Assembly: GCA_964567555.1 (NCBI GenBank)
Contig: CAZMNA010000002.1
Span: 5,795 to 69,794, forward strand
Direction of reading: 5' to 3'
Length of the DNA: 64,000 nt
Source: an uncultured Candidatus Saccharibacteria bacterium
GTDB taxonomy: Bacteria; Patescibacteriota; Saccharimonadia; Saccharimonadales; UBA10212
In this document: in pieces, positions 1 to 64,000 of the stretch
How the letters are laid out: every line of letters starts with the position of its first letter
How positions within the stretch are numbered: position 1 is the first letter of the stretch
The notes under the pieces: generated by a model
Seen by the model: only the letters and a program-made list of their open reading frames with translations
Told to the model about the DNA's origin: nothing
Database searches by the model: none
Translations under genes and position numbers: made by a program

Positions 1-38
1 GGAAAAGGTCAGAGGTTCAAGTCCTCTATCACCCACCA
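1..38 (+). tRNA. tRNA, 3' fragment only (window starts inside the gene); isotype not determinable
   Basis: T-arm AGAGG/TTCAAGT/CCTCT followed by acceptor 3' strand ATCACCC, discriminator A and encoded CCA ending at nt 38. It overlaps the last codons of tgt on the other strand. Confidence 0.6.
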
Positions 39-1117
39 TTTTGATATTGCTCGCAGATTCTTTGCAGGTAGCGCAGGTTGTGAATAGAGGTTAGATTGCC
101 GCCCAACGAATTATTGGTCTTAAATAGTTGGCGCATATATGCCCGGCTGAAGCCCTGGGCGCAGGTATAACAATCGCAACCTGTTTGAATAACCTTATTG
201 TCGGTTTTGTAGGTGTTATTGGTTAGAATCATTCGCTTGTCTTTAGCACCCCAGACCATGCCGTGGCGGCCATTGCGGGTGGGTAAAACACAGTCAAACA
301 TATCAATGCCATGCTCAATGGCAAAACGCATGTCTACTGGATCACCGACACCCATCAGATAGCATGGTCTGGTTCTATCGTTAAGGGGCGCCAATAATCT
401 GAGCATAGTGTGCATCTCTTCCCGACTTTCGCCCACGGATAAACCACCGATAGCTATACCATCTACACCTTGTGACTGAACAAATTCAAGACTTCTTTGA
501 CGCAGGTGTTTATTAAGCCCGCCTTGAGCGATGCCGAAAAGAAGCGGCCGGTTGCCAGCTGGTGTTCCTTGGGTTTGTTTTTTAAACTCCCCGGCGCAGC
601 GCTCTAGCCAACGGTGGGTACGCCCCAAGGCCTCCGCCGCCCGGACGCGTTCGGTTGGCGCTAGACCAGTCAGATCGTCTAATGCCATGATGATATCTGA
701 ACCTAGTTGGAGCTGTATTTGAATTGACTTTTCAGGGGTTAAAAATATCTTATCGCCGGTTTTAGGATCCTGAAATTCAACCCCTTCTTCGCTGATTTTA
801 CGGATTTTGGATAGTGAGAAGATTTGAAAGCCACCGGAATCTGTTAGGATAGGCCCCTCCCAGCCAGAAAACCTGTGGAGACCGCCCAGTTTTTTTATCG
901 CATGCTCCCCCGGGGAAAGGTGTAGGTGGTATGTGTTGCAGAGCAAGACTTCCGCTCCGGTGGAGACAACCTGCTCAGGGTTTAATCCCTTCACTGCTCC
1001 GTGAGTGCCAACCGGCATAAAAAACGGTGTTTTAACAAGACCCCGGCGAGTCATTATAACTCCCGAGCGAGCTAGTTTCGGGCCTGCGCTTAACTCCTTA
1101 AAATGGCTTCCGGGCAT
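29..1117 (-). CDS. tgt: queuine tRNA-ribosyltransferase (tRNA-guanine transglycosylase)
   Basis: 362-aa ORF with Tgt hallmarks LTDSGGFQ, GIAIGGLSVGE and the C-terminal zinc site CDCYTC...H. Confidence 0.9.
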   Translation of the reverse strand: MPGSHFKELSAGPKLARSGVIMTRRGLVKTPFFMPVGTHGAVKGLNPEQVVSTGAEVLLCNTYHLHLSPGEHAIKKLGGLHRFSGWEGPILTDSGGFQIFSLSKIRKISEEGVEFQDPKTGDKIFLTPEKSIQIQLQLGSDIIMALDDLTGLAPTERVRAAEALGRTHRWLERCAGEFKKQTQGTPAGNRPLLFGIAQGGLNKHLRQRSLEFVQSQGVDGIAIGGLSVGESREEMHTMLRLLAPLNDRTRPCYLMGVGDPVDMRFAIEHGIDMFDCVLPTRNGRHGMVWGAKDKRMILTNNTYKTDNKVIQTGCDCYTCAQGFSRAYMRQLFKTNNSLGGNLTSIHNLRYLQRICEQYQNGG

Positions 1118-1195
1118 GCCCCTATTGTAAGCATTTTCTATTGACCGGGATAGCCGTTTGTGATAACTTTATCCAGTTAATAGTGAGGTGAGATT

Positions 1196-1303
1196 TTGAG
1201 TACCAAGAAGATTGGTAAGCCGCTTGACGGGTTCAAGCTTTTTTACGAAGAATTAGTAACTAAACCGGCAAACACTAGGGTTCGAAGGGTCAGACGCGGC
1301 TAA
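1196..1303 (+). CDS. small basic ORF (35 aa, TTG start), hypothetical
   Basis: Not in the ORF track. GAGGTGAG SD-like sequence lies 5 nt upstream of TTG. Product MSTKKIGKPLDGFKLFYEELVTKPANTRVRRVRRG. TTGACC -35-like box at 1141, and a strong terminator 30 nt downstream. Confidence 0.3.
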   Translation: MSTKKIGKPLDGFKLFYEELVTKPANTRVRRVRRG

Positions 1304-1334
1304 AAGTTACCGATAAATAAGATTTTAAAAGAAC

Positions 1335-1361
1335 GCCCCTCTACATCAAGAGGGGCTTTTT
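1335..1361 (+). terminator. rho-independent terminator (usable from both strands)
   Basis: GCCCCTCT-acatca-AGAGGGGC followed by TTTTT. The complement also has a T-rich tail, so it could also end the minus-strand ORF 1425..1661. Confidence 0.7.
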
Positions 1362-1424
1362 GTGACCAAAAACGGTGCACTTATCCGGCGACTATCCCCT
1401 CAAGACAGGTAGACACTGCGGACT

Positions 1425-1661
1425 TTAGGAGCGTCCACGTAAGCGATAGAAAATAGCTTTCAAGCCAGTAGGTGGAGGTGGGGATATTGGCTTTTCGGAA
1501 TAAAACCCATCGATTGGACTTGGGTTGCGTCTTTCACCTTCAATCGCAAGCTTTATCAGATTTCCTCTTCCGACTTTTTCTCTACGCTCCTGGTCGGGAG
1601 TAGCAGGTTCAAATCCATCGTCATCATGTCGAACTGGTGGCTCTATTGATCTTTCATCCAT
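1425..1661 (-). CDS. hypothetical acidic/Pro-rich protein (78 aa)
   Basis: ORF only; no recognisable motif; terminator downstream. Confidence 0.3.
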   Translation of the reverse strand: MDERSIEPPVRHDDDGFEPATPDQERREKVGRGNLIKLAIEGERRNPSPIDGFYSEKPISPPPPTGLKAIFYRLRGRS

Positions 1662-1786
1662 AATTTATTAGTCCTTTACAACTATAAAGTATTGTATCAC
1701 CGCTTAACGTAAATTCTACTTGTTGCGACGGTATAGTCGCCACTTATCCACTAGCTTTTTGGCAAGGATTATATCAATATGTAGCT

Positions 1787-2200
1787 ATGGTATGCGTGTA
1801 CTGCGGCGGCAAGACAAGGGTGAGCAATAGTCGCATCCAAAAAAGAAATAACCAGATTTGGCGCCGGCGGGCTTGCTTAGATTGCGGGACCACCTTCACC
1901 ACACACGAGCTAGCTTTTCTGCCAGATTTATTTATGGTTGATAAAAGCGGCGCCCTTACGCCATTTGAACCCTCAAAGCTGCTAATTGACCTATCAGATG
2001 CTCTAAAACACCGTCAGGACCGCTACGTAGCGTCCAGGGAGCTAACGGCCATTATTATTAACAAATTTAGATCAAGCATAGAGGATAAGCCGGTTTTGAG
2101 CGCTAGAGACATTGCTAAAACGACAGCTGATACACTCCGGCACTTTGATAAACGCGGCTGGCAGCGATTTGTGGCCGATTATGCCTATTTAGAGAGTTGA
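1787..2200 (+). CDS. nrdR: NrdR-like transcriptional repressor
   Basis: N-terminal zinc ribbon CVYCGG...CLDCGTTFTT followed by an ATP-cone-like region; 137 aa. Confidence 0.75.
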   Translation: MVCVYCGGKTRVSNSRIQKRNNQIWRRRACLDCGTTFTTHELAFLPDLFMVDKSGALTPFEPSKLLIDLSDALKHRQDRYVASRELTAIIINKFRSSIEDKPVLSARDIAKTTADTLRHFDKRGWQRFVADYAYLES

Positions 2201-3805
2201 GGTACTGGGGCGTTCACCCTTAACGGCCTTCTCTGTTGGAATCAGCCAGCCGATGTACCAGCCAAGCATCAAGCGTGTCTGTGAATATATTGCGGAAAAT
2301 GCCCCATAAAGAATCGATACAAACGGCAGATATGCCCATTGCAGAAGTATCCAAATAGTACGGTGGCGTCTGTAGTGCTCGGGTTTGGGCGGAAGAGTCT
2401 TAAAGCTTATATAAAGCGACACACTAACACCTAAAACTAGGGCGAATAGTTGAAGACGACTAGCTAGATGCGGCAATTGGTTGGCCAAATAGCTTTGGGG
2501 GTGGAGAAAAAGGAGCGGATAAGCAGCAATCAGGATAATAAGCGGCGCGGTTGACCAGCTAACGTGACTTTCCAGCAATCTAAAGAAGCGAACGATTAAA
2601 AGGCGCTTGGAAATATTATTCTTCTTAATAAAGCTGTTATAACCAACGTAAGCGATGTCTGAAGCACCCCACGCCCAGCGGCGCAGCTGGATAAATTGCA
2701 TCTTTAGGGTTCGCCGGTAGGTATCTGCTAAGACCGCATCTTGATAGATTGGCGTAAAAATCGGGTAAACCTCGTGTTTGCCATCGTAGCGAAAGAATGT
2801 CCGCCAGTACTGATGGCCGTCTTCAACAATAGTTCTAACACTCCAAAAATCAGTGTCTATCAAAGCGGCCATGGGCTGGGAGTGGGCCGAAAAGTTCCTC
2901 AGCATATGCGGACGCAGCGCCAACATGGTGTTCCACATAGAATTACCTGTAGCAATTACCCTCATCGGGGCTGGCGCATCCCAGATATTGTTCAGGTAAA
3001 GTGTCACCGGCTGGTAGGAGGCATAGCGCGGCTCTTCGGTTGAACAATAAGTGTAAGTCAAAGCTGCAAAATAGTTTCTGTCAGGCCTATTGTCTGCGTC
3101 CAGGGTCGTTACCAGCACATGCATTGGATCCAGCTTAACTTTAGCTAAATATTTTTTGAGCTCTCGGGCAGCATAGGTAGCATTACCGCCCTTGCCGATG
3201 ATTTCTCCGGCCATCGGCCAGGGGTGCATTACAGCCATAGCGTGGTAAAAATGTTTGCCGAATTTTTTAATAAGGTAATCTGCTGTGGCTTCGATTTCTG
3301 GGCCGCCGCGTTGCTCGTAGCCAAGCACAAGTATCATTTTTTTACCGTCATAGTTGCTATCAACAATCGACTGGATGGTCGGCACCAAAATATCGCGGGA
3401 CTCATTCCAAAAAAGTACCATAACCACGTGGTAGACTTCGCTTGGTTTGATGCGGCTGGCACCGATATATTTTTCAACTCGTTTTAGATTACGGTAATGC
3501 CAGTTTGGTGCTTTTTTGGTATGGGGCACTAGGTCTTCTAAGTCCTGGTTTAAGCCGGTCCAAGGTGCAGCTTTATGCTCGGCCACCAGGCGGTTGGCCT
3601 GAAGGGCTCTTAGGCTAACGCCAATTCCCCTAAACAGCCAAAAAATCAGGTAGGCCAACACAAAGACAGCCGTTATCTGTGGGCCAATTAAGCCCAAAAT
3701 CAGCGGAGACAATAAGATAAGCCACGTTAAAGCCCCTGGCAAAATTTCAAACGCTCGATAGCGCCAATCGCGCTCATCCGGCTGGGGGATTTCGATTGTT
3801 CTCAT
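2189..3805 (-). CDS. processive family-2 glycosyltransferase (cellulose/chitin/hyaluronan-synthase-like), integral membrane
   Basis: 538 aa with TM segments at both ends, LDADNRPD (DxD-type) motif and QLRRW (QxxRW) motif typical of processive GT2 synthases. Confidence 0.75.
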   Translation of the reverse strand: MRTIEIPQPDERDWRYRAFEILPGALTWLILLSPLILGLIGPQITAVFVLAYLIFWLFRGIGVSLRALQANRLVAEHKAAPWTGLNQDLEDLVPHTKKAPNWHYRNLKRVEKYIGASRIKPSEVYHVVMVLFWNESRDILVPTIQSIVDSNYDGKKMILVLGYEQRGGPEIEATADYLIKKFGKHFYHAMAVMHPWPMAGEIIGKGGNATYAARELKKYLAKVKLDPMHVLVTTLDADNRPDRNYFAALTYTYCSTEEPRYASYQPVTLYLNNIWDAPAPMRVIATGNSMWNTMLALRPHMLRNFSAHSQPMAALIDTDFWSVRTIVEDGHQYWRTFFRYDGKHEVYPIFTPIYQDAVLADTYRRTLKMQFIQLRRWAWGASDIAYVGYNSFIKKNNISKRLLIVRFFRLLESHVSWSTAPLIILIAAYPLLFLHPQSYLANQLPHLASRLQLFALVLGVSVSLYISFKTLPPKPEHYRRHRTIWILLQWAYLPFVSILYGAFSAIYSQTRLMLGWYIGWLIPTEKAVKGERPSTSTL

Positions 3806-4158
3806 AGAAGTGATATAAGAGCGTTAGCCACTATAACGGATAGGATTAGCAATAAATCCGCCGAGGCTAGGATGAAAAGAGACATGGATCGCCGCAGTGC
3901 ATACATTTTGTTGCCCAAAAAAATAGCGGCAGCAGCAGTAATCACCATGAAAATAGCTAATGAATAAAGATCGATTGGCTTGCCGCTTTGATAACTGGAG
4001 CCAGAGATATTGGTCCGCCAAGCGACAACAATCGTGGGGTTTTTAGAGACATCAAAGCGTATTAAAACTGAAAGTACACCAACAGTTACCAGAATAGCCA
4101 TAGCCGTTGCCAGCAACAGTACTACCCGATCATGAAAAAACTTCTTATTTGTCTCCAT
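3802..4158 (-). CDS. small multi-pass membrane protein, co-transcribed with the GT2 synthase
   Basis: 4-nt overlap with the GT2 start; hydrophobic helices. I prefer ATG at 4158 (METNKKFF), which has a TAGAAT box at 4182..4187. The track ORF extends to 4248. Confidence 0.5.
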   Translation of the reverse strand: METNKKFFHDRVVLLLATAMAILVTVGVLSVLIRFDVSKNPTIVVAWRTNISGSSYQSGKPIDLYSLAIFMVITAAAAIFLGNKMYALRRSMSLFILASADLLLILSVIVANALISLL

Positions 4159-4307
4159 AAAGCTACCCCATATTCTAGCACGGTCACCCCATACAAAACT
4201 CAGCAAAGGATGGGTATAAATGGTGCGAGATACGAGAATCAAACTCATGCCTCTTGCTTGGGAAGCAAGCGTACTATCATTATACTAATCTCGCCTATTA
4301 AGCTCTT

Positions 4308-4384
4308 TGGAGCCACCTCGGGGACTCGAACCCCGGACCCCCGCTTTACGAAAGCGGTGCTCTAGCCAGCTGAGCTAAGGTGGC
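4308..4384 (-). tRNA. tRNA-Thr (anticodon CGU)
   Basis: Manual cloverleaf on the minus strand: GCCACCT/TA/GCTC-AGCTGGCTA-GAGC/A/CCGCT-TTCGTAA-AGCGG/GGGTC/CGGGG-TTCGAGT-CCCCG/AGGTGGC/T/CCA. Confidence 0.9.
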
Positions 4385-4436
4385 CTGACACCTGAAAGTA
4401 TAACAAAAACTAGCCTACAGGCTGATCTGGCAGGGC

Positions 4437-4991
4437 TTAGCTGTATCTTTTCCGCGCGATACGCTGCATTCGCTTTAGAACCATTTCATCGTCACCCTCA
4501 GACTCGGGACTGTAACCTACAAACGCCAGCCTAGCTATCAATGAGTAAATCAACTCTAGCCTCATTAAAGCTCTGCGTTCTTGGGGGCTATATTCCGTCT
4601 GGGATGCAAACGGATTGATGCTAAAGTTTCCACCCATAGCCTTATGAAAGATTCTGCTCGCTCTATCCATGTGATAATCGGCTGTAACTAGGTTAGCGGC
4701 ACTAAACTGCTCGGGCAACAAAATGTCTCTTTTTGTATAAATAGCGTTGCCAACGGTTTCACGGGAATGGGGCTCAATAAAGATTGCACCTTCAGGAGGC
4801 CCAAGTGGTTCAAAACCGAGCTCGTCTTTCATCAATTCAGAACTGCTGCCTACCAAAATAAGTGGTGTGCCGGTATCTTGCCAAACGTTTAGGCCCAAGT
4901 CTAGTCTCGCCTGTGTATCATTTGAAAGCCCTCCACGTTCACCGCGCGGACCACTTAAGACTACGGTTCCAGTTTTTGTTTTTTCGGGCAC
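4437..4991 (-). CDS. DUF218 (YdcF/SanA/ElyC-like) protein
   Basis: 184 aa. LILVGSSS...GNAIYTK...LVTADYHMDRASRIF resembles the DUF218 core. GTG start preceded by TATAGT-N6. Confidence 0.6.
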   Translation of the reverse strand: MPEKTKTGTVVLSGPRGERGGLSNDTQARLDLGLNVWQDTGTPLILVGSSSELMKDELGFEPLGPPEGAIFIEPHSRETVGNAIYTKRDILLPEQFSAANLVTADYHMDRASRIFHKAMGGNFSINPFASQTEYSPQERRALMRLELIYSLIARLAFVGYSPESEGDDEMVLKRMQRIARKRYS

Positions 4992-5028
4992 AAGTAAACT
5001 ATAGAAAAGAAAGAAATAATAATCAACC

Positions 5029-5060
5029 TGGCGGACCTTAGTGGAGGAAGTGCGGGACTA
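5029..5060 (-). repeat. diverged tRNA-3'-end-like repeat (variant R')
   Basis: Minus strand TAGTCCCGCACTTCCTCCACTAAGGTCCGCCA. It is close to 6513->6483 (AGTTCCAGACTTCTTCCACTAAGGCCCGCCA) and ends in CCGCCA like tRNA-Asp. Confidence 0.5.
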
Positions 5061-5828
5061 CTTTCTGGCGAAGTCGGTAACAATCGGATAATGGTCGGTT
5101 AAGACCTTTGATACAACCTCGCTTCTAACCAGAACGACACCTGAGTACAATATATGGTCTATTTTGCCTCCTTTTGGAGTCGTCCCCAAAGCCTGTAATA
5201 CCTCTTCAAATCTACCTGACCGTAAAAGTTGGGGGAAGAATTCTAGGAGCGATGGATAATCTAGATTGAAATCACCCTGTAGGATGCCATCTCCAATTGA
5301 AGTTGCTAATACTCTTGCTTCCATATCTTCTAATACGGGTTTCGCCAGTTCTGAATAAGGATCAACGCCAAAAGCCCTGAACGGCACTGCGTGTAGTGTT
5401 TGGGCTTGTAAGACAGCTTTGTTGCCCAAGGCAAGATGAACGGAAGTCACGCCCTTATCGTGGCTTCGGGTAGCCCACTCGGCTGTATACCCAGGGTTTA
5501 TAAAGGTTTGGAAGGTGTGATTATCCAATGGGTACCTTGAAATAACCGCTTGCCCAAGATGATAGTCGGGGTCTATATGCGACTCACCGTAATGATCATT
5601 GACCCAGTATGGGTACCCAGCGGCTTCGGCAATTTCTGCAGTCTGGCTGGAGCTACCGTTTTCGTGAGTTTCCTGCAGTGTAACAATATCCGCATTGCTT
5701 TCCTCGATCGTATCAATAATTTCCTCTAAGCCCTCCTGGTCGTAGGGGAAAAGCGTAGGGTCAGCATCAGGGTGGCGTACTTTACCACCACCGATATTCC
5801 ATTGAAGAGCACGGATTACCTCAGACAT
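5058..5828 (-). CDS. endonuclease/exonuclease/phosphatase (EEP) family protein
   Basis: 256 aa with WNIGGG, DIVTLQETH, GDFN and SDHYPIV-type C-terminal motif (LTDHYPIV). Confidence 0.8.
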   Translation of the reverse strand: MSEVIRALQWNIGGGKVRHPDADPTLFPYDQEGLEEIIDTIEESNADIVTLQETHENGSSSQTAEIAEAAGYPYWVNDHYGESHIDPDYHLGQAVISRYPLDNHTFQTFINPGYTAEWATRSHDKGVTSVHLALGNKAVLQAQTLHAVPFRAFGVDPYSELAKPVLEDMEARVLATSIGDGILQGDFNLDYPSLLEFFPQLLRSGRFEEVLQALGTTPKGGKIDHILYSGVVLVRSEVVSKVLTDHYPIVTDFARK

Positions 5829-5867
5829 AAAATAAACAATACCACAAAAAGTGGTATTTGTCTATAC

Positions 5868-5897
5868 TGGCGGGGCATAGAGTCGGATTTCAGAACT
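5868..5897 (-). repeat. tRNA-Asp 3'-end-like direct repeat, copy 3
   Basis: Minus strand AGTTCTGAAATCCGACTCTATGCCCCGCCA, compared with tRNA-Asp GGTTCAAATCCCGTCCGCCCCGCCA. Confidence 0.7.
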
Positions 5898-5908
5898 TTG
5901 TATAGTAG

Positions 5909-6034
5909 CTAGTACCCAATATTTGTGCCGAGATTATGATAAATCACGACCAGCGCTCCAATTATTGCCACAGCTAGGAATATCGCTGAAAGAATAACTA
6001 GCCGGCGATTGTTTATGGTTTTTCTTTTACTCAT
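5909..6034 (-). CDS. 41-aa single-pass membrane peptide
   Basis: Not in the ORF track. Product MSKRKTINNRRLVILSAIFLAVAIIGALVVIYHNLGTNIGY. TATGAT box 6 nt upstream of ATG. Hairpin AATACCAC-aaaaa-GTGGTATT (5838..5858) downstream. Confidence 0.45.
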   Translation of the reverse strand: MSKRKTINNRRLVILSAIFLAVAIIGALVVIYHNLGTNIGY

Positions 6035-6070
6035 GTGGACATCATACAAAAAATAAGCTCCTTACTCAAA

Positions 6071-6110
6071 GTGCTTATGCTTGGCGGGGCTTAGAGTCGG
6101 ATTTCAGAAC
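6071..6110 (-). repeat. tRNA-Asp 3'-end-like direct repeat, copy 2 (includes 11 nt of tRNA 3' flank)
   Basis: Minus strand GTTCTGAAATCCGACTCTAAGCCCCGCCAAGCATAAGCAC. CCCCGCCAAGCATAAGCA is identical to the end and flank of the genuine tRNA-Asp. Confidence 0.75.
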
Positions 6111-6209
6111 AATATTTGCTTAGTTTGGTAAACCTTAGCTATCTGACTTTACGACTAGACAGTAATCTAACAACAGCAAAGATAGCGGTCAACAGAGTTA
6201 TAGCGACTG

Positions 6210-6410
6210 TTACATAAAAGAGTCTGTGAAGCCGGGATGAGCATAGACAAAGTTACAGCCGTTGAGAGGACAATTAAAAACACCGTGAGCGGGATAAACT
6301 ACATTATTAAATACATAGGCCATAGAGTTTGAATAAATGCCTAGGATAATCGTTGCTATAAGTTCGCCAGCGATAATAATAAGTAACTTAACCACGCTCA
6401 AGTGCTTCAT
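6210..6410 (-). CDS. 66-aa membrane-anchored Cys-containing small protein
   Basis: N-terminal TM helix. TATACT box at 6417..6422, 6 nt upstream of ATG. Confidence 0.5.
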   Translation of the reverse strand: MKHLSVVKLLIIIAGELIATIILGIYSNSMAYVFNNVVYPAHGVFNCPLNGCNFVYAHPGFTDSFM

Positions 6411-6427
6411 GAGCTTAGTATATCAAA

Positions 6428-6468
6428 GTGCTTATGCTTGGCGGGGCATAGAGTCGGATTTTAGAACT
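6428..6468 (-). repeat. tRNA-Asp 3'-end-like direct repeat, copy 1
   Basis: Minus strand AGTTCTAAAATCCGACTCTATGCCCCGCCAAGCATAAGCAC. Confidence 0.75.
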
Positions 6469-6482
6469 ACACAGGTCAGTTT

Positions 6483-6513
6483 TGGCGGGCCTTAGTGGAA
6501 GAAGTCTGGAACT
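6483..6513 (-). repeat. diverged tRNA-3'-end-like repeat (variant R')
   Basis: Minus strand AGTTCCAGACTTCTTCCACTAAGGCCCGCCA, lying 15 nt upstream (in the transcription sense) of copy 1. Confidence 0.5.
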
Positions 6514-6532
6514 ATTTTATATCAGAGCAAGC

Positions 6533-7012
6533 TCATGTTCTGGTTGAATAACCCTGGCCTCGGACCTTTATCAGCGCTTGCTCCAGCTCAGTATAAGGTT
6601 CAACTTGTTTAAGCAGGTTACGACTTACCAGTAGAAAGAGGTGGTAGCGATTAGATTGATTATCATAAACCCAAATGCTCATACTGCGTCCTGGTATGCC
6701 TATTCGTTCTATCCGTAAATTGGCTACCGGCAGACGAAAGATTTCTTGGTTTTGTGCATCTTTTAGCAATAGCTCATTATTGACCAGTGTTAGCCTGCCG
6801 CCTTTATTACGAAACGAATTATAATCTCTCAGAACTTTTACCAGATTCCAGGTAAATTGATACCACCTGCGAACGGTACTTTCGAAATCTGCATTCAATG
6901 TTGGCTGAGCTTGTATGGCCTGTTCAGTTTGGCGGACATTCTTTGTTCGGTAGAGAAATAACAAGATAATTACTAAGGGGCCGCCTAATATGACAATCAG
7001 AGTCACAGCCAT
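6533..7012 (-). CDS. membrane-anchored protein (159 aa), possible PH-like C-terminal domain
   Basis: N-terminal TM helix. ATG at 7012 preceded by TATAGT-N6. The track ORF starts 6 nt earlier at TTG. Confidence 0.5.
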   Translation of the reverse strand: MAVTLIVILGGPLVIILLFLYRTKNVRQTEQAIQAQPTLNADFESTVRRWYQFTWNLVKVLRDYNSFRNKGGRLTLVNNELLLKDAQNQEIFRLPVANLRIERIGIPGRSMSIWVYDNQSNRYHLFLLVSRNLLKQVEPYTELEQALIKVRGQGYSTRT

Positions 7013-7040
7013 AGTCAAACTATACCATAATGCTTATGCT

Positions 7041-7116
7041 TGGCGGGGCGGACGGGATTTGAACCCGCGACCTTCTCCGTGACAGGGAGACGAGCACTCC
7101 GCTGCTCCACCGCCCC
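7041..7116 (-). tRNA. tRNA-Asp (anticodon GUC)
   Basis: Manual cloverleaf GGGGCGG/TG/GAGC-AGCGGAGT-GCTC/G/TCTCC-CTGTCAC-GGAGA/AGGTC/GCGGG-TTCAAAT-CCCGT/CCGCCCC/G/CCA. Confidence 0.9.
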
Positions 7117-7170
7117 TCGCCGCAATTTATGCGCTAGAACAGATGTAAGTTTAGCAAAAACCGGCGCCCC

Positions 7171-8277
7171 TTAAAAGTGGACGTAGGTGTGGGCCGGCTC
7201 TTTAGCCTTGATGGGATCTATGAAGGTGGCGATTGGTTTGAGGTTGATGGTTATGTGTTGAGCCGAAACAGCATCGCCACTAACACTGTTAACCTTGATA
7301 ATTTGTAAAGACGAACCGGCGTCTATGATGTTAGAGATTTGGCCCGGCTTCTTAAGGCTAAAAAGCGCGTTAACCACATCCGGCGGAATGTTAGGGTTGT
7401 CGCGGGTGATGGATATGCCGTAATCGCCACCGTTAGATTTGGCGGACGGGTCGTCAGAATATTTCTTGGCTACATCAGAAAAGTCTGCGCCGCTTTTGAT
7501 CTTTTTAAGAGCGGCCTGGGCCCGAGCATAGTCAGTGGTGTCTAACTTGGCCAGGACCTTATCGGCCAGCATTTGGTCCTTAAGCGAGCGTCTAAAATCA
7601 GCCACGCTCCAACCCCAATAATTGCGCAGCACATCGGCGAACACTTTGTTGTCACTGCCCAAGCGGTTTTGGGCACGAACCTCGGCAATACGAGCGTTAA
7701 CTTCACCCTCCGAGACAGAAATATGATTGGTAGCGGCTAACTGTTTAATGTAGGCACCATTTATCACATCGCTTAGGGCTTGTTTCCTGAAGGCAAGCAA
7801 CTGCTGGCTACCCGAACCCGAAAAAGTTTGCTGCTGTTGGGACTCATAATAATGAACGTAGTGACGCAGCTCGAACAAATAGTTTTCATAATCCACGTAC
7901 CGCCCGCCTACTTTGGCTATTGGGAACGGCACTATTTGGGTGATGCGGTAAAGGAAAGTATTGGACTGGTAATAATGGTAAAGGGCCAGACTGCAGTAAA
8001 CACTAAAACCGATAATTGCGGTGATGATTATGCCTATCGTTATAGTAACAATCTGATGTTTGGAATGCTGAAGTGGGTAAATGTACTTGCGGGCACCCGA
8101 TAAAACATCCTCACGGTGTTCGGTGATGTTCTGGTTAGTTATGCGTGGTACGTCTGATAAAGGCGTTGGTTCGTCCAGTTTGGGCGTTAGTGGATTAAGC
8201 GCTACAGCTTTTTCACTCACACGCTCAGTTACCTGGTTTTTAACCTTCTTGATTTTGCGTTTGAATGGTTTCTTCAT
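7171..8277 (-). CDS. membrane-anchored parvulin-type peptidyl-prolyl isomerase (PrsA/SurA-like)
   Basis: PpiC-type motif FSDVAKKYSDDPSAKSNGGDYG and an N-terminal TM helix. I prefer ATG at 8277 (MKKPFKRK), 1 nt after the upstream stop. Confidence 0.75.
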   Translation of the reverse strand: MKKPFKRKIKKVKNQVTERVSEKAVALNPLTPKLDEPTPLSDVPRITNQNITEHREDVLSGARKYIYPLQHSKHQIVTITIGIIITAIIGFSVYCSLALYHYYQSNTFLYRITQIVPFPIAKVGGRYVDYENYLFELRHYVHYYESQQQQTFSGSGSQQLLAFRKQALSDVINGAYIKQLAATNHISVSEGEVNARIAEVRAQNRLGSDNKVFADVLRNYWGWSVADFRRSLKDQMLADKVLAKLDTTDYARAQAALKKIKSGADFSDVAKKYSDDPSAKSNGGDYGISITRDNPNIPPDVVNALFSLKKPGQISNIIDAGSSLQIIKVNSVSGDAVSAQHITINLKPIATFIDPIKAKEPAHTYVHF

Positions 8278-8278
8278 T

Positions 8279-8860
8279 TTAGGATTCAATAACTTTCTGC
8301 TCGTCAGCTGTGCCTGGCCGGACACTGGGGTGAATACCAAGCGTTCTTAAAATATGCACCATCTTTTGCTGAATGCGCTCCGGATGGTGCACCTCGTGAA
8401 TGACCAAGTCCCCCACATAGGTTTGTACAATTATTGTACCAAAGTGCAGCAGGGTCTGTTCCAGGCCGGCAATCTGGTAGTTTATCATTTGAATTTGGTC
8501 TAGCGATATATCAACCACATTTACCTGCAGCAGGCTTCTAGTTTGTTGTATGAAGCGGTGGCTGGTCATTATATAAACACTAAAATACCAGCGGACCCAC
8601 CATGGGAAAATCAAAATGCAGCCAAGCACAAAACTCAAGCCCACCGATTCAAAGAAAAAGCCCATAGTGGGCGGGGTGTTGGGGTGGATGGAAACCAAAA
8701 TTAACGTATAAATCGGCCCCAGCACTAGCGCTATGGATGCTAAGACAAGGCCCCTGCGCATCACGATGGGATGTTTTTTAAAGACCAACAAAACATCTTC
8801 TTCGTCAAACTGTTCGCGGAAGTGCTTCCCTTTGGGTTTTTTGGCAACTTTGGTGCTCAT
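8279..8860 (-). CDS. membrane protein with bacterial PH (YdbS/YdbT-like) domain
   Basis: Two TM helices, then the pattern YIMTSHRFIQQ...ISLDQIQ...GTIIVQT typical of bPH domains. Confidence 0.45.
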   Translation of the reverse strand: MSTKVAKKPKGKHFREQFDEEDVLLVFKKHPIVMRRGLVLASIALVLGPIYTLILVSIHPNTPPTMGFFFESVGLSFVLGCILIFPWWVRWYFSVYIMTSHRFIQQTRSLLQVNVVDISLDQIQMINYQIAGLEQTLLHFGTIIVQTYVGDLVIHEVHHPERIQQKMVHILRTLGIHPSVRPGTADEQKVIES

Positions 8861-8902
8861 GCTTATTATTTTAGCTTAAAAGAGCTAGAATTTATGCTAT
8901 AC

Positions 8903-8978
8903 GCCCTGGTAGCTCAGTGGATAGAGCGCCGCCGTCCTAAGGCGGGCGTCGCAGGTTCGAATCCTGCCCAGGGTACCA
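8903..8978 (+). tRNA. tRNA-Arg (anticodon CCU)
   Basis: Manual cloverleaf GCCCTGG/TA/GCTC-AGTGGATA-GAGC/G/CCGCC-GTCCTAA-GGCGG/GCGTC/GCAGG-TTCGAAT-CCTGC/CCAGGGT/A/CCA. Confidence 0.9.
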
Positions 8979-8983
8979 TGGAA

Positions 8984-9018
8984 AATAATACCGCTCATTT
9001 GGGCGGTTATTATTTTGC
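8984..9018 (+). terminator. rho-independent terminator after tRNA-Arg
   Basis: AATAATACCGC-loop-GCGGTTATTATT followed by TTTG. Confidence 0.6.
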
Positions 9019-9113
9019 ACGATGTTTCGTGCCAGGATTCGAGCCAAGGTTCGGTCATCAAGTGGTCACGCGCAGGAGCTGGCTCCGAGCATGACCCGAA
9101 GATGTGCTCTAGT

Positions 9114-9129
9114 CTGCCCAGGGTACCAT
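9114..9129 (+). repeat. 16-nt direct repeat of the tRNA-Arg 3' end
   Basis: CTGCCCAGGGTACCAT is identical to 8964..8979. Confidence 0.8.
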
Positions 9130-9132
9130 TAT

Positions 9133-9627
9133 CTAAAGAGTCAAGTGCTCGTCAGCGGTTTTGTAATCAAACAGTTCGCCGTCTGAGAACCAGTGGGCCA
9201 CCTCGGCTTTGGCTTCCTTGGCGTCACCCGAAGCATGGATAACATTTGGCAAACCGCCGTCACGCGCATTGGCGTGATCATAGCTCATATGGGCAAAGTC
9301 ACCGCGCACAGTCCCCGGATGAGCACTCTTGGGCTCGGTGTCACCAACCATTTTACGGACCAAATCAGCTGCACCGATAGCCTCTAGGGCAACGGCTATT
9401 ACTGGACCGGACATCATAAAGGCAGTGTTACGCTTATAAACCTCTTCGCCCCGACGTGATATAAGTTTGCCAATGTCTTCATAGTGTTTGTGGTAGTGCT
9501 CCTCGTCTGGTGAAACCATTTTCATGCCAACAATTTTAAGTCCGGCCCTTTCAAAGCGTGACAGAATCTCGCCAACCAGTCCGCGCTGAACGGCATCGGG
9601 CTTAAGGATAATTAGTGTGCGTTCCAT
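9133..9627 (-). CDS. ndk: nucleoside diphosphate kinase
   Basis: MERTLIILKPDAVQRGLVGEILSRFERAGLKIVGMKM... and NVIHASG active-site region. Confidence 0.9.
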   Translation of the reverse strand: MERTLIILKPDAVQRGLVGEILSRFERAGLKIVGMKMVSPDEEHYHKHYEDIGKLISRRGEEVYKRNTAFMMSGPVIAVALEAIGAADLVRKMVGDTEPKSAHPGTVRGDFAHMSYDHANARDGGLPNVIHASGDAKEAKAEVAHWFSDGELFDYKTADEHLTL

Positions 9628-9907
9628 ATGCCATGAATTTTAACAGATGGAAAAGGCTAATGCTAGTCTGAACAGTTAATTTGTTCTTTTGGCCTCATTA
9701 CTCGATTTTGTTTCAGCCTCAGCTAATTCTTATCGCCTGCAAATTGCATACCGCTCGTTGCTTTACTTTACAAGTACAGTTCCTCACCTGAATTATTTTC
9801 GGCAGATAAAAATTAGTTCCACTTAACAAAACACTATCGACTAATGAGTCCACTGATATTGTGCGACGTAGGTTGTGCTATAATGTTAGTGCTAAGAAAA
9901 GACAAAA

Positions 9908-10822
9908 ATGAAATATGACCAAGCCGTAGCCGAATTTTTGGAGTACATGGAGCTAGAGCAAAACCGCTCTGCTAAGACAATTGAAAATTATAGCCACTAC
10001 CTGACCCGCCTATCCGACTTTGCCGGCGATATAAAGGTGTCTGATATAAATAGTGAGCTCATCCGCAAATGGCGCCTGTGGCTTAACCGGCTTGGCACTA
10101 ATACATCTGATGAATTGTCCAAAACTACCCAGAACTATCATTTAATTGCCGTGCGAAGCTTCTTAAAATTCTGCGCCAAGCGTGAATTTAGTGCCCTGCC
10201 CGCCGATAAAATTGAACTTGCCCGGACAACCCGGCCACAAGTGACTTTTTTGACTCCTGAGGAACTAGAAAGATTAACCAGCCAGACTAAAACCGAAAGT
10301 CTGTCCGGGCTGCGCGACAGAGCGATTATTGAACTGCTGTTTTCTAGCGGGCTTAGGGTCAGTGAATTAGTTGGTCTGGACGGCGACCATATTAATTTAG
10401 CGCGCCGGGAGTTCATGGTCCGCGGTAAAGGCCAAAAGGACCGGCCGATTTTTATAAGTAAAGAAGCAGCGGACTGGATAAGTAAATACCTAGAAAAACG
10501 TGAAGATAACGCCAAACCCATGTTCATCCGCTATAGTGGGCGCAGTAAAGCCGATACCAGCGGCAATTTTCAGCGCCTAACGGCGCGCAGCATCCAAAGA
10601 ATGGTTGCCCGTTATGCCCGTCTAGCCGGCATAACTAAGCACGTTTCTCCGCATACCCTGCGTCATAGTTTTGCTACTGACCTGCTTATGAATGGTGCGG
10701 ATTTACGCTCTGTGCAGGCTATGCTGGGCCACTCAAATATCGCTACTACCCAAATCTATACCCATGTAACCGATCCCCACCTGCGTGAGGTGCACGAAAA
10801 GTTCCATCGGAGCGGCAAATAG
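9908..10822 (+). CDS. tyrosine recombinase XerC/XerD-like
   Basis: C-terminal HTLRHSFATDLLMNGADLRSVQAMLGHSNIATTQIYTHV (R..HxxR..Y catalytic pattern). TGCTATAAT box at about 9872. Confidence 0.85.
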   Translation: MKYDQAVAEFLEYMELEQNRSAKTIENYSHYLTRLSDFAGDIKVSDINSELIRKWRLWLNRLGTNTSDELSKTTQNYHLIAVRSFLKFCAKREFSALPADKIELARTTRPQVTFLTPEELERLTSQTKTESLSGLRDRAIIELLFSSGLRVSELVGLDGDHINLARREFMVRGKGQKDRPIFISKEAADWISKYLEKREDNAKPMFIRYSGRSKADTSGNFQRLTARSIQRMVARYARLAGITKHVSPHTLRHSFATDLLMNGADLRSVQAMLGHSNIATTQIYTHVTDPHLREVHEKFHRSGK

Positions 10823-10914
10823 CTATTGCTTGCTAGGTCTCGCAAACGCGCGTTAAAGTAGGTGCTAAGCGACTCTTTCCGTCCCTAGTACCTCAAAATT
10901 AAGGAGGAGTGGTC

Positions 10915-12003
10915 ATGCGCGCAGGACACGTGCTGGCACTTAGCGCTGCTGTTGGTAGCGCCGCCCTCATAGCTTCGGGGGTAGCGGTAAAGCCGGCTGC
11001 GGCCAGCTGTAAACCCACCAAGGTGGATAGTTACACAATCTATCCGCCGGACCCAAAGATGATCCCGCCGGCTCCGCCGGTGAGAATTGACGTCACCTAC
11101 ACCGTCTTCATCGACGACGACGGTGTGACGTACTTGAACTTTAGCGGTGCAGTCGGCGATCAAGAATACTGGAACCCCAGCAATGGTTCCGGTAAATACA
11201 CCTTTACACGGTGGTTCGACGTCCCCAGCAGTTACCGTGGTCATCCTCAAGAAACGCTGGAGTTCTCCGGCGCCTGCATGAGCGGGTCGCTTCGGTACCG
11301 GGCCCGTATACCGCGGCCCGGTCAGTCCCCCGTAACGGTGACAAAACCGGTGGGCCAGGCTTCCGGCGGTTGTAGCCAAGACGTGGTCCTGGACCTGCAC
11401 GGATCCGGGGCCAAGGCGGGAGAAGATAGCAAGGTCGGCCGGCAGTTTGCGGCCGCCATGCACAGTCTTCACCCACGCCATAGCAATCAACTGGTACCGG
11501 TACCGTTCGCAGCGGCGGGCGGAGCGGCTCTGGTTGGTGCGTTCCTGCACTTACCGGGCCCGTACCACAGGTCCGTGGTCCGCATGAAGGACTGGTTGCG
11601 GAGCAAGCTCCGCAACCTAGCCAAGAAATGCCCGGCGAGCCACGTCTTTTTGGTTGGTCTAAGCCAGGGAGCTCAAGCCGCCGGCGACGTGTTTGCTGAG
11701 CAACCGTGGCCACAAATCAAGGGTGTCGCGTTGTTTGGCGACACCAAGTACAATCACCTGGACACAGTCGATCGGTTTGGGCTGAACGCTAGCCCGAAGT
11801 ACCGAAGGACGTTCAGGGACGGAAGCTTAGGTACTCGCGCCGTCTGGCCAGCCAGCAAGCACTCACGGGTGCTTAGTTTCTGCCACTTTGGCGATCCCGT
11901 GTGTGCCGTTGACGTAATTGCTATGATCTTTGAGCGATTCCGTCAACATGACAACTACGGGCGCTTTGGCGAGCCAAAGAAGGCTGCCCAGCGCTTTGGC
12001 TAG
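10915..12003 (+). CDS. secreted cutinase-like serine esterase (GC-rich, probably foreign)
   Basis: Signal-peptide-like N-terminus, nucleophile elbow GLSQGAQ, C-terminal CHFGDPVC...QHDNY (cutinase Asp/His/disulfide pattern). AAGGAGG lies 7 nt upstream of ATG 10915. Confidence 0.7.
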   Translation: MRAGHVLALSAAVGSAALIASGVAVKPAAASCKPTKVDSYTIYPPDPKMIPPAPPVRIDVTYTVFIDDDGVTYLNFSGAVGDQEYWNPSNGSGKYTFTRWFDVPSSYRGHPQETLEFSGACMSGSLRYRARIPRPGQSPVTVTKPVGQASGGCSQDVVLDLHGSGAKAGEDSKVGRQFAAAMHSLHPRHSNQLVPVPFAAAGGAALVGAFLHLPGPYHRSVVRMKDWLRSKLRNLAKKCPASHVFLVGLSQGAQAAGDVFAEQPWPQIKGVALFGDTKYNHLDTVDRFGLNASPKYRRTFRDGSLGTRAVWPASKHSRVLSFCHFGDPVCAVDVIAMIFERFRQHDNYGRFGEPKKAAQRFG

Positions 12004-12019
12004 AAAGCCTTTTGGGACG

Positions 12020-12047
12020 CGGGCGGGGCGATATTTTGCCCCGCCCG
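12020..12047. terminator. GC-rich hairpin between convergent genes (terminator-like, no clear U-tract)
   Basis: CGGGCGGGGC-gatatttt-GCCCCGCCCG, a 10-bp perfect stem. Confidence 0.4.
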
Positions 12048-12069
12048 GTGACGGAAAGTGTCGCTCACT

Positions 12070-13239
12070 TTAAAAAATTGGGCCAGATATATTGGCAGGA
12101 ACGCTGCAACTGCTATCTGCATTAGGGTCAGGATTGGCGGGGTCATACATATTTGCGCCACTGACAGGTATCCTAAATAATTTGCAAACGGTGTCCATGG
12201 ATTGGCCGGCAAAACTGTCTTGGACTTTTAGGCGCACAACGGCTTCAATCCGCTGCAGCACATCATTAGCTTCCCCGGTTGAATCCACTACCGCTACTAC
12301 GCCCGGGATGGCCACCGGCCCCGAGCCATCAGTTGCTTGGACGCCTATCGTTAGGTCTTGGTAAAAGGCCGTCATTTTGACATAAAAATCCTGAGCGCCG
12401 CCGTTATTTTGGTCCAGATCTTGAACCTCGGCATTACAAAAGCGGGATGGTACCGATGTGAATGGTAAGCCAAGTGAAGTTGGTGTATTGGAACTGTTGC
12501 AAAAACCATCCACAAAGGAGCCGTCGGTTGAAGCCGTTTTGTAACTAACAGCGCAGATGTGGCCGCCACTGCACGAGCGATTATCCGGGTATAAAAAGTA
12601 GTGGCGGGAGAGCGAATTAAGCTGATTGTTAGTTAGGGAGCTGTTGGGAGCTGCATAGATATCTACCTCTAGCAACCCAGTCGAATTTGGGCTAATGCCT
12701 TGTGGCCCTTTGTTCTCCTGAGGCAATTGGTGGGGCGGATAGGCTGTATGCGCCGGATCAGATAACACCTCCTTTGTGGCACCCTGATAGTCCTGGTTTT
12801 CCCAAGAGAAAAACAGTTTAGATAGATTAAATACACCGGTTATTTCAAAAGTTTGGGATTTGCCGGCACTCAATGGAAAGGGTAGTTCCGGCGGCTTTGG
12901 GTTGATAGTCAAACAAGAATATTGCACCAGCCCGTTGCCGTACAGATTGCCGTTGGGAGCAAAGTATGTACCGCTGGGCTTACAATTCTTTATTACGGTT
13001 GTTGGGTTAGCATTTGAATATAAAGTAGCATCGTTTATGCCCGATTCGGCAGCATAGCGGGCTACATCAGACAGCTGGCGATCTAGAGCCTGCTGGGACT
13101 CACGGCCGGCCAAATGGGCAAAGCCCAGCGTAATTAGTGCAAGGATTGTTACGATAACACTGACAACCAAAAAAGAGACTAAACCGGCTTGATTGGAGGA
13201 TTGACGGCTTTTCATGGTGCTTATATTTAATCGTAGCAT
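12070..13239 (-). CDS. pilus-associated protein, PilX-like N-terminus
   Basis: 389 aa. N-terminal hydrophobic segment AGLVSFLVVSVIVTILALITLGF without Glu5. It is the last gene of the pilin gene run. Confidence 0.5.
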   Translation of the reverse strand: MLRLNISTMKSRQSSNQAGLVSFLVVSVIVTILALITLGFAHLAGRESQQALDRQLSDVARYAAESGINDATLYSNANPTTVIKNCKPSGTYFAPNGNLYGNGLVQYSCLTINPKPPELPFPLSAGKSQTFEITGVFNLSKLFFSWENQDYQGATKEVLSDPAHTAYPPHQLPQENKGPQGISPNSTGLLEVDIYAAPNSSLTNNQLNSLSRHYFLYPDNRSCSGGHICAVSYKTASTDGSFVDGFCNSSNTPTSLGLPFTSVPSRFCNAEVQDLDQNNGGAQDFYVKMTAFYQDLTIGVQATDGSGPVAIPGVVAVVDSTGEANDVLQRIEAVVRLKVQDSFAGQSMDTVCKLFRIPVSGANMYDPANPDPNADSSCSVPANISGPIF

Positions 13240-13868
13240 TAATAACTTTCTAAAACTGTTGAACTGTAGTTAGCCGTGGCGCAGTACTGTGAACCGGCCA
13301 GAGCGCCGGTGCACTGGGCATCGGCGGCTTTATAGGCCGGGGTGGAGCCCGATGGGGATTCAAACACAGTGTTGTCTACACCGTAAAACACCAGATTGAT
13401 AGTAACCGTGCAAAGTCCATTCGGACAACTTACGGTAAGGTTGTTGAGCTGCATACTGTTGCCTGCCATTTCTGCACCGCTAGTGTCACCGGCGGGGTCA
13501 GGGCAACTCCCGGAAATATCTGTCCGCTTTAGGCCAAAAGCCGCGCCATAGCCAACATGAGCACCGAGCAGGAATTTATACTCATGATTGCCAATGCAAA
13601 AATACTTGGTTTGGTGGTCGGTGCTAGTAATGACGACTGGCGTAAACGGTTTATTATAGAACTGGATATCGCTGGTTATACTGCTGGTTATGTTGCGCGC
13701 GTCTTCTTGAACTAAGGTCATGTTGACACCTTTAGAAAACACTCGCCCAATCTGCAAAAAAGTGACCAAGCATATCATTAAAAGTATGGTAAACACAGTC
13801 ATGGCAATCATTAGCTCCAAGATTGTGAAGCCTGCTTGATTTTGGTGGTTGTTGGTTGACTGTTTCAT
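13239..13868 (-). CDS. minor type IV pilin (prepilin-type N-terminal cleavage/methylation domain)
   Basis: NQAG/FTILELMIAMTVF class III signal. Confidence 0.75.
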   Translation of the reverse strand: MKQSTNNHQNQAGFTILELMIAMTVFTILLMICLVTFLQIGRVFSKGVNMTLVQEDARNITSSITSDIQFYNKPFTPVVITSTDHQTKYFCIGNHEYKFLLGAHVGYGAAFGLKRTDISGSCPDPAGDTSGAEMAGNSMQLNNLTVSCPNGLCTVTINLVFYGVDNTVFESPSGSTPAYKAADAQCTGALAGSQYCATANYSSTVLESY

Positions 13869-14434
13869 TTGGCGCGGTAATAGACCTGAGCTATGTTGAC
13901 CGGACCGCCACCCAGGTTATTCCACCTGGCACTAACCGCATAGACCGTGGGGTTAGTTCCGCTTGGCCCATTTGGAGTAGTCGTGGCAATGTTGATGAAA
14001 TACTTCTGGTTTGACGGGCTTGAATCGGTTTGGCCGCTGTCGTTTCTGGCACATTCATAATTATAAGGTTTTGATGAATTAGGTGAGCCACCGGATGTAG
14101 CAGCCACCAAGGTATCGAGTGGCGATGCATTGTTATCATAGTGCCCCCAATTACCATTGGCAGGGTCGCTGGCCGATTCATCCAAGCAAAAATTCATATT
14201 TGACGCCGCAAACGTAGAGTCAAAGTTGGCAGGATCCAATTTGTTGCGCAACTTAAGAGCTGCAATCTGGCTTTCTACGATATTTAAGGCCTGATTACGT
14301 TCCCGCGCGCTTATGGCTTCGTTAAGCGCTCGGCTGGCCACCGCATAAGCTGAACCAATGGCAAAGGCGGCGATCGCCAAGGCAATCATAACTTCTATAA
14401 TGGTGTCGCCATGGTTGGGCTTGGGCAGCTTCAT
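13865..14434 (-). CDS. minor type IV pilin-like protein
   Basis: HG/DTIIEVMIALAIAAF (Glu5 present). Confidence 0.65.
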   Translation of the reverse strand: MKLPKPNHGDTIIEVMIALAIAAFAIGSAYAVASRALNEAISARERNQALNIVESQIAALKLRNKLDPANFDSTFAASNMNFCLDESASDPANGNWGHYDNNASPLDTLVAATSGGSPNSSKPYNYECARNDSGQTDSSPSNQKYFINIATTTPNGPSGTNPTVYAVSARWNNLGGGPVNIAQVYYRAK

Positions 14435-15333
14435 GGGCAGCTCACTCTTCCAAACCTTAGGTTTGTTTGAGGCCCAAGCCCACTACCGCTAGTAATGGTC
14501 AGGGTGGCGGTTTCATTGTCATTGTCATTAATAAAGCACAGCTTGTATGTGTCTTGTGCCGGCGGCCAATTGGGCGAAGGCGTGGCGCCCATGGATAAAG
14601 GCTGAGCGCACGTGCCAGTCAGTTCCAGGCAAAGCTGGACTTCGTGGTGACCAGTTATGTTACTAGGCGGAACATTGCTAGTAAGTGGGTAAGCCACTGC
14701 GGTTAAATCATTACTGCCGTTGGCAGCACTGGCGGTCGCTGTGCCTAAACTATTAAAAAACCCTATCAACTGGTCTGCGCCAGTTATTGTACCGGGGTAA
14801 CTTTCTACGGTGCTACTTACAGATTTGAGGTTCAGGCCGCCGCCTAAAAGATATGTCTCGGTGAAATCCAGACCAGAATTATCATAGCCAGTGGCAGCTA
14901 TCGGCATGGCTTGCCCCATGTTGCTTACTAATTCACCATTGGGTTGGGCACGGCGCCCAAAAATCGAGTAAGCAATAATCTTACCCGACTGTCCCGAAAC
15001 GCAGCCGCTGCAACTGCCGGTAGTGGTGAATTGGAGCGCCTTGCCCAAAAAAATACATTCCGGTTGGACAGAACCACTGCCAGTACTCAGCTTCGGCCGA
15101 TTGACTGGCGTAGTACAGCTGTAATTTGTGGCACTGCCGCTGCCCGGGAAGCCGTCGCTCACATCGTTCATCCAGCTCTGAACCTTGGAATTAACATCTC
15201 TCATACTTTGGGAGAATTGGGTCTCGGCATTTTTGCCGCCGACAGCCACCAGCGCTCCGGCGAGCAGTGCCGCGGAGATAGCCAAAAAAAGCATTACTTC
15301 CAAAATGGTGTACCCGCCTAACACCTGTCGCAT
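14431..15333 (-). CDS. minor type IV pilin-like protein
   Basis: LGG/YTILEVMLFLAISAALL. GCTTATGCTATACT box ends 7 nt upstream of the ATG. Confidence 0.65.
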   Translation of the reverse strand: MRQVLGGYTILEVMLFLAISAALLAGALVAVGGKNAETQFSQSMRDVNSKVQSWMNDVSDGFPGSGSATNYSCTTPVNRPKLSTGSGSVQPECIFLGKALQFTTTGSCSGCVSGQSGKIIAYSIFGRRAQPNGELVSNMGQAMPIAATGYDNSGLDFTETYLLGGGLNLKSVSSTVESYPGTITGADQLIGFFNSLGTATASAANGSNDLTAVAYPLTSNVPPSNITGHHEVQLCLELTGTCAQPLSMGATPSPNWPPAQDTYKLCFINDNDNETATLTITSGSGLGPQTNLRFGRVSCP

Positions 15334-15365
15334 AGGTATCAGTATAGCATAAGCGGGTAGTTGTT

Positions 15366-16199
15366 TTAGCCGGTAACTAAGCGCTTATACCAATCAATCA
15401 CCGGCTGGCCAAACAGCATCACAAAAGCCGTAGCTGCGATTAAAAACGGTCCGAACGGTAACTTTGAACCTATGTTTTTGGTGCCGGTAATTATGTGCGG
15501 CAAAGCGATAACTAGGCCCGCCAAAGAGGCGAAAAATATCATAGCTAGAGCTTTAGCTGGGGTCGCGACTAGCGTGCCGGTAATTAAGCCCAGACGCACA
15601 TCGCCGTAACCAATCAACCGGCCACCAGACAATCTAAACAAAAGCCAAAAAATACCGCTGGCTATTGCCAGCGCTGCCAGCCAAGCCAAGACGTCCCGGC
15701 TCGGCTGAGATGAATAAAAGATGATGTACCCCGCCCTGCCAATGACGGCTAAGCCAAGCGTTGGATAAACTATGTGGTTTGGCAAAATCATCCAGCGCGC
15801 ATCGTATATAGCCAGCGCCAGTAAGCCAACGCTGGCAGTCAGCCATGAACCAAACAGCAGCCACTGGCCTGGTAAGGTAAATGAAACCGGCCAAAAAATG
15901 TAAGAAAGCACAAAGACAAGTGCCATCACCAGCTCAGCTATCGGGTACTGCGGACTAATTCTGACCTGGCAATAGCGGCAGCGGCCCTTCAGGGCTAAGT
16001 AACTTAAAACCGGCACTAGATCTAACGCTGAAAGCTTGTGTTTACAAACCGGGCACATAGAACGGCCGCGCAAAATTGAATAATCCCGTGCCCTGACTTT
16101 TGGCGTATCTGCAACATGCTGAATAAATAATCGCCAAACCAGTGCGTTAGCAAAGCTACCCATCGCCAAGCCTAAAATCACCAGGATAATAATGAACAT
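15366..16199 (-). CDS. pilD: prepilin peptidase / N-methyltransferase (A24 family)
   Basis: CPVCKHKLSALDLVPVLSYLALKGRCRYC zinc motif plus a polytopic membrane domain. Confidence 0.9.
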   Translation of the reverse strand: MFIIILVILGLAMGSFANALVWRLFIQHVADTPKVRARDYSILRGRSMCPVCKHKLSALDLVPVLSYLALKGRCRYCQVRISPQYPIAELVMALVFVLSYIFWPVSFTLPGQWLLFGSWLTASVGLLALAIYDARWMILPNHIVYPTLGLAVIGRAGYIIFYSSQPSRDVLAWLAALAIASGIFWLLFRLSGGRLIGYGDVRLGLITGTLVATPAKALAMIFFASLAGLVIALPHIITGTKNIGSKLPFGPFLIAATAFVMLFGQPVIDWYKRLVTG

Positions 16200-16219
16200 T
16201 GCCCTTATGTTAGCATATT

Positions 16220-16253
16220 AAAAACAGCCCTACTCAGAGTTCGGGCTGTTTTT
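16220..16253 (-). terminator. rho-independent terminator after pilA (bidirectional)
   Basis: CAGCCC-12 nt-GGGCTG with a T5 run on both strands. Confidence 0.7.
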
Positions 16254-16264
16254 AATAACTTGCT

Positions 16265-16759
16265 CTATTTGTTGTCTACGCAATAGAGCGCACCGCCATC
16301 AAGGGCAGTCCAAATTGCATAGTTGCGTGCTGAAGCACCTGTAGTTCCGACTCCCGTAACTGACGCGGCGCCGCCGCATACGTCACCGTTGTGGTAGTAA
16401 ACGACCTGTGTTGTGCTACCGCCTGGTGTTGTCGGCACGGTTGCCACTGTAGGCTGGTAAGTAAGCGTAATCGCAGAACCAGTTTCAGGATCTTTAAAGG
16501 GGTTACCGGTTAGATATTGGCCGTTAAAGGTTGTTATATTGGCAGCTGTGGTAGGAACTTGACCTTGATTGTTGCTACCATAGTTATCCAGCTCAGTCTT
16601 AATGCGATTTGTTAAATCCTTGCGGGCGCTGTTATGCGCATTGCGCGTCAGTGCTGGTGCCGCAATCAAGACAATCAGTATTATCAGTCCGGCTACAGCC
16701 AACACAATCATGACTTCTATGATGGTAAAGCCTTTTAATGGTTGTTTAAATTTTTTCAT
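16265..16759 (-). CDS. pilA: major type IV pilin
   Basis: PLKG/FTIIEVMIVLAVAGLIILIV. It has its own strong terminator, and a C-terminal Cys pair. Confidence 0.8.
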   Translation of the reverse strand: MKKFKQPLKGFTIIEVMIVLAVAGLIILIVLIAAPALTRNAHNSARKDLTNRIKTELDNYGSNNQGQVPTTAANITTFNGQYLTGNPFKDPETGSAITLTYQPTVATVPTTPGGSTTQVVYYHNGDVCGGAASVTGVGTTGASARNYAIWTALDGGALYCVDNK

Positions 16760-16845
16760 TTTCTAACAAATGCCCCCTTTGTCAGGTTAATTTCTTGCTT
16801 ATGGTTACATCTTAGGCGAGATACAAATAAAATGCAATAGCTTTT

Positions 16846-18066
16846 TTATACTTGGAATTTGCCCACTAGGCCATAAATCGGCAATAGAACGGCTGCGACA
16901 ATAACCAAGGCGGCAATGCCCATGACTACCATCAAGAGCGGCTCAATTAGGCTGGAGATGGTTTTAATTTCGTTATCAAGTTCTTTTTCATAATAGTCGG
17001 CCGTGCGGCCCAGCATTGCCTCCATGGAGCCGGATTGTTCGCCAATTTTAATCATCTGGGGAACCAGGCTCAAAAAATTCGTATCCCCAGTTAAGCTCTC
17101 ACTTAAGGCTTTGCCGCCTTTGACTTTATCTGCTGCAGTATTTAAGGAGTGGGCAATCTGGGTATTGTCCACGGCCTTGCCAACAATATCCATTATCTGC
17201 AACAGCGGTACGCCGCTGGCTACCAAAGTCTGAGAAGTACGCGTAAAGCGGGCCATGTACATCTTCATAAACAGGTTATTAAACGGCCAGGCCCTAATCT
17301 TGAGGCGGTCCATTGTTTCACGACCCGGTCCAGTTTTACTCCAACGACTAAAGTAGTAGCCACCGCCAGCTAAGATCAGTAAGCATACCCACCAAAAATG
17401 CGTTATAAAGTTCGACAAGTCCAGCAAGATGACTGTTATAAAAGGCAGGTGGGCGCCGGGCAAACCCTTATAAAGTTCCTGAACACGCGGCAAAACAGCC
17501 GTTAGCATAAATATGACTACAGCTATCATTACCAGCACAACAATCAACGGATAAATAAGTGCACCGCGGACTTTTGATACTATTTCGGCATCTTTTTCCT
17601 GCTGGTTTGCCAGCCTTTCCAGCGCGCCATCAAGCGTACCAGAAGTCTCACCAGCGGCAACTAAGTTTACGTAAACCGCGTTAAATTCCTTAGGGTGCTT
17701 TGCCAGTGCATCTGAAAAGCTAGAGCCGCCTTCTACGTCGGATATAGTATTGGCCAAAATTTGTTTGAAGCTTTTTTTGGACGTCTGCTCCTGAACTGCC
17801 CGCAGGCTCTGCACCAAAGGTAGGCCAGCGTTTATCAAAGTAGACAGCTGGCGCGAGAAAATAACTTTATCTTTTGTGCTTATGCGATTGGCGAGATTTG
17901 TGAGACCATTTTTGGCGCCTTCGTCTTTGGTTAGCGTAATCTCCAGCGGCAAATAACCCTGTTCTTTAATATGCTTAACGGCATCGTGCTCATCAGACGC
18001 CTGGACCGTGGAGTTTATTTTGTTGCCGCTTTTTGGGTCGCGCGCCGTAAAACTATAGGTCAACAT
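16846..18066 (-). CDS. pilC: type IV pilus platform protein (GspF/PilC family)
   Basis: 406 aa with duplicated T2SSF-type domains and 3 TM segments. Confidence 0.9.
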   Translation of the reverse strand: MLTYSFTARDPKSGNKINSTVQASDEHDAVKHIKEQGYLPLEITLTKDEGAKNGLTNLANRISTKDKVIFSRQLSTLINAGLPLVQSLRAVQEQTSKKSFKQILANTISDVEGGSSFSDALAKHPKEFNAVYVNLVAAGETSGTLDGALERLANQQEKDAEIVSKVRGALIYPLIVVLVMIAVVIFMLTAVLPRVQELYKGLPGAHLPFITVILLDLSNFITHFWWVCLLILAGGGYYFSRWSKTGPGRETMDRLKIRAWPFNNLFMKMYMARFTRTSQTLVASGVPLLQIMDIVGKAVDNTQIAHSLNTAADKVKGGKALSESLTGDTNFLSLVPQMIKIGEQSGSMEAMLGRTADYYEKELDNEIKTISSLIEPLLMVVMGIAALVIVAAVLLPIYGLVGKFQV

Positions 18067-18070
18067 AGCA

Positions 18071-19138
18071 TTAACTTCTCATCAAACGGTCTAGTTCGTT
18101 TAGGTCCACTGCGTAATTTTTAGCTTCATCATAGCTAATGGTGCCGTCACGGATGAGCTTGACCAACGTTGCGTCCATGGACTGCATGCCAAATTCTGCA
18201 CCGGTTTGAATCACTGCTTCCAGCTGATGAGATTTACCTTCACGGATGATATTGCGCACTGCCGGCGTGGCTATCAAAATTTCGGCCGCCGCTACCCGTG
18301 CACCACCAATTGATGGTATTAAGCGCTGGGAACAAATGGCCATCAAAATATTGGACAATTCGCTTCTGGTCTGTGCCTGCTGATGCGGCGGAAAAACGTC
18401 AACAATACGGTCAATCGTTTGGCTAGCGCCGTTAGTATGCAAGGTCGCCAGCACCAAATGCCCGGTCTCAGCAATTGTTATGGCTGCCGCGATGGTCTCA
18501 AGATCGCGCATCTCACCAATTAAGACGACGTCCGGATCTTCACGCAAGCTTGAACGAAGAGCCATAGAAAATGAATAGGTATCATAGTGCACCTCGCGCT
18601 GAACGATGACCGATTTATTTGATTTGTGAGTATATTCTATCGGATCCTCTACCGTAATAATATGGCGGGCTTGGTTTTGGTTAATGCGGTCAACAAGTGC
18701 AGCCAAGGTAGTAGATTTACCAGAACCGGTCGGACCGGTTACCAGCACAAGTCCCCGCGGGAAATCAGCGAAAGTGTTAACAATCTGCGGCATACCCAGC
18801 TCTTCTATACTCAAAATCTTGTTTGGTATTAGACGCAAAGCGGCGGCCAAATTACCACGCTCATGAAAGGCATTAACACGGAAGCGCCCTAAATCCCCAA
18901 AGGCAAAGGAAAAATCAAACTCTTTATCACGCAACAGTAGCTTTTTTTGGTCTTCGTCTAAAAGCGCAAATACAAGGCTTTCAACGGTTTGTTCATCCAG
19001 CGGGGGTTGGTTTACCATTGGCGCTAACGCCCCGTCAACACGGAGGATTGGCGGCAGACCCACTTGCAAATGAAGGTCCGAAGCTTTGCGCCGGACAACT
19101 TCTTCCAATAGGACTTCTATTTTTGGCTGCGGTTTCAT
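18071..19138 (-). CDS. pilT: twitching-motility retraction ATPase
   Basis: 355 aa. Walker A GPTGSGKSTT, VLIGEMRD, PilT-size ATPase. Confidence 0.9.
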   Translation of the reverse strand: MKPQPKIEVLLEEVVRRKASDLHLQVGLPPILRVDGALAPMVNQPPLDEQTVESLVFALLDEDQKKLLLRDKEFDFSFAFGDLGRFRVNAFHERGNLAAALRLIPNKILSIEELGMPQIVNTFADFPRGLVLVTGPTGSGKSTTLAALVDRINQNQARHIITVEDPIEYTHKSNKSVIVQREVHYDTYSFSMALRSSLREDPDVVLIGEMRDLETIAAAITIAETGHLVLATLHTNGASQTIDRIVDVFPPHQQAQTRSELSNILMAICSQRLIPSIGGARVAAAEILIATPAVRNIIREGKSHQLEAVIQTGAEFGMQSMDATLVKLIRDGTISYDEAKNYAVDLNELDRLMRS

Positions 19139-19160
19139 ATTCCCACCCTTAGACTACTCA

Positions 19161-20972
19161 TTAGTTATCATCGCTCGCCGCTACGCGGTTAATTTCGGTT
19201 AGTGTCGAAATGCCGGCTAGAGCCTTTAGGTAACCATCTTGGCGCATGGTTATCATACCGCTGGTTTCCATAGCCGACCGTTGGATCATGGAACTGGTAG
19301 CGTGTTTTATGATTAAATCTTGAATACTTTCTGTCACCTCAAAAGCCTCGTATAAACCCATGCGGCCTTTATACCCAGTGGGGTTTTCCACTGTTGGTTT
19401 GGCCTTAACAAGAGTATAAGCGCTTTGGCGTGATAGGGGCAAGGTTTTGTAGCCCAAATCTTTAGCAACTTTTGGCATATCTTGCCTTGTTTTAGGTAGT
19501 AAATTGCCAATTGTTTCTGTGATTTCGGCTGTCTCTACCTTGGAAGATGAATAAGGTTCGCCGCCTGAGATTACCCGACGGACCAGCCTTTGACCAATGA
19601 CGGTGTGCACAGTGGAGGCAATCAAAAACGGCTCCACGCCCATGTCTAAAAGACGCGGCAAAATACCGGCAGCAGTGTTGGTGTGCAAAGTTGAGAAAAC
19701 CAAGTGGCCTGTCAAAGCAGCCTGGACGGCCAAGTTAGCCGTTTCGCGGTCACGAATTTCCCCCACCATCACAACATCCGGGTCCTGGCGCAAAATTGAG
19801 CGAAGCCCAGTCGCAAAAGTAAGCCCGACCTCCGGGTTAATTTGGATTTGGTTAACGCCGTCCATTTTGTATTCCACTGGATCTTCCAGCGTCACAATGT
19901 TAATGCTCTCTTTTTTGATCTCCTGAATCATGGCATACATGCTGGTGGTCTTACCAGAACCGGTCGGACCAGATGTCAAAATCATGCCATAAGGCCGCTT
20001 TAGACCTTTTCTGATTAAACGTAAGGTGCGGCCGGTGTAGCCCATAGCTTCCAGCTGGAAGCTGGAGCCCGATTTATCCAGTAAACGTAAGATTACCTGT
20101 TCTCCCCACACTGTCGGGCTAACGGCCACACGCAAGTCTATTTCATTTTTCTCTACCCTAATTGTGAATTGACCGTCCTGCGGAACCCGGTGCTCATCAA
20201 TTTTAAGGTTAGCCAAAATTTTTATACGTGAGATTAAGGGCGCTTCGGTGGATTTAGGCAGTCGCATAACCTCGCGCAATACGCCGTCTACCCGGCAACG
20301 GACTTTAAGTTCCTTTTCTTGGGGCTCAATATGGATGTCGCTGGCTTGGTTGCGCGCGGCAAATTCCATGAGAGCGTTGAGGGCTTTACTTATGGGTGAA
20401 TCTTCGTTAATAATCTGGACTTTTTTGCCGGCTTCTTTGGGCGTCAGTGCAGCCGTAGCAGCTTGGGCAGTCGCCTCGGCGGCCTCTTCGGCCTTAACCA
20501 GCAGGCTGGTCACGCCTTCGTCTATGTTACGGTCATATTGAGTGAGTGCTTTTCTTATTCCGGATTCGCTGGCGGCATAAACTTGCAAGGGCCGTCCAAT
20601 TTTATTACTCAGAAAATCGACAGCTTGGAGGTTGTCGGCATTAAGCATTGCCACCACCAACTTTTCATCCATTTCGCCAAGCGGGATAGCCATGTAGTGC
20701 TGGGCGGTATCGCGCGGTAATAGCGCCAGTATTTCCGGACTGACTTGGGGTGATTCGCTTAAATTGACGTATGGTATGCCATTAACAATAGCCGAGGCAC
20801 GGGTGAATTCTTCATCGGTTACTTTGCCTTCGTTTAAAAGGAGGCTAAAAAGCGGCTGGTGAGCGCTTGCCGCCTTCTTTTTATATTCAGCCAGGCTAGC
20901 CTGCGAGATAACGCCGTCTTTAACTAGCTCATCTTCCAGTTGGGCTTGGGTAGTCGCGTTTAAAACGCTCAT
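19161..20972 (-). CDS. pilB: type IV pilus assembly ATPase (GspE/PilB family)
   Basis: GPTGSGKTTS, VMVGEIRD. The start is set at ATG 20972 (MSVLN); the track ORF extends 15 nt into the repeat element. Confidence 0.9.
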   Translation of the reverse strand: MSVLNATTQAQLEDELVKDGVISQASLAEYKKKAASAHQPLFSLLLNEGKVTDEEFTRASAIVNGIPYVNLSESPQVSPEILALLPRDTAQHYMAIPLGEMDEKLVVAMLNADNLQAVDFLSNKIGRPLQVYAASESGIRKALTQYDRNIDEGVTSLLVKAEEAAEATAQAATAALTPKEAGKKVQIINEDSPISKALNALMEFAARNQASDIHIEPQEKELKVRCRVDGVLREVMRLPKSTEAPLISRIKILANLKIDEHRVPQDGQFTIRVEKNEIDLRVAVSPTVWGEQVILRLLDKSGSSFQLEAMGYTGRTLRLIRKGLKRPYGMILTSGPTGSGKTTSMYAMIQEIKKESINIVTLEDPVEYKMDGVNQIQINPEVGLTFATGLRSILRQDPDVVMVGEIRDRETANLAVQAALTGHLVFSTLHTNTAAGILPRLLDMGVEPFLIASTVHTVIGQRLVRRVISGGEPYSSSKVETAEITETIGNLLPKTRQDMPKVAKDLGYKTLPLSRQSAYTLVKAKPTVENPTGYKGRMGLYEAFEVTESIQDLIIKHATSSMIQRSAMETSGMITMRQDGYLKALAGISTLTEINRVAASDDN

Positions 20973-21082
20973 CCCGTTTGACTCCAATAAACGACCGTTA
21001 ATTTATAAGCGGCTTGAAGCAAGCAGTGGTGTTCAGGCGTTACACCTGAGCTGTAGGCTAAGTGGAGTCTTACGGGACTCAT
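20970..21082 (-). mobile_element. 113-nt inverted-repeat element, copy a (MITE-like or structured leader) on the pilB start codon
   Basis: Minus strand ATGAG-TCCCGTAAGACTCCA...TGGAGTCAAACGGG-ATGAG. See findings. Confidence 0.65.
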
Positions 21083-21343
21083 CTACTGCCCCGTGAATGG
21101 CTGTGGGTTAGTTTTCCCGCCAATTCTAATCAGCTGGGTTGGGTCTATCGCTCCCGGATTAAAGATTTTTTGGTAGCTGGGGTCACTTGATACCGATGGA
21201 AAGTTGGCGCTAATAGGCGTAACCACCGGAACTTGTACAGAACGACTCCCCGGTGAGCCAAAGACTGCCTTTGATATAACCAGGGAAAAGATAGCCGCCA
21301 CAATACCAACTACAATTATGAGATAAAGATCGCTGCGCTTCAT
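21083..21343 (-). CDS. 86-aa membrane-anchored protein of the pilus operon
   Basis: N-terminal TM helix, Pro/Ser-rich tail. It lies between the pilO-like gene and pilB, flanked by two repeat elements. Confidence 0.55.
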   Translation of the reverse strand: MKRSDLYLIIVVGIVAAIFSLVISKAVFGSPGSRSVQVPVVTPISANFPSVSSDPSYQKIFNPGAIDPTQLIRIGGKTNPQPFTGQ

Positions 21344-21453
21344 CCCGTTAGAACCTCACTTGACTTATTGCCCTTGGCTAACATTGGATAATCCGTGCTT
21401 GCTTCAAACGTCCTATGAACATTTAGTGCTTTCTGAGTTCTTACGGGATTCAT
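21341..21453 (-). mobile_element. 113-nt inverted-repeat element, copy b, on the start codon of the 86-aa gene
   Basis: Minus strand ATGAA-TCCCGTAAGAACTCA...TGAGGTTCTAACGGG-ATGAA. Confidence 0.65.
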
Positions 21454-22121
21454 TTGACCACCTTCTTAACGCTCAAGTTGACCGCTTGTGACTGCTGGTA
21501 GTAACTGTTCATGGTAAGAGTCATCTGCAATTGGCCATCACTGCCGGATAGTTCCAAAGTTGAAACATCAAACGGCCTGATAGACTTTTCAAAATCCTGC
21601 ATCACTTTTTGGTCAGTGTTGTAATCACTGGTCCCAGAAAGGCTAAAGCTCATAACCACGGAGCTTGGTTTGGCCACCGAAGTATTTGGATTACTGGCCG
21701 AATCATCAGTAACGCTGATGGATTGTATGTCCACGCCGTGATTACTCAAGATTTTTTCTACCGTTGAAGCTAGCGCTGGTGCGTCATAAGTACTTGGCAA
21801 AGCGTCTAAAACTATCTGGGCATTGTTACCATCCGTACCGCCACTGCCTGCCACGTTGCCCCCTAGTATATTTGGGTCAGCAGAAGCAAAGTTTTGATAG
21901 GCTTTGGCCAGTGCCTGAGCGGCAGTGTAGTTGGACTCTAACTGTTTGACTGCTTGGTTTTTGGCCGTTAGCACACGCTGTTGGTAGGCGCCTTTGCTTA
22001 TCATAGCCTTAATACCAAACAGGCAAAAAATGACTATAACCACAGATGCCGCCACAACGCCCAGCATTGTAGTTTGAGCTTTGTTTAGTTCGGCGTGTTT
22101 GCCCGATATATGCAGTGCCAT
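21450..22121 (-). CDS. PilO-like pilus alignment protein
   Basis: 223 aa; N-terminal TM plus coiled-coil region; position after pilN. Confidence 0.55.
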   Translation of the reverse strand: MALHISGKHAELNKAQTTMLGVVAASVVIVIFCLFGIKAMISKGAYQQRVLTAKNQAVKQLESNYTAAQALAKAYQNFASADPNILGGNVAGSGGTDGNNAQIVLDALPSTYDAPALASTVEKILSNHGVDIQSISVTDDSASNPNTSVAKPSSVVMSFSLSGTSDYNTDQKVMQDFEKSIRPFDVSTLELSGSDGQLQMTLTMNSYYQQSQAVNLSVKKVVK

Positions 22122-22810
22122 TACTGACCAACCCCTGAGGTACTGGTCTGACCAGTGAAAACTGGCGGCGCATTAGTGACCGATTGTGTGGTTACTTGAC
22201 TTGGTACGGCAAGCGAAATTGACTCATTCGGCATCAGCAGGTCCGAATTATAGTTGGCTGTGATGGTATAGCTGGCGCTTTTGCTGTCACGATTTACGGT
22301 GGATAGGACTACGCTGCTAAAGGCATCTTGAGAACTGCTGTTGCTTGCAGTAGTAAATTTGGTGAACTTCAGCGTATCAACAAATTGATTGACGGTCGAT
22401 ACTGTGTTGGCGGACCCGGTAATGGTTATGGAGCTGGCTGTGGTGTCTAGGCTAAATTGGTTGATACCGGCGTTTGACGGTGTCAGCTGATGTAAATAAC
22501 CAAAGAAGCGCGAGGTGAGGTGCTTCTGATTATGCAGCCCGGGCAAAGCATTTAGTTGACCCTGAATGGTCAAGATTTTACCAATGTTGGGGATAGCAGC
22601 AATTTGGCTGGCCGTAGAATTGATTTTTTTATCCGCGCTGGAAAGCAGAGTTTTTTGACCTAAGTCAACGCTTAAAAAGGTTATTAAAAAGACGGCTACG
22701 GCTATGCCGCTAACAAGTGCGCATATATAAAGAACCTTGCTCTGAGTACGCCGCGCTGATTCATAGGCTACCTTGACATCCGGCAACAGGTTAAATTGGA
22801 GTTTAGCCAT
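22121..22810 (-). CDS. PilN-like pilus alignment protein
   Basis: MAKLQFNLLPDVK (the conserved NLLP start of PilN) followed by a TM helix. Confidence 0.65.
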   Translation of the reverse strand: MAKLQFNLLPDVKVAYESARRTQSKVLYICALVSGIAVAVFLITFLSVDLGQKTLLSSADKKINSTASQIAAIPNIGKILTIQGQLNALPGLHNQKHLTSRFFGYLHQLTPSNAGINQFSLDTTASSITITGSANTVSTVNQFVDTLKFTKFTTASNSSSQDAFSSVVLSTVNRDSKSASYTITANYNSDLLMPNESISLAVPSQVTTQSVTNAPPVFTGQTSTSGVGQ

Positions 22811-22816
22811 CAGAAC

Positions 22817-23854
22817 TTACTCTCTCTCCGCCAGACCGGCTGCGACCGCAAATTTATAAGACAGTCCCATTAGTTCACTTTGCTTGTCAGGCGGGTACGC
22901 CACATTCGCCCAAGCATAACCAATTTCTACATTTAAGCCCAATTTGTTGGCAACGTACAGAGGGAATTCTGGCAAGGTCGAGGCACCACCCGTTAGTACA
23001 ACCTTATCCAGCTTGGTGCCAGGATAGCGCCCAGCAAAAAATTTGACTGATTTTTGGGCCTCGGCTATTAAATTATCAACCACGCCAATGATAGCCTCGT
23101 AAACTTGGCCCTCTAGTTTATCGTGGGATAGGCCAAACTTATGGACAAATTGTGAGGCTTGGGTAGCGTTAATACCCAGCGCAGACGATGCAGCGCGGAT
23201 AAGAGCCGATATTCCGGTGGGTATGGAACGCGCCAATCGAATTGTACCGTTGATAGTGATAATCATATCCGTTGCCAATGTGCCGACTTCTAAAATCATA
23301 TGCACCCCGCTGACGTCCGGCGGCAAAAGCGACCGCACCAAGGCCAGGCTATTGGGCTCAAAAGCTAGCACGTTTAGGCCAATCGACTCTAATAAATCAA
23401 GACGCCCCTCAACGTAATCATTAGGCACACTGGTTAAAATAACTTCATCCTGGTTGGGCACACGTGGCGACGGGCCCAAGAGCGCCCAGTCAATCTTGCT
23501 CTCCGCCAGCGGCGTGGGGACTATGGAATCAGCCTGGAAGCGGATGGCTTGGGCCAGCTCTTCTTTGGGCAGTTTGTCCATATCAATAACCGACGTAAAA
23601 ACCCGGTTGGATGGTATGCCAACCGCTACGTTTTTGCTAGTCACACCGGATTGCTTTATCAGCTGGTCAATGGCTGCTGCCAGTTTAGGCCAGTCAGCTT
23701 TAGAATCACTAACGGCTAAGGTACCCTCTACGGGCAGGCTGGCGTACCGAAGCAGAGTTTTAGGGTCGCCAGGCTTTAGCTGGACAAGCTGGATAGATGC
23801 CGGACTTATATCAAGACCAAAAAAATCGTCTGTCCCACCGCTTAAGATACTCAC
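22817..23854 (-). CDS. pilM: PilM actin-like ATPase
   Basis: 345 aa, FGLDIS...; actin/FtsA-like fold pattern; first gene of the pilMNO block. Confidence 0.8.
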   Translation of the reverse strand: MSILSGGTDDFFGLDISPASIQLVQLKPGDPKTLLRYASLPVEGTLAVSDSKADWPKLAAAIDQLIKQSGVTSKNVAVGIPSNRVFTSVIDMDKLPKEELAQAIRFQADSIVPTPLAESKIDWALLGPSPRVPNQDEVILTSVPNDYVEGRLDLLESIGLNVLAFEPNSLALVRSLLPPDVSGVHMILEVGTLATDMIITINGTIRLARSIPTGISALIRAASSALGINATQASQFVHKFGLSHDKLEGQVYEAIIGVVDNLIAEAQKSVKFFAGRYPGTKLDKVVLTGGASTLPEFPLYVANKLGLNVEIGYAWANVAYPPDKQSELMGLSYKFAVAAGLAERE

Positions 23855-23903
23855 CTTTTATATCCCTAATCCGTTTTTATTACCGGTGCCCATAACTGGT
23901 TGG

Positions 23904-23930
23904 ATTATAGCATAAGCCTCATTGGTACAA
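23904..23930 (-). promoter_or_regulatory. candidate promoter of the pilM operon
   Basis: Minus strand TTGTAC-N15-(TGC)TATAAT inside GGCTTATGCTATAAT. Confidence 0.45.
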
Positions 23931-24045
23931 CATCCTACTTTTTAAGCCTGGAAGGAAAAAGAGCAGCCCGAGCAAAAATCCTCCGCCGGCTGGCGGGTTT
24001 TGCCCGGTGCGATGAGAAAAAACCATCCGGTTTTGTCTTATGGTT

Positions 24046-26841
24046 TTAAAACACCGGAGGCAGGTTATAAAGGCCATTTAGCTTAGAGTTAGGCCAACTG
24101 AAGTTTGGTGTCCCCAGCACCATGCTCGGCACGTAATTAAAGATTTCGGCTGGGTCTGAGCCAACTCGGAAGCCTTTGCTGGTGTAGCCGGGGTCTTGCG
24201 GCCCAACCGTGCCATGGCCGCGCAAAAGATCATATTTTTGGGCGATGACTTCCCCGTTGACCGTCAACTGACGGGCACAGGAGGTACCATGTTCGTTGTT
24301 ATCGCAGGTAGCAAAAATACCTTTGTTGCCGCCACTATCCGGCTGGGCAATATATAGTCCGTCCAGATTCTTGACATTGCCAGAAAGCGTAATATTGCCT
24401 TTGGCAACTATCGCCAAAAATGGAATGTTAGACGGGTCGGTTGGGTTAAAGCTGCCAACATAGGTAATATCATTTTTTATAGTTACATCGCCATCGACAA
24501 ATATGGTTACCTGCTTCTTAAAATTTGAGGTAGCGTAGTTAATGTTTAGGGGACCGGTAGCGGTATACCGGCCGCTAGATAAGGTATTGATGTGTCGGTT
24601 GTTTAGCGGGGTAGTTGCGCCTTTGTAATTATCGTAAAAGTCCGGCACGCAGTGGGCCTGGGAGTTGGAGTTTAGGTAGCCGCCCAGCGGCGCAGTAGCG
24701 CCGCCGGTAGCCTTATCGGCAAAAAGTATGCCGCTTCCGCTTGCGCTATAAAAGCCGTAATGATCCGTTAGGTTACCGTATATTACGCCCAGCGCATCTA
24801 CGGCGTAGTCACCGTGCGAGCCCGCACCACTGGTAGCGTAAGCCTTAATGCCGCCTAGTGACGTGTCAGCATCGCTAGGATATGGAGTGGTTTGGGTGCA
24901 GTTGCCGTTAGTGTCATAAAAGCCGCCGCCGGTAAAGAAATCGCCCATATGATAGACAAAGTACGGCCGGGTGCTTGGCGTGGCGCTCCCCCCGGGGCAT
25001 GGAGTTACGCCGCTAGTAGGGTCAGTTACCTTCGCGCTAAATGTGCCCGTATATGCCAAGTATCCACTAAAGGGGACTGTTGTATCATATGGGGCTCCAG
25101 GGCTGAGATTGGTAACCGTTTGCGTGGTTGGGCCAGTTACATAGGCTCCCGGGTGAACGGTTAGCACAACCTTATAGTCGCCGCCATCGCCACTGCCGCT
25201 GGCTGTAATCGCAACTTTATATAACGTCGAGTCGCTTTGCCCGGGCTCCACATCATCACTCTCGGTAACGTTACAATTAACGGTAATGGTTGGGGTAGAG
25301 CCTGTACCGCAATTCCCACTGTCCCAGTTCACCTCCTGGGCGTCGCTGCCGGTATCATCATAAAGAACAAAACTTACAGCCTCATTCGCAGGTTTGACAA
25401 AGTAACCTGTGTTGTGTGGGAAGGGTGGGCTGGGTTCCTTCGTCTTCGTAGAAATTCTGCTTTCTTTAGGCTGGAAATTTAGGCTAAATCCACCGCTCGG
25501 CCAGTTTTGTTTTACCTTTTGTACTATGACTGGTTTACCTTTATATCTCTCCCTAACCTGGAAACCTCTGCCCCACTTATAGTTTGCTGTGTTGGTTACC
25601 GTAACTTGTACCTGGGTACCGGTGGTATCGCCCTCTACCGGCGTTGCCTTGCAGGTAAAGCTTGTGCACGTATACGATTGTCTGGCCGAAAATTCATCAA
25701 ATGGCACATACATTTGTATGGTGTTTATCTGGTTTACGTCATAAAATGCCAGGCGGTATCGGCGGGTGGTATGGGCCGTAAAGTCAATCTCATCGTACTG
25801 CCCACTGCCTGATTGAAATCCATTAGGATTGGTATTCTTGTCATATACCCCACTTAAAGTATTCTGAACGTGCCAGTTAAAGCCCGGGTCAGACCGCACG
25901 TCATAGCTAAGCGTCGCCTTTAAATTTGGCTGAGAGTACTCGGTCTTGTCCATGTCATACAAAAGAAGACTGGTTTTATCGTTATCATCTGCCTTGCCGG
26001 CTAAAATAGTGCAGTCCGGTGCAAATTGGAATGACCAGTCAAAGTTATTGGCGGTTGGGGGCCCTAGTTTTAGTTTAGGGTCTAGCTGGCGGCCGTAAAC
26101 ACCGGTATACGAAGTGGGGGACCCTACATTGCATTTGTTTTCGCCGTATCTGATCCCTAGCTTACAGCCCGTTCCCGGTACCGGTTCGGCCAGCCCAATG
26201 TACGAGCCCGGTTTAGCTCCCCCGCCGGTATATGAGCCGGTGGCAACCTTAATACGGAAAAGTTGTTCGGTAGGCGTGCAATCCGGTTTGCCTTTGGTAT
26301 TATCCGGGTGTCCGCAGGTTGTATCATTCAAAAGATGGGCTTGAACGGCAAATGTCCGCCAGCCTTCGTCATTGGCGCCTTGAGTGACAATCACGCCACT
26401 TCTGTGCGTGTTTATTGTTACTGTCCTTAGGTCTTTACTGCCGCTATCCGAACAACTGCTACTAGTTGAGGAACCGATTAGCGTAAAATCTCCGTTCTTT
26501 CCTCCGTTTTTGTCAATGTAGTAGACTGTGTACTTAACCTTCGGGTCGCCGAGGTTAGTTCCACACGGTGCTAATTCTACCGTGAAGTTTATGGTTGTCG
26601 CGTTAGCCGGCGCATAAGCCTTAACATAAGCGTAGGGCCCATAATAAGCGCCCATTCCCACCGCCAAGTACGGCGTAAATTGTGTGGTGTGATTGGCATC
26701 AGGCGTATAGGCATCGCCGGTTTGGGACAGCGGCGCTTGGCCGCCAATGGTAGTATTGCTTAAAGCACTTATCTTATGAGCAGGCCAAAACACCAGCCCG
26801 GCTGCAACCGCCGCGGCTAGCCACATTTTTTTGCCCATCAT
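24046..26841 (-). CDS. large secreted Thr/Gly/Asn-rich protein (931 aa), function unknown
   Basis: Signal-peptide-like N-terminus MMGKKMWLAAAVAAGLVFWPAHKISA. Two stem-loops with T-runs downstream (about 23975..24040). Confidence 0.6.
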   Translation of the reverse strand: MMGKKMWLAAAVAAGLVFWPAHKISALSNTTIGGQAPLSQTGDAYTPDANHTTQFTPYLAVGMGAYYGPYAYVKAYAPANATTINFTVELAPCGTNLGDPKVKYTVYYIDKNGGKNGDFTLIGSSTSSSCSDSGSKDLRTVTINTHRSGVIVTQGANDEGWRTFAVQAHLLNDTTCGHPDNTKGKPDCTPTEQLFRIKVATGSYTGGGAKPGSYIGLAEPVPGTGCKLGIRYGENKCNVGSPTSYTGVYGRQLDPKLKLGPPTANNFDWSFQFAPDCTILAGKADDNDKTSLLLYDMDKTEYSQPNLKATLSYDVRSDPGFNWHVQNTLSGVYDKNTNPNGFQSGSGQYDEIDFTAHTTRRYRLAFYDVNQINTIQMYVPFDEFSARQSYTCTSFTCKATPVEGDTTGTQVQVTVTNTANYKWGRGFQVRERYKGKPVIVQKVKQNWPSGGFSLNFQPKESRISTKTKEPSPPFPHNTGYFVKPANEAVSFVLYDDTGSDAQEVNWDSGNCGTGSTPTITVNCNVTESDDVEPGQSDSTLYKVAITASGSGDGGDYKVVLTVHPGAYVTGPTTQTVTNLSPGAPYDTTVPFSGYLAYTGTFSAKVTDPTSGVTPCPGGSATPSTRPYFVYHMGDFFTGGGFYDTNGNCTQTTPYPSDADTSLGGIKAYATSGAGSHGDYAVDALGVIYGNLTDHYGFYSASGSGILFADKATGGATAPLGGYLNSNSQAHCVPDFYDNYKGATTPLNNRHINTLSSGRYTATGPLNINYATSNFKKQVTIFVDGDVTIKNDITYVGSFNPTDPSNIPFLAIVAKGNITLSGNVKNLDGLYIAQPDSGGNKGIFATCDNNEHGTSCARQLTVNGEVIAQKYDLLRGHGTVGPQDPGYTSKGFRVGSDPAEIFNYVPSMVLGTPNFSWPNSKLNGLYNLPPVF

Positions 26842-27365
26842 AGCTTATCCATTTGCTGTTTGATGTCTTGGGCGCCGGCACTATCTCCCTGTGCCTGAAG
26901 CAGGTCAATTAATTTCTGGTCGTAAAATTTTTCTTTGCTTTTATTATTTAGCGCTCTTTGCACGCCAACCATTGTGGCGTAAGATTCGTAGTTTATTTTG
27001 CCGGCCGGTACCTTAGCAAAAACCTCGTTCATATAGCTTAAGGCATCCTTTGGGTCATTATTATTCAAATAGTTCTGGGCTATTGAACTTTGCCCGTTCT
27101 GGTAATTTGCGTAGTCGCCGTTTTTTAAATAGTCTTGAGAGTATTTACTGGCGTTGTCCGCATCTTGTTTTAAAAAGCTGGCTACACTAGTTGGCTGGCT
27201 TTTGTGGTAGTGCCGCCACACTAGCCTGCCAGACGCTATAACTAAAACAATCACAGCCACCAAGGCAACCCACCGCAGTGGCTCGCGTAGCCTGCCCGAC
27301 CCGTATTTATTATTAACAGCCGATTGGTCAATTACCCTTTTATCTGGCCGCCTAACCCACTTCAT
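26838..27365 (-). CDS. single-pass membrane protein (175 aa), helical repeat-like ectodomain
   Basis: 4-nt overlap with the 931-aa gene; TM helix WVALVAVIVLVIASG. Confidence 0.5.
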   Translation of the reverse strand: MKWVRRPDKRVIDQSAVNNKYGSGRLREPLRWVALVAVIVLVIASGRLVWRHYHKSQPTSVASFLKQDADNASKYSQDYLKNGDYANYQNGQSSIAQNYLNNNDPKDALSYMNEVFAKVPAGKINYESYATMVGVQRALNNKSKEKFYDQKLIDLLQAQGDSAGAQDIKQQMDKL

Positions 27366-27457
27366 ACTTAAGCATTATAGTTTTGGCCAGCCGGCTTAGC
27401 AAATTTATCAAGATTTTTACCCCGCACCGCTAACTAGCGGTGCGCGGTTTGAACCCA

Positions 27458-27925
27458 CTAACCGTTGTAGATCCGCTGCGTCCAGATTTTGACCAAAGCC
27501 CGGTAGCCCGGCGAGCTGAAGATGAACTTTTGCTTCACTGGGTGATGGTTTGGCAGGCCGGCGGCATAGGTAAAGGCCACTCTCACATTGACAATGGCGC
27601 ACGAACAGACCTTCTTGAACTTGCAGACGAAGCCGCCGTGAGTCGCGGCGCAGTGCCGGTTGCTGGCCTTGACGGCCGTGACGCCCGCCGGCTTGACGTA
27701 GCGGAGCGTTACTGGCATGGTCTTGCCGACAGCGAAGCCGACGCTGTACTTGTCCGTTTCTCCGGCTGAGGGGTTGTAGTTCGGATCCAATCCGAAGCCG
27801 TCCACCGGAACCTTTCTGGCCAATCCTAGCGCCTCGGCCGAGGCACTGGCGCCAGTGAAGACAGTGCCAAACGTAAGCACCAGCGGCACGATGGCCGCCA
27901 GGAAAAGTTTGTAATGTCTACTCAT
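27458..27925 (-). CDS. GC-rich small secreted Cys-containing protein (155 aa), unknown function
   Basis: Signal peptide ...FTGASASAEA. GGAAGGGG SD upstream. Hairpin CGCACCGC-taacta-GCGGTGCG lies just after the stop. Confidence 0.55.
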   Translation of the reverse strand: MSRHYKLFLAAIVPLVLTFGTVFTGASASAEALGLARKVPVDGFGLDPNYNPSAGETDKYSVGFAVGKTMPVTLRYVKPAGVTAVKASNRHCAATHGGFVCKFKKVCSCAIVNVRVAFTYAAGLPNHHPVKQKFIFSSPGYRALVKIWTQRIYNG

Positions 27926-28295
27926 GCGACCCCTTCCTTGGTTATAGTTATAAGTCCAAAAACGTGCCGGAGACCGCGAGTCTCTACCTTTTTGAAGCGG
28001 AGAATACTCCGAATCTCTCGCTATTCTATTAATACCACTTCTTTGGCCATAAAAAAATTGCTCATGTTTATTGACACCTTAATAAAATCTTTAAGCTTGT
28101 TGTCAAAATTGTTGCTTGCCCCGTACTAAACCTGAGGCAATAATCTGCAATCCCATATCTTTTCAGCTCTTTTCGCAATCTGGTTGCAGACTGCTCAAAA
28201 TATGGAAAAGCAACGGGACAGGTCAGATTATGGCGCACCGGGAAATGGCGCGGGGTGCTTTTAGTTTTTGATTAAAAAAATGTTTTCTTTTGCGC

Positions 28296-29963
28296 TTATT
28301 TTTTGTGTATTTTGGCCAGCAATCTGTCAAGGTGGCCTCTGTAAATAATGCCGCCAATCGCCAAGACGTGGTCCCCGGCGTAGCAAAATACAGTTCTGCT
28401 TTGTCTTCCAAGCTCGGTTTTAAGACTCAAGCCCGGGGTCTCGGTAGGTTTAAGCTCATAAGTGATGAGTTCTTTGGGTTCACCGTCCACTAGAAGTTTC
28501 ACTCTTTTATGCTTTTTGGCTGGCTTGGCGCCAGCTATACGCCCATTTACGTAGGTTGGCGAACTCATGTACTCCAGGATTTTGTTTACGTCTTCTTCCA
28601 AGCCCGGGGTATTTTTGTGAGTTTCCAAAAATTCATTGACCATCTTTTTAAACTTATCTGAGCCCTGGGAGTGAAAATCACCGTTGGTATCAAAGTGAAC
28701 TAGCGTGAAGCTGGGCGCGCTCTCTAGCTCCGGGCTACCAGCAGGCGTTTCATCTTCCTCGCTTTGTTTTACTCTGCCTAATCTTCGGCGCTTGACTTCA
28801 CTAGTATCAGTCCCGCCGTTGTTAGCTTGTTCTATCGCCCTAGTGCCAATGTGTTTAAACAAACTGGGATTACGGCGGGCTACGTATTCTATGATTTTAT
28901 CCAGTATGTTTGATAAAGCAGCCTCGTAGTCAAAGTCTTCGCGCCTGATAGCATTGCCCGCCAAATCCCAAACGGCTCTTTTTATATGGTTAAGCTGGTA
29001 TTGCAAATCCTCTTTCCCCTTTACTACGGGCCTAGTGTATTCGCGGGGCCATATATGTATAGAATCCGCCAAACGTTCAAGCCCTTCAGTGTCAAGGGTT
29101 ACTCCGGAAGCCAACTCCACCAGCCCCACCAGAGCTGTCATGCCAACCAATTTTTCTTCAGGTAATCCCGAGCCCGCCTTAGAAGCTTCCCAGCCCAGCA
29201 GATCACGGGCAATAAAACGATCGTATACACCTTTATCTAAGTGCTCGCCAAGCAATTTGGTCACTTTTGAGCCTGTGGGCGTGTCTGCTGTGTGCACCAA
29301 AAGGTTAAGCCACTGAAGGGCTTGAAGATCATGCGCCCTTTGCAGATCCAGATGAGCATCTTCATGAAGCTGCTCGGACTCCACCGTCAAAAGCAGCTTC
29401 AAAAATTCATATTCTGCGGCGGGGTTGCCTTCAATTTGCCCAAATACTTCATCTTGGACTGAGTCTTTATGCTCATTTACCCCCCAAATGAATTCGTGGA
29501 TGGCGGCACTGAGGTTCGGCAGGCCATTTATAAACTTTCTGCCAGCAGGTGTGGTTATATATGCGGGGTTGGCGGCCGTAGCTTCCAGTATCTCGCGGGT
29601 TTTTTGCTGCCGCTCATCAGTCGATACGTAGTCCAAGACCATGTGTCCGAGATAAATTCCCGCGGCGGCCACTAACGAATTAAGATCGTTCTTATAGCTT
29701 TCAGGGATGCTACGCCGCTCTGCTCGTGAAACAGAAGGCTCTAACTCTCTCATCACTTCGTTTATCTCGTTTCTCAGCCGGCTGGACGTTCCGTCTGAAA
29801 ATAATTCCTGAATCAGTAAGACTTTCATATCAACGCCAACTACGTCTTCTAACTGGGGGAAACGCTCAAAAAGCTGAGCATGGTCAAACTCCACCAAAAA
29901 AGGAGTAAGGCTTTCAGTGAGTTGTTCAGGACTCTCACCCACAGGGGCTTGCGACATGCACAT
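28296..29963 (-). CDS. hypothetical 555-aa protein; C-terminal approx. 100 aa reminiscent of the RelE/ParE fold
   Basis: Long uninterrupted ORF. C-terminal pattern LKTELGRQSRTVFCYAGDHVLAIGGIIYRGH. Confidence 0.5.
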   Translation of the reverse strand: MCMSQAPVGESPEQLTESLTPFLVEFDHAQLFERFPQLEDVVGVDMKVLLIQELFSDGTSSRLRNEINEVMRELEPSVSRAERRSIPESYKNDLNSLVAAAGIYLGHMVLDYVSTDERQQKTREILEATAANPAYITTPAGRKFINGLPNLSAAIHEFIWGVNEHKDSVQDEVFGQIEGNPAAEYEFLKLLLTVESEQLHEDAHLDLQRAHDLQALQWLNLLVHTADTPTGSKVTKLLGEHLDKGVYDRFIARDLLGWEASKAGSGLPEEKLVGMTALVGLVELASGVTLDTEGLERLADSIHIWPREYTRPVVKGKEDLQYQLNHIKRAVWDLAGNAIRREDFDYEAALSNILDKIIEYVARRNPSLFKHIGTRAIEQANNGGTDTSEVKRRRLGRVKQSEEDETPAGSPELESAPSFTLVHFDTNGDFHSQGSDKFKKMVNEFLETHKNTPGLEEDVNKILEYMSSPTYVNGRIAGAKPAKKHKRVKLLVDGEPKELITYELKPTETPGLSLKTELGRQSRTVFCYAGDHVLAIGGIIYRGHLDRLLAKIHKK

Positions 29964-30011
29964 GTTTTATCATTTACCGTCCGCTTAGTCAAATCCGGTA
30001 GAATAGTAAGA

Positions 30012-31082
30012 GTGGCTTTATCTATAGGAATCGTAGGCTTGCCCAATGTGGGCAAGAGCACCCTATTCAACGCATTAACCGATGCCGAGGTTCTGGCGGC
30101 TAACTACCCTTTTGCCACGATTGAGCCCAATACTGGCATCGTACCAGTGCCCGACGAGCGCATAAAAAAACTGGCGGCAATATATAAGACAGACAAGATC
30201 GTGCCAGCCACTGTCCAATTTGTCGATATCGCAGGTTTGGTGGCTGGTGCTAGTGCTGGCGAGGGTTTGGGTAACCAATTTTTGTCCCACATCCGGGCCT
30301 GCAATGCCATTTGCCAAGTTGTGCGGGCATTTGACGATCCAAATGTTCAGCAAGCCGGCTCGGCCGACCCACGAAAAGACGTGGAAATTATTAATACCGA
30401 ACTAGCTTTGGCAGACCTACAAACACTTGGTAAGCGCCTGTCGCGCCTAGAAAAAGAAGCTAAAGCCGACCCAAAACTGCGCCCGGCTTTGGAAACTTAC
30501 CAAAAAGCCAAAACCTTGCTGGAATCTGGCTCATCACTGTTAAATAGCGGCCTGAACGTGGAAATTCTGGCCGATTTGCACTTGCTATCAGCCAAGCCGA
30601 CAATTTTTGTGTTCAACGTTGATGAGCAAGCTCTACAAAACGATGAGCGCATGCAAGAATTGTCCAAAATCGTTGCTCCGGCCATCAGCGTTTTTATTTG
30701 CGCCAAGCTGGAAAGTGAACTCAGGGGCTTGGATGAAGCCGACAGGCACGAGCTTTTAAACAGCTACGGCCAGCGCGCGAGCGGGCTTGTCCAGCTTATC
30801 TATGCCGCCTATAAAACATTGGGGCTGCAAAGCTTTTTGACTGCCGGTGAAAAGGAAGTGCGCGCCTGGACGGTTCCGGTTGGCGCCGCTGCGCCTATAG
30901 CCGCTGGTACCATCCATAGTGATATGGAACGTGGTTTTATTGCCGCCCAGGTGGTTAATTACGGCGACTTGGTAGCCGCAAGTTCCCTTGCCGCGGCCCG
31001 GGCCGCCGGCAAAGTGCGACTAGAGGGCAAAGACTACCTTATGCAAGAAGGCGACGTGGTGGAATTCAAATTCAACGTTTAA
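30012..31082 (+). CDS. ychF: ribosome-binding ATPase YchF
   Basis: ALSIGIVGLPNVGKSTLFNALT at the N-terminus and a TGS-like C-terminus. GTG 30012 is preceded by TAGAAT-N7. The track ORF start at 29880 is an artefact. Confidence 0.9.
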   Translation: MALSIGIVGLPNVGKSTLFNALTDAEVLAANYPFATIEPNTGIVPVPDERIKKLAAIYKTDKIVPATVQFVDIAGLVAGASAGEGLGNQFLSHIRACNAICQVVRAFDDPNVQQAGSADPRKDVEIINTELALADLQTLGKRLSRLEKEAKADPKLRPALETYQKAKTLLESGSSLLNSGLNVEILADLHLLSAKPTIFVFNVDEQALQNDERMQELSKIVAPAISVFICAKLESELRGLDEADRHELLNSYGQRASGLVQLIYAAYKTLGLQSFLTAGEKEVRAWTVPVGAAAPIAAGTIHSDMERGFIAAQVVNYGDLVAASSLAAARAAGKVRLEGKDYLMQEGDVVEFKFNV

Positions 31083-31102
31083 TTTACTTTAGAAAAGTAG
31101 GC

Positions 31103-31296
31103 AAATTCTTCACGCTTTGGACGGCAAAGCGTAGCAAACCGCCGGGCTGCGTTCAAACTGGAGCGTTCTTTACTTGCTAAAAAGCGGGCCAAGCCGAACT
31201 CCCTGACAGTCAGACATGTGTTTGGCCGCGTTTTTCCAGCTTCGCTTGAACTTCTGTTTGAGCCGATGCCCGGACCCAATTTTTCAGGCTCGAGCA
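31103..31296 (+). repeat. structured repeat family, diverged copy A
   Basis: Aligns along its length with 56515..56700 and 58356..58532, sharing blocks GCAAACCGCCGGGCTGCGTT, AGCGGGCCAAGCCGAAC and CCAGCTTCGCTYGAACTTCTGTTTGAGCCGATGC. Confidence 0.7.
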
Positions 31297-31472
31297 AACG
31301 GAAGGGAGCGAGGAGTGAGCCAAAAGCCCAGAACCGAGGACTGTTTGACCTAGCACCTACCTCTGGTAGGTGCTAGGGAGTCCCGCAGGTTCACTTTTGG
31401 CAAGCGAATAAGCGACCGTCTTTGTTTGCGAATGCCTGAGAGTTTTGGCGCCACCTTTTCGGTAAAAGGTGG

Positions 31473-32426
31473 TTAGTTTGAGTCCATGAAAGCCTGGGTT
31501 TGAGCGGTCATCTCCGCAATTTTGGCAAAGCTCGCTCCGCTGGTAAAAATAGACAGGATATACGTTTTGTTACCAGACGAAACTATACCTACGTCATGGC
31601 GGACATTGCCCAGATCGCCAATTTTATCTGATACATCGCACTGCGGGCAGCCAGCCGGTATGCCGCTGCGGTATATCTGCTGGCTCAGTGCGTCCAAGAT
31701 AAACTGCCGGCTGTCGCTATCAAAAAGATTACCGCTATAAAGCTGGCTTAAGTATTTAGTAGTGTCGGCGGCTGTAGTTACCGGACCGCTGGCTCTATTT
31801 AGAACCGTGCTGGTGAGACCGATAGATTTTAACTGCGTATCAGCCCAGGCCCAACCAACGTAGTCACCCACCGCCAAACCGCAAGCATTATCAGACACTT
31901 TTAGCATGGCGCTCACGCAGTCTTGCACGCTGAGCGTGCGGCTGCCAACCTTAAGCTTGGTGGTAGCCCACTGCGCATAGGGCAATTTTTGGCTAAGTGG
32001 ATACAGAAGTAAAAGTTTATAAATGCTGGCCGAGTTATATACTTGGCCGGCGTTGTAATTGGCTGTCACAAGATCCGTGCCCAAGCCCTGCACACTGACG
32101 GACCACATAACCTGCGGGTGAGACTGCGCAAAGCTAGCAATGATGCCATCCAGGCGGCTGCTTTCGCCAACTACCGGCTGAGTAGTTTGCAAGGTTGGCT
32201 TGAGCTGGAGCGGGCTGGCTACGGTCGTTTGCAGCGACTGGACGCTGGCTTTACTGCTGGTGTGGGCCGATACCTCAGCCTGGAAAATGGCTAGGTTGGC
32301 TGATAGTAAACTGGCCACCAAGACCAGGCCCACATAAATACCGGGTCTTATGCCACGTTTTTTGGCAAGACCTACTCTATACTCATAAGCCAGCTGACGC
32401 TGGCGTCTATAAAATAAGCGCTTCAT
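31473..32426 (-). CDS. membrane-anchored class A beta-lactamase-like / serine hydrolase
   Basis: SxxK (SIYK), SDN (KVSDNAC) and a KTG-like triad (DKIGDLG); N-terminal TM anchor. Confidence 0.7.
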   Translation of the reverse strand: MKRLFYRRQRQLAYEYRVGLAKKRGIRPGIYVGLVLVASLLSANLAIFQAEVSAHTSSKASVQSLQTTVASPLQLKPTLQTTQPVVGESSRLDGIIASFAQSHPQVMWSVSVQGLGTDLVTANYNAGQVYNSASIYKLLLLYPLSQKLPYAQWATTKLKVGSRTLSVQDCVSAMLKVSDNACGLAVGDYVGWAWADTQLKSIGLTSTVLNRASGPVTTAADTTKYLSQLYSGNLFDSDSRQFILDALSQQIYRSGIPAGCPQCDVSDKIGDLGNVRHDVGIVSSGNKTYILSIFTSGASFAKIAEMTAQTQAFMDSN

Positions 32427-32508
32427 TTTAGTTTTTTAAAGCTTTTTGTTTCCCCGAAACCTATTTATAAGAATAAACCACTTAAGCTTAGGCTGGCAAG
32501 GTTAAAAA

Positions 32509-33231
32509 TTATTTTTTTACTGCAATAGGCCGCAAATTATAGAACCGCTCCAGGTTTCCTTTGGCCCCGGATACGTCTGAATCTGCTTTGTCCGTGATGA
32601 CAAACATGCTTTTAGCCCAGTCTTCAAAATCTTTTAGAATCATCCGGCGAAGGCGGTCATTTTTGACCACGCCTTTATGCAAATTTGGTGCACTAGATTC
32701 AAATTGCGGCTTTACCATCGCCACAATCTGCGTACCTGCCCCGCTCATGACCGCTACCGCTGGCAAGATTTCGCGCAGTGAAATAAAACTGACGTCAATA
32801 ACGACAATATCTGGCGTAGCAGCTGGCTTAAAGCTGCGAATATCGGTTTGTTCATGCAGCTCCAGCCGTGAATCATCGCGCAGGCTAGGGTGCATTTGGT
32901 CCGTACCGACATCTACCGCTATAACCTTGGCGGCGCCATGTTTCAGGGCATAATCACTAAAACCGCCAGTGCTGGAACCAACGTCTAGCACCACTTTGTC
33001 TTTGAAGTTAAGCCCTAGTTTGCCGGCCACGCTGGCTAGTTTCAACCCTGCCCGGCTGACATATATTTCGCCGGCTTCAATTTTTATTTTGTCATTAGGC
33101 TCTACCCGCTGGCCTGGTTTAGTGACAACCTGCCCGTTTAGTTTAATCTTGCCAAGCTTAATATAACTCTCCGCCTGGCTACGGCTAGCGACCAATCCCC
33201 GGCCAAAAACGGCTTGGTCTAAACGCATCAT
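32509..33231 (-). CDS. tlyA: TlyA family rRNA (cytidine-2'-O)-methyltransferase
   Basis: N-terminal S4 domain plus FtsJ-type VLDVGSSTGGFSDYAL. Confidence 0.85.
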   Translation of the reverse strand: MMRLDQAVFGRGLVASRSQAESYIKLGKIKLNGQVVTKPGQRVEPNDKIKIEAGEIYVSRAGLKLASVAGKLGLNFKDKVVLDVGSSTGGFSDYALKHGAAKVIAVDVGTDQMHPSLRDDSRLELHEQTDIRSFKPAATPDIVVIDVSFISLREILPAVAVMSGAGTQIVAMVKPQFESSAPNLHKGVVKNDRLRRMILKDFEDWAKSMFVITDKADSDVSGAKGNLERFYNLRPIAVKK

Positions 33232-33722
33232 TTTAGGTAATACTCTTTTTTAACACTTTTAATCATACGGCCGGATTTCTTAAGACGCACCTGGGAAATT
33301 AGTGCAAAGCTATCAATAATCAGCTCCTGGCGCTCTTTGTAATCCCAGTCTTTTTGCAAGTGATTACGCAAAGCAACATGCGGTGTATATTTAGCACCTA
33401 AATAATCTTTTTGGTGGACTGGAAAACCGTTTTTCTCCAGCCCGTGAAAGACGGCCCAGTGCAGCTGATGGAACTCACCTGGATCATCAATAAGAGCTAC
33501 GTCATATTTATCTTTTATGCCCCATGTTTCACGCTTGCCAGCACTAACAATAAAGGCCTGCGTCTTGCTGGCAATTCCGGACAATAAATTATCCAGTTTC
33601 TTAAAATCAAAACACGGGAACCACGGCACGATTGTGATGTGCGGTGGCCAGACTTCAAATTCTTTCCCTTTCTCAAGCTGCTCGAGCATTACTACAATTA
33701 AATGCTCGTTACGCACAGCCAT
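33228..33722 (-). CDS. 2H phosphoesterase superfamily protein (LigT-like)
   Basis: Two HxT/A-type motifs, PHITIVPW and TPHVALRN. Confidence 0.5.
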   Translation of the reverse strand: MAVRNEHLIVVMLEQLEKGKEFEVWPPHITIVPWFPCFDFKKLDNLLSGIASKTQAFIVSAGKRETWGIKDKYDVALIDDPGEFHQLHWAVFHGLEKNGFPVHQKDYLGAKYTPHVALRNHLQKDWDYKERQELIIDSFALISQVRLKKSGRMIKSVKKEYYLK

Positions 33723-33729
33723 ATAAAGC

Positions 33730-34293
33730 TTACTTTACGCGCTCCCGGTAGGCGCCTGTTTCGGTGTTAACGGAGATAATATCGCCAGTTTTTACGAATG
33801 CCGGCACTTTGATAGTGATGCCAGTTTCTAACTTTGCGTCTTTGGTAATGGCGGTTGAGGTGTCACCCCGGACCGCGTTTTCTGTGTAAGTAACTTTGAT
33901 GGGTAGATTCTTGGGCAGTTCAATATTAATAATCTGGCCATCAAAAAATTGGGCCGTTACATTATCGCCATCTTTCATAAAGCCAGCCTGGTTTTCCAGA
34001 GCATCGGTGCCAAGCTCAAACTGCTCATAAGAGTCTGGGTCCATAAAAAAGCAGTTGATACCGTCGTTATATAGATATTGCACCGGGCGACTGGCGACAT
34101 CGGCATTATCAACGGTGTCATTGCCGTGGAAAGTCTTGTTTAGCACTTTACCGGAAGTTAAACTTTTGATTTTGACGTTAACGCTGGCACCACCGCGCCC
34201 CATGACTTTGTGGCTATATTCCAAAACCCGGTAAGGTTCGCCGTCCAGCGCAAAGACAGTCCCTTTTTTAAGGTTAGTGATGCTAAGCGCCAT
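33730..34293 (-). CDS. efp: elongation factor P
   Basis: 187 aa with a typical EF-P N-terminus (NLKKGTVFALDGEPYRVLEYSH...GRGGA). Confidence 0.9.
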   Translation of the reverse strand: MALSITNLKKGTVFALDGEPYRVLEYSHKVMGRGGASVNVKIKSLTSGKVLNKTFHGNDTVDNADVASRPVQYLYNDGINCFFMDPDSYEQFELGTDALENQAGFMKDGDNVTAQFFDGQIINIELPKNLPIKVTYTENAVRGDTSTAITKDAKLETGITIKVPAFVKTGDIISVNTETGAYRERVK

Positions 34294-34802
34294 TACTGAT
34301 TGCTTCTGTAGAGGAGCGCTGGGCCGCCGCTATAGAGCGACCCCCCATCTATTTCTTCAAGGTCGCCAGGTGTATGCACTGGCTCTATAAGGCCATACAG
34401 GGCTTGCGCCGATTCTAATTCATTGGTGATGACATATCCATTCGGCCTTAGAAGATGAACAACAACATAGGCATCGAGTATCCGCGCGTTAAGCCCTATC
34501 AAGGCATCAAACCGATCTTGCCGCGGAACTCGCGCGGCAAATTCGGCGGCAAACTTGCGCGGCCAACCAGTATAACTTATATAGCCGAGCCTGTTCAGGA
34601 TATGAGTAGAATTATGGCTAATATTAACATTTACAACTCGCTCTCGGCCCAAGGCAGCTGCTGCTGTGACATCCGTGTTGCTTCGGAGGTCAGCGTAGTG
34701 AGGATCCGTCGCTAGGTCCATGTAGTCCTTGAGTTCAGCCAGTCGGAGCGCTAAATCTACAGACCCATAGGTCCCCGGAGCTAATTCGGGAATATTTCTC
34801 AT
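34293..34802 (-). CDS. hypothetical protein (169 aa)
   Basis: ATG 34802 with GGAG 4 nt upstream; no recognisable motif. Confidence 0.45.
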   Translation of the reverse strand: MRNIPELAPGTYGSVDLALRLAELKDYMDLATDPHYADLRSNTDVTAAAALGRERVVNVNISHNSTHILNRLGYISYTGWPRKFAAEFAARVPRQDRFDALIGLNARILDAYVVVHLLRPNGYVITNELESAQALYGLIEPVHTPGDLEEIDGGSLYSGGPALLYRSNQ

Positions 34803-34809
34803 AGGACTC

Positions 34810-35013
34810 CTATCCGTTAGATACGAATGGTAACAGTGCAATGTGGCGGGCGCGTTTAATTGCGCGTGCTAGCTGACGCTGTTTAGACTCAGTCAAGCCG
34901 GTTTTCTTGCGAGTTTCAATTTGTCCGTATTGGTTAACGTAGCGTTGTAGGGTCTTAAAATCCTTGTAGTCAAAAAAGGCTACGTCAGTTCGGTGTTTAA
35001 AAATTTTAGCCAT
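34810..35013 (-). CDS. rpsR: 30S ribosomal protein bS18
   Basis: TGLTESKQRQLARAIKRARHIALLPFV. Confidence 0.9.
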   Translation of the reverse strand: MAKIFKHRTDVAFFDYKDFKTLQRYVNQYGQIETRKKTGLTESKQRQLARAIKRARHIALLPFVSNG

Positions 35014-35031
35014 TTATTCTCCTTCTCTTTT

Positions 35032-35298
35032 CTAAGCTACTTGATGCCAAGGGTTAATTTCTGCGCATTGTAGCTGAACCGCAGCGCCCATAAGAGCGTT
35101 CCTGCCTAAAACTAAATTTTTTGTATGCACAAACACCGTATCGCTTTCTGGAAAGTGAACTCCTGAGGGATTAATCCGTACATCCGCGCCATTTGCGGCA
35201 ACTTTTTCTAGTATTTCTCTTACTTGCTTGTGCCTTTTAAGAGGATTTAAAGATAGATCCAGTGATGCAGCTTCTGCTAATGTGAGTCCTTCAATCAT
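35032..35298 (-). CDS. hypothetical 88-aa protein inserted between ssb and rpsR
   Basis: ORF only; no motif recognised. Confidence 0.4.
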   Translation of the reverse strand: MIEGLTLAEAASLDLSLNPLKRHKQVREILEKVAANGADVRINPSGVHFPESDTVFVHTKNLVLGRNALMGAAVQLQCAEINPWHQVA

Positions 35299-35306
35299 CG
35301 TCGTCC

Positions 35307-35786
35307 TTAAAACGGGATATCGTCTAGATTGATTGGCTCGTCGCCAATATCCTCTATCACGACTTCCTCGTCATCTTTCTTCTTGCTAGAGCTTTTTTTG
35401 GCTGGAGCTGGTGTCTGATCTATATCGTCATTTCCGGCTGGCGCACCGCCACCCCCCGGACCGCCCAAGAACGTCACATCGTTTGCGACCACTTCAACTT
35501 TGCTACGCTTTTGGCCGTCCTGCTCCCAGCTGCGGCTTGTTAAACGGCCACTCACCAAGGCTGGGCGGCCTTTGGTCAAATATTGGGCAACCCGTTCGCC
35601 CAAAGTCCCCCAAGCCACTATGTCAATAAAATCAGTAACTTCTTGCCATTCGCCGTCAGCATTCTTGTAGGAACGGTTAAGCGCCAGGCTGAAGTTACAT
35701 ACGTTGGTACCGTTCGGTGTGGTACGCATTTCCGGGTCACGAGTCAGGTTCCCCATTAAAATAACCTGATTAAAAGACCTCGCCAT
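35307..35786 (-). CDS. ssb: single-stranded DNA-binding protein
   Basis: OB-fold N-terminus NQVILMGNLTRDPE, Gly-rich linker, acidic tail ending DDIPF. Confidence 0.9.
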   Translation of the reverse strand: MARSFNQVILMGNLTRDPEMRTTPNGTNVCNFSLALNRSYKNADGEWQEVTDFIDIVAWGTLGERVAQYLTKGRPALVSGRLTSRSWEQDGQKRSKVEVVANDVTFLGGPGGGGAPAGNDDIDQTPAPAKKSSSKKKDDEEVVIEDIGDEPINLDDIPF

Positions 35787-35816
35787 TGCTAAACTCTCCC
35801 CTTTATAGTCACTATT

Positions 35817-36203
35817 CTACTCCTCACTGGAACTTTCTTCACTGTTTGATTCTTCTTCAGAACGTTCGCCGGCTTTTTTGACCTTCTCTGCCTTCAAAAC
35901 CTCGGCTTTGGCCATGGCTTTTAGGTCCGGTCTGGTAACCAAAAAACGGATGATCTCATCAGTGATGTTAAAAGTTTGTTCAATCTTGGCCGGCGCGTCA
36001 GCTGGTGCCTCAACCGTATAAAAAACATAGACAGCAAAGTCCTCTTTTTTTATCGGGTAGGCCAATTTGCGCTTGCCCCAATTGTCAGTCTTGGTAATTT
36101 TACCGCCATTACTCTCAATGATTTTCTTGACGCGGCTTTCCGCCTTATCTAAATCAATTTCAAGTGACGGGTGATATAACACAGCAACTTCGTACGTATT
36201 CAA
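35817..36203 (-). CDS. rpsF: 30S ribosomal protein bS6 with acidic tail
   Basis: MNTYEVAVLYHP...WGKRKLAYPI. Confidence 0.9.
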   Translation of the reverse strand: MNTYEVAVLYHPSLEIDLDKAESRVKKIIESNGGKITKTDNWGKRKLAYPIKKEDFAVYVFYTVEAPADAPAKIEQTFNITDEIIRFLVTRPDLKAMAKAEVLKAEKVKKAGERSEEESNSEESSSEE

Positions 36204-36267
36204 CTGGCATTCCTTTCCTTGGTTAAAGGCTGGGTACCTGCGAGTGTCCCAACCTAAAAGGTTTGTT

Positions 36268-37164
36268 TTACGCTGCTAATTGTACTCGCTCGACCTCTGT
36301 TTGTAAAGTCTCCCCGGCTGAATTGGACTCGACAAATTCTCTGAACAAGATACCATTCGCAATTGTAAGCAATGTCTTATGCGAGGGAGTCCTGACCGGA
36401 TAAAAGTTAGGATCAGTTGATAATCTACGATCGGCAAGCTTATTGATATAGGGATCTTTTAGCGCTAGGGCCAATCTTTTGAGCGCGCTAGTGACGAGTC
36501 TTGGTTCGAGCACTTCGGCTGAAGATACCCCTCTTTCAGCGTCTGCCCGGGCTTCTTGCATAACCTCGCGTCTTTGAAAGATATCCACGTCCTCGATCCA
36601 AGGCGGATTGAACGAGCCTACGTCTACGTTGTATTGGTTATTACCATTCAATAAATTAAGGTATATTGCTGATGCTCCTACTACATCTAGTCGCCGGAAG
36701 TCTCTGAGAGCCATCTCTATGGTGGCCATGGGCGGACGAGTACCGTATATTTCATGAACGTCGTGGTACATTTCTTCGCTACCTATGCGCATATGCAGTT
36801 GTTGATAAGTTGAGCCCCTAAACCAGATTAGTCTTTCATCTCTCTCTTCTTCCGGTAAGCTTTCTTGCTTATATACAGTTTTTGGATGATTCACATGATG
36901 GTATTCCCAACCACGGGTAGCGTATAGGGGGACAAACAGTGGATTTCGGTGTAAGTACATCGAAAGTGCGTCCATATCCACAAGCCCACTCTCTAAAGTC
37001 GGCACTGGCTTTTCGTGTCTCGCCCTTTGTATGCTTTCCTTTTTTCCCGCGGGAACGGAACCGAAATAAGCCTTCCCATTTAAAGAAAAAACCGTGCGTG
37101 AGGGCACGGATAGAGGACTTTGCAGTGGAGGACTGTGCTCATGTAGCTCTAGTCCCCTAGGCAC
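36268..37164 (-). CDS. hypothetical protein (298 aa, GTG start)
   Basis: Long ORF between ftsK and rpsF; no recognisable motif. Confidence 0.45.
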   Translation of the reverse strand: MPRGLELHEHSPPLQSPLSVPSRTVFSLNGKAYFGSVPAGKKESIQRARHEKPVPTLESGLVDMDALSMYLHRNPLFVPLYATRGWEYHHVNHPKTVYKQESLPEEERDERLIWFRGSTYQQLHMRIGSEEMYHDVHEIYGTRPPMATIEMALRDFRRLDVVGASAIYLNLLNGNNQYNVDVGSFNPPWIEDVDIFQRREVMQEARADAERGVSSAEVLEPRLVTSALKRLALALKDPYINKLADRRLSTDPNFYPVRTPSHKTLLTIANGILFREFVESNSAGETLQTEVERVQLAA

Positions 37165-37288
37165 TTTATTATTCCCAGTATTTTTATTTCACTCACTAAT
37201 CTTATTTTAAAGGGCTTATGCTAATTTTGGCAAGCCTGTTTTAGAGCTTCGCTGATGAGGGAAAGGTAGTAGCTCGGCTTGGTTTGCT

Positions 37289-37313
37289 AAAAAAAGCAAA
37301 CTCAGCTTTTGCT
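37289..37313 (-). terminator. rho-independent terminator after ftsK
   Basis: Minus strand AGCAAA-agctgag-TTTGCT followed by T6. The T-run/AGCAAAC beyond it can form an alternative hairpin. Confidence 0.6.
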
Positions 37314-37348
37314 GACCGAGCGTTGAAGGAAAACCGCTAGGTTGTCCT

Positions 37349-39643
37349 TCAAGTCTCGTCCGGCATGTCGTCGTAGACGTCGCCGTCTGGGTTGGCTGGC
37401 GCGGCGGTAACTTCTGCCGGTTCGGCCTCTGTTTCTGGCCCGGCCGGCGGCTCTGGTGCCGCGTCCATCGCACCAAAAACGTCATCCGCACTGGACACTA
37501 AAACCTCACGCGGGCGGTTGGTGCCATCAGAACCGGCAATAATGCCCCGCTCTTCCATAATATCCATCAGGCGTGAGGCCCGGCCGTAGCCAATCCTAAG
37601 CTTGCGTTGAAGTAAGCTTGTGCTGGCTTTGCCGGCGGCTGTCACAACCTCCACAGAATCGCGCAGGGCGGCATCGTCTTCACCGCTATCGCTAGACATC
37701 ATGGTACCTTTACCACCGATGGTAACCGGCTGGGAAATAACTTCATCGTCATACTGCGGGCCGCGCTGTTTACGTAGAAAATCACAGACTTTGGTTGTCT
37801 CGCTATCGCTAATTAATGAGCCCTGGACACGCTTAGGCTTCATGTATTCGGGAATACTAAATAATAGGTCGCCACGGCCCAGCAGTTTCTCTGCGCCGGC
37901 CTGGTCAATGATAGTCCGGCTGTCCACCTGGCTAACCACAGTAAAGGCAATCCGCGCCGGGATGTTAGCCTTAATTAGCCCGGTTATAACGTCCACGCTA
38001 GGCCGCTGTGTAGCAATGATTAAATGGATACCAGCGGCACGGGCTTTTTGAGCCAACCTTACGATGAGCGATTCTACATCGCGTGCGGCCATCATCATAA
38101 GATCCGCCAGCTCATCAATCACAATTACAATGTAGGGCATGCCTTCTTCTTGCTTGACTTCGTTATATTCGGCGATGTTGCGCTTGCCTTCAGCGGCAAA
38201 CGCCTTAAGGCGGCGTTCCATCTCTGCCACGGCCCATTTGAGGGCGGAGATACACTTTTCCGGCTCGTGAACCACCGGTGCAAGCAGGTGCGGGATGTCT
38301 TTGTAAAGATTCATCTCAACTTGTTTGGGGTCCACCAAAATTAATTTGAGGTCGGATGGCCCGTTTCTATAAAGCAGGCTGGTCAAAATCGTGTTGATGG
38401 CAACGGATTTACCAGAGCCGGTCTGGCCAGCTATAAGCAGGTGCGGCATTTTTTCTAGGTCACCCAGCACCGGCAAGCCAGAAATATCTTTACCAATGGA
38501 GATTTCCAGCGGGCTTTTGGCTTCCCCCCACTCGGGGCTGGCCAGTAGCGAATGAATCGTAACGGTCGCGGCTTTGACGTTGGGCACTTCAATTCCCACC
38601 GCCCTTTTGCCCGGAATTGGGGCTTCCATGCGGATAGAACTGGCGGCTAAATCAAGTGCCAGGTTATTTTCCAGTGCTGTTAAGCGACTGAGTTTTACGC
38701 CGTGCGGCGGCTTGAGTGTGTATTGGGTTACACGCGGCCCGACGTTGGCGCCCTCAACATCTACATCAATATTAAAGTTGGCAAAAGTATCTTTAATAAT
38801 CTCGGCGTTTTGTTTAACATCACCGGCATCAGCCTTGTCTTGATTGGCATTAAGTAAATCCAAAGACGGGAATTTCCAGTCGGGGTCAGAGGCCGTCACT
38901 AGCGCGGCGTGGTCCTGCTCTGGAGCCAGTTTTTGGGCAGTGTTACGTAGTGACGACATGCGAGCGGTCGCCGGCATCCCCTGATGATGTTCCACTGGTA
39001 CACCCTCATGCAGCTGGAAGTCCGGGTTCATTTTGGCCTTTAAGGCCGCCAGGTCTTCTTCACTTTTTTCTTTGGGCTCGCGTTTAAACAGTTGGGATAA
39101 TTTAGCCAGGCTTTTGGGGTCAATTGAAAAGGTAAACATTATGGCAAACACACCCAGTAGGAAAAATACCAGCGAGGATAAAAAGTTGCCCAAAGCGTGA
39201 GCTAGACCGTTGCCAAAAAACTTGCCAATCGCTCCGCCGTGACCGCCGACTTGCTGGGCGGAGTTTAGGGCGCCATGCAAAAAGGCTGTATGCAACCAGC
39301 CAGCCCAAAAGACTAATAATCCCAGTACCCCAGCCATCTTAGGCAGCGGCACGCGGCGATCTTCGTTTATGAATTTGAGTGAGCCGAGGTAGATTAGGGC
39401 GAACGGCACGATAATGGTTACTGTGCCAAGCGCCCACCAGACGCCGTGCCAAAAATCGTGTGGAATCGGCGCGTGGGAGAATGAGCCAAAGGCTAGCACC
39501 AGCCCAGCTAGAATAAAGCCGATCGCCCAGACGCTGCGCCAAAAAGCCGTTAAATCGCGCTTATCGGCTAAAGCCTTTTTGCGCGATTTTTTTAAAGCCG
39601 TAGTTTTAGAACTTTTTCTTTTCTTTGGCATGCTTACATTCAT
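37349..39643 (-). CDS. ftsK: DNA translocase FtsK/SpoIIIE
   Basis: N-terminal TM block, motor domain with GQTGSGKS and the C-terminal gamma (winged-helix) region LLQRKLRIGYGRASRLMD. Confidence 0.9.
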   Translation of the reverse strand: MNVSMPKKRKSSKTTALKKSRKKALADKRDLTAFWRSVWAIGFILAGLVLAFGSFSHAPIPHDFWHGVWWALGTVTIIVPFALIYLGSLKFINEDRRVPLPKMAGVLGLLVFWAGWLHTAFLHGALNSAQQVGGHGGAIGKFFGNGLAHALGNFLSSLVFFLLGVFAIMFTFSIDPKSLAKLSQLFKREPKEKSEEDLAALKAKMNPDFQLHEGVPVEHHQGMPATARMSSLRNTAQKLAPEQDHAALVTASDPDWKFPSLDLLNANQDKADAGDVKQNAEIIKDTFANFNIDVDVEGANVGPRVTQYTLKPPHGVKLSRLTALENNLALDLAASSIRMEAPIPGKRAVGIEVPNVKAATVTIHSLLASPEWGEAKSPLEISIGKDISGLPVLGDLEKMPHLLIAGQTGSGKSVAINTILTSLLYRNGPSDLKLILVDPKQVEMNLYKDIPHLLAPVVHEPEKCISALKWAVAEMERRLKAFAAEGKRNIAEYNEVKQEEGMPYIVIVIDELADLMMMAARDVESLIVRLAQKARAAGIHLIIATQRPSVDVITGLIKANIPARIAFTVVSQVDSRTIIDQAGAEKLLGRGDLLFSIPEYMKPKRVQGSLISDSETTKVCDFLRKQRGPQYDDEVISQPVTIGGKGTMMSSDSGEDDAALRDSVEVVTAAGKASTSLLQRKLRIGYGRASRLMDIMEERGIIAGSDGTNRPREVLVSSADDVFGAMDAAPEPPAGPETEAEPAEVTAAPANPDGDVYDDMPDET

Positions 39644-39678
39644 TTTACCCCAGCGTTAGCACTATGGGTAATGTTGTA

Positions 39679-39708
39679 ATTATAACATGATTGTGCTTAT
39701 TGAGTCAA
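39679..39708 (-). promoter_or_regulatory. candidate ftsK promoter
   Basis: Minus strand TTGACT-N18-TATAAT with a TGT extended -10. Confidence 0.5.
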
Positions 39709-39839
39709 GCAACTCAAAGATCTCTGCTTGGTTCCGCCTGTAATGAAAGGGCCTGATTAAGCATTACCTGGCCGGCTTCAGAGACATAGCCAAAGGGCTG
39801 CCTAAAGGCTTGATTCGCATCCTTGGCTCAACCTGTATC

Positions 39840-41867
39840 CTAGTCAACGCGGGCGTCTTGGTTGAGCAACTGTTGCCGCATCTGGGCAAAGCGTCTTTGC
39901 TGGTCGGCCGCTACTTCTTCAGATGATTTTTGCATGGCCTCGGCGTGACCGTGCAGGCCGTTATTGGTCTTTTCATTGCGACTGCCAATGACGTTCACTA
40001 CCGGTATAACAATCGGTGAACGGGCCGTTTGCTCGTACAAAAAGTGAGTGACATAATCTTTAAGCTCGGCCTTGAAGCGGTCCAAATCCACGCGCTTAAA
40101 GCGCTGTGTCACTGCCCTTCTAAGCTCCTCACGGAATTCGGTCATCAGTTCCTCGTTGTCCTTCATATATATGAAGCCGCGGCTGATGATATCCGGGCTG
40201 GTCAAAAGTGCACCGTTCTTTTTGTCTATAGTCAGAACAACCGCTACTAAGCCTTCTTCGGCCAGTAGCACGCGGTCTTTGACTACCACGTTTGAGACAA
40301 TCGCGCCGGTTTGGTCCACCAAAATTGTGCCATGCGGCACTTCCCCGTCCAGCTCCATCTTATCTTTAGTAAGTTCAACTACCTGGCCGTTTTCTACGTT
40401 GTCCAAATTTGTCCGCGGGATGCCGGCCTCTATGGCTAGGTCAATATGGTATTTCTTGGCCGTGTAGTCGCCGTAAATCGGCAAAAAGAACTTGGGGTGG
40501 ATGAGCTCAATCATTTCGCGGTATTCGTCTTGGGAGGCGTGGCCGGAAACGTGTAGCGGGCCGCCGTGGTCCACTTCGTACGTCTCGTGACGATGGACAT
40601 GCATACCTTTTCTGAACAAATCGTCCACCATAGCCCGAATTAAGGCGTCGTTGCCCGAATATGGGATTGGCGTAGACGAAAGTATGACCGTGTCTTGCTC
40701 TTTGAGCGTTATGTATTTGTGATCGCCTAGGCTCATGCGCTGCAGAGCGGAGTTAGGTTCGCCCTGAGAGCCGGTACAAACCACCACAACTTCCTCGTCC
40801 TTGAGCTTAGGTACGCTGGAAATCGGCACAAAGGTGCCCTTGGGGATCTTCATGAAGCCGTTTGTGACGGCCATCTCAAGGGTAGAGATCATGCTGCGGC
40901 CATCCATGGCAACCTTGCGGTTGTGTCTGACAGCGGCGTTTACAATCATTTGTACGCGGTTCATGTTGGTAGAAAACACGCCGACAAAAATTCGGCCGGG
41001 GGCTGACTCCATGATATCCACGTAGCTTTGTTCAATGGTGGATTCACTAGGTGTACGGCCAGGACGCTCGGTCGTCGTGGATTCGCTCATTAGCAGTAGC
41101 ACGCCTTCATCAGCTAATTGTTTTAGTCTGTCTGAGTCAGTGCGCTCGTGGTCCAGTGGATTGGGGTCCAAGCGGAAATCTCCGGTGTTAATGACGCGCC
41201 CAACCGGCGTATCTACAACCACCATGGTACTGCCCGGAATAGAGTGCGTTACCCTAACCAGCTCCACAAAAAATTGGCCGATTTTAAGCCGTTCGTGAGT
41301 ATCCTCGTTCATGACTTTGGTGCTTAGCTTAAAACCTTCCGGCAGAGGCAAGCCAAAGTTTTCAAATATTTCTTCTACCCGGCCGATGGTAAAGCGGCTG
41401 CCGTAAACCGGCACGTTGTACTTAGGCAAAATGTGCGGCAAACCGCCCATGTGGTCCAAGTGGCCGTGGGTAATCACAAAAGCTTTGATTTTGTTCTTAA
41501 TTTGGTCCAAATAGGTGGTGTCAGCGATGCCGTAGTTGATGCCAGGCAAATCAACACCAAGGTCATTGCCGCAGTCAATTACAATCGCGTCGTTTTGGTA
41601 CTCAAGCACCATCATATTTTTAGAGCCGCCGCCGTCCATACCTCCTAAGCCGACAATTCTAAGGCGCGGGCTGTCATCAATTAAGTTAGCGCGGCGTGGT
41701 TTTACGACCTGTGCAGCTGAAGCGTCACGGTACTGGTTGGCGATGCGGTTAGCATCGGCTACTGTGCGTTTTTGGGCACGCAAAGCCGCCCCGCGGCTGA
41801 CTTTAGCGGTCCGGTTAGACCCGTCTTGCGGGGCTTTTGGTCTGGAATTTTTTGGTTTGTTATCCAT
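39840..41867 (-). CDS. rnj: ribonuclease J (beta-CASP metallo-beta-lactamase) with basic N-terminal extension
   Basis: HGHLDHMGG motif; beta-CASP and C-terminal domain lengths fit RNase J. Confidence 0.85.
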   Translation of the reverse strand: MDNKPKNSRPKAPQDGSNRTAKVSRGAALRAQKRTVADANRIANQYRDASAAQVVKPRRANLIDDSPRLRIVGLGGMDGGGSKNMMVLEYQNDAIVIDCGNDLGVDLPGINYGIADTTYLDQIKNKIKAFVITHGHLDHMGGLPHILPKYNVPVYGSRFTIGRVEEIFENFGLPLPEGFKLSTKVMNEDTHERLKIGQFFVELVRVTHSIPGSTMVVVDTPVGRVINTGDFRLDPNPLDHERTDSDRLKQLADEGVLLLMSESTTTERPGRTPSESTIEQSYVDIMESAPGRIFVGVFSTNMNRVQMIVNAAVRHNRKVAMDGRSMISTLEMAVTNGFMKIPKGTFVPISSVPKLKDEEVVVVCTGSQGEPNSALQRMSLGDHKYITLKEQDTVILSSTPIPYSGNDALIRAMVDDLFRKGMHVHRHETYEVDHGGPLHVSGHASQDEYREMIELIHPKFFLPIYGDYTAKKYHIDLAIEAGIPRTNLDNVENGQVVELTKDKMELDGEVPHGTILVDQTGAIVSNVVVKDRVLLAEEGLVAVVLTIDKKNGALLTSPDIISRGFIYMKDNEELMTEFREELRRAVTQRFKRVDLDRFKAELKDYVTHFLYEQTARSPIVIPVVNVIGSRNEKTNNGLHGHAEAMQKSSEEVAADQQRRFAQMRQQLLNQDARVD

Positions 41868-41914
41868 AATTATCCTTTCTTTTTAGGGGTTATTAATATG
41901 AATTTCTATAAAAA

Positions 41915-42646
41915 TTATTTGATTGCACTTAAGATTTTAGGAATCTTACTAAAATCATCTATTAAAGTTTGGCGCATGCCGCCGTTATAAAGAGCCGCCG
42001 CTGGGTGAAACAGTGGCAGGATGACCCAGGACGTAAAAGCCTGCTCACCGGCAGAGCCGGCGACACCGCTTTTACTGGCGGCACGTTTCTGCGTTGCAGG
42101 CTGCGGCTGCTCCTTCGCAGTACCTTTTTGTACAGCTTCAATCCGCTGCTCGCTTGCGCCTTGAACCGCACTCGCCTCTGACTCCCCTGCCAGCTTAACT
42201 TTGATTCGTTTTGGTTGCCCATGGCAGATGCCGATTCTTAGTCCAGGAATTAGCGTTTCTAGACTATGCCTACCTAGGGTAACGATTAACTTGGGCTTAA
42301 TAATCTCTAGCTGGCGCTTTAAAAACGGCAAAAAGGCCATCTTTTCATCCGGCAGTGGGTCACGGTTAGCCGGCGGCCGGTATTTGACAATGTTGGTGAT
42401 GTAAACATCCGAACGTTTTAGACCAATACCAGCCAACATCTCGTTTAAAAACTTGCCAGCCGCACCGACGAACGGCAGACCCTGCAAGTCCTCGTTTTTG
42501 CCTGGCGCCTCGCCAATAAAGACAATCTCGGCTTCGGGCGATCCATCGCCAAACACCAATTGTGTGGCGTTTTTGGCTAGTCCCTCGCAAATGTTTTGGT
42601 TAATGATGTCCTCTTGCACTTTTTGTAACTCGCTAGCGTTGCTCAT
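41915..42646 (-). CDS. family 4 uracil-DNA glycosylase
   Basis: GEAPGKNEDLQGLPFVGAAGKFLNEML. A low-complexity insertion lies near the C-terminus. Confidence 0.85.
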   Translation of the reverse strand: MSNASELQKVQEDIINQNICEGLAKNATQLVFGDGSPEAEIVFIGEAPGKNEDLQGLPFVGAAGKFLNEMLAGIGLKRSDVYITNIVKYRPPANRDPLPDEKMAFLPFLKRQLEIIKPKLIVTLGRHSLETLIPGLRIGICHGQPKRIKVKLAGESEASAVQGASEQRIEAVQKGTAKEQPQPATQKRAASKSGVAGSAGEQAFTSWVILPLFHPAAALYNGGMRQTLIDDFSKIPKILSAIK

Positions 42647-42664
42647 AGTCGGTTTTAAAGTTGT

Positions 42665-52753: not shown

Positions 52754-53637
52754 AGGTGCAGCAAGCCTAAAGTATTTTCTAGGACGAACCCTAGTAGGTG
52801 TTTGGCGCGGGCTTTTCGGTCAATCCCAGTCTCTTTTAGGTCGGCGTCGGCGTCTTTTTGCAAGCCAAGCGTGCGCTGCAAAATTACAGCCATCAATTGC
52901 TCCTTCATGTGCGGCGCCATATTGGCTTTTTTCATGAAGGAGCTCAAAAAATACTTGGCGTGGTCGGGTGAATCGGCAAAACCATACAGGCGGGTGTAGC
53001 TCCAAGCAACGTCAAAGTAACGGGCCGCGTGGGTAGTAAAGTTTTCAAAATCTATCAGGGCAATTTTGCCGTCCTTGCTCAAGTAGGCGTGCTTGTATGG
53101 CGACATGTCGCCGTGCGCAATCCGCGGCTCTAGATACTTACCCAGCCCGATGGAAATTTCTTTGGCGCGGGCGCCTTCTTCTTTGGTCATTATGCCATCA
53201 GCAATGTTTTCATCCGCCCAGCGAGGGATACTATTCGCCAGATTTTGGTAGTTGGATGAGCCTATGTAGCCGGCCGGCTCTGCCGGCAGGTCCAGCCCGT
53301 CAATCTCGGCCAAAAGTTCTGCCAAATGGTCCAGCCGCGGTTTGGCATGCTCAAATGGCGTATCCTCGTTTACCACCGGCTCGTCTTTTATAAACTCGCG
53401 GATGTAATAGCCTGGGCCGGATTCATAAACTATCGGCACCCAGAGCTGGAGTGTTGGGTGCTTATCTGCCAGCTCGGCAAAAAACTGCATGCCCAAGACG
53501 TCATTATTAACCCGCTCAATCCTAGTTAGTGGTGCTGAGGGTTTGGCGGTTTTTTTGACAGCCTTTTTACCTTGCCAATCGGTAGTCTCTACCAAAAAAT
53601 TGGCGTCGTCTTGCAATACTCTCTTGTACTCAGCCAT
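52750..53637 (-). CDS. aminoglycoside/choline-kinase-like phosphotransferase (APH family)
   Basis: Catalytic loop HGDMSPYKHAYL and IDFENF (HxDxxxxN...D pattern). Confidence 0.65.
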   Translation of the reverse strand: MAEYKRVLQDDANFLVETTDWQGKKAVKKTAKPSAPLTRIERVNNDVLGMQFFAELADKHPTLQLWVPIVYESGPGYYIREFIKDEPVVNEDTPFEHAKPRLDHLAELLAEIDGLDLPAEPAGYIGSSNYQNLANSIPRWADENIADGIMTKEEGARAKEISIGLGKYLEPRIAHGDMSPYKHAYLSKDGKIALIDFENFTTHAARYFDVAWSYTRLYGFADSPDHAKYFLSSFMKKANMAPHMKEQLMAVILQRTLGLQKDADADLKETGIDRKARAKHLLGFVLENTLGLLHL

Positions 53638-53748
53638 AAACTCAATTTTATCAGTTCGCCGCGGCTATGATGCACTAAAGCCCTAAGCACCCAAAGTCTA
53701 AAACGTAGGCTTTTTTGCTATTACAGTGACCGATAGTAAAATTGGGGG

Positions 53749-54084
53749 ATGAGAAAAACAAAAGAAGAATATCAGGAACAAGCGGATCGGGCGATCATCA
53801 AGATTCTATCGGATGCCGGACCCGAAGGGATGAATTCTTCAGATCTCTTGCTAGCAGCTATGGAAATACCGGCGGAGCCAACCCGGATGCACCGTTTTGG
53901 TGATACCCTGCTGAATTTTGTTGGGAAAGGACCTAAGACAAAGAGGCGTTATTTACCAAATGCCGCCGCGTACAGACGTTTAAGAGAACAAGGTGTAATA
54001 GTTTCCACTGACCAAGAGGCGGCCGACTCGCCGGATGGCGTTTCACATGTTATCAATCGTCTGGCAAAGCCGCCGCAAGAGTAA
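53749..54084 (+). CDS. hypothetical 111-aa protein
   Basis: ORF only. Confidence 0.35.
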   Translation: MRKTKEEYQEQADRAIIKILSDAGPEGMNSSDLLLAAMEIPAEPTRMHRFGDTLLNFVGKGPKTKRRYLPNAAAYRRLREQGVIVSTDQEAADSPDGVSHVINRLAKPPQE

Positions 54085-54113
54085 GCGCCCGCGTCCAAAA
54101 ATAGTTTATTGGA

Positions 54114-55637
54114 CTATTGCTTGTTTGGTCTGGTAAGTATGGTGTTTGTTTTTGGTGTGGTATATATGCTTGTAGGCTCGTACTTTGGCGGGTCGCTATA
54201 AACTGGCATATGATAAGCTCCCGCGCCCCAAAGAAAATCTGCTTCTTTTGCCAATCTCTGCCCGTGCCCTTTATGAGGATGGCTAAACTCCGGGTGACCG
54301 TGCATGTCGGCACGGCGGCGTGAGCGGAATGAAACTAAGTCAGCGATTTGACTGAGATCTGTGTATAATTCTGCATCGGCTTGAACATCTTGCCGCTCCA
54401 GCTGCATTCTAATGCCCCGTTCAACTAGGTACCAGATCACGTTGTCCCAGTCACCTCCGCGCCAGAGAGTATGTTTCATGTGATTGTGCGCGTCGTATTC
54501 TGGCTCATATTTACCTACGCTTGGCCAAGGATATCTGGTTTTAAAGTCGTCCCTCAATTGTCCGGCTATAGATTTTAGCTGGTCGATTTCAATATTAGGC
54601 AAGCAGATTGGGAATACGTTGCTAATACTAAGCACCTCTACCTTTTGTGGCTCAGCGACGGCATTTTCGCCATAAAAAGCGCCCTGCCCGCCCCTGGCAT
54701 CTTTGTCCCACATTTTCTCTAAAATTGCATGCTCGACATCTTTGGCAAGCTGTCCATAACGTTTCTGCTCCGCCAGGAAATGTTCTACTTCCAATAGGTG
54801 TTTGCCCGGTTCATCTTGCGCCAATATGCCCATTAAGTCCGCCATTACACGGAGGTTATCGGCATACATACAGTTGTACATAACATCAATAAACCAGAAT
54901 GATTCGCGCATTTTAGCCAAGTTCCAGTTATTGCGCTTTTGGGATTTGGTAAACTCCAAGGCATCATGCCAGTTGGCCAAGGCCCGCGCCGTACCGTAGC
55001 CTTTGGATAAAACCGGCACTTCGTTAGCCATCAGCCAGCGGAGAGGCGGCAATTTTTTGAGCCATTTTTTAGCAAAGTCAAAGGTTGGGTCGGAGTCTCT
55101 ACCGGTTTCGTGTGGGTGAATAACGCCTACACGAGGGTCATCCGGGCTGTTCCGACGGTATTTGTCTTGATAATCCATTGACTTGGAGAGTTTAGAGCAA
55201 TTACGAAACAGAAAAGCGCGGCCTTCTGCTTCTCGACCCGCACGTACAAATGCCTGGTAAGTCTCAAGCGTAGCCAAGGCTTCCAGCGGTGGCTGCCCGT
55301 AAGAGCTGTAACGATTAGGAAAACGGAAGTATTTTCTCTCGGGATCAATTAAGTGGCGCTTCGCGTCTGGAATAGCCAGGTTCGGAATCATGCCGTCGGG
55401 CCGCATATGGGACAGCAGTGATTCAATCTCTTCCACCGCCAGGTCAGGATTACCTTCACGGGCGAAATACACAGCACCCTTCGCCGCATCCCAGCGATAT
55501 TGGCCCAAGTAGTGTTCGGGTGACGGTGATGTATACATTACCGGCCGGCCGAGTTTTTTAGAGACGATTTCGCGGCTGCGTAGGCCCAAATCCGTCGCTG
55601 GGGTTGGGCTTCTTTTACTTTCTAGTTCAGTTGCCAT
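54114..55637 (-). CDS. (alpha/alpha)6-barrel glycoside hydrolase, GH63/MGH/trehalase-like
   Basis: YGQPPLEALATLETY and HPHETGRDSDPTFD resemble the acid/base region (ESGxDxSP) of GH63-type hydrolases. Confidence 0.5.
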   Translation of the reverse strand: MATELESKRSPTPATDLGLRSREIVSKKLGRPVMYTSPSPEHYLGQYRWDAAKGAVYFAREGNPDLAVEEIESLLSHMRPDGMIPNLAIPDAKRHLIDPERKYFRFPNRYSSYGQPPLEALATLETYQAFVRAGREAEGRAFLFRNCSKLSKSMDYQDKYRRNSPDDPRVGVIHPHETGRDSDPTFDFAKKWLKKLPPLRWLMANEVPVLSKGYGTARALANWHDALEFTKSQKRNNWNLAKMRESFWFIDVMYNCMYADNLRVMADLMGILAQDEPGKHLLEVEHFLAEQKRYGQLAKDVEHAILEKMWDKDARGGQGAFYGENAVAEPQKVEVLSISNVFPICLPNIEIDQLKSIAGQLRDDFKTRYPWPSVGKYEPEYDAHNHMKHTLWRGGDWDNVIWYLVERGIRMQLERQDVQADAELYTDLSQIADLVSFRSRRRADMHGHPEFSHPHKGHGQRLAKEADFLWGAGAYHMPVYSDPPKYEPTSIYTTPKTNTILTRPNKQ

Positions 55638-55773
55638 TTTTGTTTTTGTTTAACAGGGGTAATCATAGCATAAGGGGTTTAAATTTGCAACTACCTTGGC
55701 CCGCCAAACACATCTGCTTCCTCGAGTCCGAAATAAAGAGCTGATGCTAGCGACCCGTTTTTTCTTGCACTCG

Positions 55774-55794
55774 CATTATAATTTTATTATAATG
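55774..55794. promoter_or_regulatory. palindromic operator overlapping the promoter of the AbrB-Doc module
   Basis: CATTATAAT-ttt-ATTATAATG, a perfect 9-bp inverted repeat. TTGCAC lies upstream and the ATG 6 nt downstream. Confidence 0.55.
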
Positions 55795-55799
55795 GTGCA

Positions 55800-56012
55800 A
55801 TGGTTCAGAAATTAATTAAAATCGGTACCAGCACCGGACTAATTGTGCCTAAAAAGCAGCTCGATGAGTTAGATTTGCGGGCCGGTGATGAAATTGACTT
55901 CACTATTTCCAAGCGAGCAAGCAATACCGTCAAGCATTCCCAACTCCTCAAAGACTTGGAGGGCTTCATGAACACTTACGACCAGGATCTTCAGAATCTA
56001 GCCAAAAGATAA
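55800..56012 (+). CDS. AbrB/MazE/SpoVT-type antitoxin
   Basis: KIGTSTGLIVPKKQLDELDLRAGDEIDF swapped-hairpin motif; its stop overlaps the doc start. Confidence 0.8.
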   Translation: MVQKLIKIGTSTGLIVPKKQLDELDLRAGDEIDFTISKRASNTVKHSQLLKDLEGFMNTYDQDLQNLAKR

Positions 56013-56395
56013 TGAATTACCTATCTGCAGAAGAAATTCTGCTGATTCACTTCATGTTGATCGAGCGCTACGGCGGCTCGCACGGCACACGCGACCTAGA
56101 GCGCATAAAGTCAGCCGCTGTAGCCCCTTCGCAGGAAGTCTTCGGACAAAAACAATACCCGACAGTCTTTGAAAAAGCTGCGGTTTACGCCTGTAATATT
56201 ATTGCTGATCATCCATTCCGAGACGGCAACAAGCGGACAGGGATGGCCACCGCCGCAATGTTTCTAAAAAGAAATGGTTATTTATTCACTGCACCTAAAG
56301 GTAAAGTCGAGGACTTCGCGGTCTATATTGCGGTTAAAAAGCCAGAGGTCTCAGCAGTGGCCGAGTGGTTCAAGAGATACTCCAAGAAAAGTTAG
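56012..56395 (+). CDS. doc: Doc (death-on-curing) toxin, Fic fold kinase
   Basis: HPFRDGNKRTG (Doc-type Fic motif). Confidence 0.85.
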   Translation: MNYLSAEEILLIHFMLIERYGGSHGTRDLERIKSAAVAPSQEVFGQKQYPTVFEKAAVYACNIIADHPFRDGNKRTGMATAAMFLKRNGYLFTAPKGKVEDFAVYIAVKKPEVSAVAEWFKRYSKKS

Positions 56396-56514
56396 CCACC
56401 TAAAAGCCCGCGCCAAAAAATAATTTTCAACCATTTGCTTTTTGGCAAATGCGGGTGTTCTTTTTCAAGCCCACTATGCCGAAGTAGCCTCCGGCTACGA
56501 AGGCTGTAAGAACC

Positions 56515-56691
56515 AAATATTTTCACACTTTGAGCGGCAAAGTGTGGCAAACCGCCGGGCTGCGTTAAAACTGGAGCGTCCAGAGCTCGCTTTAAAAGCG
56601 GGCCAAGCCGAACGCCTTCGCTTTGCTCAGTTAAACATGCGTTTGGCCTCGCCTTTTCCAGCTTCGCTCGAACTTCTGTTTGAGCCGATGC
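56515..56691 (+). repeat. structured repeat family, copy B (177 nt, identical to copy C)
   Basis: Letter-by-letter identical to 58356..58532. Confidence 0.9.
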
Positions 56692-56754
56692 CCGGACCCG
56701 TGGCGCAAAAAGACGTCGAACCAGTAGGATGAGCCAATGTCCGGAGCCAAAAAC

Positions 56755-56783
56755 TGTATTCACCGTCCCAAAAAATATATAAT
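56755..56783 (+). promoter_or_regulatory. promoter-like module TGTATT-N17-TATAAT upstream of heliorhodopsin
   Basis: CTGTATTCACCGTCCCAAAAAATATATAAT with the ATG 9 nt downstream. Similar modules lie at 58616..58644 and 60747..60775. Confidence 0.5.
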
Positions 56784-56792
56784 GCCAAAAGC

Positions 56793-57554
56793 ATGAGCGT
56801 TATAACTATGCCCAAACTGCGGCGGCTAAACCTAATCGCCGGCTTGCTCCACCTGGCCCAAGGCGTGGCAGTACTACTCCTTTCTACCAATTTCAGCTTG
56901 CCTGTTACCGGCGGATATTTAAAATTTAACTCGGCTACAAAACACTTAGACCCGGGCAGTAACACGCTGTTTCATTTGCCCCTACCCTGGCTGGTGGCCA
57001 TCTTTTTCTTCTTGTCCGCCGCCTTCCATTTGGCTATCGCCACGTTTTATAACAAAACTTATGTCGCTAATCTGGCAAAAAATATCAACCGCGCCCGCTG
57101 GTTTGAATATTCGCTGTCGGCCGGTGTCATGATGGTCGCCATCGCGATGCTGGTGGGTATCTACGACGTCATGAGTCTACTGATGATATTTGTGCTGGTA
57201 GCCATAATGAACCTCACCGGCCTCGCCATGGAAGTTTATAACCAAGGCCGACAGAAGGTTAACTGGCTGGCTTACAGGCTCGGCAGTTTGGCCGGCATCG
57301 TGCCCTGGCTGGCGGTGGCTTTTTATATTGGCAACTCCAACCACGTCGGCAGCGGCGCACCGACCTTTGTTTACTTTATTTTTGGCAGCATCTTTATATT
57401 CTTTAGCTGTTTTGCACTCAACATGTACTTGCAGTACAAGTGTATCGGCAAATGGGCAGACTATCTTTACGGCGAAAAGGTCTACATTTGGCTAAGCCTC
57501 ATCGCTAAAAGCTTGCTTGCTTGGCAGGTCTTCGCCGGCACCCTCCGCCCTTAA
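56793..57554 (+). CDS. heliorhodopsin
   Basis: 253 aa, 7 TM. Strong resemblance, from memory of HeR 48C12, to RWVEYSLSSSVM (here RWFEYSLSAGVM), GIVPW (identical) and SLVAKSALAWQIFSGTL (here SLIAKSLLAWQVFAGTL, containing the Schiff-base Lys). Confidence 0.85.
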   Translation: MSVITMPKLRRLNLIAGLLHLAQGVAVLLLSTNFSLPVTGGYLKFNSATKHLDPGSNTLFHLPLPWLVAIFFFLSAAFHLAIATFYNKTYVANLAKNINRARWFEYSLSAGVMMVAIAMLVGIYDVMSLLMIFVLVAIMNLTGLAMEVYNQGRQKVNWLAYRLGSLAGIVPWLAVAFYIGNSNHVGSGAPTFVYFIFGSIFIFFSCFALNMYLQYKCIGKWADYLYGEKVYIWLSLIAKSLLAWQVFAGTLRP

Positions 57555-57564
57555 AACTGCTTGC

Positions 57565-57592
57565 CCCGTCAGATGCTTTTGCATCTTTCGGG
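57565..57592 (+). terminator. hairpin after heliorhodopsin (terminator-like)
   Basis: CCCGTCAGATGC-tttt-GCATCTTTCGGG. A structural homologue with different apical sequence lies at 58588..58615. Confidence 0.45.
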
Positions 57593-57666
57593 TGTATCCC
57601 CCACCCGCTTTTTGGCGTCTGCTTATGCTTGCGCTAAGACATGCAATACCTTAATTTGGTCTAGTA

Positions 57667-58335
57667 ATGGGAATGGTCAATAAAGACAGCTCTGTTAGAC
57701 CTATGCAGGATGAGGCTAGGGATTTGCGTCTATGTGCGGATGGCCGCCATGACTTCGAGGAATTATCCCCCACCCAGCAAATAGCGGCCATAAGAGCCCA
57801 GCATTCGCTTAACGTCATGGATATGCGCGGTCATATAAGTCTGCGCGAGTGTAAAAGGATGTTTGAGTTCGGTGCAGGTACTGGCGGCTCCGGCTTTGTG
57901 TTAGCCCATTTAGCCCTAATTAATGGTGGCTGCGTAGAAGTAGTGGAAATAGAATCAGATAGAGCCAACGACATTGTACAAAGTGGCATCTTGCCGGCAG
58001 AAAGCGTCCACACCGGCGATGGAGTCCAGAGGCTCCAGCAGCTGGAGCGTGTTGGCAAAAAGTTTGATTTAATAGCCGCCTTTATGTTTGGGCCTGATCT
58101 TAGCGGCGCGCGCATAACAAGACTACTGCCCGCAGCGGCTGATGCTCTTGATGACGGGGGCAAATTATTAGTATCCTCAGACCCCGATACAATGCAAGCC
58201 GCCAGGATTGTGTGTGCCGCTAAGGGGATGGAGTTTGGCGATTACTCCCCGCCTCGGCGAACTTATTATCTATACAAGCCGGACAAAGTGGACACGATTG
58301 TAGTCCCTCGGGCAAATATGCCAGCTGGCTTATAA
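57667..58335 (+). CDS. class I SAM-dependent methyltransferase-like protein
   Basis: Motif I FEFGAGTGGSG, acidic beta-2 end VEVVEIE, FDLIAAF, DDGGKLLV. Confidence 0.6.
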   Translation: MGMVNKDSSVRPMQDEARDLRLCADGRHDFEELSPTQQIAAIRAQHSLNVMDMRGHISLRECKRMFEFGAGTGGSGFVLAHLALINGGCVEVVEIESDRANDIVQSGILPAESVHTGDGVQRLQQLERVGKKFDLIAAFMFGPDLSGARITRLLPAAADALDDGGKLLVSSDPDTMQAARIVCAAKGMEFGDYSPPRRTYYLYKPDKVDTIVVPRANMPAGL

Positions 58336-58355
58336 CCTCTAACCATCCATCCACT

Positions 58356-58532
58356 AAATATTTTCACACTTTGAGCGGCAAAGTGTGGCAAACCGCCGGG
58401 CTGCGTTAAAACTGGAGCGTCCAGAGCTCGCTTTAAAAGCGGGCCAAGCCGAACGCCTTCGCTTTGCTCAGTTAAACATGCGTTTGGCCTCGCCTTTTCC
58501 AGCTTCGCTCGAACTTCTGTTTGAGCCGATGC
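58356..58532 (+). repeat. structured repeat family, copy C
   Basis: Identical to 56515..56691. The downstream TTCAGGCTCGAGC block is shared with copy A. Confidence 0.9.
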
Positions 58533-58587
58533 TAGGGACCCATTCTTGGTTTCTTCAGGCTCGAGCCAAAAAGCTAGCGCTGCCTGC

Positions 58588-58615
58588 CCCGTTTGAGAAA
58601 AATTTCTCTTTCGGG
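58588..58615 (+). terminator. hairpin, structural homologue of 57565..57592
   Basis: CCCGTTTGAGAAA-aa-TTTCTCTTTCGGG. The flanks TGCCCCGT / TTTCGGGTGTAT are conserved and the apical stem is changed in a compensatory way. Confidence 0.45.
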
Positions 58616-58644
58616 TGTATTCCCCACCCCAACAGAGGTATAAT
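58616..58644 (+). promoter_or_regulatory. promoter-like module TGTATT-N17-TATAAT
   Basis: TGTATTCCCCACCCCAACAGAGGTATAAT, directly upstream of the helicase remnant. Confidence 0.45.
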
Positions 58645-58645
58645 T

Positions 58646-58777
58646 GTTAGAACCCGCTCGGGCATAAATGTCAAAGGCATAACGCACGTCATCAACCTTG
58701 ATCCGCCGTAAACCTACGATGATTATATTCACCGTATTGGCCACGCTGGCCGCGCCCTGACCTTCGTAGAACGCTAA
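58646..58777 (+). pseudogene. remnant of a DEAD-box RNA helicase C-terminus
   Basis: Translates to [42 protein letters not shown]. This corresponds to motifs V/VI (ARGID...HVINYDLP...YVHRIGRTGRAG) with an in-frame stop, and the first ~350 codons are absent. Confidence 0.7.
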
Positions 58778-58799
58778 AAAAACTCACGCTAACAAGCCT

Positions 58800-60629
<1,830 letters not shown>

Positions 60630-60652
60630 TTAATGCAAAGGAGGGTGGAGCT

Positions 60653-60721
60653 ATGGCAAAAGGTAAAGGGCGCAAAACGCGCAGAGAAATACGCAAGCCA
60701 AAACAAATAAAGACCGAATAA
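60653..60721 (+). CDS. 22-aa highly basic peptide (possibly bTHX-like ribosomal peptide)
   Basis: Not in the ORF track. AAGGAGG lies 7 nt upstream. Product MAKGKGRKTRREIRKPKQIKTE. Confidence 0.35.
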   Translation: MAKGKGRKTRREIRKPKQIKTE

Positions 60722-60746
60722 ATCTTAGGTCCGGCCGCGCAAATGC

Positions 60747-60775
60747 TGTATTCCCCACCCCAACCAAAGTATAAT
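60747..60775 (+). promoter_or_regulatory. promoter-like module TGTATT-N17-TATAAT
   Basis: TGTATTCCCCACCCCAACCAAAGTATAAT, with the ATG 8 nt downstream (leaderless-type). Confidence 0.5.
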
Positions 60776-60783
60776 TGCAGCAA

Positions 60784-63261
60784 ATGGCGAAGGAAGCTTC
60801 TGCTCGAATTAAAATTAACAAGCTGCTTGAGGCGGCTGGCTGGGAGTTTGGCAAGAATATTCAGCTTGAAGCTGGCATCAAACTTGAAGATCTAGGCAAC
60901 GACTTCGAAAATGCCAAACAGGGCTACATTGATTACTTGCTTTTGGACGACAAAGGCTTCCCGCTGCTTGTACTCGAAGCTAAACGCGAAGACAAAAATC
61001 CTCTGGATGGTAAAGATCAAGCTCGCAATTACGCTCGCAACAATAAAGCTCGCTTCATCATCCTTAGCAACGGCAATCTTCATTATTTTTGGGACACCGA
61101 ACACGGCACAGAAAAGCTGATTACAGAGTTCCCCACCCAGCAGTCGCTTATAAATCTAAAGGATTACCGGCCTAACTTTAAAGCACTGGCATCCGAAAAG
61201 GCTGATGCTGACTACATCGTGCTCAGCCAGATGCCGCGTTATGCGGACGATCCGGACTGGCAGGCCGGTGGTGCCAAACGTGATAATTTTATTAGTCGTT
61301 ACGGTCTCAAATTCCTCCGGCCCTATCAGCTGGACGCCATCACAGCCATTCAAAAAGCTGCGTCGGAAGACAAAGAGCGTTATTTACTAGAAATGGCTAC
61401 AGGCACCGGCAAAACATTAACTACCATCGCCATATCCAAGCTGTTCTTGCGCACCGGCAACGCCAGTCGGATATTGTTCCTAGTTGACCGCATCGAGCTA
61501 GAAATCCAAGCCAATCGTGACTTCAAAGTTCTCAAAGACGATTACACGGTGGCCATATACAAAGAGAAGAGGGACGATTGGCGCAAAGCCAGTGTAGTGA
61601 TCTCAACCGTTCAGACTCTCATGGCTGGCGATCGCTACAAAAAAGAGTTTAGTCCTACTGATTTTGACTTAGTCATTTCTGATGAGGCACATCGCTCAAT
61701 TGGCGGCAATTCACGCAGTGTATTCGAATATTTCATCGGCTACAAACTTGGTCTGACTGCCACACCCAAGGACTACCTAAAGAACGCTGGCGATAATAAA
61801 AATAGCCAAAAAGACACAGAGCGACGCCAGCTACTTGATACGTATAAAACTTTTGGCTGCGAAAGCGGCGAACCAACCTATCGCTACGACTTGGCCAAAG
61901 GCGCCAGTCAAGGTTATTTGATCCAGCCAACCGTTGTCGATGCCCGGACCGAGATTACTACCCAGCTTTTAAGCGATGGAGGCTATGAAGTCGAACGCAA
62001 AACCGAAGACGATCAAGTAGAAACCCAGGTCTATTTTAGCCGTCATTTTGAACGTAAATTTTTTAACGAAGAGACAAATGTAGCCTTTGCTAAAGCTTTT
62101 GTAGAAAACGCTTTGCGCGATCCAATCAGCCAAGAGCTGGGCAAAAGTCTAATTTTTTGCGTTAGCCAAGCCCATGCCAGCAAAATTACCCAGCTTCTTA
62201 ATAAAATTGCTGATAAAAAATGGCCCGGCAAATACAATTCAGACTTTGCCGCCCAGGTAAGCAGCAATATTGATGCCGCCCAAGACATGAGCACCAAGTT
62301 CACTAACAATAACCTAAATGGCACTACCAAATTCCTGGATGGCTATAAGTCTAACCGAACGCGTGTTTGCGTAACTGTTGGCATGATGACCACTGGCTAC
62401 GACTGCCCGGATCTGTTAAACGTTGCTTTCCTACGCCCAATATTTAGCCCAGCAGATTTTATTCAGATGAAAGGTCGCGGTACTCGCAAAGCTACCTTTG
62501 AATATGAAGACACAGACGGCCAAAAAACTGTCATGGGAAAAATAGGCTTTAAGCTTTTTGATTTCTTTGCTGTATGCGAATACTTCGAAACCAAATTTAA
62601 CTACGACGAGCAACTCAAGTTACCACCTACTATCGGCCTTAAAAATATAGACGAAGATGGTGACCCAAAACGCTACATTCAGGATGATCTGGACGCGGCA
62701 CAAGCTGATCAGCTAAAAACAATTAAAGAAGAGCGGGTTAGTGTCGAAGGCATGCGGGTAGATCGCGAAGCTTGGGGCGAGCGTGCCAAAGAAACAATTG
62801 CCGCAGACGAAGAAGTGGCAGAACTTTATAAGTCTGGCGATATTTATGGCGCAGAAAAAGCCGTAATAGAAAAGCATTTTGATAAAGCCCAACTTTACAT
62901 TAACCGTAGTCGATTTAAACAAATGCTTGGCCTAGACCGTCGCCCAAGAATTACAGAAATTCTAGAGTTCGCCTTTGGTGACCGCGACAAATTCCAAACT
63001 AAAGACGAGATTGTAGCCGATGAATTTGCCGACTTTGTCCAAAACGAAGCTATCGAACCCGAAAATTATAATTCTGCCCGAGATATTTTCAGTGCCTACA
63101 CTACTAGTGCTGAGGTTCGAGAGATCATAGACAGTGGCCAATACGGCAAGCTAGATTTTGCCGGTGTCGATATGAAAGAATGGACCGACCTACCCGATCA
63201 TCTGCGCAAACGTATCCCTGAGTACGCTCGAGATTACGTGCTAGAAAAAGTAGCTGATTAA
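60784..63261 (+). CDS. orphan type I restriction R-subunit-like nuclease-helicase (HsdR-like)
   Basis: N-terminal PD-(D/E)xK region YIDYLLLDD...LVLEAKRED, helicase motifs MATGTGKT and DEAH(RS), QMKGRGTR, and an EcoEI-R-like C-terminal region. There is no hsdM/hsdS in the window. Confidence 0.7.
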   Translation: MAKEASARIKINKLLEAAGWEFGKNIQLEAGIKLEDLGNDFENAKQGYIDYLLLDDKGFPLLVLEAKREDKNPLDGKDQARNYARNNKARFIILSNGNLHYFWDTEHGTEKLITEFPTQQSLINLKDYRPNFKALASEKADADYIVLSQMPRYADDPDWQAGGAKRDNFISRYGLKFLRPYQLDAITAIQKAASEDKERYLLEMATGTGKTLTTIAISKLFLRTGNASRILFLVDRIELEIQANRDFKVLKDDYTVAIYKEKRDDWRKASVVISTVQTLMAGDRYKKEFSPTDFDLVISDEAHRSIGGNSRSVFEYFIGYKLGLTATPKDYLKNAGDNKNSQKDTERRQLLDTYKTFGCESGEPTYRYDLAKGASQGYLIQPTVVDARTEITTQLLSDGGYEVERKTEDDQVETQVYFSRHFERKFFNEETNVAFAKAFVENALRDPISQELGKSLIFCVSQAHASKITQLLNKIADKKWPGKYNSDFAAQVSSNIDAAQDMSTKFTNNNLNGTTKFLDGYKSNRTRVCVTVGMMTTGYDCPDLLNVAFLRPIFSPADFIQMKGRGTRKATFEYEDTDGQKTVMGKIGFKLFDFFAVCEYFETKFNYDEQLKLPPTIGLKNIDEDGDPKRYIQDDLDAAQADQLKTIKEERVSVEGMRVDREAWGERAKETIAADEEVAELYKSGDIYGAEKAVIEKHFDKAQLYINRSRFKQMLGLDRRPRITEILEFAFGDRDKFQTKDEIVADEFADFVQNEAIEPENYNSARDIFSAYTTSAEVREIIDSGQYGKLDFAGVDMKEWTDLPDHLRKRIPEYARDYVLEKVAD

Positions 63262-63854
63262 GCTCGCTCGATAATCTTACTCAGCATTTGACTCAACGGT
63301 TTCTCGTCACCATTATATCCGGCGATACAAGCTGCAATGTTTTCTTTGCGGTCCATGTCACCCCATGCAATATTCCAGCCTAGGTCCTCAGCCAACATTG
63401 ATAGCAGCGTTCTTATCGCGCGACCATTTCCTTCGCGGAAAGGGTGCACCACATTTAATTCACTGTAGTAGTGCGCAAGATGTCTGACAAATTCATCTTC
63501 ATCTAAACCGTCCAGATAATTTTCACTTGCCAAAGACTTAAAGATTACTTGTAGACTTGGAACAATGCTATCAATTCTGGCAAAACTCGTCCTGCCCTTA
63601 CTAAATTCGATTGTTCTTATCTTTCCTGCCCAGTCATAAATATCGCCAAAGATGTAATGGTGCAGCTCGCAAAGTAGTCTCCAGTTAAATTCTTTAAGGG
63701 GCGGCTTGTCTTCAATGGTCAAAGTCGATATTTGAACGGCGCTAATCTCGGCCTCGGCTTGATCTAGTTCTTTTTGATTAGTTATACCAAGTAAATTCCT
63801 CAAAACACCCGTCTTTTTATTTAAGTACGGGTCGTTATCGACGTCGTAAGGCAT
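63258..63854 (-). CDS. Fic domain toxin (FicT/VbhT-like adenylyltransferase)
   Basis: HPFREGNGRAIR, a canonical HxFx(D/E)GNGRxxR motif. Confidence 0.85.
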   Translation of the reverse strand: MPYDVDNDPYLNKKTGVLRNLLGITNQKELDQAEAEISAVQISTLTIEDKPPLKEFNWRLLCELHHYIFGDIYDWAGKIRTIEFSKGRTSFARIDSIVPSLQVIFKSLASENYLDGLDEDEFVRHLAHYYSELNVVHPFREGNGRAIRTLLSMLAEDLGWNIAWGDMDRKENIAACIAGYNGDEKPLSQMLSKIIERA

Positions 63855-63856
63855 AT

Positions 63857-64000
63857 TTACTTAGTCTTGCGGGTAACGAATTGGCCAGTCACGCTCGAGC
63901 GCAATGTTTTTGCACTTATTTTTCCGTCGGCGTAATTTCTAAGTTGTTTTTGTGTTTGTGCGGATGGGTGCAAGCCTTCGGCTCGCACAGAACCAACCGC
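63857..64000 (-). CDS. VbhA/FicA-type antitoxin, C-terminal part (5' end outside window)
   Basis: Partial ORF ...AVGSVRAEGLHPSAQTQKQLRNYADGKISAKTL...TRKTK*. It contains the inhibitory motif [S/T]xxxE[G/N] as SVRAEG, and its stop lies 2 nt before the fic ATG. Confidence 0.65.
   Translation of the reverse strand, partial: AVGSVRAEGLHPSAQTQKQLRNYADGKISAKTLRSSVTGQFVTRKTK

Follow-up and report, generated by a model that had tools for sequence, protein, structure and literature searches.

A tRNA-Asp-anchored array of very small, integrase-free cassettes in a Saccharibacteria genome, bounded by a recurrent imitation of the tRNA 3' end

Very small cassettes, bounded by short att-like direct repeats and free of recombinase genes, are lined up downstream of the tRNA-Asp gene of an uncultured Saccharibacteria bacterium. 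The array was analysed in a 64-kb stretch of DNA (the window). The repeat that bounds its cassettes marks the tRNA-Asp locus of other genomes as well, where the DNA between gene and repeat changes between close relatives. Accretion of the cassettes by site-specific recombination, with an enzyme working in trans, is given about an even chance. No earlier description of such arrays in Saccharibacteria was found in the literature, and what looks like a recurrent, integrase-less gene-capture hotspot at tRNA-Asp is apparently undescribed. The features of the locus are the following, with the evidence for each in brackets.

7041..7116, minus strand: intact tRNA-Asp(GTC) gene, anchor of the array and its attL-like left end (ARAGORN; Rfam tRNA, 61.7 bits; cloverleaf fold)
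7019..7040, minus strand: left end of cassette 1, made of the tRNA flank AGCATAAGCA (flank A, 7031-7040) and then an extended -10 box TGGTATAGT (sequence; recurrence of a 19-mer)
6533..7012, minus strand: cassette 1 gene, 159 aa (ORF; predicted structure; one homolog)
6483..6518, minus strand: type-2 pseudo-tRNA-3'-end motif AAAATAGTTCCAGACTTCTTCCACTAAGGCCCGCCA, 15 nt upstream of copy 2 (83% identical to 5029-5064)
6428..6468, minus strand: type-1 repeat copy 2 AGTTCTAAAATCCGACTCTATGCCCCGCCA with flank A AGCATAAGCAC, an attP-like internal junction (sequence, repeat search)
6210..6410, minus strand: cassette 2 ORF, 66 aa, N-terminal TM helix (ORF)
6126..6138, minus strand: decayed type-2-like remnant CTAAGGTTTACCA, 15 nt upstream of copy 3 (alignment; low confidence when taken alone)
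6071..6110, minus strand: type-1 repeat copy 3 GTTCTGAAATCCGACTCTAAGCCCCGCCA with flank A AGCATAAGCAC (sequence, repeat search)
5909..6049, minus strand: cassette 3 ORF, predicted, one TM helix (ORF)
5868..5897, minus strand: type-1 repeat copy 4 AGTTCTGAAATCCGACTCTATGCCCCGCCA, followed by a different flank GTATAGACAAA; terminal, attR-like, devoid of flank A (sequence, repeat search, cross-locus comparison)
5838..5858, minus strand: intrinsic terminator hairpin AATACCACTTTTTGTGGTATT with a T-run, directly after copy 4 (sequence; terminal copies and tRNA flanks elsewhere)
5058..5828, minus strand: gene of the endonuclease/exonuclease/phosphatase family (EEP), flanked by copy 4 and by a type-2 motif; probably a fourth cassette of older date (family match; motif positions)
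5029..5064, minus strand: type-2 motif AAAGTAGTCCCGCACTTCCTCCACTAAGGTCCGCCA, starting from the stop codon of EEP; the array probably has its distal end here (repeat comparison)
9908..10822, plus strand: XerC/D/XerA-type tyrosine recombinase (profile search; synteny)

Type-1 repeats share a 29-mer, GTTCTGAAATCCGACTCTATGCCCCGCCA, found on the minus strand at 5868-5896 (no mismatch), 6082-6110 and 6439-6467 (one mismatch each), and absent from the rest of the window; 100 shuffles yielded no match. The three copies read exactly as given in the preliminary description of this DNA. The 19-mer GCCCCGCCAAGCATAAGCA, which spans the tRNA end and its flank, occurs three times, at the tRNA and in copies 2 and 3, with 0.01 occurrences expected by chance. 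Flank A measures 10 nt, and is carried by two of the three repeat copies: 11 nt of the tRNA flank had been said to be copied, and ten are, since the eleventh base, a T next to the tRNA, is a C in the copies. The whole has the layout of att sites. The tRNA features a core followed by flank A, copies 2 and 3 feature the motif, the core and flank A, and copy 4, at the far end, features the motif, the core, an unrelated flank and the terminator. The hairpin at 5838..5858 sits in the same place as the tRNA-Asp terminators of relatives, suggesting that it is the original terminator of the tRNA-Asp gene.

The repeats had been regarded as duplicated 3' ends of the tRNA-Asp, T-loop included, and this view had to be abandoned. 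In alignments the three copies resemble one another, not the tRNA; the last 9 nt of the gene, GCCCCGCCA (7041-7049), are the sole stretch exactly common to tRNA and repeats, and the supposed T-loop part, GTTCTGAAATCCGACTCTAT, exceeds the length of a real T-arm with its acceptor strand by 5 nt. The copies are members of a near-invariant pseudo-3'-end family (type 1) found in several genomes. The tRNA-Asp in the window is identical at only 55–57 of 76 positions to those of other motif-bearing genomes (about 20 of 76 differ), and despite this divergence the window copies deviate from the motif consensus at 1–2 of 29 positions. A local origin, by tandem duplication of the tRNA 3' region with a downstream gene and later divergence, would make the ORFs diverged paralogs or noise. 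Repeats that are direct, tandem and co-oriented, the TM helix at the start of all three ORFs, and the longer unit common to copies 2 and 3 would all agree with it, but such an origin is scarcely credible, as the repeats fit the family of distant genomes far better than the local tRNA, and conservation across genomes already contradicts it. Moreover, the three ORFs show no similarity, and unrelated genes occupy the same repeat frame elsewhere.

Each interval contains one small ORF with an N-terminal TM helix (159, 66, and 41 or 46 aa), as first described, and the strongly hydrophobic N-terminal 19-mers have Kyte-Doolittle means of 2.9 (159 aa), 2.4 (66 aa) and 3.1 (41 aa). No mutual similarity emerged in an all-against-all comparison, in agreement with the initial impression that the three are not obviously homologous. 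The -10 boxes ascribed to the single ORFs were also recovered (TATAGT, TATACT, TATGAT), each exactly 6 nt ahead of the ATG. In cassette 1 the hexamer of the extended -10 box lies at 7019-7024; the extended -10 box TGATATACT is found at 6417-6425, after copy 2; in cassette 3 the box lies at 6041-6046, and the ORF encodes 41 aa if it starts at the ATG (6034), or 46 aa if it starts at the TTG (6049) preceded by AAGGAG. The GC content is 0.42, 0.38 and 0.40 in cassettes 1, 2 and 3, respectively, and 0.47 in the flanks. The 159-aa ORF is a real gene, having one homolog (49% identity, located outside any array), and belongs to no family. Its predicted fold features an N-terminal TM helix, a long helix, a six-strand beta domain and a C-terminal helix. 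The AF2 single-sequence model has a pLDDT of 66, and in Foldseek searches against the PDB gave nothing at E<=0.001, only weak PTB/PH-like matches, so that calling the modelled protein PH-like would be a guess. The 66-aa ORF is an orphan, matching only itself among 5.8 billion protein clusters.

Motifs of a second type probably extend the array. The motif at 6483..6518 is nearly identical to a copy in another genome (L035), followed there by AGCATAGGCA. Type-2 motifs are treated as a family of their own because of the 83% match to each other and of the L035 copy; the type-2 sites, and a site after the DUF218 gene, were also tried as degenerate type-1 repeats and rejected, as local alignment scores were 20, against a window background of 20–24. 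Listing the DUF218 site (4428-4440) as an array member is speculation. The remnant upstream of copy 3 is spaced as the type-2 motif upstream of copy 2, hence the two junctions share a unit of about 85 nt. The second type of motif at 5029 suggests that the array includes the EEP gene and reaches to about 5029. EEP homologs in relatives reside in unrelated contexts, devoid of motif or tRNA-Asp, and the closest are at most 58% identical; a search for an empty site through these homologs found none.

Type-1 repeats were identified in at least 16 other loci, in 5 Saccharibacteria MAGs and about 11 metagenome contigs (pattern ATCCGACTCTNNGCCCCGCCA), the latter counted as MAG-like by motif context or shared synteny genes. 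About 10 other matches to the pattern, in Pseudomonas, Acidobacteriota, Cohnella and unlabelled contigs, lack the 5' part of the motif, approximate the number expected by chance, and were set aside. The motif lies downstream of the tRNA-Asp gene and on its strand in 9 of the 10 loci whose available sequence includes that gene, the distance ranging from 15 nt to 3.4 kb, and arrays of 3–5 copies are found in L038, L039, L033, L035, L016 and L022. A profile of 27 copies from 17 loci gives a mean column identity of 0.95 for the 30-nt motif, of 0.43 for the preceding 15 nt and of 0.42 beyond position +12. Because the loci were collected by exact matching, 19 of the motif positions are near-invariant in part by construction, and copies added later by nhmmer have 1–4 or more mismatches. 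In terminal copies conservation ends exactly at CCA. The repeats lack the features of dispersed elements such as REPs or MITEs: all window copies reside at one locus in 64 kb, exact matches in contigs of 179 kb (L038) and 259 kb (L039) are clustered in one stretch each, and no inverted repeats were found within the motif.

Cassettes measure 0.2–2 kb across loci, and usually contain one ORF. Their cargo includes a MazE+PIN pair, a YafQ/ParE-like toxin, an iron permease, a cupin and many family-less proteins, and looks like that of mobile cassettes; no cassette gene was common to two loci in an all-against-all blastp of the ORFs of 17 loci. Some motif copies are degenerate (L019 7013, L038 4131, L022 1121). 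In L019 a motif occurs just 15 nt past the tRNA, which a model of cassette accretion has to explain by an empty cassette or by two motif copies having recombined. True partial copies of the 3' end of the resident tRNA-Asp, 13–18 nt long and followed by flank A, were found in L020 and L033, and are classical integration scars inside the same arrays.

Conservation of the motif implies some function at the sequence level, and a function in RNA has to be weighed. The motif might be a tRNA-like element at the 3' end of transcripts, as a punctuation mark or RNase P/Z processing signal, a mimic of the CCA end or an mRNA stabiliser, duplicated along with gene units. It ends in GCCA, as tRNA-Asp does, is co-oriented with the tRNA and most ORFs, and is often followed by a terminator. 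Yet no acceptor/T-arm minihelix can form, and a conserved complementary 5' strand is missing upstream. The earlier idea of minihelices acting as RNase P or RNase Z substrates is likewise not supported, since no structure exceeded that of shuffled controls, either as RNA (z = +1.3, -0.8 and -1.2 for the repeats) or as DNA (z = +1.8, +1.5, -1.0, -0.6, -0.7 and 0.0 for the junctions, both strands). Rfam recognised no tRNA fragments at the repeats even at E<=1, and gave only four tRNAs; ARAGORN called no tRNA or tmRNA at any repeat copy. A role in RNA is thus very improbable.

Close relatives differ at the locus in a sharply bounded manner. L026 and L031 agree at 97.6% of positions through the tRNA and, starting with the first base of the motif, at 91.6%; in between they carry unrelated inserts of 727 and 808 nt. 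In L033 and L038 identity is 96.9% until tRNA-Asp ends, down to its last base, and unrelated arrays follow. Arrays wholly different in contigs about 97% identical next door imply ongoing turnover. Invariance of the locus in diverged relatives would have spoken against the accretion of small cassettes at the tRNA, proposed in the preliminary description; what was found is wholly different DNA between tRNA-Asp and repeat, both of which relatives keep, and the proposal of tRNA-anchored, integrase-free cassettes with att-like direct repeats emerges strengthened. Within the sampled strains of the window genome the picture is uniform. About 15 contigs (JGI, ENA and Logan samples), found by exact-protein look-ups with the EEP, 159-aa and PpiC proteins, are at least 99.87% identical and colinear across the locus, and no excision product, empty site or presence/absence variant of a cassette was found among them. 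Elsewhere in the window, the tRNA-Arg gene carries a classical scar, an exact 16-nt repeat at 8964-8979 and 9114-9129.

Arrays of this kind might be fossils. Larger integrase-bearing elements (prophage-, tycheposon- or IME-like) would have entered tRNA-Asp serially and decayed to att sites and cargo; nothing would move now, and the motif would be common because one family of elements visited many Saccharibacteria. Other streamlined genomes offer well-documented cases of tandem partial-tRNA scars and of degenerate remnants (10.1101/2020.12.28.424599), and the invariance of the window array in all sampled strains, the scar at the tRNA-Arg, the true partial tRNA-Asp copies in L020 and L033, and the degenerate motif copies in L019, L038 and L022 favour decay. 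We consider it unlikely, though, given that integrase fragments were found in none of about 16 arrays, and that motifs matching at 29 of 29 positions, or nearly so, amid unrelated flanks do not look like the product of neutral decay. The sub-kb, single-ORF spacing seen in many independent genomes, the promoters that cassettes carry directly after the site, and the replacement of whole arrays between contigs about 97% identical next door also speak against fossils.

Homologous recombination could account for the turnover if tRNA-Asp and the motif, with flank A, served as short homology arms at which RecA swaps or adds imported segments, making a dedicated recombinase superfluous. None was found; conserved blocks always bound the variable segments, about 85 nt are common to the junction units 1/2 and 2/3, and natural competence of Saccharibacteria is reported (PMC10633639). 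Blocks of 30–45 nt are, however, very short for RecA-driven exchange, which would also leave unexplained the exact CCA end of conservation in terminal copies of many genomes, the imitation of a tRNA 3' end by the site, and the true partial tRNA copies within the same arrays. Such a hotspot is quite unlikely to be the explanation.

Accretion by site-specific recombination calls for an enzyme. The preliminary description had placed no integrase in the array and the nearest recombinase at 9908..10822. Both statements are right, and this Xer gene, 2.8 kb off, is in addition the sole recombinase in the 64-kb window, ORF and family scans having detected no integrase fragments in the array. In four other loci the gene keeps its synteny with the tRNA-Asp region, and its orthologs there are 76–80% identical. 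Around 16 arrays, searches for recombinases or integrase fragments (Xer tblastn, Pfam scans of 92 ORFs) recovered just the four orthologous Xer genes. Scores of the window Xer against the integron-integrase model TIGR02249 integrase_gron (141.7 bits, cut-off 265) and against NF011946 (85.9 bits, cut-off 435) are below cut-off. Xer is a candidate for the trans-acting enzyme. Motif and flank A together hold a 5-bp dyad, TATGC-CCCGCCAA-GCATA, the geometry of which matches a simple tyrosine-recombinase site, a likeness read from sequence and only suggestive; of the 11 nt on the left, 4 agree with inverted flank A. In L018 a flank-A 12-mer forms a perfect palindrome, with a different geometry. The single match in the window to a dif-like site, ATAA-N6-TTATG at 57049, is at chance level and far from the array, and was discarded. 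Genes occupy the minus strand for the first 55 kb and the plus strand from about 56 kb, a divergent, origin-like arrangement located 50 kb away from the array; GC skew in the window is both weak and inconsistent, and gene orientation does not suggest a terminus at the array locus. The type-1 motif had no matches in IMG/VR. CCCGCCAAGCATAAGCA had two, both inside coding sequence devoid of tRNA-like context, and dismissed as chance. BLAST searches of phages and plasmids with the motif gave nothing meaningful, and no element combining motif and integrase, an absence which is weak evidence.

In the model of accretion with a trans-acting enzyme, an array anchored at tRNA-Asp would be built by repeated recombination at a short att-like site. 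The left end of a cassette would often consist of AGCATAAGCA and an extended -10 or -35/-10 promoter, sometimes of a terminator; the middle would usually hold one ORF; the right end would be a near-invariant 29–30-nt imitation of the tRNA-Asp 3' end, either type 1, AGTTCGGAAATCCGACTCTATGCCCCGCCA, or type 2, AGTTCCAGACTyCTTCCACTAAGsCCCGCCA. Crossover may take place in or beside CCCGCCA, the common end of tRNA and motifs, in which case insertion would keep the tRNA intact and provide it with the left flank of the cassette. Internal junctions would resemble intact attP sites, and the last motif copy would be joined to the old chromosomal flank and the tRNA terminator; the window shows precisely this arrangement. 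As cassettes lack a recombinase, the enzyme must act in trans, and the conserved syntenic Xer 2.8 kb away would be the sole candidate in view. Against the model stand the uniform array of the sampled strains, the lack of any cassette common to two arrays, the location of the only 159-aa homolog outside arrays, and the failure to find an element that carries motif and integrase together. The cassettes in the window may still be mobile or may be fossils.

The array shares traits with several known systems. Reportedly, the ssrA-specific islands of Dehalococcoides are tandem islands with partial repeats at the tmRNA gene. Tandem islands at tRNA genes with partial-tRNA repeats, shaped as tycheposons, are known in Prochlorococcus (10.1101/2020.12.28.424599). 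The present arrays resemble both in their anchor, a single-copy tRNA (or tmRNA) gene of a streamlined genome, in content hypervariable between close relatives and in degenerate remnants. As in the islands, successive insertions would here push older ones outward; units of the islands close with a direct repeat taken from the gene's 3' part, units here with an imitation of it. In contrast to those islands, which measure kilobases and encode their own tyrosine or serine integrase, units here are 0.2–2 kb long and recombinase-free, and the repeat is not a copy of the resident tRNA, but a distinct pseudo-3'-end, 5 nt too long. In terms of the repeat criterion used for Islander and tycheposons, only the 9 nt of GCCCCGCCA are exact in the window, and partial copies of 13–18 nt occur in L020 and L033.

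Integrons are arrays of cassettes served by IntI, attI and attC, with one recombination site at the 3' end of each cassette. The arrays at tRNA-Asp likewise feature mostly single-ORF, co-oriented cassettes at one fixed place, content that varies among relatives, one site per cassette 3' end, a recombinase encoded outside the cassettes, and a cargo rich in orphans and toxin-antitoxin pairs. There are differences too: no IntI adjoins the array, a tRNA gene serves as anchor in place of an attI beside intI, promoters come with the cassettes, and the site is conserved as a linear sequence, whereas attC is an imperfect palindrome that folds; the motif starts with GTTCKR, which does not match the attC core GTTRRRY. 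CIMEs of streptococci are decay products of ICEs, several kb long, arranged in tandem at a tRNA 3' end. Like these, the cassettes are att-bounded, lack recombination or transfer genes and stand in tandem at the 3' end of a tRNA gene, and the dependence of CIMEs on an integrase from another element would be a further parallel; unlike CIMEs, they have no parent element in sight, and their repeat is common across genera. In IMEX arrays at dif and pdif modules of Acinetobacter plasmids, the host Xer moves recombinase-free modules. Small recombinase-free modules, short conserved sites, and Xer as the only recombinase gene nearby are found here too, but there is no dif-like 11-6-11 palindrome, only the weak 5-bp dyad around CCCGCCAA, and repeats are direct, not alternating as in pdif modules.

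Genomes of CPR/Patescibacteria are very small, with few recognisable mobile elements, and little is understood of the ways in which these organisms gain and replace accessory genes. A variable tRNA-Asp locus with precise boundaries would be a compact gene-capture device in these bacteria; of interest are cassettes of a few hundred bases, the lack of a cassette-borne integrase, and a site-like repeat conserved across genera. Tentatively, the arrays might be a cassette-capture platform proper to Saccharibacteria (CPR), integron-like in function and differently built, with insertion at the tRNA-Asp 3' end, a linear site of about 41 bp and a host recombinase in trans. The site, made of the pseudo-tRNA-Asp 3' end and CAAGCATAAGCA, would mark each promoter-bearing mini-cassette, and the host recombinase, possibly the syntenic housekeeping-type Xer, would insert, excise and shuffle cassettes. 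The 41-bp sequence is a concrete substrate for finding the responsible enzyme, and should an Xer-type enzyme do the work, Xer-exploiting mobile elements would be extended to a tRNA-anchored cassette system. The locus would also be a ready-made and probably neutral place to insert genetic tools in those few Saccharibacteria that are cultivable and naturally competent. If the arrays are fossils, they record frequent tRNA-Asp-targeted invasion of Saccharibacteria by an unknown family of elements; if the model is true, these epibionts with tiny genomes would have a compact locus of hypervariable content for accessory genes, membrane and toxin-antitoxin genes among them.

The features of the array and of its surroundings are listed below. 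Type 1 denotes the 29–30-nt repeat resembling a tRNA 3' end, type 2 a second motif that accompanies it, and cassettes 1 to 3 are the intervals between tRNA-Asp and the successive type-1 copies.

9908-10822, plus: Xer, tyrosine recombinase gene
7041-7116, minus: tRNA-Asp(GTC), called by ARAGORN and Rfam
6483-6518: type-2 copy, 15 nt upstream of copy 2
6439-6467, minus: type-1 copy 2
15 nt upstream of copy 3: type-2 copy, decayed
6082-6110, minus: type-1 copy 3
5868-5896, minus: type-1 copy 4, terminal
5838-5858: intrinsic terminator after the terminal copy
5058-5828, minus: EEP, endonuclease/exonuclease/phosphatase-family gene
5029-5064: type-2 copy, beginning at the EEP stop codon

The arrangement reported in the preliminary description, a tRNA-Asp accompanied by three repeats and small ORFs, is confirmed, since the tRNA call, the repeat sequences, the ORFs and the -10 hexamers were all found as described; the three repeats quoted there read as stated on the minus strand. 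The 29-mer GTTCTGAAATCCGACTCTATGCCCCGCCA marks the three copies (5868-5896, 6082-6110, 6439-6467) with at most 1 mismatch each, and is absent from the rest of the 64 kb; shuffled controls gave zero matches. The 19-mer GCCCCGCCAAGCATAAGCA, made of the tRNA end and its flank, is found at tRNA-Asp, copy 2 and copy 3 (chance expectation 0.01). The repeats had been viewed as copies of the T-arm and acceptor strand of tRNA-Asp, a view that does not hold: exact identity is limited to the last 9 nt of the tRNA and 10 nt of flank, and the other 20 nt of the repeat are similar among the three copies and different from tRNA-Asp. A T-loop, T-stem and acceptor strand would also be 5 nt shorter than this part of the repeat. 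No secondary structure above shuffled controls was found at the repeats, as RNA or as DNA on both strands, and Rfam gave no match even at E<=1. Hence neither the minihelices processed by RNase P/Z that had been proposed, nor an attC-like hairpin as in integrons, is supported, and a role of the motif at the RNA level is unlikely.

The ORFs measure 159, 66 and 41/46 aa, and each starts with a strongly hydrophobic helix. A -10-like hexamer resides exactly 6 nt upstream of each ATG, in agreement with the earlier claim that every ORF has its own -10 box; the -10-to-ATG geometry suggests that cassette transcripts may be leaderless, with predicted starts ~7 nt past each -10. Among 1.8 billion representatives only one homolog (49% identity) of the 159-aa protein of cassette 1 was found, and its gene is not part of an array; no homolog of the 66-aa ORF of cassette 2 was found in the protein search. 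The window's cassettes are AT-richer than their neighbours (GC 0.38-0.42 vs 0.47).

Public collections were scanned with the pattern ATCCGACTCTNNGCCCCGCCA, which specifies 19 bases, a number for which a few matches are expected by chance in ~10^12 bases. Matches were found in 8 stretches of one-genome-per-species contigs and in 18 of metagenome contigs. Those in Pseudomonas, Acidobacteriota, Cohnella and several unlabelled metagenome contigs miss the 5' part of the motif, and look like chance. The remaining matches reside in 5 Saccharibacteria MAGs and ~11 metagenome contigs resembling them, in all of which the match sits inside the same 29-30-nt motif (consensus AGTTCGGAAATCCGACTCTATGCCCCGCCA), flanked at left by unrelated sequence. 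The window belongs to a 100-kb metagenome contig (JGI 3300028573, Ga0265334_10000039), and its organism falls within Saccharibacteria/Saccharimonadales, the group whose MAGs supply the best named homologs of window proteins and the syntenic loci. Further non-identical copies were identified within the same loci by a profile search, which finds three copies each in L039, L035, L016 and L022 (L numbers denote other loci bearing the motif). Downstream of tRNA-Asp, L038 has five copies and L033 three, while L019/L027 has a strong and a degenerate one. The motif lies downstream of tRNA-Asp, on the same strand and at 15 nt to 3.4 kb, in 9 of the 10 loci where the sequence included tRNA-Asp. The exception is L021, where the motif comes after a RelB/YafQ-like pair and tRNA-Thr/Gly is 3 kb away. 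Two ORFs of the L021 variable region (6646 and 8206, plus strand) have the first ~14 codons in common (MHKLTPyKVRPYAP), and a ~45-nt 5' gene segment is thus repeated.

Column identity, averaged over 27 strong copies in 17 loci, is 0.95 within the 30-nt motif, 0.43 over the 15 nt upstream, 0.57 in the 11 nt after it, where AGCATAAGCA is found in 12 of the 27, and 0.42 beyond. Invariance among the seed matches is partly circular, because 19 motif positions were demanded by the search. Not circular is the conservation of the 9 unconstrained 5' positions, nor that of the extra copies from the profile search, which differ at only 1-4 positions. Free of circularity, too, is the comparison with the tRNA: the window tRNA-Asp is just 55-57/76 identical to the tRNA-Asp of other genomes, yet the window's motif copies are only 1-2 positions off consensus. 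Simple local duplication is an unlikely source of such repeats.

AGCATAAGCA directly follows tRNA-Asp in the window and in L038, and the same flank follows internal motif copies. Terminal copies are followed right after CCA by diverse sequence, very often forming an intrinsic terminator. This layout is predicted by site-specific insertion, if crossover occurs in or next to the CCCGCCA common to tRNA-Asp and motifs: attL would be made by the tRNA, the core and the left end of the cassette, internal junctions would be attP-like, and attR would be made by the motif, the core and the former chromosomal flank. Motif and flank form a putative 41-bp recombination site, AGTTCGGAAATCCGACTCTATGCCCCGCCAAGCATAAGCAC, containing a small dyad (TATGC-CCCGCCAA-GCATA) whose geometry, suggestive only, would be that of simple tyrosine-recombinase sites. 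We favour, giving it about an even chance, the reading of the locus as a tRNA-Asp-anchored, integrase-less array of mini-cassettes, which a trans-acting enzyme would have assembled through site-specific recombination at a conserved pseudo-tRNA site. True partial copies of the resident tRNA-Asp 3' end, 18 nt in L020 and 13 nt in L033, with the same flank next, are classical integration scars. That the arrays as a whole are fossil scars of larger, decayed elements is one of two main rival readings, and a clearly less probable one.

In L019 (7801-7856; = L027) tRNA-Asp is followed, at a distance of only 15 nt, by a full type-1 motif. The spacer, TTTCTATACTTTGAT, includes ACTTTGATA, which in the window follows flank A, the short sequence after tRNA-Asp and internal copies; beyond spacer and motif come a MazE/PIN pair and a degenerate motif. 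The 15-nt unit is effectively an 'empty' first cassette. The flank A 12-mer CAAGCATAAGCA resides also outside the array, at 57620-57631 (minus) in the window, at ~5456 in L020 and at ~523-552 in L018, where it forms a perfect palindrome, TGCTTATGCTTG-ctaatt-CAAGCATAAGCA. Read along the plus strand, the 57.6-kb copy is TGCTTATGCTTG, and its 3'-terminal TTG opens a -35-like hexamer, TTGCGC; after a gap of 17 nt comes a -10-like box, TTAATT, and then the gene at 57667-58332. Some cassettes carry flank A in inverted orientation, joined to a -35 box, TTGACT. Flank A may serve as a promoter element or be bound by a protein.

Two contigs of one metagenome, L026 and L031, share 97.6% identity through tRNA-Asp and 91.6% from the point where the motif starts; the segments in between, 727 and 808 nt long, are unrelated. 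The other main rival is homologous recombination following natural transformation, the conserved blocks serving as arms, to which we assign a slightly lower probability than to decayed elements. L033 and L038 share 96.9% identity as far as the final base of tRNA-Asp, and continue into unrelated arrays of three and five units. No cassette ORF is common to any two loci compared with each other. Most cassette proteins match no family; assigned cargo includes a MazE-type antitoxin with a PIN toxin, a YafQ/ParE-type toxin, a low-affinity iron permease, a 644-aa PEP-utilising enzyme, a cupin and a DUF4190 membrane protein. In ~15 contigs from several samples, none of them less than 99.87% identical across the locus, no polymorphism of the window array was found.

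Among 92 ORFs surrounding 16 arrays and 53 ORFs of the window, Pfam scans revealed one recombinase family, represented only by the orthologous Xer-type gene. The array itself houses no integrase, as had been stated, and the tyrosine recombinase at 9908-10822 is the sole recombinase among the window ORFs. The protein is XerC/D/XerA-like, and scores far under the integron-integrase threshold. Four other loci keep the order Xer - ndk - tRNA-Arg - bPH - PpiC, after which comes the tRNA-Asp array (identity 76-80% for Xer, 45-61% for PpiC). Xer is a candidate, nothing more, for the enzyme serving the arrays in trans. No dif-like palindrome is seen in the site, and gene orientation gives no indication of a terminus at the locus. 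Searches of phage, plasmid and viral records found no contig carrying the site.

The type-2 copies at 6483-6518 and 5029-5064 were paired by the repeat finder (83% match). The type-2 site, AGTTCCAGACTyCTTCCACTAAGsCCCGCCA, has the AGTTC start and the CCCGCCA end in common with type 1; the same sequence, then AGCATAGGCA, occurs in L035, and similar sites in L039. EEP thus has type-1 copy 4 on one side and, starting at its stop codon, a type-2 site on the other, and is probably an older cassette. In relatives, EEP homologs have unrelated surroundings that contain no motif. The stop region of the DUF218 gene (4428-4440, minus), after which come tRNA-Thr and tRNA-Gly, reads CTAAGCCCTGCCA and resembles the ends of the two motifs (CTATGCCCCGCCA / CTAAGGCCCGCCA). 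This match is weaker and within background; going by the resemblance, the array might extend as far. In L018, too, a DUF218 gene adjoins a motif copy.

An exact second copy of the last 15 nt of tRNA-Arg(CCT) (8903-8978, plus) and one further base, CTGCCCAGGGTACCAT, lies 150 nt downstream of the first (8964-8979, 9114-9129). The ~135-nt segment in between includes a terminator hairpin and an inverted T-arm copy (9033-9045), and the pair looks like another classical scar of att type, nearly emptied of cargo. A cutinase-family ORF (Pfam PF01083; 10909-12003, plus) directly follows Xer, and occurs in all strain contigs. It is GC-rich (0.60 vs 0.487 for the window) and probably foreign, of an actinobacterial-like composition that would fit the hosts of Saccharibacteria. 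Positions 1-38 (plus) hold the 3' half of a tRNA, GGTTCAAGTCCTCTATCACCCACCA, truncated by the window edge. A type IV pilus cluster (PilB/T-like ATPases, PilC, PilM, prepilin peptidase), FtsK, heliorhodopsin, a ResIII helicase-type restriction subunit and two Fic/DOC proteins are encoded in regions jointly spanning 12-24 kb, 37-42 kb, 56.8-57.6 kb and 60.8-63.9 kb. At ~56 kb the genes change over from the minus to the plus strand.

A literature search retrieved no prior description of such arrays in Saccharibacteria. Prochlorococcus has tandem islands with partial-tRNA repeats (10.1101/2020.12.28.424599), and such islands are also known at ssrA in Dehalococcoides (PMC3146451), as are integrase-less accreted elements, CIMEs (PMC5704250), elsewhere. 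Saccharibacteria arrays are more integron-like in unit size, in missing an element recombinase and in having a distinct conserved repeat, but fail both tests that define integrons, IntI and attC structure. In contrast to tandem islands and CIMEs, their units are sub-kb, with one ORF and its own promoter, element-borne recombinases are absent (92 ORFs, 16 arrays), and the repeat is a distinct sequence conserved across genera, rather than the end of the resident tRNA.

Follow-up and report, generated by a model that had tools for sequence, protein, structure and literature searches.

A GC-rich cutinase-like esterase gene in Saccharibacteria: an apparently old, vertically inherited locus with a putative stabilised-mRNA architecture

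A 64,000-nucleotide stretch of an uncultured Candidatus Saccharibacteria genome (contig CAZMNA010000002.1; hereafter the window) contains a sharply GC-rich gene for a predicted secreted cutinase-like esterase, directly downstream of a Xer-type recombinase gene. The best explanation of the locus as a whole, to which we give a probability of about 70%, is that the gene is old, vertically inherited and maintained as a self-contained, conserved expression unit that would yield a stabilised mRNA. New here are a GC3 excess retained by eight of nine lineages, an open reading frame predicted to fold far more stably than its protein and codon usage require, and a covarying stem that would join the predicted 5' end of the mRNA to its 3' UTR. 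A sharp GC island beside a recombinase gene in a reduced epibiont genome resembles host-derived DNA, and the first-pass annotation had proposed horizontal acquisition; the evidence below points to an old vertical locus instead. The gene, its neighbour and the parts of its product are as follows.

9908..10822, plus strand: Xer-type tyrosine recombinase gene, 304 aa (Pfam Phage_integrase and SAM-like N-domain), the conserved upstream neighbour
10915..12003, plus strand: coding sequence of the secreted cutinase/CE5-family esterase, 362 aa plus stop (open reading frame, Pfam Cutinase, homologues and structure model)
10915..11007, plus strand: predicted Sec signal peptide, aa 1-31, cleavage after AAA (inspection of the translation; helix 4-20 in the model)
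11008..11364, plus strand: N-terminal domain, aa 32-150 (beta strands, pLDDT 40-60)
11365..12000, plus strand: cutinase/CE5 catalytic domain, aa 151-362 (pLDDT 93-98, Foldseek, conserved triad)
11662-11664, plus strand: Ser250 codon, catalytic domain
11893-11895, plus strand: Asp327 codon, catalytic domain
11947-11949, plus strand: His345 codon, catalytic domain
residues 153/239 and 323/330, plus strand: the conserved, putatively disulfide-forming cysteine pairs of the esterase
10885-11550 and 11204-11713, minus strand: two antisense open reading frames, judged spurious (no credible family match; overlap with a sense frame that carries conserved catalytic residues)

The open reading frame as called by the finder begins with a GTG at 10909, which lies too close to the Shine-Dalgarno (SD) sequence, so the start is placed at the ATG at 10915. 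A signal peptide had been proposed, and inspection of the translation agrees, giving an n-region MRAGH, a hydrophobic core and an AAA/S cleavage site, together with the modelled N-terminal helix. The domain that follows (aa 32-150) has zero Pfam matches, and BLAST pairs it with none of the N-extensions found in clade members; those extensions are themselves weakly related. The remainder of the protein matches Pfam PF01083 (Cutinase) with 47.7 bits against a gathering score of 25.9 (aa 161-336), is modelled at a pLDDT of 93-98, and finds exclusively cutinases, cutinase-like enzymes or CE5 acetyl-xylan esterases among its best 50 Foldseek matches in the PDB, including 7cc4, 1bs9, 1qoz and the Fusarium cutinase (target-normalised TM 0.60-0.74). 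The GLSQGAQ, CHFGDPVC and QHDNY motifs reported earlier are all present in the translation. Ser250, Asp327 and His345 are invariant in 65 aligned relatives and likewise in a set of 13; across the 65 sequences, Cys323 and Cys330 are invariant, and Cys153, Cys239, Ser164 (in HGSG) and Gln251 are at least 90% conserved. In the alignment the triad and the cysteines correspond to the catalytic region and the KCP and FC..GD..C motifs of solved cutinases. Ser164 and Gln251 are candidate oxyanion-hole residues (a Ser/Thr after the first strand and the Gln after the nucleophile); in the Fusarium enzyme these are Ser42 and Gln121. NCBI labels on clade members read 'carbohydrate esterase family 5 protein [Candidatus Saccharibacteria bacterium]' and 'cutinase family protein'. 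The earlier identification as a secreted cutinase-like serine esterase therefore stands on the Pfam score, the model, the structural matches, the invariant triad and the cysteine pairs. Judged by the model and these conserved residues, the gene product is a secreted two-domain protein, of which the C-terminal 210 aa form a confidently predicted cutinase/CE5-fold, functional-looking serine esterase.

Within the cutinase/CE5 superfamily (fungal cutinases, cutinase-like enzymes and acetyl-xylan esterases; 7cc4, 1bs9, 1qoz, 1cus) the fold is common to both, and the G-x-S-Q-G nucleophile elbow, the Asp in the C-x-x-G-D-x-x-C loop, the His and both cysteine pairs are equivalent, but sequence identity to the solved enzymes is only 16-24%. 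The window esterase has G-L-S-Q-G rather than G-Y-S-Q-G at the nucleophile, spaces its Asp and His 18 residues apart, which is longer than the spacing of 13 in Fusarium solani cutinase (Asp175/His188), adds a 120-aa N-terminal domain, and falls in a separate bacterial subfamily, which numbers about 1650 representatives when clustered at 50%. The same superfamily contains Culp6/Rv3802c, MSMEG_6394 and the lysin B proteins of mycobacteriophages and Gordonia phages. Actinobacterial Culp-type proteins and lysin B act on the envelope lipids of mycolic-acid bacteria. Rv3802c and MSMEG_6394 are among the structural matches of the window esterase; lysin B of Gordonia phage Linetti matches weakly in sequence (31% over 131 aa, E 1e-3), and so does phrog_102, a lysis-category family annotated 'endolysin' (E 1.4e-6), and the Culp6 equivalog model scores 16.1 bits against a cut-off of 570 bits. 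Similarity to Culp6 and lysin B, which are mycolyl-arabinogalactan esterases, is thus confined to the superfamily level and does not reach the family level. Most likely the enzyme would hydrolyse an ester-linked component of a host or environmental envelope, either a lipid ester or an acetylated polysaccharide; a host-envelope substrate in particular is speculative, since the similarity to lysin B and the mycobacterial Culp proteins is marginal.

The composition of the gene is as unusual as first described. The three 60-nt samples counted earlier are reproduced at 61.7% and 66.7% GC in the esterase gene and 41.7% in the recombinase gene. Over its whole length the esterase open reading frame has 59.9% GC against 48.5% in the remaining window, the maximum among all 1089-nt windows (z about 4; the next best reaches 55.7%), with GC1/GC2/GC3 of 0.62/0.50/0.67, a GC3 that ranks second among 59 window genes (z 2.7), and the largest tetranucleotide distance in the window (z about 4). 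The gene is therefore compositionally foreign by GC, GC3 and tetranucleotide usage. The long antisense frames noted alongside this claim do exist at the coordinates listed above, and long open antisense frames are expected in GC-rich coding sequence.

Two explanations would take this deviation as the mark of foreign DNA. The first, which we consider very improbable, is a recent horizontal acquisition from a high-GC actinobacterial host, with the high GC, the strong SD sequence and the downstream hairpin as donor features that have yet to ameliorate. It would account for the esterase gene being the strongest compositional outlier of the window, for a wider family that resides on high-GC contigs with two Actinomycetota names among its members, and for the weak matches to Rhodococcus plasmid cutinases and Gordonia phage lysin B. 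The second, of negligible probability, is an assembly chimera in which a GC-rich fragment of another organism was joined into a Saccharibacteria contig, as the abrupt GC shift at both boundaries of the gene might suggest.

Comparison with related genomes contradicts both. First, the gene order rotamase, bPH, NDK, Xer, esterase is common to the window and eight other lineages (L003, L005, L006, L007, L009, L022, L025 and L032), whose Xer proteins are 83-87% identical to the window copy and are encoded directly upstream of the esterase gene. Second, the closest homologues of the esterase are these syntenic genes rather than high-GC sequences: they have 42-48% identity, lie directly downstream of a Xer-type gene in at least nine Saccharibacteria-type lineages, and form a core clade with 89% bootstrap. 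The overall GC of the syntenic genomes is 47-51%, the same as that of the window genome, which is the kind of closest relative that the first-pass annotation had named as evidence against its own proposal. Third, Mantel tests link the divergence of the esterase to that of Xer, NDK and rotamase (r 0.50-0.61, p 0.004-0.011), and the identity matrices are congruent with those of the flanking genes, including for the close pair L025/L032. Fourth, the 5' and 3' non-coding architecture described below is conserved across lineages. Fifth, no direct repeats were found flanking the esterase gene, and the locus holds no mobility gene besides the conserved Xer-type gene and no phage-type integrase; the nearest tRNA (8903-8975) lies about 1.9 kb upstream of the left boundary of the gene, with two genes between. 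The junctions themselves recur in many independent assemblies from different samples, and one separately assembled contig (L004) is 100% identical to the window over 1450 nt across the left, recombinase/esterase junction. Where that contig diverges, at window position 11687, a structural variant was considered and rejected, the last 35 nt being Illumina adapter. Synteny in at least nine lineages, with divergence that tracks the flanking housekeeping genes, excludes mis-assembly and recent acquisition from a host, and the proposal of a recent, host-derived gene in this genome does not survive.

The part of the earlier proposal that survives concerns the wider family, which is centred on high-GC organisms, as had been anticipated. 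Its other members lie on contigs of 60-72% GC, with gene GC equal to contig GC, and three members carry organism names: one of Saccharibacteria, in the mid-GC clade, and one each of Gaiellaceae and Solirubrobacterales, in the high-GC branch. The latter are the only two named members of that branch, and both are Thermoleophilia (Actinomycetota). Cluster look-ups of 30 proteins gave a name for two clusters, Gaiellaceae and 'Binatia', of which the latter is probably a mis-binned contig; the Saccharibacteria and Solirubrobacterales names were obtained by a single-sequence search. Judged by the comparisons above, the esterase gene is an old resident, vertically inherited downstream of Xer since before the at least nine lineages diverged. 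Because its clade is nested in a family otherwise found in organisms of 60-72% GC, the likeliest origin, which stays plausible, is a single ancient transfer between phyla that brought the gene into the ancestor.

A different history, in which the slot between Xer and the pilin-like gene cluster is a hot spot repeatedly refilled with GC-rich esterase genes that come from high-GC donors or circulate in a mobile pool of GC-rich genes, would keep GC high without selection. Such recurrent xenologous replacement is unlikely in our estimate, yet several features of the slot are in keeping with it. Its content varies: the esterase gene stands alone in the window and in L003, whereas in L005, L006 and L007 it is accompanied by a PsbP-like gene and a second GC-rich gene for a 332-aa secreted protein. 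The relatives show two domain architectures, with either an N-terminal or a C-terminal extension. In the trees, all of which are distance trees, monophyly of all syntenic esterase genes has 6-15% bootstrap, and in the neighbour-joining tree the L009 gene falls beside a high-GC branch. However, the well-supported core clade and the congruence of the identity matrices with the flanks count against replacement, and the lineages have in common a promoter box, the positions of the arms and the core of the hairpin, which imported genes would not bring. The homologues from high-GC genomes also lack both the bracketing stem and the excess structure of the open reading frame.

The compositional excess itself is conserved. 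In eight of nine lineages, whose esterase proteins are only 30-50% identical, esterase GC3 is 0.58-0.74 against a GC of 0.47-0.51 in the rest of the contig; Xer GC3 is 0.47-0.53 in four of the five lineages computed and 0.61 in L007. Pooled third-position frequencies, given for the esterase first, are 0.165 versus 0.274 for T and 0.316 versus 0.214 for G. Since the excess is conserved across lineages, it cannot be the signature of a donor that has yet to ameliorate. The locus thus shares with horizontally acquired genomic islands a deviant GC, GC3 and tetranucleotide usage, sharp boundaries and an adjoining tyrosine recombinase gene, but differs from them in occupying the same place across deep divergence, in having neither direct repeats nor a phage-type integrase, and in a deviation that is conserved rather than decaying.

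The esterase open reading frame is predicted to be exceptionally structured. Its minimum free energy is -503.8 kcal/mol, while 60 synonymous permutations give -441.2 +/- 10.6 kcal/mol (z -5.9); fourteen other window genes used as a control average z -0.84 with a minimum of -2.4. All ten GC-rich orthologues have negative z values, with a mean of about -3.2, and seven homologues from high-GC genomes average about -0.7. The L003 orthologue has lost the leader, the arm, the SD sequence, the GC excess and the excess structure all together, and serves as a natural built-in control. No such excess is seen in the other GC3-rich secreted-protein gene of the window (27458-27925; z +0.6), and structure therefore fails to account for all GC-rich genes.

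These folds also bear on the idea that the GC3 excess is the translational codon bias of a very highly expressed gene, with RNA structure as a by-product, which seems to us quite improbable. The esterase gene does strongly prefer C-ending codons in two-fold families (TAC 0.92, GAC 0.75, ATC 0.56), its synonymous log-likelihood under genome usage is not among the lowest, and its SD sequence is the strongest in the window. Against this, it is chiefly codons ending in G that gain and codons ending in T that lose, and the favourite four-fold codons of the genome, GCC and GGC, are used less in the esterase gene. The synonymous permutations, moreover, keep codon usage fixed, and an excess of 62 kcal/mol in structure remains.

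The reading of the locus as a conserved expression unit draws on the sequences that surround this structured frame, listed here in their order along the DNA.

10854..10859, plus strand: TAAAGT, putative -10 box of the esterase gene's own promoter (a weak match that aligns with the conserved box of relatives)
10868..10883, plus strand: pyrimidine-rich 5' arm (AGCGACTCTTTCCGTC) of the inverted repeat that brackets the gene, at the predicted mRNA 5' end
10901..10907, plus strand: Shine-Dalgarno sequence AAGGAGG, 7 nt before the ATG at 10915
12020..12047, strand unspecified: GC-rich hairpin after the stop codon (12-bp stem with 10 G-C pairs, 4-nt loop, no T-run)
12050..12065, plus strand: purine-rich 3' arm (GACGGAAAGTGTCGCT) of the bracketing inverted repeat, followed by CACTTT

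The SD sequence singled out by the first-pass annotation forms the strongest anti-SD duplex among 59 genes (-11.9 kcal/mol); only 6 of the 59 reach -8, and the immediate neighbours of the esterase gene range from -0.4 to -3.2. These neighbours had been called leaderless, which is partly right: they lack an SD sequence, but a perfect extended -10 box (TGCTATAAT, 9876-9884) precedes the recombinase gene and ends 23 nt ahead of the ATG, so that a short leader without an SD sequence is implied, not the absence of a leader. For the esterase gene, 10 of 11 lineages have an extended -10-like box (consensus TGTTATAAAA) that precedes the 5' arm by 7-8 nt. The window's own box was not called by the sigma-70 scan, and its alignment with that of the relatives suggests that TAAAGT at 10854..10859 acts as the -10 element of a dedicated promoter. 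Downstream of the stop codon, the hairpin reported earlier is real, with 12020-12031 pairing with 12036-12047 through ten G-C pairs plus one G-U and one A-U (z -4.35 versus shuffles), and its GGG...CCC core does not vary among 11 lineages. A reading of the hairpin as a canonical intrinsic terminator was rejected, since neither strand has a T-run and the terminator scan was negative. A local riboswitch or attenuator in the 5' leader was also rejected, the leader folding no better than shuffles (z -0.16), and Rfam models found only four tRNAs over the window.

The two arms are complementary at 15 of 16 positions, their motif occurs at these two places only within the 64 kb, and the bracketing score of the esterase gene is the highest among 58 genes. 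In a fold of 10867-12072 the arms pair with probabilities of about 1.0, although folds of 1.2-kb RNAs are thermodynamic predictions that are unreliable in detail; the same full-transcript fold pairs the SD sequence and the ATG, which fits poorly with high expression. The stem recurs among relatives. Of 11 mid-GC loci, 8 show it at p <= 0.01; of 10 high-GC loci, none does. Across lineages it comprises 13-16 bp with duplex energies of -25 to -32.5 kcal/mol; it is weak in L007 and not significant in L009. The arm sequences differ among lineages yet match within each locus, with a mean score of 12.0 for arms of the same locus versus 7.6 across loci and a partner-swap permutation p of 5e-5. The 3' arm of relatives lies 43-62 nt after the stop codon, always just beyond the hairpin, and in L006, L007 and L009 it is upstream of a canonical hairpin and T-run terminator. 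Together with the conserved -10-like box, these terminators suggest that both arms may lie on one transcript. By manual reading, the wobble pairs of the arms amount to four G-U on the sense strand versus two on the antisense strand, with no clear strand preference. For the 332-aa gene in the relatives' slot a closing stem was not detected, under a 100-nt-flank protocol that is noisy.

An inverted repeat that flanks exactly one gene, beside a tyrosine recombinase gene whose product is weakly similar to DNA invertase and integron integrase models, could also act at the level of DNA, either as recombination sites for gene inversion and phase variation or as the terminal repeats of a small mobile cassette. 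Several observations render this highly unlikely. The esterase and Xer genes have the same relative orientation in every syntenic locus. The arms vary among lineages while the recombinase stays 83-94% identical, unlike conserved protein-recognition sites. They lack the palindromic layout of core sites, and their motif recurs nowhere else in the window. The recombinase, for its part, matches the housekeeping XerC, XerD and XerA models over its full length and is syntenic with NDK. Two specific forms of such a system were rejected: an integron cassette, because the repeats flank a 1.1-kb open reading frame where an attC would span 60-140 bp, core-site direct repeats are absent and the recombinase belongs to the Xer type; and dif half-sites in the arms, because a partner half-site is missing and the arms vary in sequence.

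Under the preferred reading, an old resident gene expressed as a stabilised mRNA, the high GC and GC3, the strong SD sequence in a mostly SD-less genome and the GC hairpin would all be conserved parts of one self-contained expression unit. Its own -10 box would start the transcript at the pyrimidine-rich 5' arm. The open reading frame that follows would carry far more internal pairing than its protein sequence and codon usage require, and after the GC hairpin the purine-rich 3' arm would pair with the 5' arm and close the whole mRNA. A transcript built in this way may plausibly be protected against 5' and 3' exonucleases; the genes for RNase J and PNPase are both present in the window. Selection for pairing, rather than donor ancestry, may then keep the synonymous sites GC-rich.

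A partial precedent is the hbs mRNA of B. subtilis, in which a strong SD sequence occurs together with a 14-bp pairing that links 5' UTR and 3' UTR and controls the access of RNase J1 and RNase Y (Braun, Durand and Condon 2017, PMC5737220). The likeness lies in a strong SD sequence combined with long-range pairing of leader and 3' UTR (here a predicted 13-16 bp) on a monocistronic message, in an organism that encodes RNase J and PNPase. The esterase locus, known from sequence predictions, differs in that its 5' arm is located at the predicted first nucleotides of the transcript and in that the frame between the arms is itself hyper-structured and GC-rich.

A broader and more tentative idea, which we regard as possible but on balance doubtful, is that a small class of secreted-protein genes, comprising the esterase gene and the gene for the 332-aa protein of its relatives, is kept GC-rich by selection for an 'armoured' mRNA: a hyper-structured open reading frame and, for the esterase, a duplex of 5' end and 3' UTR would make the message long-lived in a cell that has RNase J and PNPase. 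In that case, a GC anomaly that persists in a single gene can signal selection on RNA structure rather than horizontal transfer, and the esterase would be a conserved, heavily invested tool of the epibiont, used for example in host-envelope ester hydrolysis or lipid scavenging. The persistence of the GC3 excess through deep divergence, about 60 kcal/mol of extra stability in the open reading frame and a covarying stem turn mRNA-structure selection as a force on gene composition into a testable hypothesis.

For genomes of the candidate phyla radiation more generally, this locus indicates that composition alone would over-call transfer. In the library of papers that was searched, none deals with a cutinase/CE5 esterase in Saccharibacteria. 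The present comparison points to a secreted enzyme of this kind fixed at one locus in many soil Saccharibacteria-type lineages, and thereby provides a concrete candidate for interaction with the host surface or for the scavenging of lipids and acetyl esters.

The esterase gene, encoding a secreted protein of 362 aa, is the GC maximum among all gene-length windows (z about 4; the second-best reaches 55.7%), with 59.9% GC versus 48.5% in the rest of the window. Every codon position is raised (GC1/GC2/GC3 0.62/0.50/0.67), its GC3 ranks second among 59 window genes, and in tetranucleotide distance it tops the window. The three 60-nt GC samples of the first-pass annotation were reproduced exactly (61.7%, 66.7% and 41.7%), and the strong SD, the GC-rich terminal hairpin and the long antisense ORFs that it described are all present; no credible family match was found for either of the two antisense ORFs. 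The features of the locus are as follows.

10909/10915-12003, + strand, esterase ORF (ORF finding)
10901-10907, + strand, SD AAGGAGG, 7 nt upstream of ATG 10915
12020-12047, 3' of the esterase stop, GC hairpin of ten G-C pairs (z -4.35)
10868-10883 and 12050-12065, flanking the esterase gene, 16-nt bracketing inverted repeat, 15/16 complementary

The 7-nt spacing from the SD identifies ATG 10915, not GTG 10909, as the start. The anti-SD duplex is the strongest among the 59 genes (-11.9 kcal/mol); only six of them reach -8 kcal/mol, and the immediate neighbours are essentially without an SD. The hairpin has no T-run, and a terminator scan called no terminator there.

Several lines of evidence support the earlier call of a cutinase-like esterase. 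The Pfam Cutinase match (47.7 bits) clears the 25.9-bit cut-off, inspection shows an evident signal peptide, and an AlphaFold2 model computed from 65 relatives has pLDDT 93–98 over residues 151–362 and 40–60 over residues 30–150. Foldseek comparison of the model with the PDB returned cutinase-like enzymes, CE5 acetyl-xylan esterases, Fusarium cutinase and mycobacterial Rv3802c, and the target-normalised TM scores reach 0.74. The predicted catalytic Ser250 (in G-L-S-Q-G), Asp327 and His345 are invariant among aligned relatives, as are Cys323 and Cys330, with Cys153 and Cys239 nearly so; all fall at canonical positions in alignment to solved cutinases. The N-terminal domain has no family match and no BLAST partner, clade members included. 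Mycobacterial Culp6 and phage lysin B are only marginally similar, so a host-envelope ester is offered as a hypothetical substrate, not as a finding. The protein is thus a new member of a known family, whose relatives carry automatic cutinase or CE5 annotations; a literature search found no paper discussing such an esterase in Saccharibacteria.

A word-indexed search of 5.8 billion proteins retrieved only three relatives; a profile search run exhaustively against 1.84 billion cluster representatives retrieved 1657, 109 of them with E < 1e-30. Their genomic contexts split into two classes. On mid-GC contigs (47–51% GC), the esterase gene lies directly 3' of a Xer-type tyrosine recombinase gene whose product is 83–87% identical to that encoded at 9908-10822 (+) in the window, preceded, where the contig reaches, by NDK, a bPH-domain gene and a SurA-like rotamase. 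This Xer-esterase order occurs in nine distinct lineages: the window and the contigs L003, L005, L006, L007, L009, L022, L025 and L032. L006 was deposited as an uncultured Candidatus Saccharibacteria MAG, and NCBI lists a further member of the clade as 'carbohydrate esterase family 5 protein [Candidatus Saccharibacteria bacterium]'. On high-GC contigs (60–72% GC), the GC of the homologue equals that of its surroundings; the two named members, Gaiellaceae and Solirubrobacterales, are both Actinomycetota.

Some deposited records in this set need caution. The L005 contig (DATKKU010000035.1) belongs to a Candidatus Binatia MAG. Given its synteny with the window and a Xer of 83% identity, it has probably been mis-binned and comes from Saccharibacteria, which makes the NCBI organism name of HVO86628.1 doubtful. 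The public ENA contig k141_492688 (L004) ends at 1451-1485 in an Illumina TruSeq adapter (AGATCGGAAGAGCACACGTCTGAACTCCAGTCAC), which gives predicted protein P0001 a false C-terminus.

The first-pass annotation had flagged the gene as a candidate horizontal acquisition, perhaps from an actinobacterial host. A recent acquisition of this kind is refuted by the closest relatives, which are syntenic and lie in mid-GC, Saccharibacteria-type lineages. Chimeric assembly is also excluded, as the junction recurs in the syntenic lineages and in a separately assembled contig that is 100% identical across it and whose divergent tail is sequencing adapter. In a neighbour-joining tree of the catalytic domain, nearly all mid-GC sequences cluster in a single region inside the high-GC radiation. 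Bootstrap support is 89% for the core clade (window, L003, L001, L005, L006 and L007) and 58% for the pairing of window with L003; monophyly of all syntenic esterase genes receives only 6–15%. By these comparisons, the gene appears to be an old, vertically inherited resident of the Xer locus. Its likeliest origin would be a single ancient transfer into the ancestor, with a high-GC and probably actinobacterial lineage as donor, though the tree backbone behind this is weakly supported. That backbone, the variable content of the slot between Xer and the downstream pilin-like cluster, and the two domain architectures among the esterases would also suit recurrent replacement at an insertion hot spot. 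This alternative is disfavoured by a non-coding architecture common to the lineages and by the congruence of esterase divergence with that of flanking genes: domain identity tracks Xer, NDK and rotamase identity (Mantel r 0.50–0.61, p 0.004–0.011).

The flanks show divergence of their own. NDK proteins of L009 (longer, at 181 aa), L025 and L032 are only 43–57% identical to those of the other six syntenic lineages, which share 64–75% among themselves; the syntenic set thus contains two deep groups, partly mirrored by the esterase tree. Across the esterase gene, the four genes of the pilin-like cluster (12070-15333, -; weak PilX_N match, N_methyl in relatives) diverge much faster than the housekeeping genes, being only 39–49% identical to their L003 copies and 26–32% to those of more distant syntenic lineages.

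The unusual composition is itself conserved. Syntenic esterase genes have GC 0.55–0.60 and GC3 0.58–0.74 in eight of nine lineages, versus 0.47–0.51 GC for the remaining contig in all nine; Xer GC3, computed for five GC-rich lineages, is 0.47–0.53 in four and 0.61 in L007. The excess is kept though the esterases share only 30–50% identity, a divergence at which synonymous sites should long ago have turned over, so we read it as an equilibrium feature of the gene rather than a donor leftover. Pooled over five lineages, third-position T is 0.165 vs 0.274 and G 0.316 vs 0.214, a consistent shift, and GCC and GGC, the four-fold codons that the genome favours most, occur less often rather than more. 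Two other window genes rank high in GC3. The gene at 27458-27925 (-), for a 155-aa protein that carries a clear signal peptide but matches no Pfam family, has the top value (0.77; GC 0.59) and an SD-like site of -8.0 kcal/mol; unlike the esterase gene, it has no excess mRNA structure (z +0.6). A heliorhodopsin gene at 56793-57554 (+; Pfam E 2e-91) is third (0.65).

The inverted repeat is the strongest bracketing repeat among 58 window genes, and its motif is found nowhere else within the 64-kb window. Of 11 mid-GC loci, 8 carry an equivalent repeat that is significant on its own, against none of 10 high-GC loci. Arm sequences vary by lineage yet match within each locus (mean score 12.0 vs 7.6 cross-locus), forming duplexes of -25 to -32.5 kcal/mol (partner-swap permutation p = 5e-5). 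Repeats beside a recombinase might act on DNA, in inversion or as a cassette; this is disfavoured, because the gene's orientation is identical in all syntenic loci, the arms vary beside a conserved recombinase, and that recombinase is of the XerC/XerD/XerA type. The flanking signals suggest that both arms are transcribed. An extended -10-like box (consensus TGTTATAAAA) common to the 5' flanks lies 7–8 nt upstream of the 5' arm, which should therefore mark the start of the transcript; the window's own box (TAAAGT) is weak. In the 3' flanks, the stop is followed in the same order by a GC hairpin (invariant GGG...CCC core), the 3' arm and a T-run, and L006, L007 and L009 have a second hairpin with T-run beyond the 3' arm, which should therefore lie within the transcript. 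For the Xer gene, the extended -10 box at 9876-9884 is perfect (TGCTATAAT) and is followed by GTTAGTGCTAAG; the esterase box (10854-10870 region) is followed by AGGTGCTAAG. The presence of GTGCTAAG after both boxes suggests a common promoter/start-site architecture, with a short SD-less leader for Xer.

The esterase ORF is itself predicted to carry much more structure than its protein sequence and codon usage demand. Its MFE is -503.8 kcal/mol, versus -441.2 +/- 10.6 for 60 synonymous permutations (z -5.9); 14 other window genes average -0.84 (minimum -2.4). All ten GC-rich orthologues, window included, are negative (mean about -3.2), and seven homologues from high-GC genomes average about -0.7. 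Expression-linked codon bias cannot explain this excess, which persists in permutations with codon usage fixed. In the predicted fold of 10867-12072, the two arms close the molecule with pair probabilities of about 1.0 and the SD is occluded. The L003 orthologue (3722-4852), whose -10-like box abuts the ATG and which is thus leaderless, is a natural control, lacking the 5' arm, SD, GC excess (0.486; GC3 0.478) and excess structure all together. In three relatives, the slot from the esterase gene to the pilin-like cluster holds two extra genes (L005 6961-8867, L006 7088-8872, L007 9190-10920): one for a PsbP_2-like exported protein of 218–231 aa (GC 0.39–0.43), and one for a secreted protein of 325–332 aa (GC 0.59–0.62, GC3 0.74–0.82) for which no family match was found. 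The latter is hyper-structured in two of the three lineages (z -5.5 in L006, -4.2 in L007); its low-GC neighbour shows no such excess.

Selection for a stable, closed and highly paired mRNA may maintain the GC-richness of the gene, although the weak -10 box of the window, the SD occlusion in the predicted fold and the lack of excess structure in the GC3-rich gene at 27458-27925 weigh against it. The nearest published precedent for the predicted layout is the Bacillus subtilis hbs mRNA, in which a strong SD and a 14-bp interaction between 5'- and 3'-UTRs govern whether RNase J1 and RNase Y gain access (PMC5737220). Genes for RNase J and PNPase lie in the window too; together with that for FtsK, they bear on mRNA decay and Xer function in this organism:

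37349-39643, - strand, FtsK with gamma domain
39840-41867, - strand, RNase J
42665-44845, - strand, PNPase

The unexpected part is a GC anomaly conserved together with a predicted hyper-structured, end-paired mRNA, and this combination merits an experimental look.

Follow-up and report, generated by a model that had tools for sequence, protein, structure and literature searches.

The DNA analyzed here, a stretch of 64,000 nucleotides that we refer to as the window, contains on its minus strand a type IV pilus operon and a truB gene (Table 1). At the start codons of pilB, of a pilus-operon gene encoding an 86-aa protein, and of truB lie three copies, all on the minus strand, of a short element with terminal inverted repeats (copies a, b, and c). 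The preliminary description had reported copies a and b as 113-nt elements at minus-strand positions 21082 to 20970 and 21453 to 21341; the sequences are as reported, although the 113 nt are composed of a 5-nt left flank, a 105-nt core, and the 3 nt of the right-hand ATG. Both copies read ATGAG or ATGAA, then TCCCGTAAGA...TCWAACGGG, then ATG. Copy c was detected in a window scan using the 9-mers alone. Single 9-mers do not exceed their expected frequency in the window; only paired 9-mers at the correct spacing are regarded as real elements. The 86-aa gene product has no Pfam match, and we note that the mechanically generated open reading frame list places the pilB start at a TTG inside the element.

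Table 1. Coordinates of the element copies, their parts, and the neighboring genes in the window
Feature	Coordinates	Strand	Remarks
pilB, type IV pilus assembly ATPase, 603 aa	19161..20972	-	Downstream of copy a; Pfam T2SSE and MshEN domains
Copy a, right target-site duplication ATGAG	20968..20972	-	First 5 nt of pilB (MSVLN...)
Copy a, bridging mini-ORF, 37 codons, MSPVRLHLAYSSGVTPEHHCLLQAAYKLTVVYWSQTG*	20969..21082	-	TGA stop overlaps pilB ATG (ATGA)
Copy a, core, 105 nt, TCCCGTAAGACTCCA...TGGAGTCAAACGGG	20973..21077	-	At pilB start codon; model R1, 77.4 bits
Copy a, left target-site duplication ATGAG	21078..21082	-	Directly 3' of the TAG stop of the 86-aa gene; begins mini-ORF
86-aa membrane-protein gene, pilus operon	21083..21343	-	Downstream of copy b, upstream of copy a; orthologues in L017, L018, and L019
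Copy b, right target-site duplication ATGAA	21339..21343	-	First 5 nt of 86-aa gene (MKRSD...)
Copy b, bridging mini-ORF, 37 codons, MNPVRTQKALNVHRTFEASTDYPMLAKGNKSSEVLTG*	21340..21453	-	TGA overlaps ATG of 86-aa gene; called as gene P0122 by public gene callers
Copy b, core, 105 nt, TCCCGTAAGAACTCA...TGAGGTTCTAACGGG	21344..21448	-	At start codon of 86-aa pilus-operon gene; model R1, 89.1 bits
Copy b, left target-site duplication ATGAA	21449..21453	-	Contains TGA stop of PilO-like gene (GTC AAA TGA); AAGGTGG Shine-Dalgarno just upstream
PilO-position gene, 223 aa	21450..22121	-	TGA stop within left ATGAA of copy b; no Pfam match
truB, tRNA pseudouridine-55 synthase	45574..46221	-	Downstream of copy c; TruB_N and TruB_C_2 domains
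Copy c, right target-site duplication ATGGA	46217..46221	-	First 5 nt of truB (MDGVLL...)
Copy c, core, 104 nt	46222..46325	-	At truB start codon; model R1, 81.1 bits; absent from the preliminary description
Copy c, bridging mini-ORF, 34 codons, MDPVRTHLTSKLGLTVEHVNYYQHTFSLVTFLRF*	46226..46330	-	Ends at TAA in right arm (TCTAACGGG), TAA starting 7 nt before truB ATG
Copy c, left target-site duplication ATGGA	46326..46330	-	11 nt downstream of TACAAT -10-like box

Beyond the window, scans with patterns lacking the ATG together with a covariance model raise the copy number to 18, spread over 15 distinct gene junctions and no fewer than eight lineages, although the copies are not fully independent samples (L002a, L002b, and L002d, for example). 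A gene ATG follows the element directly in 17 of the 18, and none of them lies at a random intergenic position, the placement that the preliminary description had named as evidence against its reading. Its proposed genome and metagenome scan, run with the ATG-free pattern, gave nine real copies, all adjoining an ATG and eight having the same ATGRR on both sides. The association with start codons of the pilus operon holds for both pil copies, but the range of targets is wider, including truB, rpmC, an ftsX-like gene, polA, a T4SS-pilin gene, and others. Cores are usually 104 to 114 nt long, with short forms of 67 and 85 nt. Four copies lie within 8 kb in the L002 lineage, and the copy at an unrelated junction in L028 is 76 to 87% identical to three of the L002-lineage copies. 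One junction (L015) carries a tandem, arranged as ATGAA-(85 nt)-ATGAA-(114 nt)-ATGAA-gene; the remaining copies are all single. Seven further pattern matches (five distinct sequences) have neither extended inverted repeats nor an ATG and were attributed to chance; the chance matches that were examined and dropped are L001, L004, L005, L007, L008, L012, L014, and L027, along with a pair at 44-109 of L011, within rpsN. The single match in viral contigs is also a chance match, and viral contigs were rejected as carriers.

The terminal inverted repeats are about 14 bp long, pairing over about 14 to 16 nt (TCCCGTAAGAnnnnn / nnnnnTCWAACGGGA). The preliminary description had proposed that the arms pair and that the copies show compensatory differences in the distal stem, and this is borne out by an alignment of 15 copies, in which 98.1% of cells are paired, compared to 31 to 58% when the partner is slid by one to three columns. 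Among the 14 paired positions, four stem pairs show double changes, and the covariation score is 0.278 versus 0.108 in shuffles, with none of 500 shuffles reaching 0.278. The arm pairing and covariation are not a product of chance. RNAalifold supports the terminal stem alone, with interior folds differing from copy to copy, and the base of the stem sets the two pentamers side by side. The stem contains a fixed internal mismatch (A opposite A, position 7), the right arm is TC[TA]AAC in 17 of the 18 copies, and the ends keep nearly the same polarity with respect to the gene throughout. Hardly any variation is seen at the termini, but the interiors are only about 50% identical, even among copies from one genome, a combination that one would not readily predict for a purely selfish MITE undergoing decay. 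An inverted 12-mer match shared by copies a and b had suggested that b is simply inverted; once more copies were compared, a and c proved to be the odd ones, and in their interiors only, which are inverted relative to the other copies with the terminal mismatch bases retaining the same polarity, a point that tells against the MITE-like reading. We also considered a known structured RNA, such as a riboswitch, ribozyme, or leader; Rfam has no match at the elements at gathering thresholds, nor at E<=1 over positions 20900-21520.

Evidence for mobility comes from the flanking pentamers and from empty sites. As the preliminary description had it, the pentamer is duplicated and differs among copies (AA, AG, or GA following ATG) yet matches itself, with identical pentamers on both sides in 15 of the 18 copies, including the rarer forms ATGAG (two copies) and ATGGA (one copy). 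The three exceptions (L002b, L002d, and L010) reflect decay or mismatch on a single side, the flanks of L010 being ACGTG on the left and ATGGA on the right. The predicted junctions were also recovered: removing the element and one pentamer at pilB leaves CAGTAG followed directly by ATGAGCGTT, the stop abutting pilB MSVLN, and the same operation at the 86-aa gene leaves GTCAAATGAAGCGC, an ATGA stop/start overlap after AAGGTGG. Empty sites, which the preliminary description had suggested seeking in relatives, are present at both pil junctions (L017, L018, and L019, all three being empty at the 86-aa gene) and at truB (L031 and L032). Those of L017, L031, and L032 contain the window's pentamer exactly once: L017 reads cattagcctATGAGcgtttta at the pilB junction and aaaataATGAAacgc at the 86-aa gene junction, and L031 and L032 each have a single ATGGA at truB. 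Insertion is thus shown to occur at ATGRR (ATGAA, less often ATGAG or ATGGA) with duplication of the pentamer.

Could the element instead be an immobile, vertically inherited structured leader or intercistronic regulatory RNA, the pentamers being part of its motif? The junction between pilO and the small gene is occupied in three genomes (the window, L003, and L006), as such a reading would have it, and the ends and length are conserved while the interior drifts. However, the window and the distant pair L003 and L006 carry an element at that junction, which is empty in the window's nearest relative, L017, and an empty site is found in close relatives at each of the three window positions. Unrelated genes are hit, copies occur in tandem, copies at different loci share 75 to 87% identity, the pentamers vary yet match, and Rfam gives nothing even at E<=1; we consider an immobile RNA scarcely credible. 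A MITE-like element, as the preliminary description proposed, is supported by the terminal inverted repeats, the flanking duplication, cores of 67 to 114 nt lacking transposase coding, dispersed copies, and empty sites.

In the window, only 21 of 353 ATGAA, ATGAG, or ATGGA sites are predicted gene starts and 37 of 353 are noncoding, and such a pentamer opens only 21 of the 65 predicted genes, yet every copy is at a start. An extended target motif was sought, and the flanking sequences show no consensus past the pentamer in either direction.

Among the 40 largest open reading frames of the window, Pfam searches identified no transposase with matching ends and no RAYT, TnpA, or Y1 gene, and 178 kb of fetched DNA contains no solo or long-range termini. 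A parent insertion sequence whose transposase begins at the host ATG (MNPVR...) was also considered; a profile search with the mini-ORFs returned only four mini-ORFs of the element itself, and no long protein starting MNPVR from a collection of 5.8 billion proteins, a weak negative given that the word index needs several shared 5-mers. Because no cognate transposase was found, the MITE label rests on structure and insertion polymorphism. An alternative is that the element is mobilized not by a DDE transposase acting on inverted repeats, but in single-stranded, hairpin-folded form by a structure-specific enzyme, either an HUH/Y1 transposase (as for REPINs and IS200/IS605-derived palindromic elements) or a tyrosine recombinase (as for integron attC sites), with ATGRR as the recognition or crossover sequence. 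The only recombinase seen in the window is an Xer-like tyrosine recombinase, with no cassette array. The pattern of conservation (terminal boxes, a fixed mismatch, and a covarying stem) is nearer to that of attC sites or REPINs than to a typical young MITE, the interior is free in sequence, length (67 to 114 nt), and even orientation, and the near-constant polarity of the ends, with TC[TA]AAC as the right arm, points the same way. Nonetheless, IS200/IS605 elements and REPINs have no target duplication, whereas a staggered cut automatically explains pentamers that vary but match, and the GTWRRR and YYYAAC boxes stand in the reverse of the attC order. Together with the lack of RAYT and TnpA genes among the window ORFs searched, these points make single-strand mobilization quite improbable.

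Returning to a MITE-like element, a second feature is that a reading frame passes through it. Reading from the left ATG, the frame stays open across the element in 13 of the 16 copies tested, compared to a mean of 2.8 and a maximum of nine for shuffled interiors (5000 trials), and the other two sense frames are open in none and two of the 16. The mini-ORF begins at an ATG that overlaps or directly adjoins the upstream stop; at its other end, its stop overlaps the gene ATG or lies before it, at +1 (TGA) or -7 (TAA) relative to this ATG, or else the open frame is fused to the gene. In L002b an in-frame element precedes a gene whose own start has decayed from ATG to ATA, and this gene must therefore now be translated through the element. 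L003b is in frame ahead of a prepilin leader, and in L002d, with its decayed left pentamer, the mini-ORF begins at an in-frame ATG lying 6 nt upstream. The peptide is not conserved, with 14 nucleotide changes altering 10 of 35 residues. We rejected a conserved peptide because the invariant part is only MxPVR, which is forced by the left arm, and because changes between recent copies are mostly nonsynonymous. Gene callers annotate the mini-ORFs as hypothetical genes (P0121-P0124).

Bridging is not the sole route to expression, because the mini-ORF stops early in L006 and L010, stops 23 nt before the ATG in L015a, and is closed in L015b. An alternative is that the same mobile element leaves genes expressed without being translated, either by a hairpin loop-out that joins the Shine-Dalgarno sequence to the second ATG, as in the split ribosome-binding site of phage T4 gene 38, or by a double-strand-specific RNase that cuts the stem to give a near-leaderless mRNA starting just before the ATG. 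A conserved and covarying terminal stem of at least 14 bp, whose base brings the pentamers together, is suited to such a role, the long downstream open reading frames in L006 and L010 are intact in spite of their broken mini-ORFs, and several targets lie 6 to 19 nt after TATAAT-like boxes, suggestive of short-leader or leaderless mRNAs. But this leaves unexplained why 13 of 16 left-ATG frames are open when about three are expected, why the stops fall at +1 and -7, and the obligate in-frame fusion of L002b, and we regard expression without translation of the element as rather unlikely.

We therefore favor, as the likely explanation from these sequences, that the copies represent a nonautonomous MITE-like element of Saccharibacteria and related CPR bacteria, tolerated at start codons through a bridging mini-ORF that keeps translational coupling. 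On the left, the duplication would retain the initial ribosome-binding context with its ATG and, where present, an overlapping TGA stop of the upstream gene; on the right, it would rebuild an intact gene ATG. Ribosomes that initiate at the left-hand ATG would read a mini-ORF of about 35 codons (M-x-P-V-R...) through the element, melting the terminal stem, with one of three outcomes set by element length modulo 3: a TGA overlapping the gene ATG, a right-arm TAA starting 7 nt before the ATG, or in-frame reading into the gene. Expression of the host gene would be preserved because the TGA and TAA stops fall within termination-reinitiation or unfolding-coupling distance, and the genes behind the element probably remain expressed. 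Among gene junctions, NTGA is the most frequent, and adding fewer than 20 nt between stop and start lowers coupling (PMC12548453). Only start-codon copies would persist, because insertions elsewhere would break genes or be lost. After insertion, the gene would come to depend on the element's open frame and ends, which would then be kept by selection.

A stronger version of this proposal, which we put forward only tentatively and consider doubtful, is that these elements constitute a class of transposon, not described before, that is 'translationally transparent' and homes to start codons. Its ends would have evolved to give an open M-x-P-V-R... on the left and TAA/TGA stops in two frames on the right, so that any insertion at ATGRR at a gene start yields a relay ORF on which the host gene is dependent afterwards; selection at the host level, rather than transposase binding, would preserve the hairpin, length class, and frame over long periods. 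Such an element would be an addictive intercistronic module, whose stem possibly has a regulatory role. In this version, targeting may draw on cues beyond the 5-nt sequence, such as features of translation-initiation regions.

In CPR bacteria such as Saccharibacteria, genomes are very small and densely packed with genes, neutral DNA being almost absent, and the persistence of any mobile element in them is therefore puzzling. The element suggests one route to persistence, in which it lands in ATGRR at a start, both starts are rebuilt, and ribosomes pass through. If confirmed, this would be a new target-site strategy among bacterial transposons, would provide natural inserted relay ORFs for the study of termination-reinitiation and hairpin unfolding, and would show a way for mobile DNA to give rise to N-terminal extensions, as in L003b and the obligate fusion in L002b. 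There are also consequences for annotation: the mini-ORFs are called as hypothetical genes or leave gaps of about 110 nt, and start codons may be misplaced.

We found no prior description of the element in a literature search, and the open frame through it is a new observation. It shares with attC sites, REPINs, and IS200/IS605-derived palindromic elements a hairpin of about 60 to 140 nt in which the terminal boxes and a mismatch are conserved and the center varies. However, integron attC sites have the form 5'-RYYYAAC...GTTRRRY-3', whereas the element reads GTWAGA...TCWAAC on either strand; attC systems generate no target-site duplication, and no integron integrase-plus-attI platform was seen in the window. 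IS200/IS605-derived elements and REPINs insert without duplication 3' of a fixed tetra- or pentanucleotide, have separate subterminal hairpins, and have a Y1 gene, whereas here the ends pair together. Tn3-derived TIMEs share a 5-bp duplication, but the ends here begin TCCCGT and pair over only about 14 to 16 nt, whereas Tn3-type inverted repeats are roughly 38 bp and begin GGGG.

The bacterial MITEs, including Correia/CREE of Neisseria, ERIC, RUP, Nezha, and MITEAba12, are similar in their length (about 100 nt), the lack of a transposase gene, terminal inverted repeats that fold as an RNA stem, flanking direct repeats, multiple dispersed copies, and sites that are empty or filled in relatives; occasional in-frame fusions with host ORFs are also described for them (review PMC3184786). 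They differ in that the known families duplicate TA or a nonspecific 2 to 9 bp and occupy intergenic or gene-end positions, and no parent insertion sequence was found for the element here in the searches above. Our literature search identified no described MITE family with systematic start-codon positioning, an ATG-recreating duplication, and a selected open frame. The REP2 repeats of Neisseria and the upstream repeats of Borrelia lie immediately upstream of genes, fused to the translation start (PMC3184786), but REP2 brings its own promoter, ribosome-binding site, and ATG and has no terminal inverted repeats, whereas the element here reuses the host ATG by duplication. The nearest functional analogue of the bridging mini-ORF is MIRU (Supply et al. 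1997), which lies between operon cistrons, carries small ORFs overlapping the stops and starts of its neighbors, and is flanked by 4-nt direct repeats, with a relative having empty sites (PMC3184786). The resemblance is functional only: MIRUs are 40- to 100-bp units of Mycobacterium, a different phylum, often in tandem arrays (VNTRs) and with imperfect inverted repeats only, they are not reported to target ATG, and they share no sequence with the element. Finally, translationally coupled NTGA junctions and short upstream ORFs that relay ribosomes are comparable in that the element's stops rebuild the most frequent bacterial junction (ATGA) or leave a 4-nt gap, and in that translation of the upstream ORF would unfold the stem around the downstream ATG (PMC12548453); the difference is that the upstream ORF here derives from a mobile insertion, rather than from a resident gene.

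The preliminary description placed two inverted-repeat elements of 113 nt at the starts of pilB and an 86-aa gene, and both elements stand, but the length does not: it counts, besides the 105-nt core, the pentamer on the left and the ATG on the right. These are copies a and b; a third, copy c, lies at truB (see table). The pentamer was also described as duplicated and differing between copies, which holds for all three. The coding sequence of pilB (Pfam T2SSE and MshEN) begins with the right-hand pentamer of copy a, and that of the 86-aa gene of the pilMN...BTC operon with the right-hand pentamer of copy b; on the left, the pentamer of copy a abuts the TAG of the 86-aa gene, and that of copy b, preceded by AAGGTGG, holds the TGA stop of the PilO-position gene. 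Copy c was detected by a search with the terminal 9-mers, which show no enrichment in the window when counted singly; only paired occurrences at the correct spacing are real elements. A long terminal stem folds in each window copy, on either strand, and Rfam gave no match, whether gathering thresholds or E<=1 was applied. Copies a and b both recur in each of the conspecific strains recovered from several samples, and PilB and TruB homologues assign the window to Saccharibacteria/Saccharimonadales. Start-site annotation is error-prone near the elements, and public gene callers record the mini-ORFs, short frames opened by the left ATG, as hypothetical proteins (P0121-P0124).

Locations of element copies and other features in the window and in fetched loci (L numbers)
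Feature	Location	Strand	Remarks
Copy a, 105 nt	window 21077->20973	minus	Starts TCCCGTAAGA, ends TCWAACGGG; ATGAG on both flanks
Copy b, 105 nt	window 21448->21344	minus	Starts TCCCGTAAGA, ends TCWAACGGG; ATGAA on both flanks
Copy c, 104 nt	window 46325->46222	minus	ATGGA on both flanks; exactly at truB start
pilB in ORF list	window 19161-20987	minus	Starts at TTG in copy a right arm (MESNGMSVLN...); public gene calls use ATG (603 aa)
Xer-like tyrosine recombinase	window 9908-10822	plus	
Gene upstream of truB	window 46357-47889	minus	Weak DHH-domain match; long low-complexity stretch and proline-rich tail; proline-rich C-termini also in L031 and L032 relatives
Heliorhodopsin gene	window 56793-57554	plus	Full-length (Pfam PF18761, E 2e-91); adjoins small unknown ORFs and a Fic-domain gene
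T4SS_pilin (VirB2-like) array	L002 3413-6187; L020 4214-6988	minus; plus	Five consecutive paralogues
Phage_integrase gene	L020 11089-12790	minus	L002/L020 counterpart of the Xer-like gene; seemingly split by an intein that carries a LAGLIDADG endonuclease domain
L003 short form, 67 nt	L003 1442-1508	plus	In frame upstream of a prepilin gene (MKIFGRPLKDRGFTSVEML...)
L010 copy	L010 1011-1131	minus	Sole copy with wholly mismatched flanks (left ACGTG, right ATGGA); mini-ORF closed; AAGG 6 nt ahead of element
Different direct repeat, ~70 nt	L015 ~1400-1627	plus	Just upstream of tandem pair; translated motif ...HLLSNALQIADHRGLNRALLD* twice
Short ORFs of 103, 80, and 107 aa	L032 395-1404	plus	Consecutive; all match DNA_pol_A, which suggests a fragmented or frameshifted polA

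Beyond the window, genome and metagenome collections were scanned with the pattern TCCCGTAAGANNNCA-N65-90-TCWAACGGG, from which the flanking ATG was left out. Nine of the 16 matches (L002, L003, L006, L009, L010, L011, L013, L015, and L016) have extended inverted repeats; the ATG of a long ORF follows directly in all nine, with an identical ATGRR on the left in eight. The other seven (five distinct sequences) are chance matches, lacking extended repeats and an adjacent ATG, and are about as numerous as expected. A covariance model built on 12 copies added the short form in L003 and raised L002 by three to four copies, which lie at successive gene starts inside 8 kb; a terminus scan found a second element, of 85 nt, abutting the L015 copy, and look-up of a mini-ORF protein gave an eighteenth copy, in L028. 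The matching pentamers and start-codon positions of the preliminary description recur in this wider set: the pentamer is identical on both sides in 15 of 18 copies (ATGAA, 12; ATGAG, 2; ATGGA, 1), and the gene's ATG follows directly in 17, the exception being L002b, where it has decayed to ATA. Host genes include pilB, the small pilus-operon gene (in three genomes), several T4SS-pilin genes, and a prepilin gene, together with truB, rpmC, two ftsX-like genes, an ldh/mdh-like gene, a solute-binding protein (SBP) gene, and polA. Because copies occupy the starts of three of the five T4SS_pilin paralogues in L002/L020, the family has spread along this array, whose genes all begin ATGAA. Any N-terminal extension encoded by the L003 short form would presumably be cleaved off, along with the leader peptide, by prepilin peptidase. 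The mismatched flanks and closed mini-ORF in L010 possibly reflect recombination between two copies, flank deletion, or a different expression mode.

The empty sites for which the preliminary description proposed a search are present in relatives. In L017, the nearest available (PilB 77% identical, PilO-like 55%), both pil junctions are empty, with the pentamer present once at each (...aaaataATGAAacgc... and ...cattagcctATGAGcgtttta...), and they are also empty in L018 and L019. The truB start in L031 and L032 has a single ATGGA, so matching empty sites exist for all three window copies. The elements have inserted, with duplication of the pentamer. There are also signs of mobility. First, L015 has the order ATGAA-[85 nt]-ATGAA-[114 nt]-ATGAA-gene, the expected outcome if a second insertion struck the regenerated target. 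Second, the L028 copy, at a tsaE/polA junction, is 76 to 87% identical to L002a, L002b, and L002d, which lie at gyrA/SBP, SBP/pilin, and pilin/pilin junctions, respectively. Third, the pilO/small-gene junction carries an element in the window and also in L003/L006, a distant sister pair, and is empty in the three genomes nearest the window, a pattern requiring either two or more independent insertions or several losses that were precise. Distribution is patchy, as ~106 kb of DNA from relatives and just past the window edge (L017-L019 and L031-L033) contains no copy. As to a mobilizing enzyme, the 40 largest window ORFs include no transposase, and the only recombinase among them is Xer-like. 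No solo or long-range termini occur in 178 kb of fetched DNA, and neither a long protein starting with the mini-ORF sequence nor an element in viral contigs was found.

The preference for start codons is greater than the pentamer alone accounts for. The window contains 353 ATGAA, ATGAG, or ATGGA sites, of which 21 are predicted gene starts and 37 are noncoding. If all intragenic insertions were lethal, ~36% of survivors would be expected at starts, whereas all copies are there. Likewise, these pentamers begin only 21 of the 65 predicted window genes, yet all copies use them. Thus, both an ATGRR preference and a positional filter act. No consensus extends past the pentamer on either flank; 11 targets are compact stop/start junctions, where the codons either overlap (ATGA, TAATG, or TGATG) or abut, and several others are 6 to 19 nt downstream of TATAAT-like boxes. 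Coding density in the window is 88%, and we suggest that the filter is survivorship in dense genomes: insertions within genes would be lethal, copies in the scarce spacer would be harmful or soon deleted, and a copy at a start codon could be removed only precisely.

In 13 of 16 copies tested, the frame from the left ATG, M-(N/S/D)-P-V-R..., runs without a stop as far as the right arm, compared with a mean of 2.8 and a maximum of 9 when interiors are shuffled (5,000 trials); of the remaining sense frames, one is open in none and the other in two of the 16. Of two later additions, L028 is open and L015b is closed. Where the frame ends is set by (5+length) mod 3: at a TGA overlapping the gene's ATG (a, b, L003a, and L013), at a TAA in TCTAACGGG beginning 7 nt before the ATG (c, L002a, L002c, L002d, L009, L011, L016, and L028), or by running in frame into the gene (L002b and L003b). 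With its own ATG lost, the L002b gene appears to be translated through the element, 37 element-encoded residues forming its N terminus; in L002d, where the left pentamer has decayed to GTAAA, a same-frame ATG 6 nt upstream opens the mini-ORF. A conserved peptide is ruled out, as only MxPVR, forced by the left arm, is invariant, and 14 nucleotide changes among recent copies give 10 residue differences; selection appears to act on openness, not on peptide sequence. According to a review of translational coupling (PMC12548453), NTGA is the commonest gene junction, increasing stop-start spacing by <20 nt can strongly cut coupling, and ribosomes on an upstream ORF melt the structure surrounding the following start. 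Given these properties and the frame statistics, the element looks built as a ribosome relay from the original start to the displaced gene, which the sequence statistics and the L002b fusion strongly suggest. The exceptions to a bridging frame are L006 and L010, which stop early and whose frame would in any case have no terminal stop, and L015a, which stops 23 nt ahead of the ATG; expression in these cases may instead involve loop-out of the hairpin or processing of the RNA.

In the terminal stem, 98.1% of cells are paired, versus 31 to 58% when slid. Compensatory changes, already noted in the preliminary description, occur at four positions, and the covariation score is 0.278, compared to 0.108 in shuffles, none of 500 of which reach it. 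A hairpin, of RNA or DNA, would account for such a stem, and so equally would inverted repeats that a single transposase binds. Compared with b, L003a, L006, L009, L013, and L016, copies a and c have inverted interiors and subterminal motifs (forward-minus-reverse alignment scores of -17 to -27 between groups and +24 for a versus c), whereas the outer ~10 nt, including an A-opposite-A mismatch, keep one orientation with respect to the gene in almost every copy (left arm GTAAGA in 12 of 18; right arm TC[TA]AAC in 17 of 18). Whole-element inversion does not account for this. The L003 short form has T opposite T at its mismatch and thus may be the sole copy of reverse polarity. The fixed polarity is possibly translational, as GTT-TGA in the left arm would terminate the mini-ORF and the TAA draws on the A of the right arm; another possibility is that a single ancestral flip of the interior between the arms founded the a/c subfamily. 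The interiors of a, b, and c are only 52 to 58% identical, although the 15-nt termini of b and c are identical, reflecting either different master copies or selection on the ends in place.

The data support a MITE-like family in which a 5-bp ATGRR duplication and a mini-ORF that probably acts as the relay permit occupancy of start codons in highly compact genomes; empty sites, matching pentamers, and the predominance of open frames agree with the initial reading of elements that land on start codons and keep the operon translatable. IS200/IS605-type elements, REPINs, attC sites, and Tn3-derived miniature elements each differ in a defining feature from the elements here. In the full-text literature, within its incomplete coverage, no MITE is reported to target start codons or to join duplication to translational coupling, and nothing of the kind is reported for Saccharibacteria or Patescibacteria. 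The elements have the structure that defines MITEs, except for a known parent. In-frame fusion with host genes can occur with RPE, RUP, and BOX elements, and Neisseria REP2 brings its own RBS and ATG (PMC3184786). The closest functional analogue is the mycobacterial MIRU, which has 4-nt direct repeats, small ORFs that overlap the cistrons on either side, and sites that are empty in a relative (PMC3184786).

Follow-up and report, generated by a model that had tools for sequence, protein, structure and literature searches.

Correia elements (CREE) of Neisseria and the ERIC/IRU elements of enterobacteria are co-transcribed, multicopy MITEs of about 100–150 bp without a transposase, whose terminal inverted repeats can form a long hairpin and whose insertion creates a short target duplication; they are located in transcription units and can alter expression through the hairpin. 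Correia elements duplicate TA, lie at variable distances from genes and are found in both orientations. Rickettsia palindromic elements (RPE) are also palindromic mobile elements of reduced genomes, and persist in expressed genes because they are traversed by an open frame; they are inserted in frame inside coding sequence and become part of the protein. A translational precedent is termination–reinitiation coupling at ATGA and TAATG junctions, such as those of the trp operon, where an upstream frame ends on or near an occluded start and brings ribosomes to it or lets them in; the iraD leader ORF is said to be an example of a short upstream ORF coupled to a structurally occluded start. In piggyBac and IS1380-type DDE transposons, a 4-bp duplication of the T..A type lies beside CCC...GGG termini. 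Bacteria of the CPR (Patescibacteria) have tiny, gene-dense genomes that are thought to be poor in mobile DNA.

Here we analysed a 64,000-nt stretch of DNA (the window) that its PilB and TruB homologues assign to a Saccharibacterium, and in which three copies of a palindromic element of 105 or 106 nt lie exactly on the start codons of genes. The main fact, absent from the initial annotation of this DNA, is that they are transposon insertions with the start codon inside the target duplication. Four of the five features by which MITEs are recognised were found, i.e. short length without a transposase, terminal inverted repeats, a target duplication as compared with empty sites, and multiple dispersed copies. 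Functionally, the family is closest to co-transcribed MITEs of the Correia type and to the open-frame strategy of RPE. It differs from Correia elements in that TGNN within ATGRA is duplicated exactly on the start codon, the ATG is rebuilt from the last base of the element, only one orientation occurs, and a separate candidate coupling mini-ORF ends at the real start. This last feature also separates it from RPE, and membership in that group was rejected since the window mini-ORFs are out of frame with the downstream gene; the single in-frame exception in the family is a 72-nt insertion described below. Unlike in known coupling systems, the candidate coupling ORF is made by the target duplication of a transposon and is carried by a mobile element. 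From piggyBac and IS1380 the family differs in its target (TGAA or TGGA versus TTAA), and neither a transposase gene nor sequence evidence of a relationship was found.

Other assignments were considered and rejected. REP/REPIN sequences, which are mobilised by RAYT, are extragenic palindromes of 20–40 nt with a GTAG/CGTC head and no duplication, whereas the present elements have a duplication, other termini and a start-codon position. Elements derived from IS200/IS605 (PATE) have subterminal hairpins without terminal inverted repeats and insert 3′ of a fixed tetra- or pentanucleotide without duplication, whereas here the two ends pair with each other and the duplication is a true one. Integron attC sites were rejected because the arms do not fit the R''/R' core sites RYYYAAC...GTTRRRY on either strand. 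In the literature searched, of which coverage was incomplete and in which an earlier description may have been missed, neither this family nor any start-codon-targeting MITE is described.

The features of the three window copies are as follows.

21343–21448, minus strand: copy c, the element of the initial annotation, 106 nt, TCCCGTAAGAACTC...GAGGTTCTAACGGGA; its final base supplies the A in the real ATG of the 86-aa gene
21449–21453, minus strand: left ATGAA of copy c, the original start codon and left target-site duplication; the upstream pilO-like gene (21450–22121) terminates at its TGA
21339–21343, minus strand: right ATGAA of copy c, the rebuilt start of the 86-aa gene, made of the terminal A of the element and the duplicated TGAA
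21340–21453, minus strand: mini-ORF c, 37 codons, MNPVRTQKALNVHRTFEASTDYPMLAKGNKSSEVLTG (begins MNPVRTQKALNV...; MNPVRT); ends GGGATGA, with TGA overlapping the real ATG
21354–21357, minus strand: GAGG in the right arm of copy c, with its end 10 nt short of the real ATG; the fold pairs it with the left arm; −8.8 kcal/mol with a generic anti-SD
21458–21464, minus strand: native SD-like AAGGTGG of copy c, 4 nt upstream of the left ATG; −9.7 kcal/mol with a generic anti-SD; now serves the mini-ORF
20972–21077, minus strand: copy a, before pilB, 106 nt; ATGAG at 21078–21082 and 20968–20972
20982–20985, minus strand: GGAG in the right arm of copy a
20969–21082, minus strand: mini-ORF a, 37 codons, MSPVRLHLAY...SQTG; ends GGGATGA, with TGA overlapping the pilB ATG
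46221–46325, minus strand: copy b, before truB, 105 nt; ATGGA at 46326–46330 and 46217–46221
46232–46235, minus strand: GAGG in the right arm of copy b
46226–46330, minus strand: mini-ORF b, 34 codons, MDPVRTHLTS...FLRF; its stop, the TAA of TCTAACGGG, starts 7 nt before the truB ATG
19161–20972, minus strand: pilB, 603 aa, downstream of copy a
21083–21343, minus strand: 86-aa membrane-protein gene between copies c and a, conserved in relatives (85–87 aa)
45574–46221, minus strand: truB, 215 aa, downstream of copy b

All three copies share the layout ATGRR, TCCCGTAAGA(A)CTC ... GAG(T)TC(W)AACGGG, ATGRR, and are flanked by 5-nt direct repeats (ATGAA in copy c, ATGAG in copy a and ATGGA in copy b). 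A fuzzy scan of the window found exactly three copies, dispersed and not in an array, versus 0.3 expected in shuffled sequence. Two of them lie in a minus-strand gene cluster with the order 931-aa ORF, pilM, pilN-like, pilO-like, 86-aa gene, pilB, pilT and pilC, copy c being located between the pilO-like and the 86-aa gene, and copy a between the latter and pilB. Neither Pfam nor NCBIfam has a match for the 931-aa ORF (24046–26841, minus strand) directly before pilM; in one relative (L095), a 993-aa counterpart occupies the equivalent position. The window also contains an unrelated repeat family of about 175–190 nt in three copies (31109–31284, 56512–56706 and 58353–58547), of which the last two are 99% identical to each other and the first about 81–87%. 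The two similar copies bracket a heliorhodopsin gene (56793–57554, Pfam PF18761, E 2e-91) together with a 222-aa ORF. This second repeat has no Rfam match, and may represent a further mobile element, a structured RNA or the edge of a heliorhodopsin cassette.

Empty sites were sought in the nearest relatives, with 72–77% identity in PilB, 55% in the pilO-like protein and 76% in TruB. The closest relatives have the same pil gene order with tight junctions, and all three orthologous sites are free of the element in them, each with one ATGAA, ATGAG or ATGGA. Site c is empty in four relatives (L095, L096, L098 and L099), with the sequence ...ATGAAacgcaaagat or ...ATGAAgcgtaaagat as against ATGAA[element]ATGAAgcgcagcgat in the window. 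Two of these relatives (L095 and L096) have a single ATGAG at site a, ...ATGAGcgttttatcc, as compared with ATGAG[element]ATGAGcgttttaaac in the window, and the truB site of another relative (L110) has a single ATGGA, ...cttcttaATGGAtggatac. Because the orthologous sites are empty and carry a single repeat, the three window copies are insertions whose target-site duplication contains the start codon. Moreover, the duplicated tetranucleotide varies with the second codon of the host gene (TGAA, TGGA, TGAG, TGTA), and since it follows that codon, the flanking repeat is a true duplication. The empty sites also display the native ribosome-binding region; together with AAGGTGG ahead of the left ATG in copy c, this agrees with the initial annotation, in which the original SD serves the left ATG. 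An element-sized gap is kept in eight other contigs with identical TruB, and copy b was identical in 6 of 6 junctions read among other samples of the same species. All three copies are fixed in the window species.

The wider family was collected with a pattern built from the termini without an ATG requirement, which was run on metagenome contigs and, in a strict version, also on genome contigs. In the metagenome contigs 93 stretches were matched, about 80 of which were judged genuine copies, having common 10-nt termini, extended complementary arms and a flanking 4-nt TGNN repeat; the strict pattern found one copy in a Saccharibacteria MAG among the genome contigs. The family termini are TCCCGTAAGA...TCWAACGGGA, with terminal inverted repeats TCCCGT..GA / TC..ACGGGA, and the length ranges from 68 to 120 nt. 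The TGNN repeat surrounds most of 76 copies, an A precedes the left repeat in most copies, and the left ATG is intact in 64 and has been lost or has decayed in about 10. Two matches in viral contigs had neither the stem nor the repeat and were rejected as chance matches. Copies come from Saccharibacteria and Parcubacteria metagenomes, and because the host of one subfamily is a Parcubacterium (Zambryskibacteria/Paceibacterota), the family spans at least two CPR classes.

In total, about 80 copies precede unrelated genes, and several loci hold two copies each. Two tandem copies (L092, 3161–3239 and 3244–3337) have one TGAA in common; thus a rebuilt ATGAA can serve as a target again. Further paired copies occur at 1633–1718 and 1723–1837 of L080, and nested copies in L041 (1433–1528). 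Short variants measure 68–81 nt. The copy in the Saccharibacteria MAG (L001, 1442–1509) is one of 68 nt, which with its 4-nt repeat adds 72 nt and has its left ATG in frame with a 151-aa gene; the ORF 1437–1964 starts at this ATG, and the element is read as an N-terminal extension of 24 residues. About seven copies are not on an ATG, have the repeats TAAA, TTTA, TTAA or TTGA, and lie near gene ends or between genes. One of them (L054, 1650–1744, repeat TTTA) is at the 3′ end of a gene whose ORF now terminates inside the element, at the TAA of TCCCGTAAGA; the insertion has thereby replaced the original C-terminal end and stop of the gene. Four homologous loci (L016, 2727–2839, and L052, L063 and L089) have the family termini inside a long ORF (1552–3996 in L016) without a flanking repeat, and may represent an old in-frame insertion or a chance resemblance. 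Longer XseA homologues were checked as possible element-derived N-terminal extensions and are not element-derived.

TGAA is the most frequent duplicated tetranucleotide (44 copies), followed by TGGA (16) and TGAG (5), with a few cases of TGAT, TGAC and TGTA. The last base of the element is A, and for this reason the right junction is always ATG. At 79% of element-bearing starts the ATG is followed by AA or GA, versus 30% of the other starts in the same loci (P 3e-18). ATGRA is therefore preferred, beyond any start codon. A long ORF lies directly behind >90% of copies. The downstream genes are intact and functionally unrelated to one another, and include housekeeping genes for pyruvate kinase (pyk), MurG, LigA, IleRS (ileS), CysRS, TypA, RNase HII, GreA, RecO, RuvX and XseA, and for the ribosomal proteins L9, L17, L18 and L29. 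In nine copies the target was an ATGA overlap, with the TGA stop of the upstream gene within the left repeat. The window has ATGRA at 31 non-start intergenic sites, at 30 predicted starts and at 292 sites inside coding sequence, so that loss of coding insertions alone would leave only about half of the copies at starts, as against the >90% found. Either the enzyme recognises features beyond the pentamer, or insertions elsewhere between genes are also selected against, and both options are compatible with these data.

The orientation relative to the downstream gene is also fixed. In 59 of 62 pairs, interior similarity is in the same sense with respect to this gene, and the exceptions are one self-hit and two weak matches. 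About 13 matches seemed reverse-oriented, a reading that we rejected: their interiors share the gene-relative orientation, and they differ only by T.T instead of A.A mismatches at stem positions 7–8. As these matches keep the interior sense, the orientation of the interior to the gene is independent of the small terminal asymmetry. One subfamily (interior CGGAGAT...ATCTCC) has either A.A or T.T at these positions with the interior orientation kept; an inversion between the arms and the existence of two master copies are possibilities for this joint change of both arms. Fixed orientation could result from the insertion mechanism instead of from selection on translation.

As for the hairpin, the initial annotation had the SD of the right arm, together with the A of the real ATG, base-paired to the left arm, and folding agrees. 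All three window copies form the closing stem ATCCCGT.AGAAC/GUUCU.ACGGGAU in their MFE or centroid fold, where the U and A of the real AUG have as partners the final base of the left repeat and the opening base of the element. By unpaired probability, the real starts behind the window elements are among the least accessible (ranks 0, 2 and 6 of 50 gene starts). The fold z of the window copies with flanks is only −1.1 to −2.1 (dinucleotide shuffles), and the family median is −3.9 (mononucleotide shuffles). Stem pairs 11–13 are 88–96% Watson–Crick with four pair types each, i.e. they covary, and in the window subfamily the closing stem alone is shared, with 14 pairs, 3 of them compensatory (RNAalifold). 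Such covariation is expected of terminal inverted repeats and is no further evidence for an RNA switch. Furthermore, the antisense strand folds as stably as the sense strand (−28.4 versus −27.2 kcal/mol) and is equally rich in G-U pairs (174 versus 180). Given this lack of strand asymmetry in stability and G-U content, the pairing is that of a terminal inverted repeat and not of an evolved RNA switch, which we dropped.

These results bear on the idea that selected genes are preceded by a conserved cis-regulatory RNA, either a thermosensor or an SD-sequestering switch that responds to a ligand. In the three window copies, pairing does involve the start codon together with an SD-like motif, and the initial annotation had suggested an SD-sequestering switch, with temperature or ligand dependence as a check. 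Nothing in the data supports a temperature or ligand switch, and the hairpin is strand-symmetric. The downstream genes are functionally unrelated, orthologous sites in close relatives are empty, the interior is not conserved beyond the terminal repeats, and the SD motif is missing in 65 of 73 copies. Rfam gave four tRNAs only for the whole window at the gathering threshold, and for the region 20900–21520 at E <= 10 it gave nothing relevant, with no match to a ribozyme or intron family. Riboswitch and RNA thermometer were thus rejected as assignments, and the regulatory explanation is largely refuted and very improbable.

The initial annotation had also described a mini-ORF running from the left ATG through the element to the real start, and the sequences of all three copies contain it. 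The codon counts given there (37, 37 and 34) are correct, and only the copy label needed revision, since the 34-codon frame is that of the MDPVRT copy before truB and not of the MNPVRT copy. Because the ATG-to-ATG distance in the window is 109–110 nt, which is no multiple of 3, the window mini-ORFs are out of frame with the downstream gene and stop at its start. Across the family, the mini-ORF is the sole ORF of the element and has 3–44 codons. The encoded peptide is not conserved, and in ACGnnTGAA, the one interior motif that is, variation is found at codon positions 1–2 and not at position 3, in line with the earlier opinion that the mini-peptide is not the functional product.

Read-through was defined as a frame from the left ATG that reaches the real start, with its stop at −7 or later, and was scored in the 64 copies with a left ATG against dinucleotide shuffles of the interior, the statistics treating copies as independent. 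We found 18 read-through copies versus 6.0 expected (P about 5e-6). At GC >= 0.40 the ratio was 13 of 18 copies versus 3.3 expected, and in the window's own subfamily 7 of 8 versus 1.57 (P 5.5e-5), while AT-rich copies gave 5 of 46 versus 2.7 and had mini-ORFs that stop after 3–25 codons in the other 41. Antisense controls gave 5 of 64 overall and 3 of 18 in the higher-GC set. With a single exception (L027, +10), out-of-frame read-through has two stop positions: +1 (TGA of ATGA) for an ATG-to-ATG distance of 2 mod 3, and −7 (TAA of TCTAACGGG) for one of 1 mod 3. The only in-frame read-through is that of the 68-nt copy in L001, which is fused with its gene. The interiors of read-through copies align with one another like shuffled sequence (median identity 0.57 versus 0.55), and because they have diverged to this level, shared descent is a weak explanation of the open frames.

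With respect to ribosome binding, GAGG in copies b and c and GGAG in copy a end 9–10 nt before the real ATG in the right arm, as had been noted. The window right arms gave −5.9, −8.8 and −6.8 kcal/mol against a generic anti-SD, which was used because the window holds no 16S gene and hence not the host's own anti-SD. With the same anti-SD, a duplex energy of <= −6 kcal/mol occurs at 27% of window gene starts versus 9% of random positions, and the window genome is a weak SD user. In the family, GGAG, GAGG or AGGA lies 3–12 nt before the real ATG in only 8 of 73 copies, namely the three window copies, L001, L077, L053 and two in L092. The SD-like motif may help in the window lineage and is not a family property; the earlier statement that the element supplies an SD holds for the window copies and fails as a general rule.

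The same variation permits a simpler explanation, in which the insertion is the same and its translational features are by-products: the left ATG is there only from target duplication, the open frame is inherited or accidental, GAGG is part of the stem, and the downstream gene initiates independently whenever the hairpin opens, either spontaneously or through any ribosome or helicase that passes. Early stops in 41 of 46 AT-rich copies, decay of the left ATG in about 10 copies, the rarity of SD-like motifs, the tolerance of all these variants by housekeeping genes, and the equal fold energy and G-U content of both strands all agree with this explanation. It does not account for the 4-fold excess of read-through in higher-GC copies over both shuffles and antisense among interiors that are otherwise unrelated, nor for stops that fall at −7 or +1 in all but one case (L027), and the strict gene-relative orientation needs some sense-strand constraint. 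We consider it unlikely, though it is the strongest of the competing explanations.

Alternatively, the element might be cut in, or removed from, the transcript. RNase III could cleave at the base of the stem to produce a leaderless or very short-leader mRNA beginning with the rebuilt AUG, or RNA excision between the direct repeats could restore the native RBS and ATG. Correia elements of Neisseria are known RNase III substrates, and every copy has a long, near-perfect stem based exactly at the AUG and flanked by direct repeats, in fixed orientation and before housekeeping genes, in hosts where few genes have a strong SD. Selection for an open mini-ORF would be unexpected if the sequence were removed before translation, the structure has no strand asymmetry, and no ribozyme or intron family was matched; for these reasons we regard such processing as improbable.

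Our main reading, to which we assign a probability of roughly 0.6, is that of a MITE-like palindromic element which targets ATGRA start codons and in which, in some lineages, the mini-ORF keeps the downstream gene translatable. The element inserts into 5′-A|TGRA-3′ and duplicates TGNN. To its left remains the old ATG behind the native ribosome-binding region, and to its right the gene is intact and begins with the rebuilt ATG; at ATGA gene overlaps, the left copy preserves the TGA stop of the upstream gene. Ribosomes would load at the left ATG, translate into the element and melt the 5′ arm of the stem, which would free the real AUG. In the window lineage, where the open mini-ORF ends at ATGA or at the TAA of TCTAACGGG, they would terminate on the start or 7 nt before it and re-initiate, perhaps aided by GAGG or GGAG in the right arm as a lineage-specific extra. 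In AT-rich hosts with an early-closed frame, transient opening of the hairpin, post-termination scanning or independent initiation may take over. That expression is kept by translation of the mini-ORF is thus proposed from sequence patterns. The initial annotation had suggested translational coupling, and had named an early-interrupted mini-ORF with an intact downstream gene as the observation that would speak against it. The read-through of higher-GC copies supports coupling, and AT-rich copies with precisely such interruptions occur across much of the family. Since these early-stop copies and the approximately 10 copies without a left ATG have intact downstream genes, full read-through is not required everywhere.

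With regard to the mobilising enzyme, the 4-nt duplication together with terminal inverted repeats suggests that a DDE-type transposase moves the element in trans; we infer this enzyme, and with it the label 'MITE'. No IS-sized element with family termini was found in the window or in 110 loci, nor any autonomous element or transposase with these termini in about 0.7 Mb of DNA; a scan of all loci for unpaired termini gave candidates in L036 and L044, which were rejected as degenerate small copies or single ends and not IS elements. A more far-reaching and tentative proposal, which we hold to be possible and somewhat doubtful, is a start-codon-homing element of the CPR, for which a putative enzyme common to Saccharibacteria and Parcubacteria would read ATGRA at gene starts in a manner specific to the gene strand, and which would colonise essential genes by means of an evolved translational pass-through module. 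If this is true, the module would consist of the duplicated ATG with its native RBS, the open mini-ORF and the stop on the rebuilt ATG, and would allow even essential genes to be colonised where a genome is nearly devoid of intergenic space.

As a possible tool, an enzyme directed to ATGRA in a single orientation would be interesting. For annotation, gene callers can choose the wrong ATG or N-terminal extensions at element sites. For the biology of these organisms, landing on a start codon and rebuilding it is a way for mobile DNA to persist without free space. Dozens of genes, many of them housekeeping genes, have their start codon at the base of a stable hairpin and 110 nt from the original ribosome-binding site. 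Such buried starts bear on translation initiation in the CPR, and the natural variants of the mini-ORF constitute a natural experiment.
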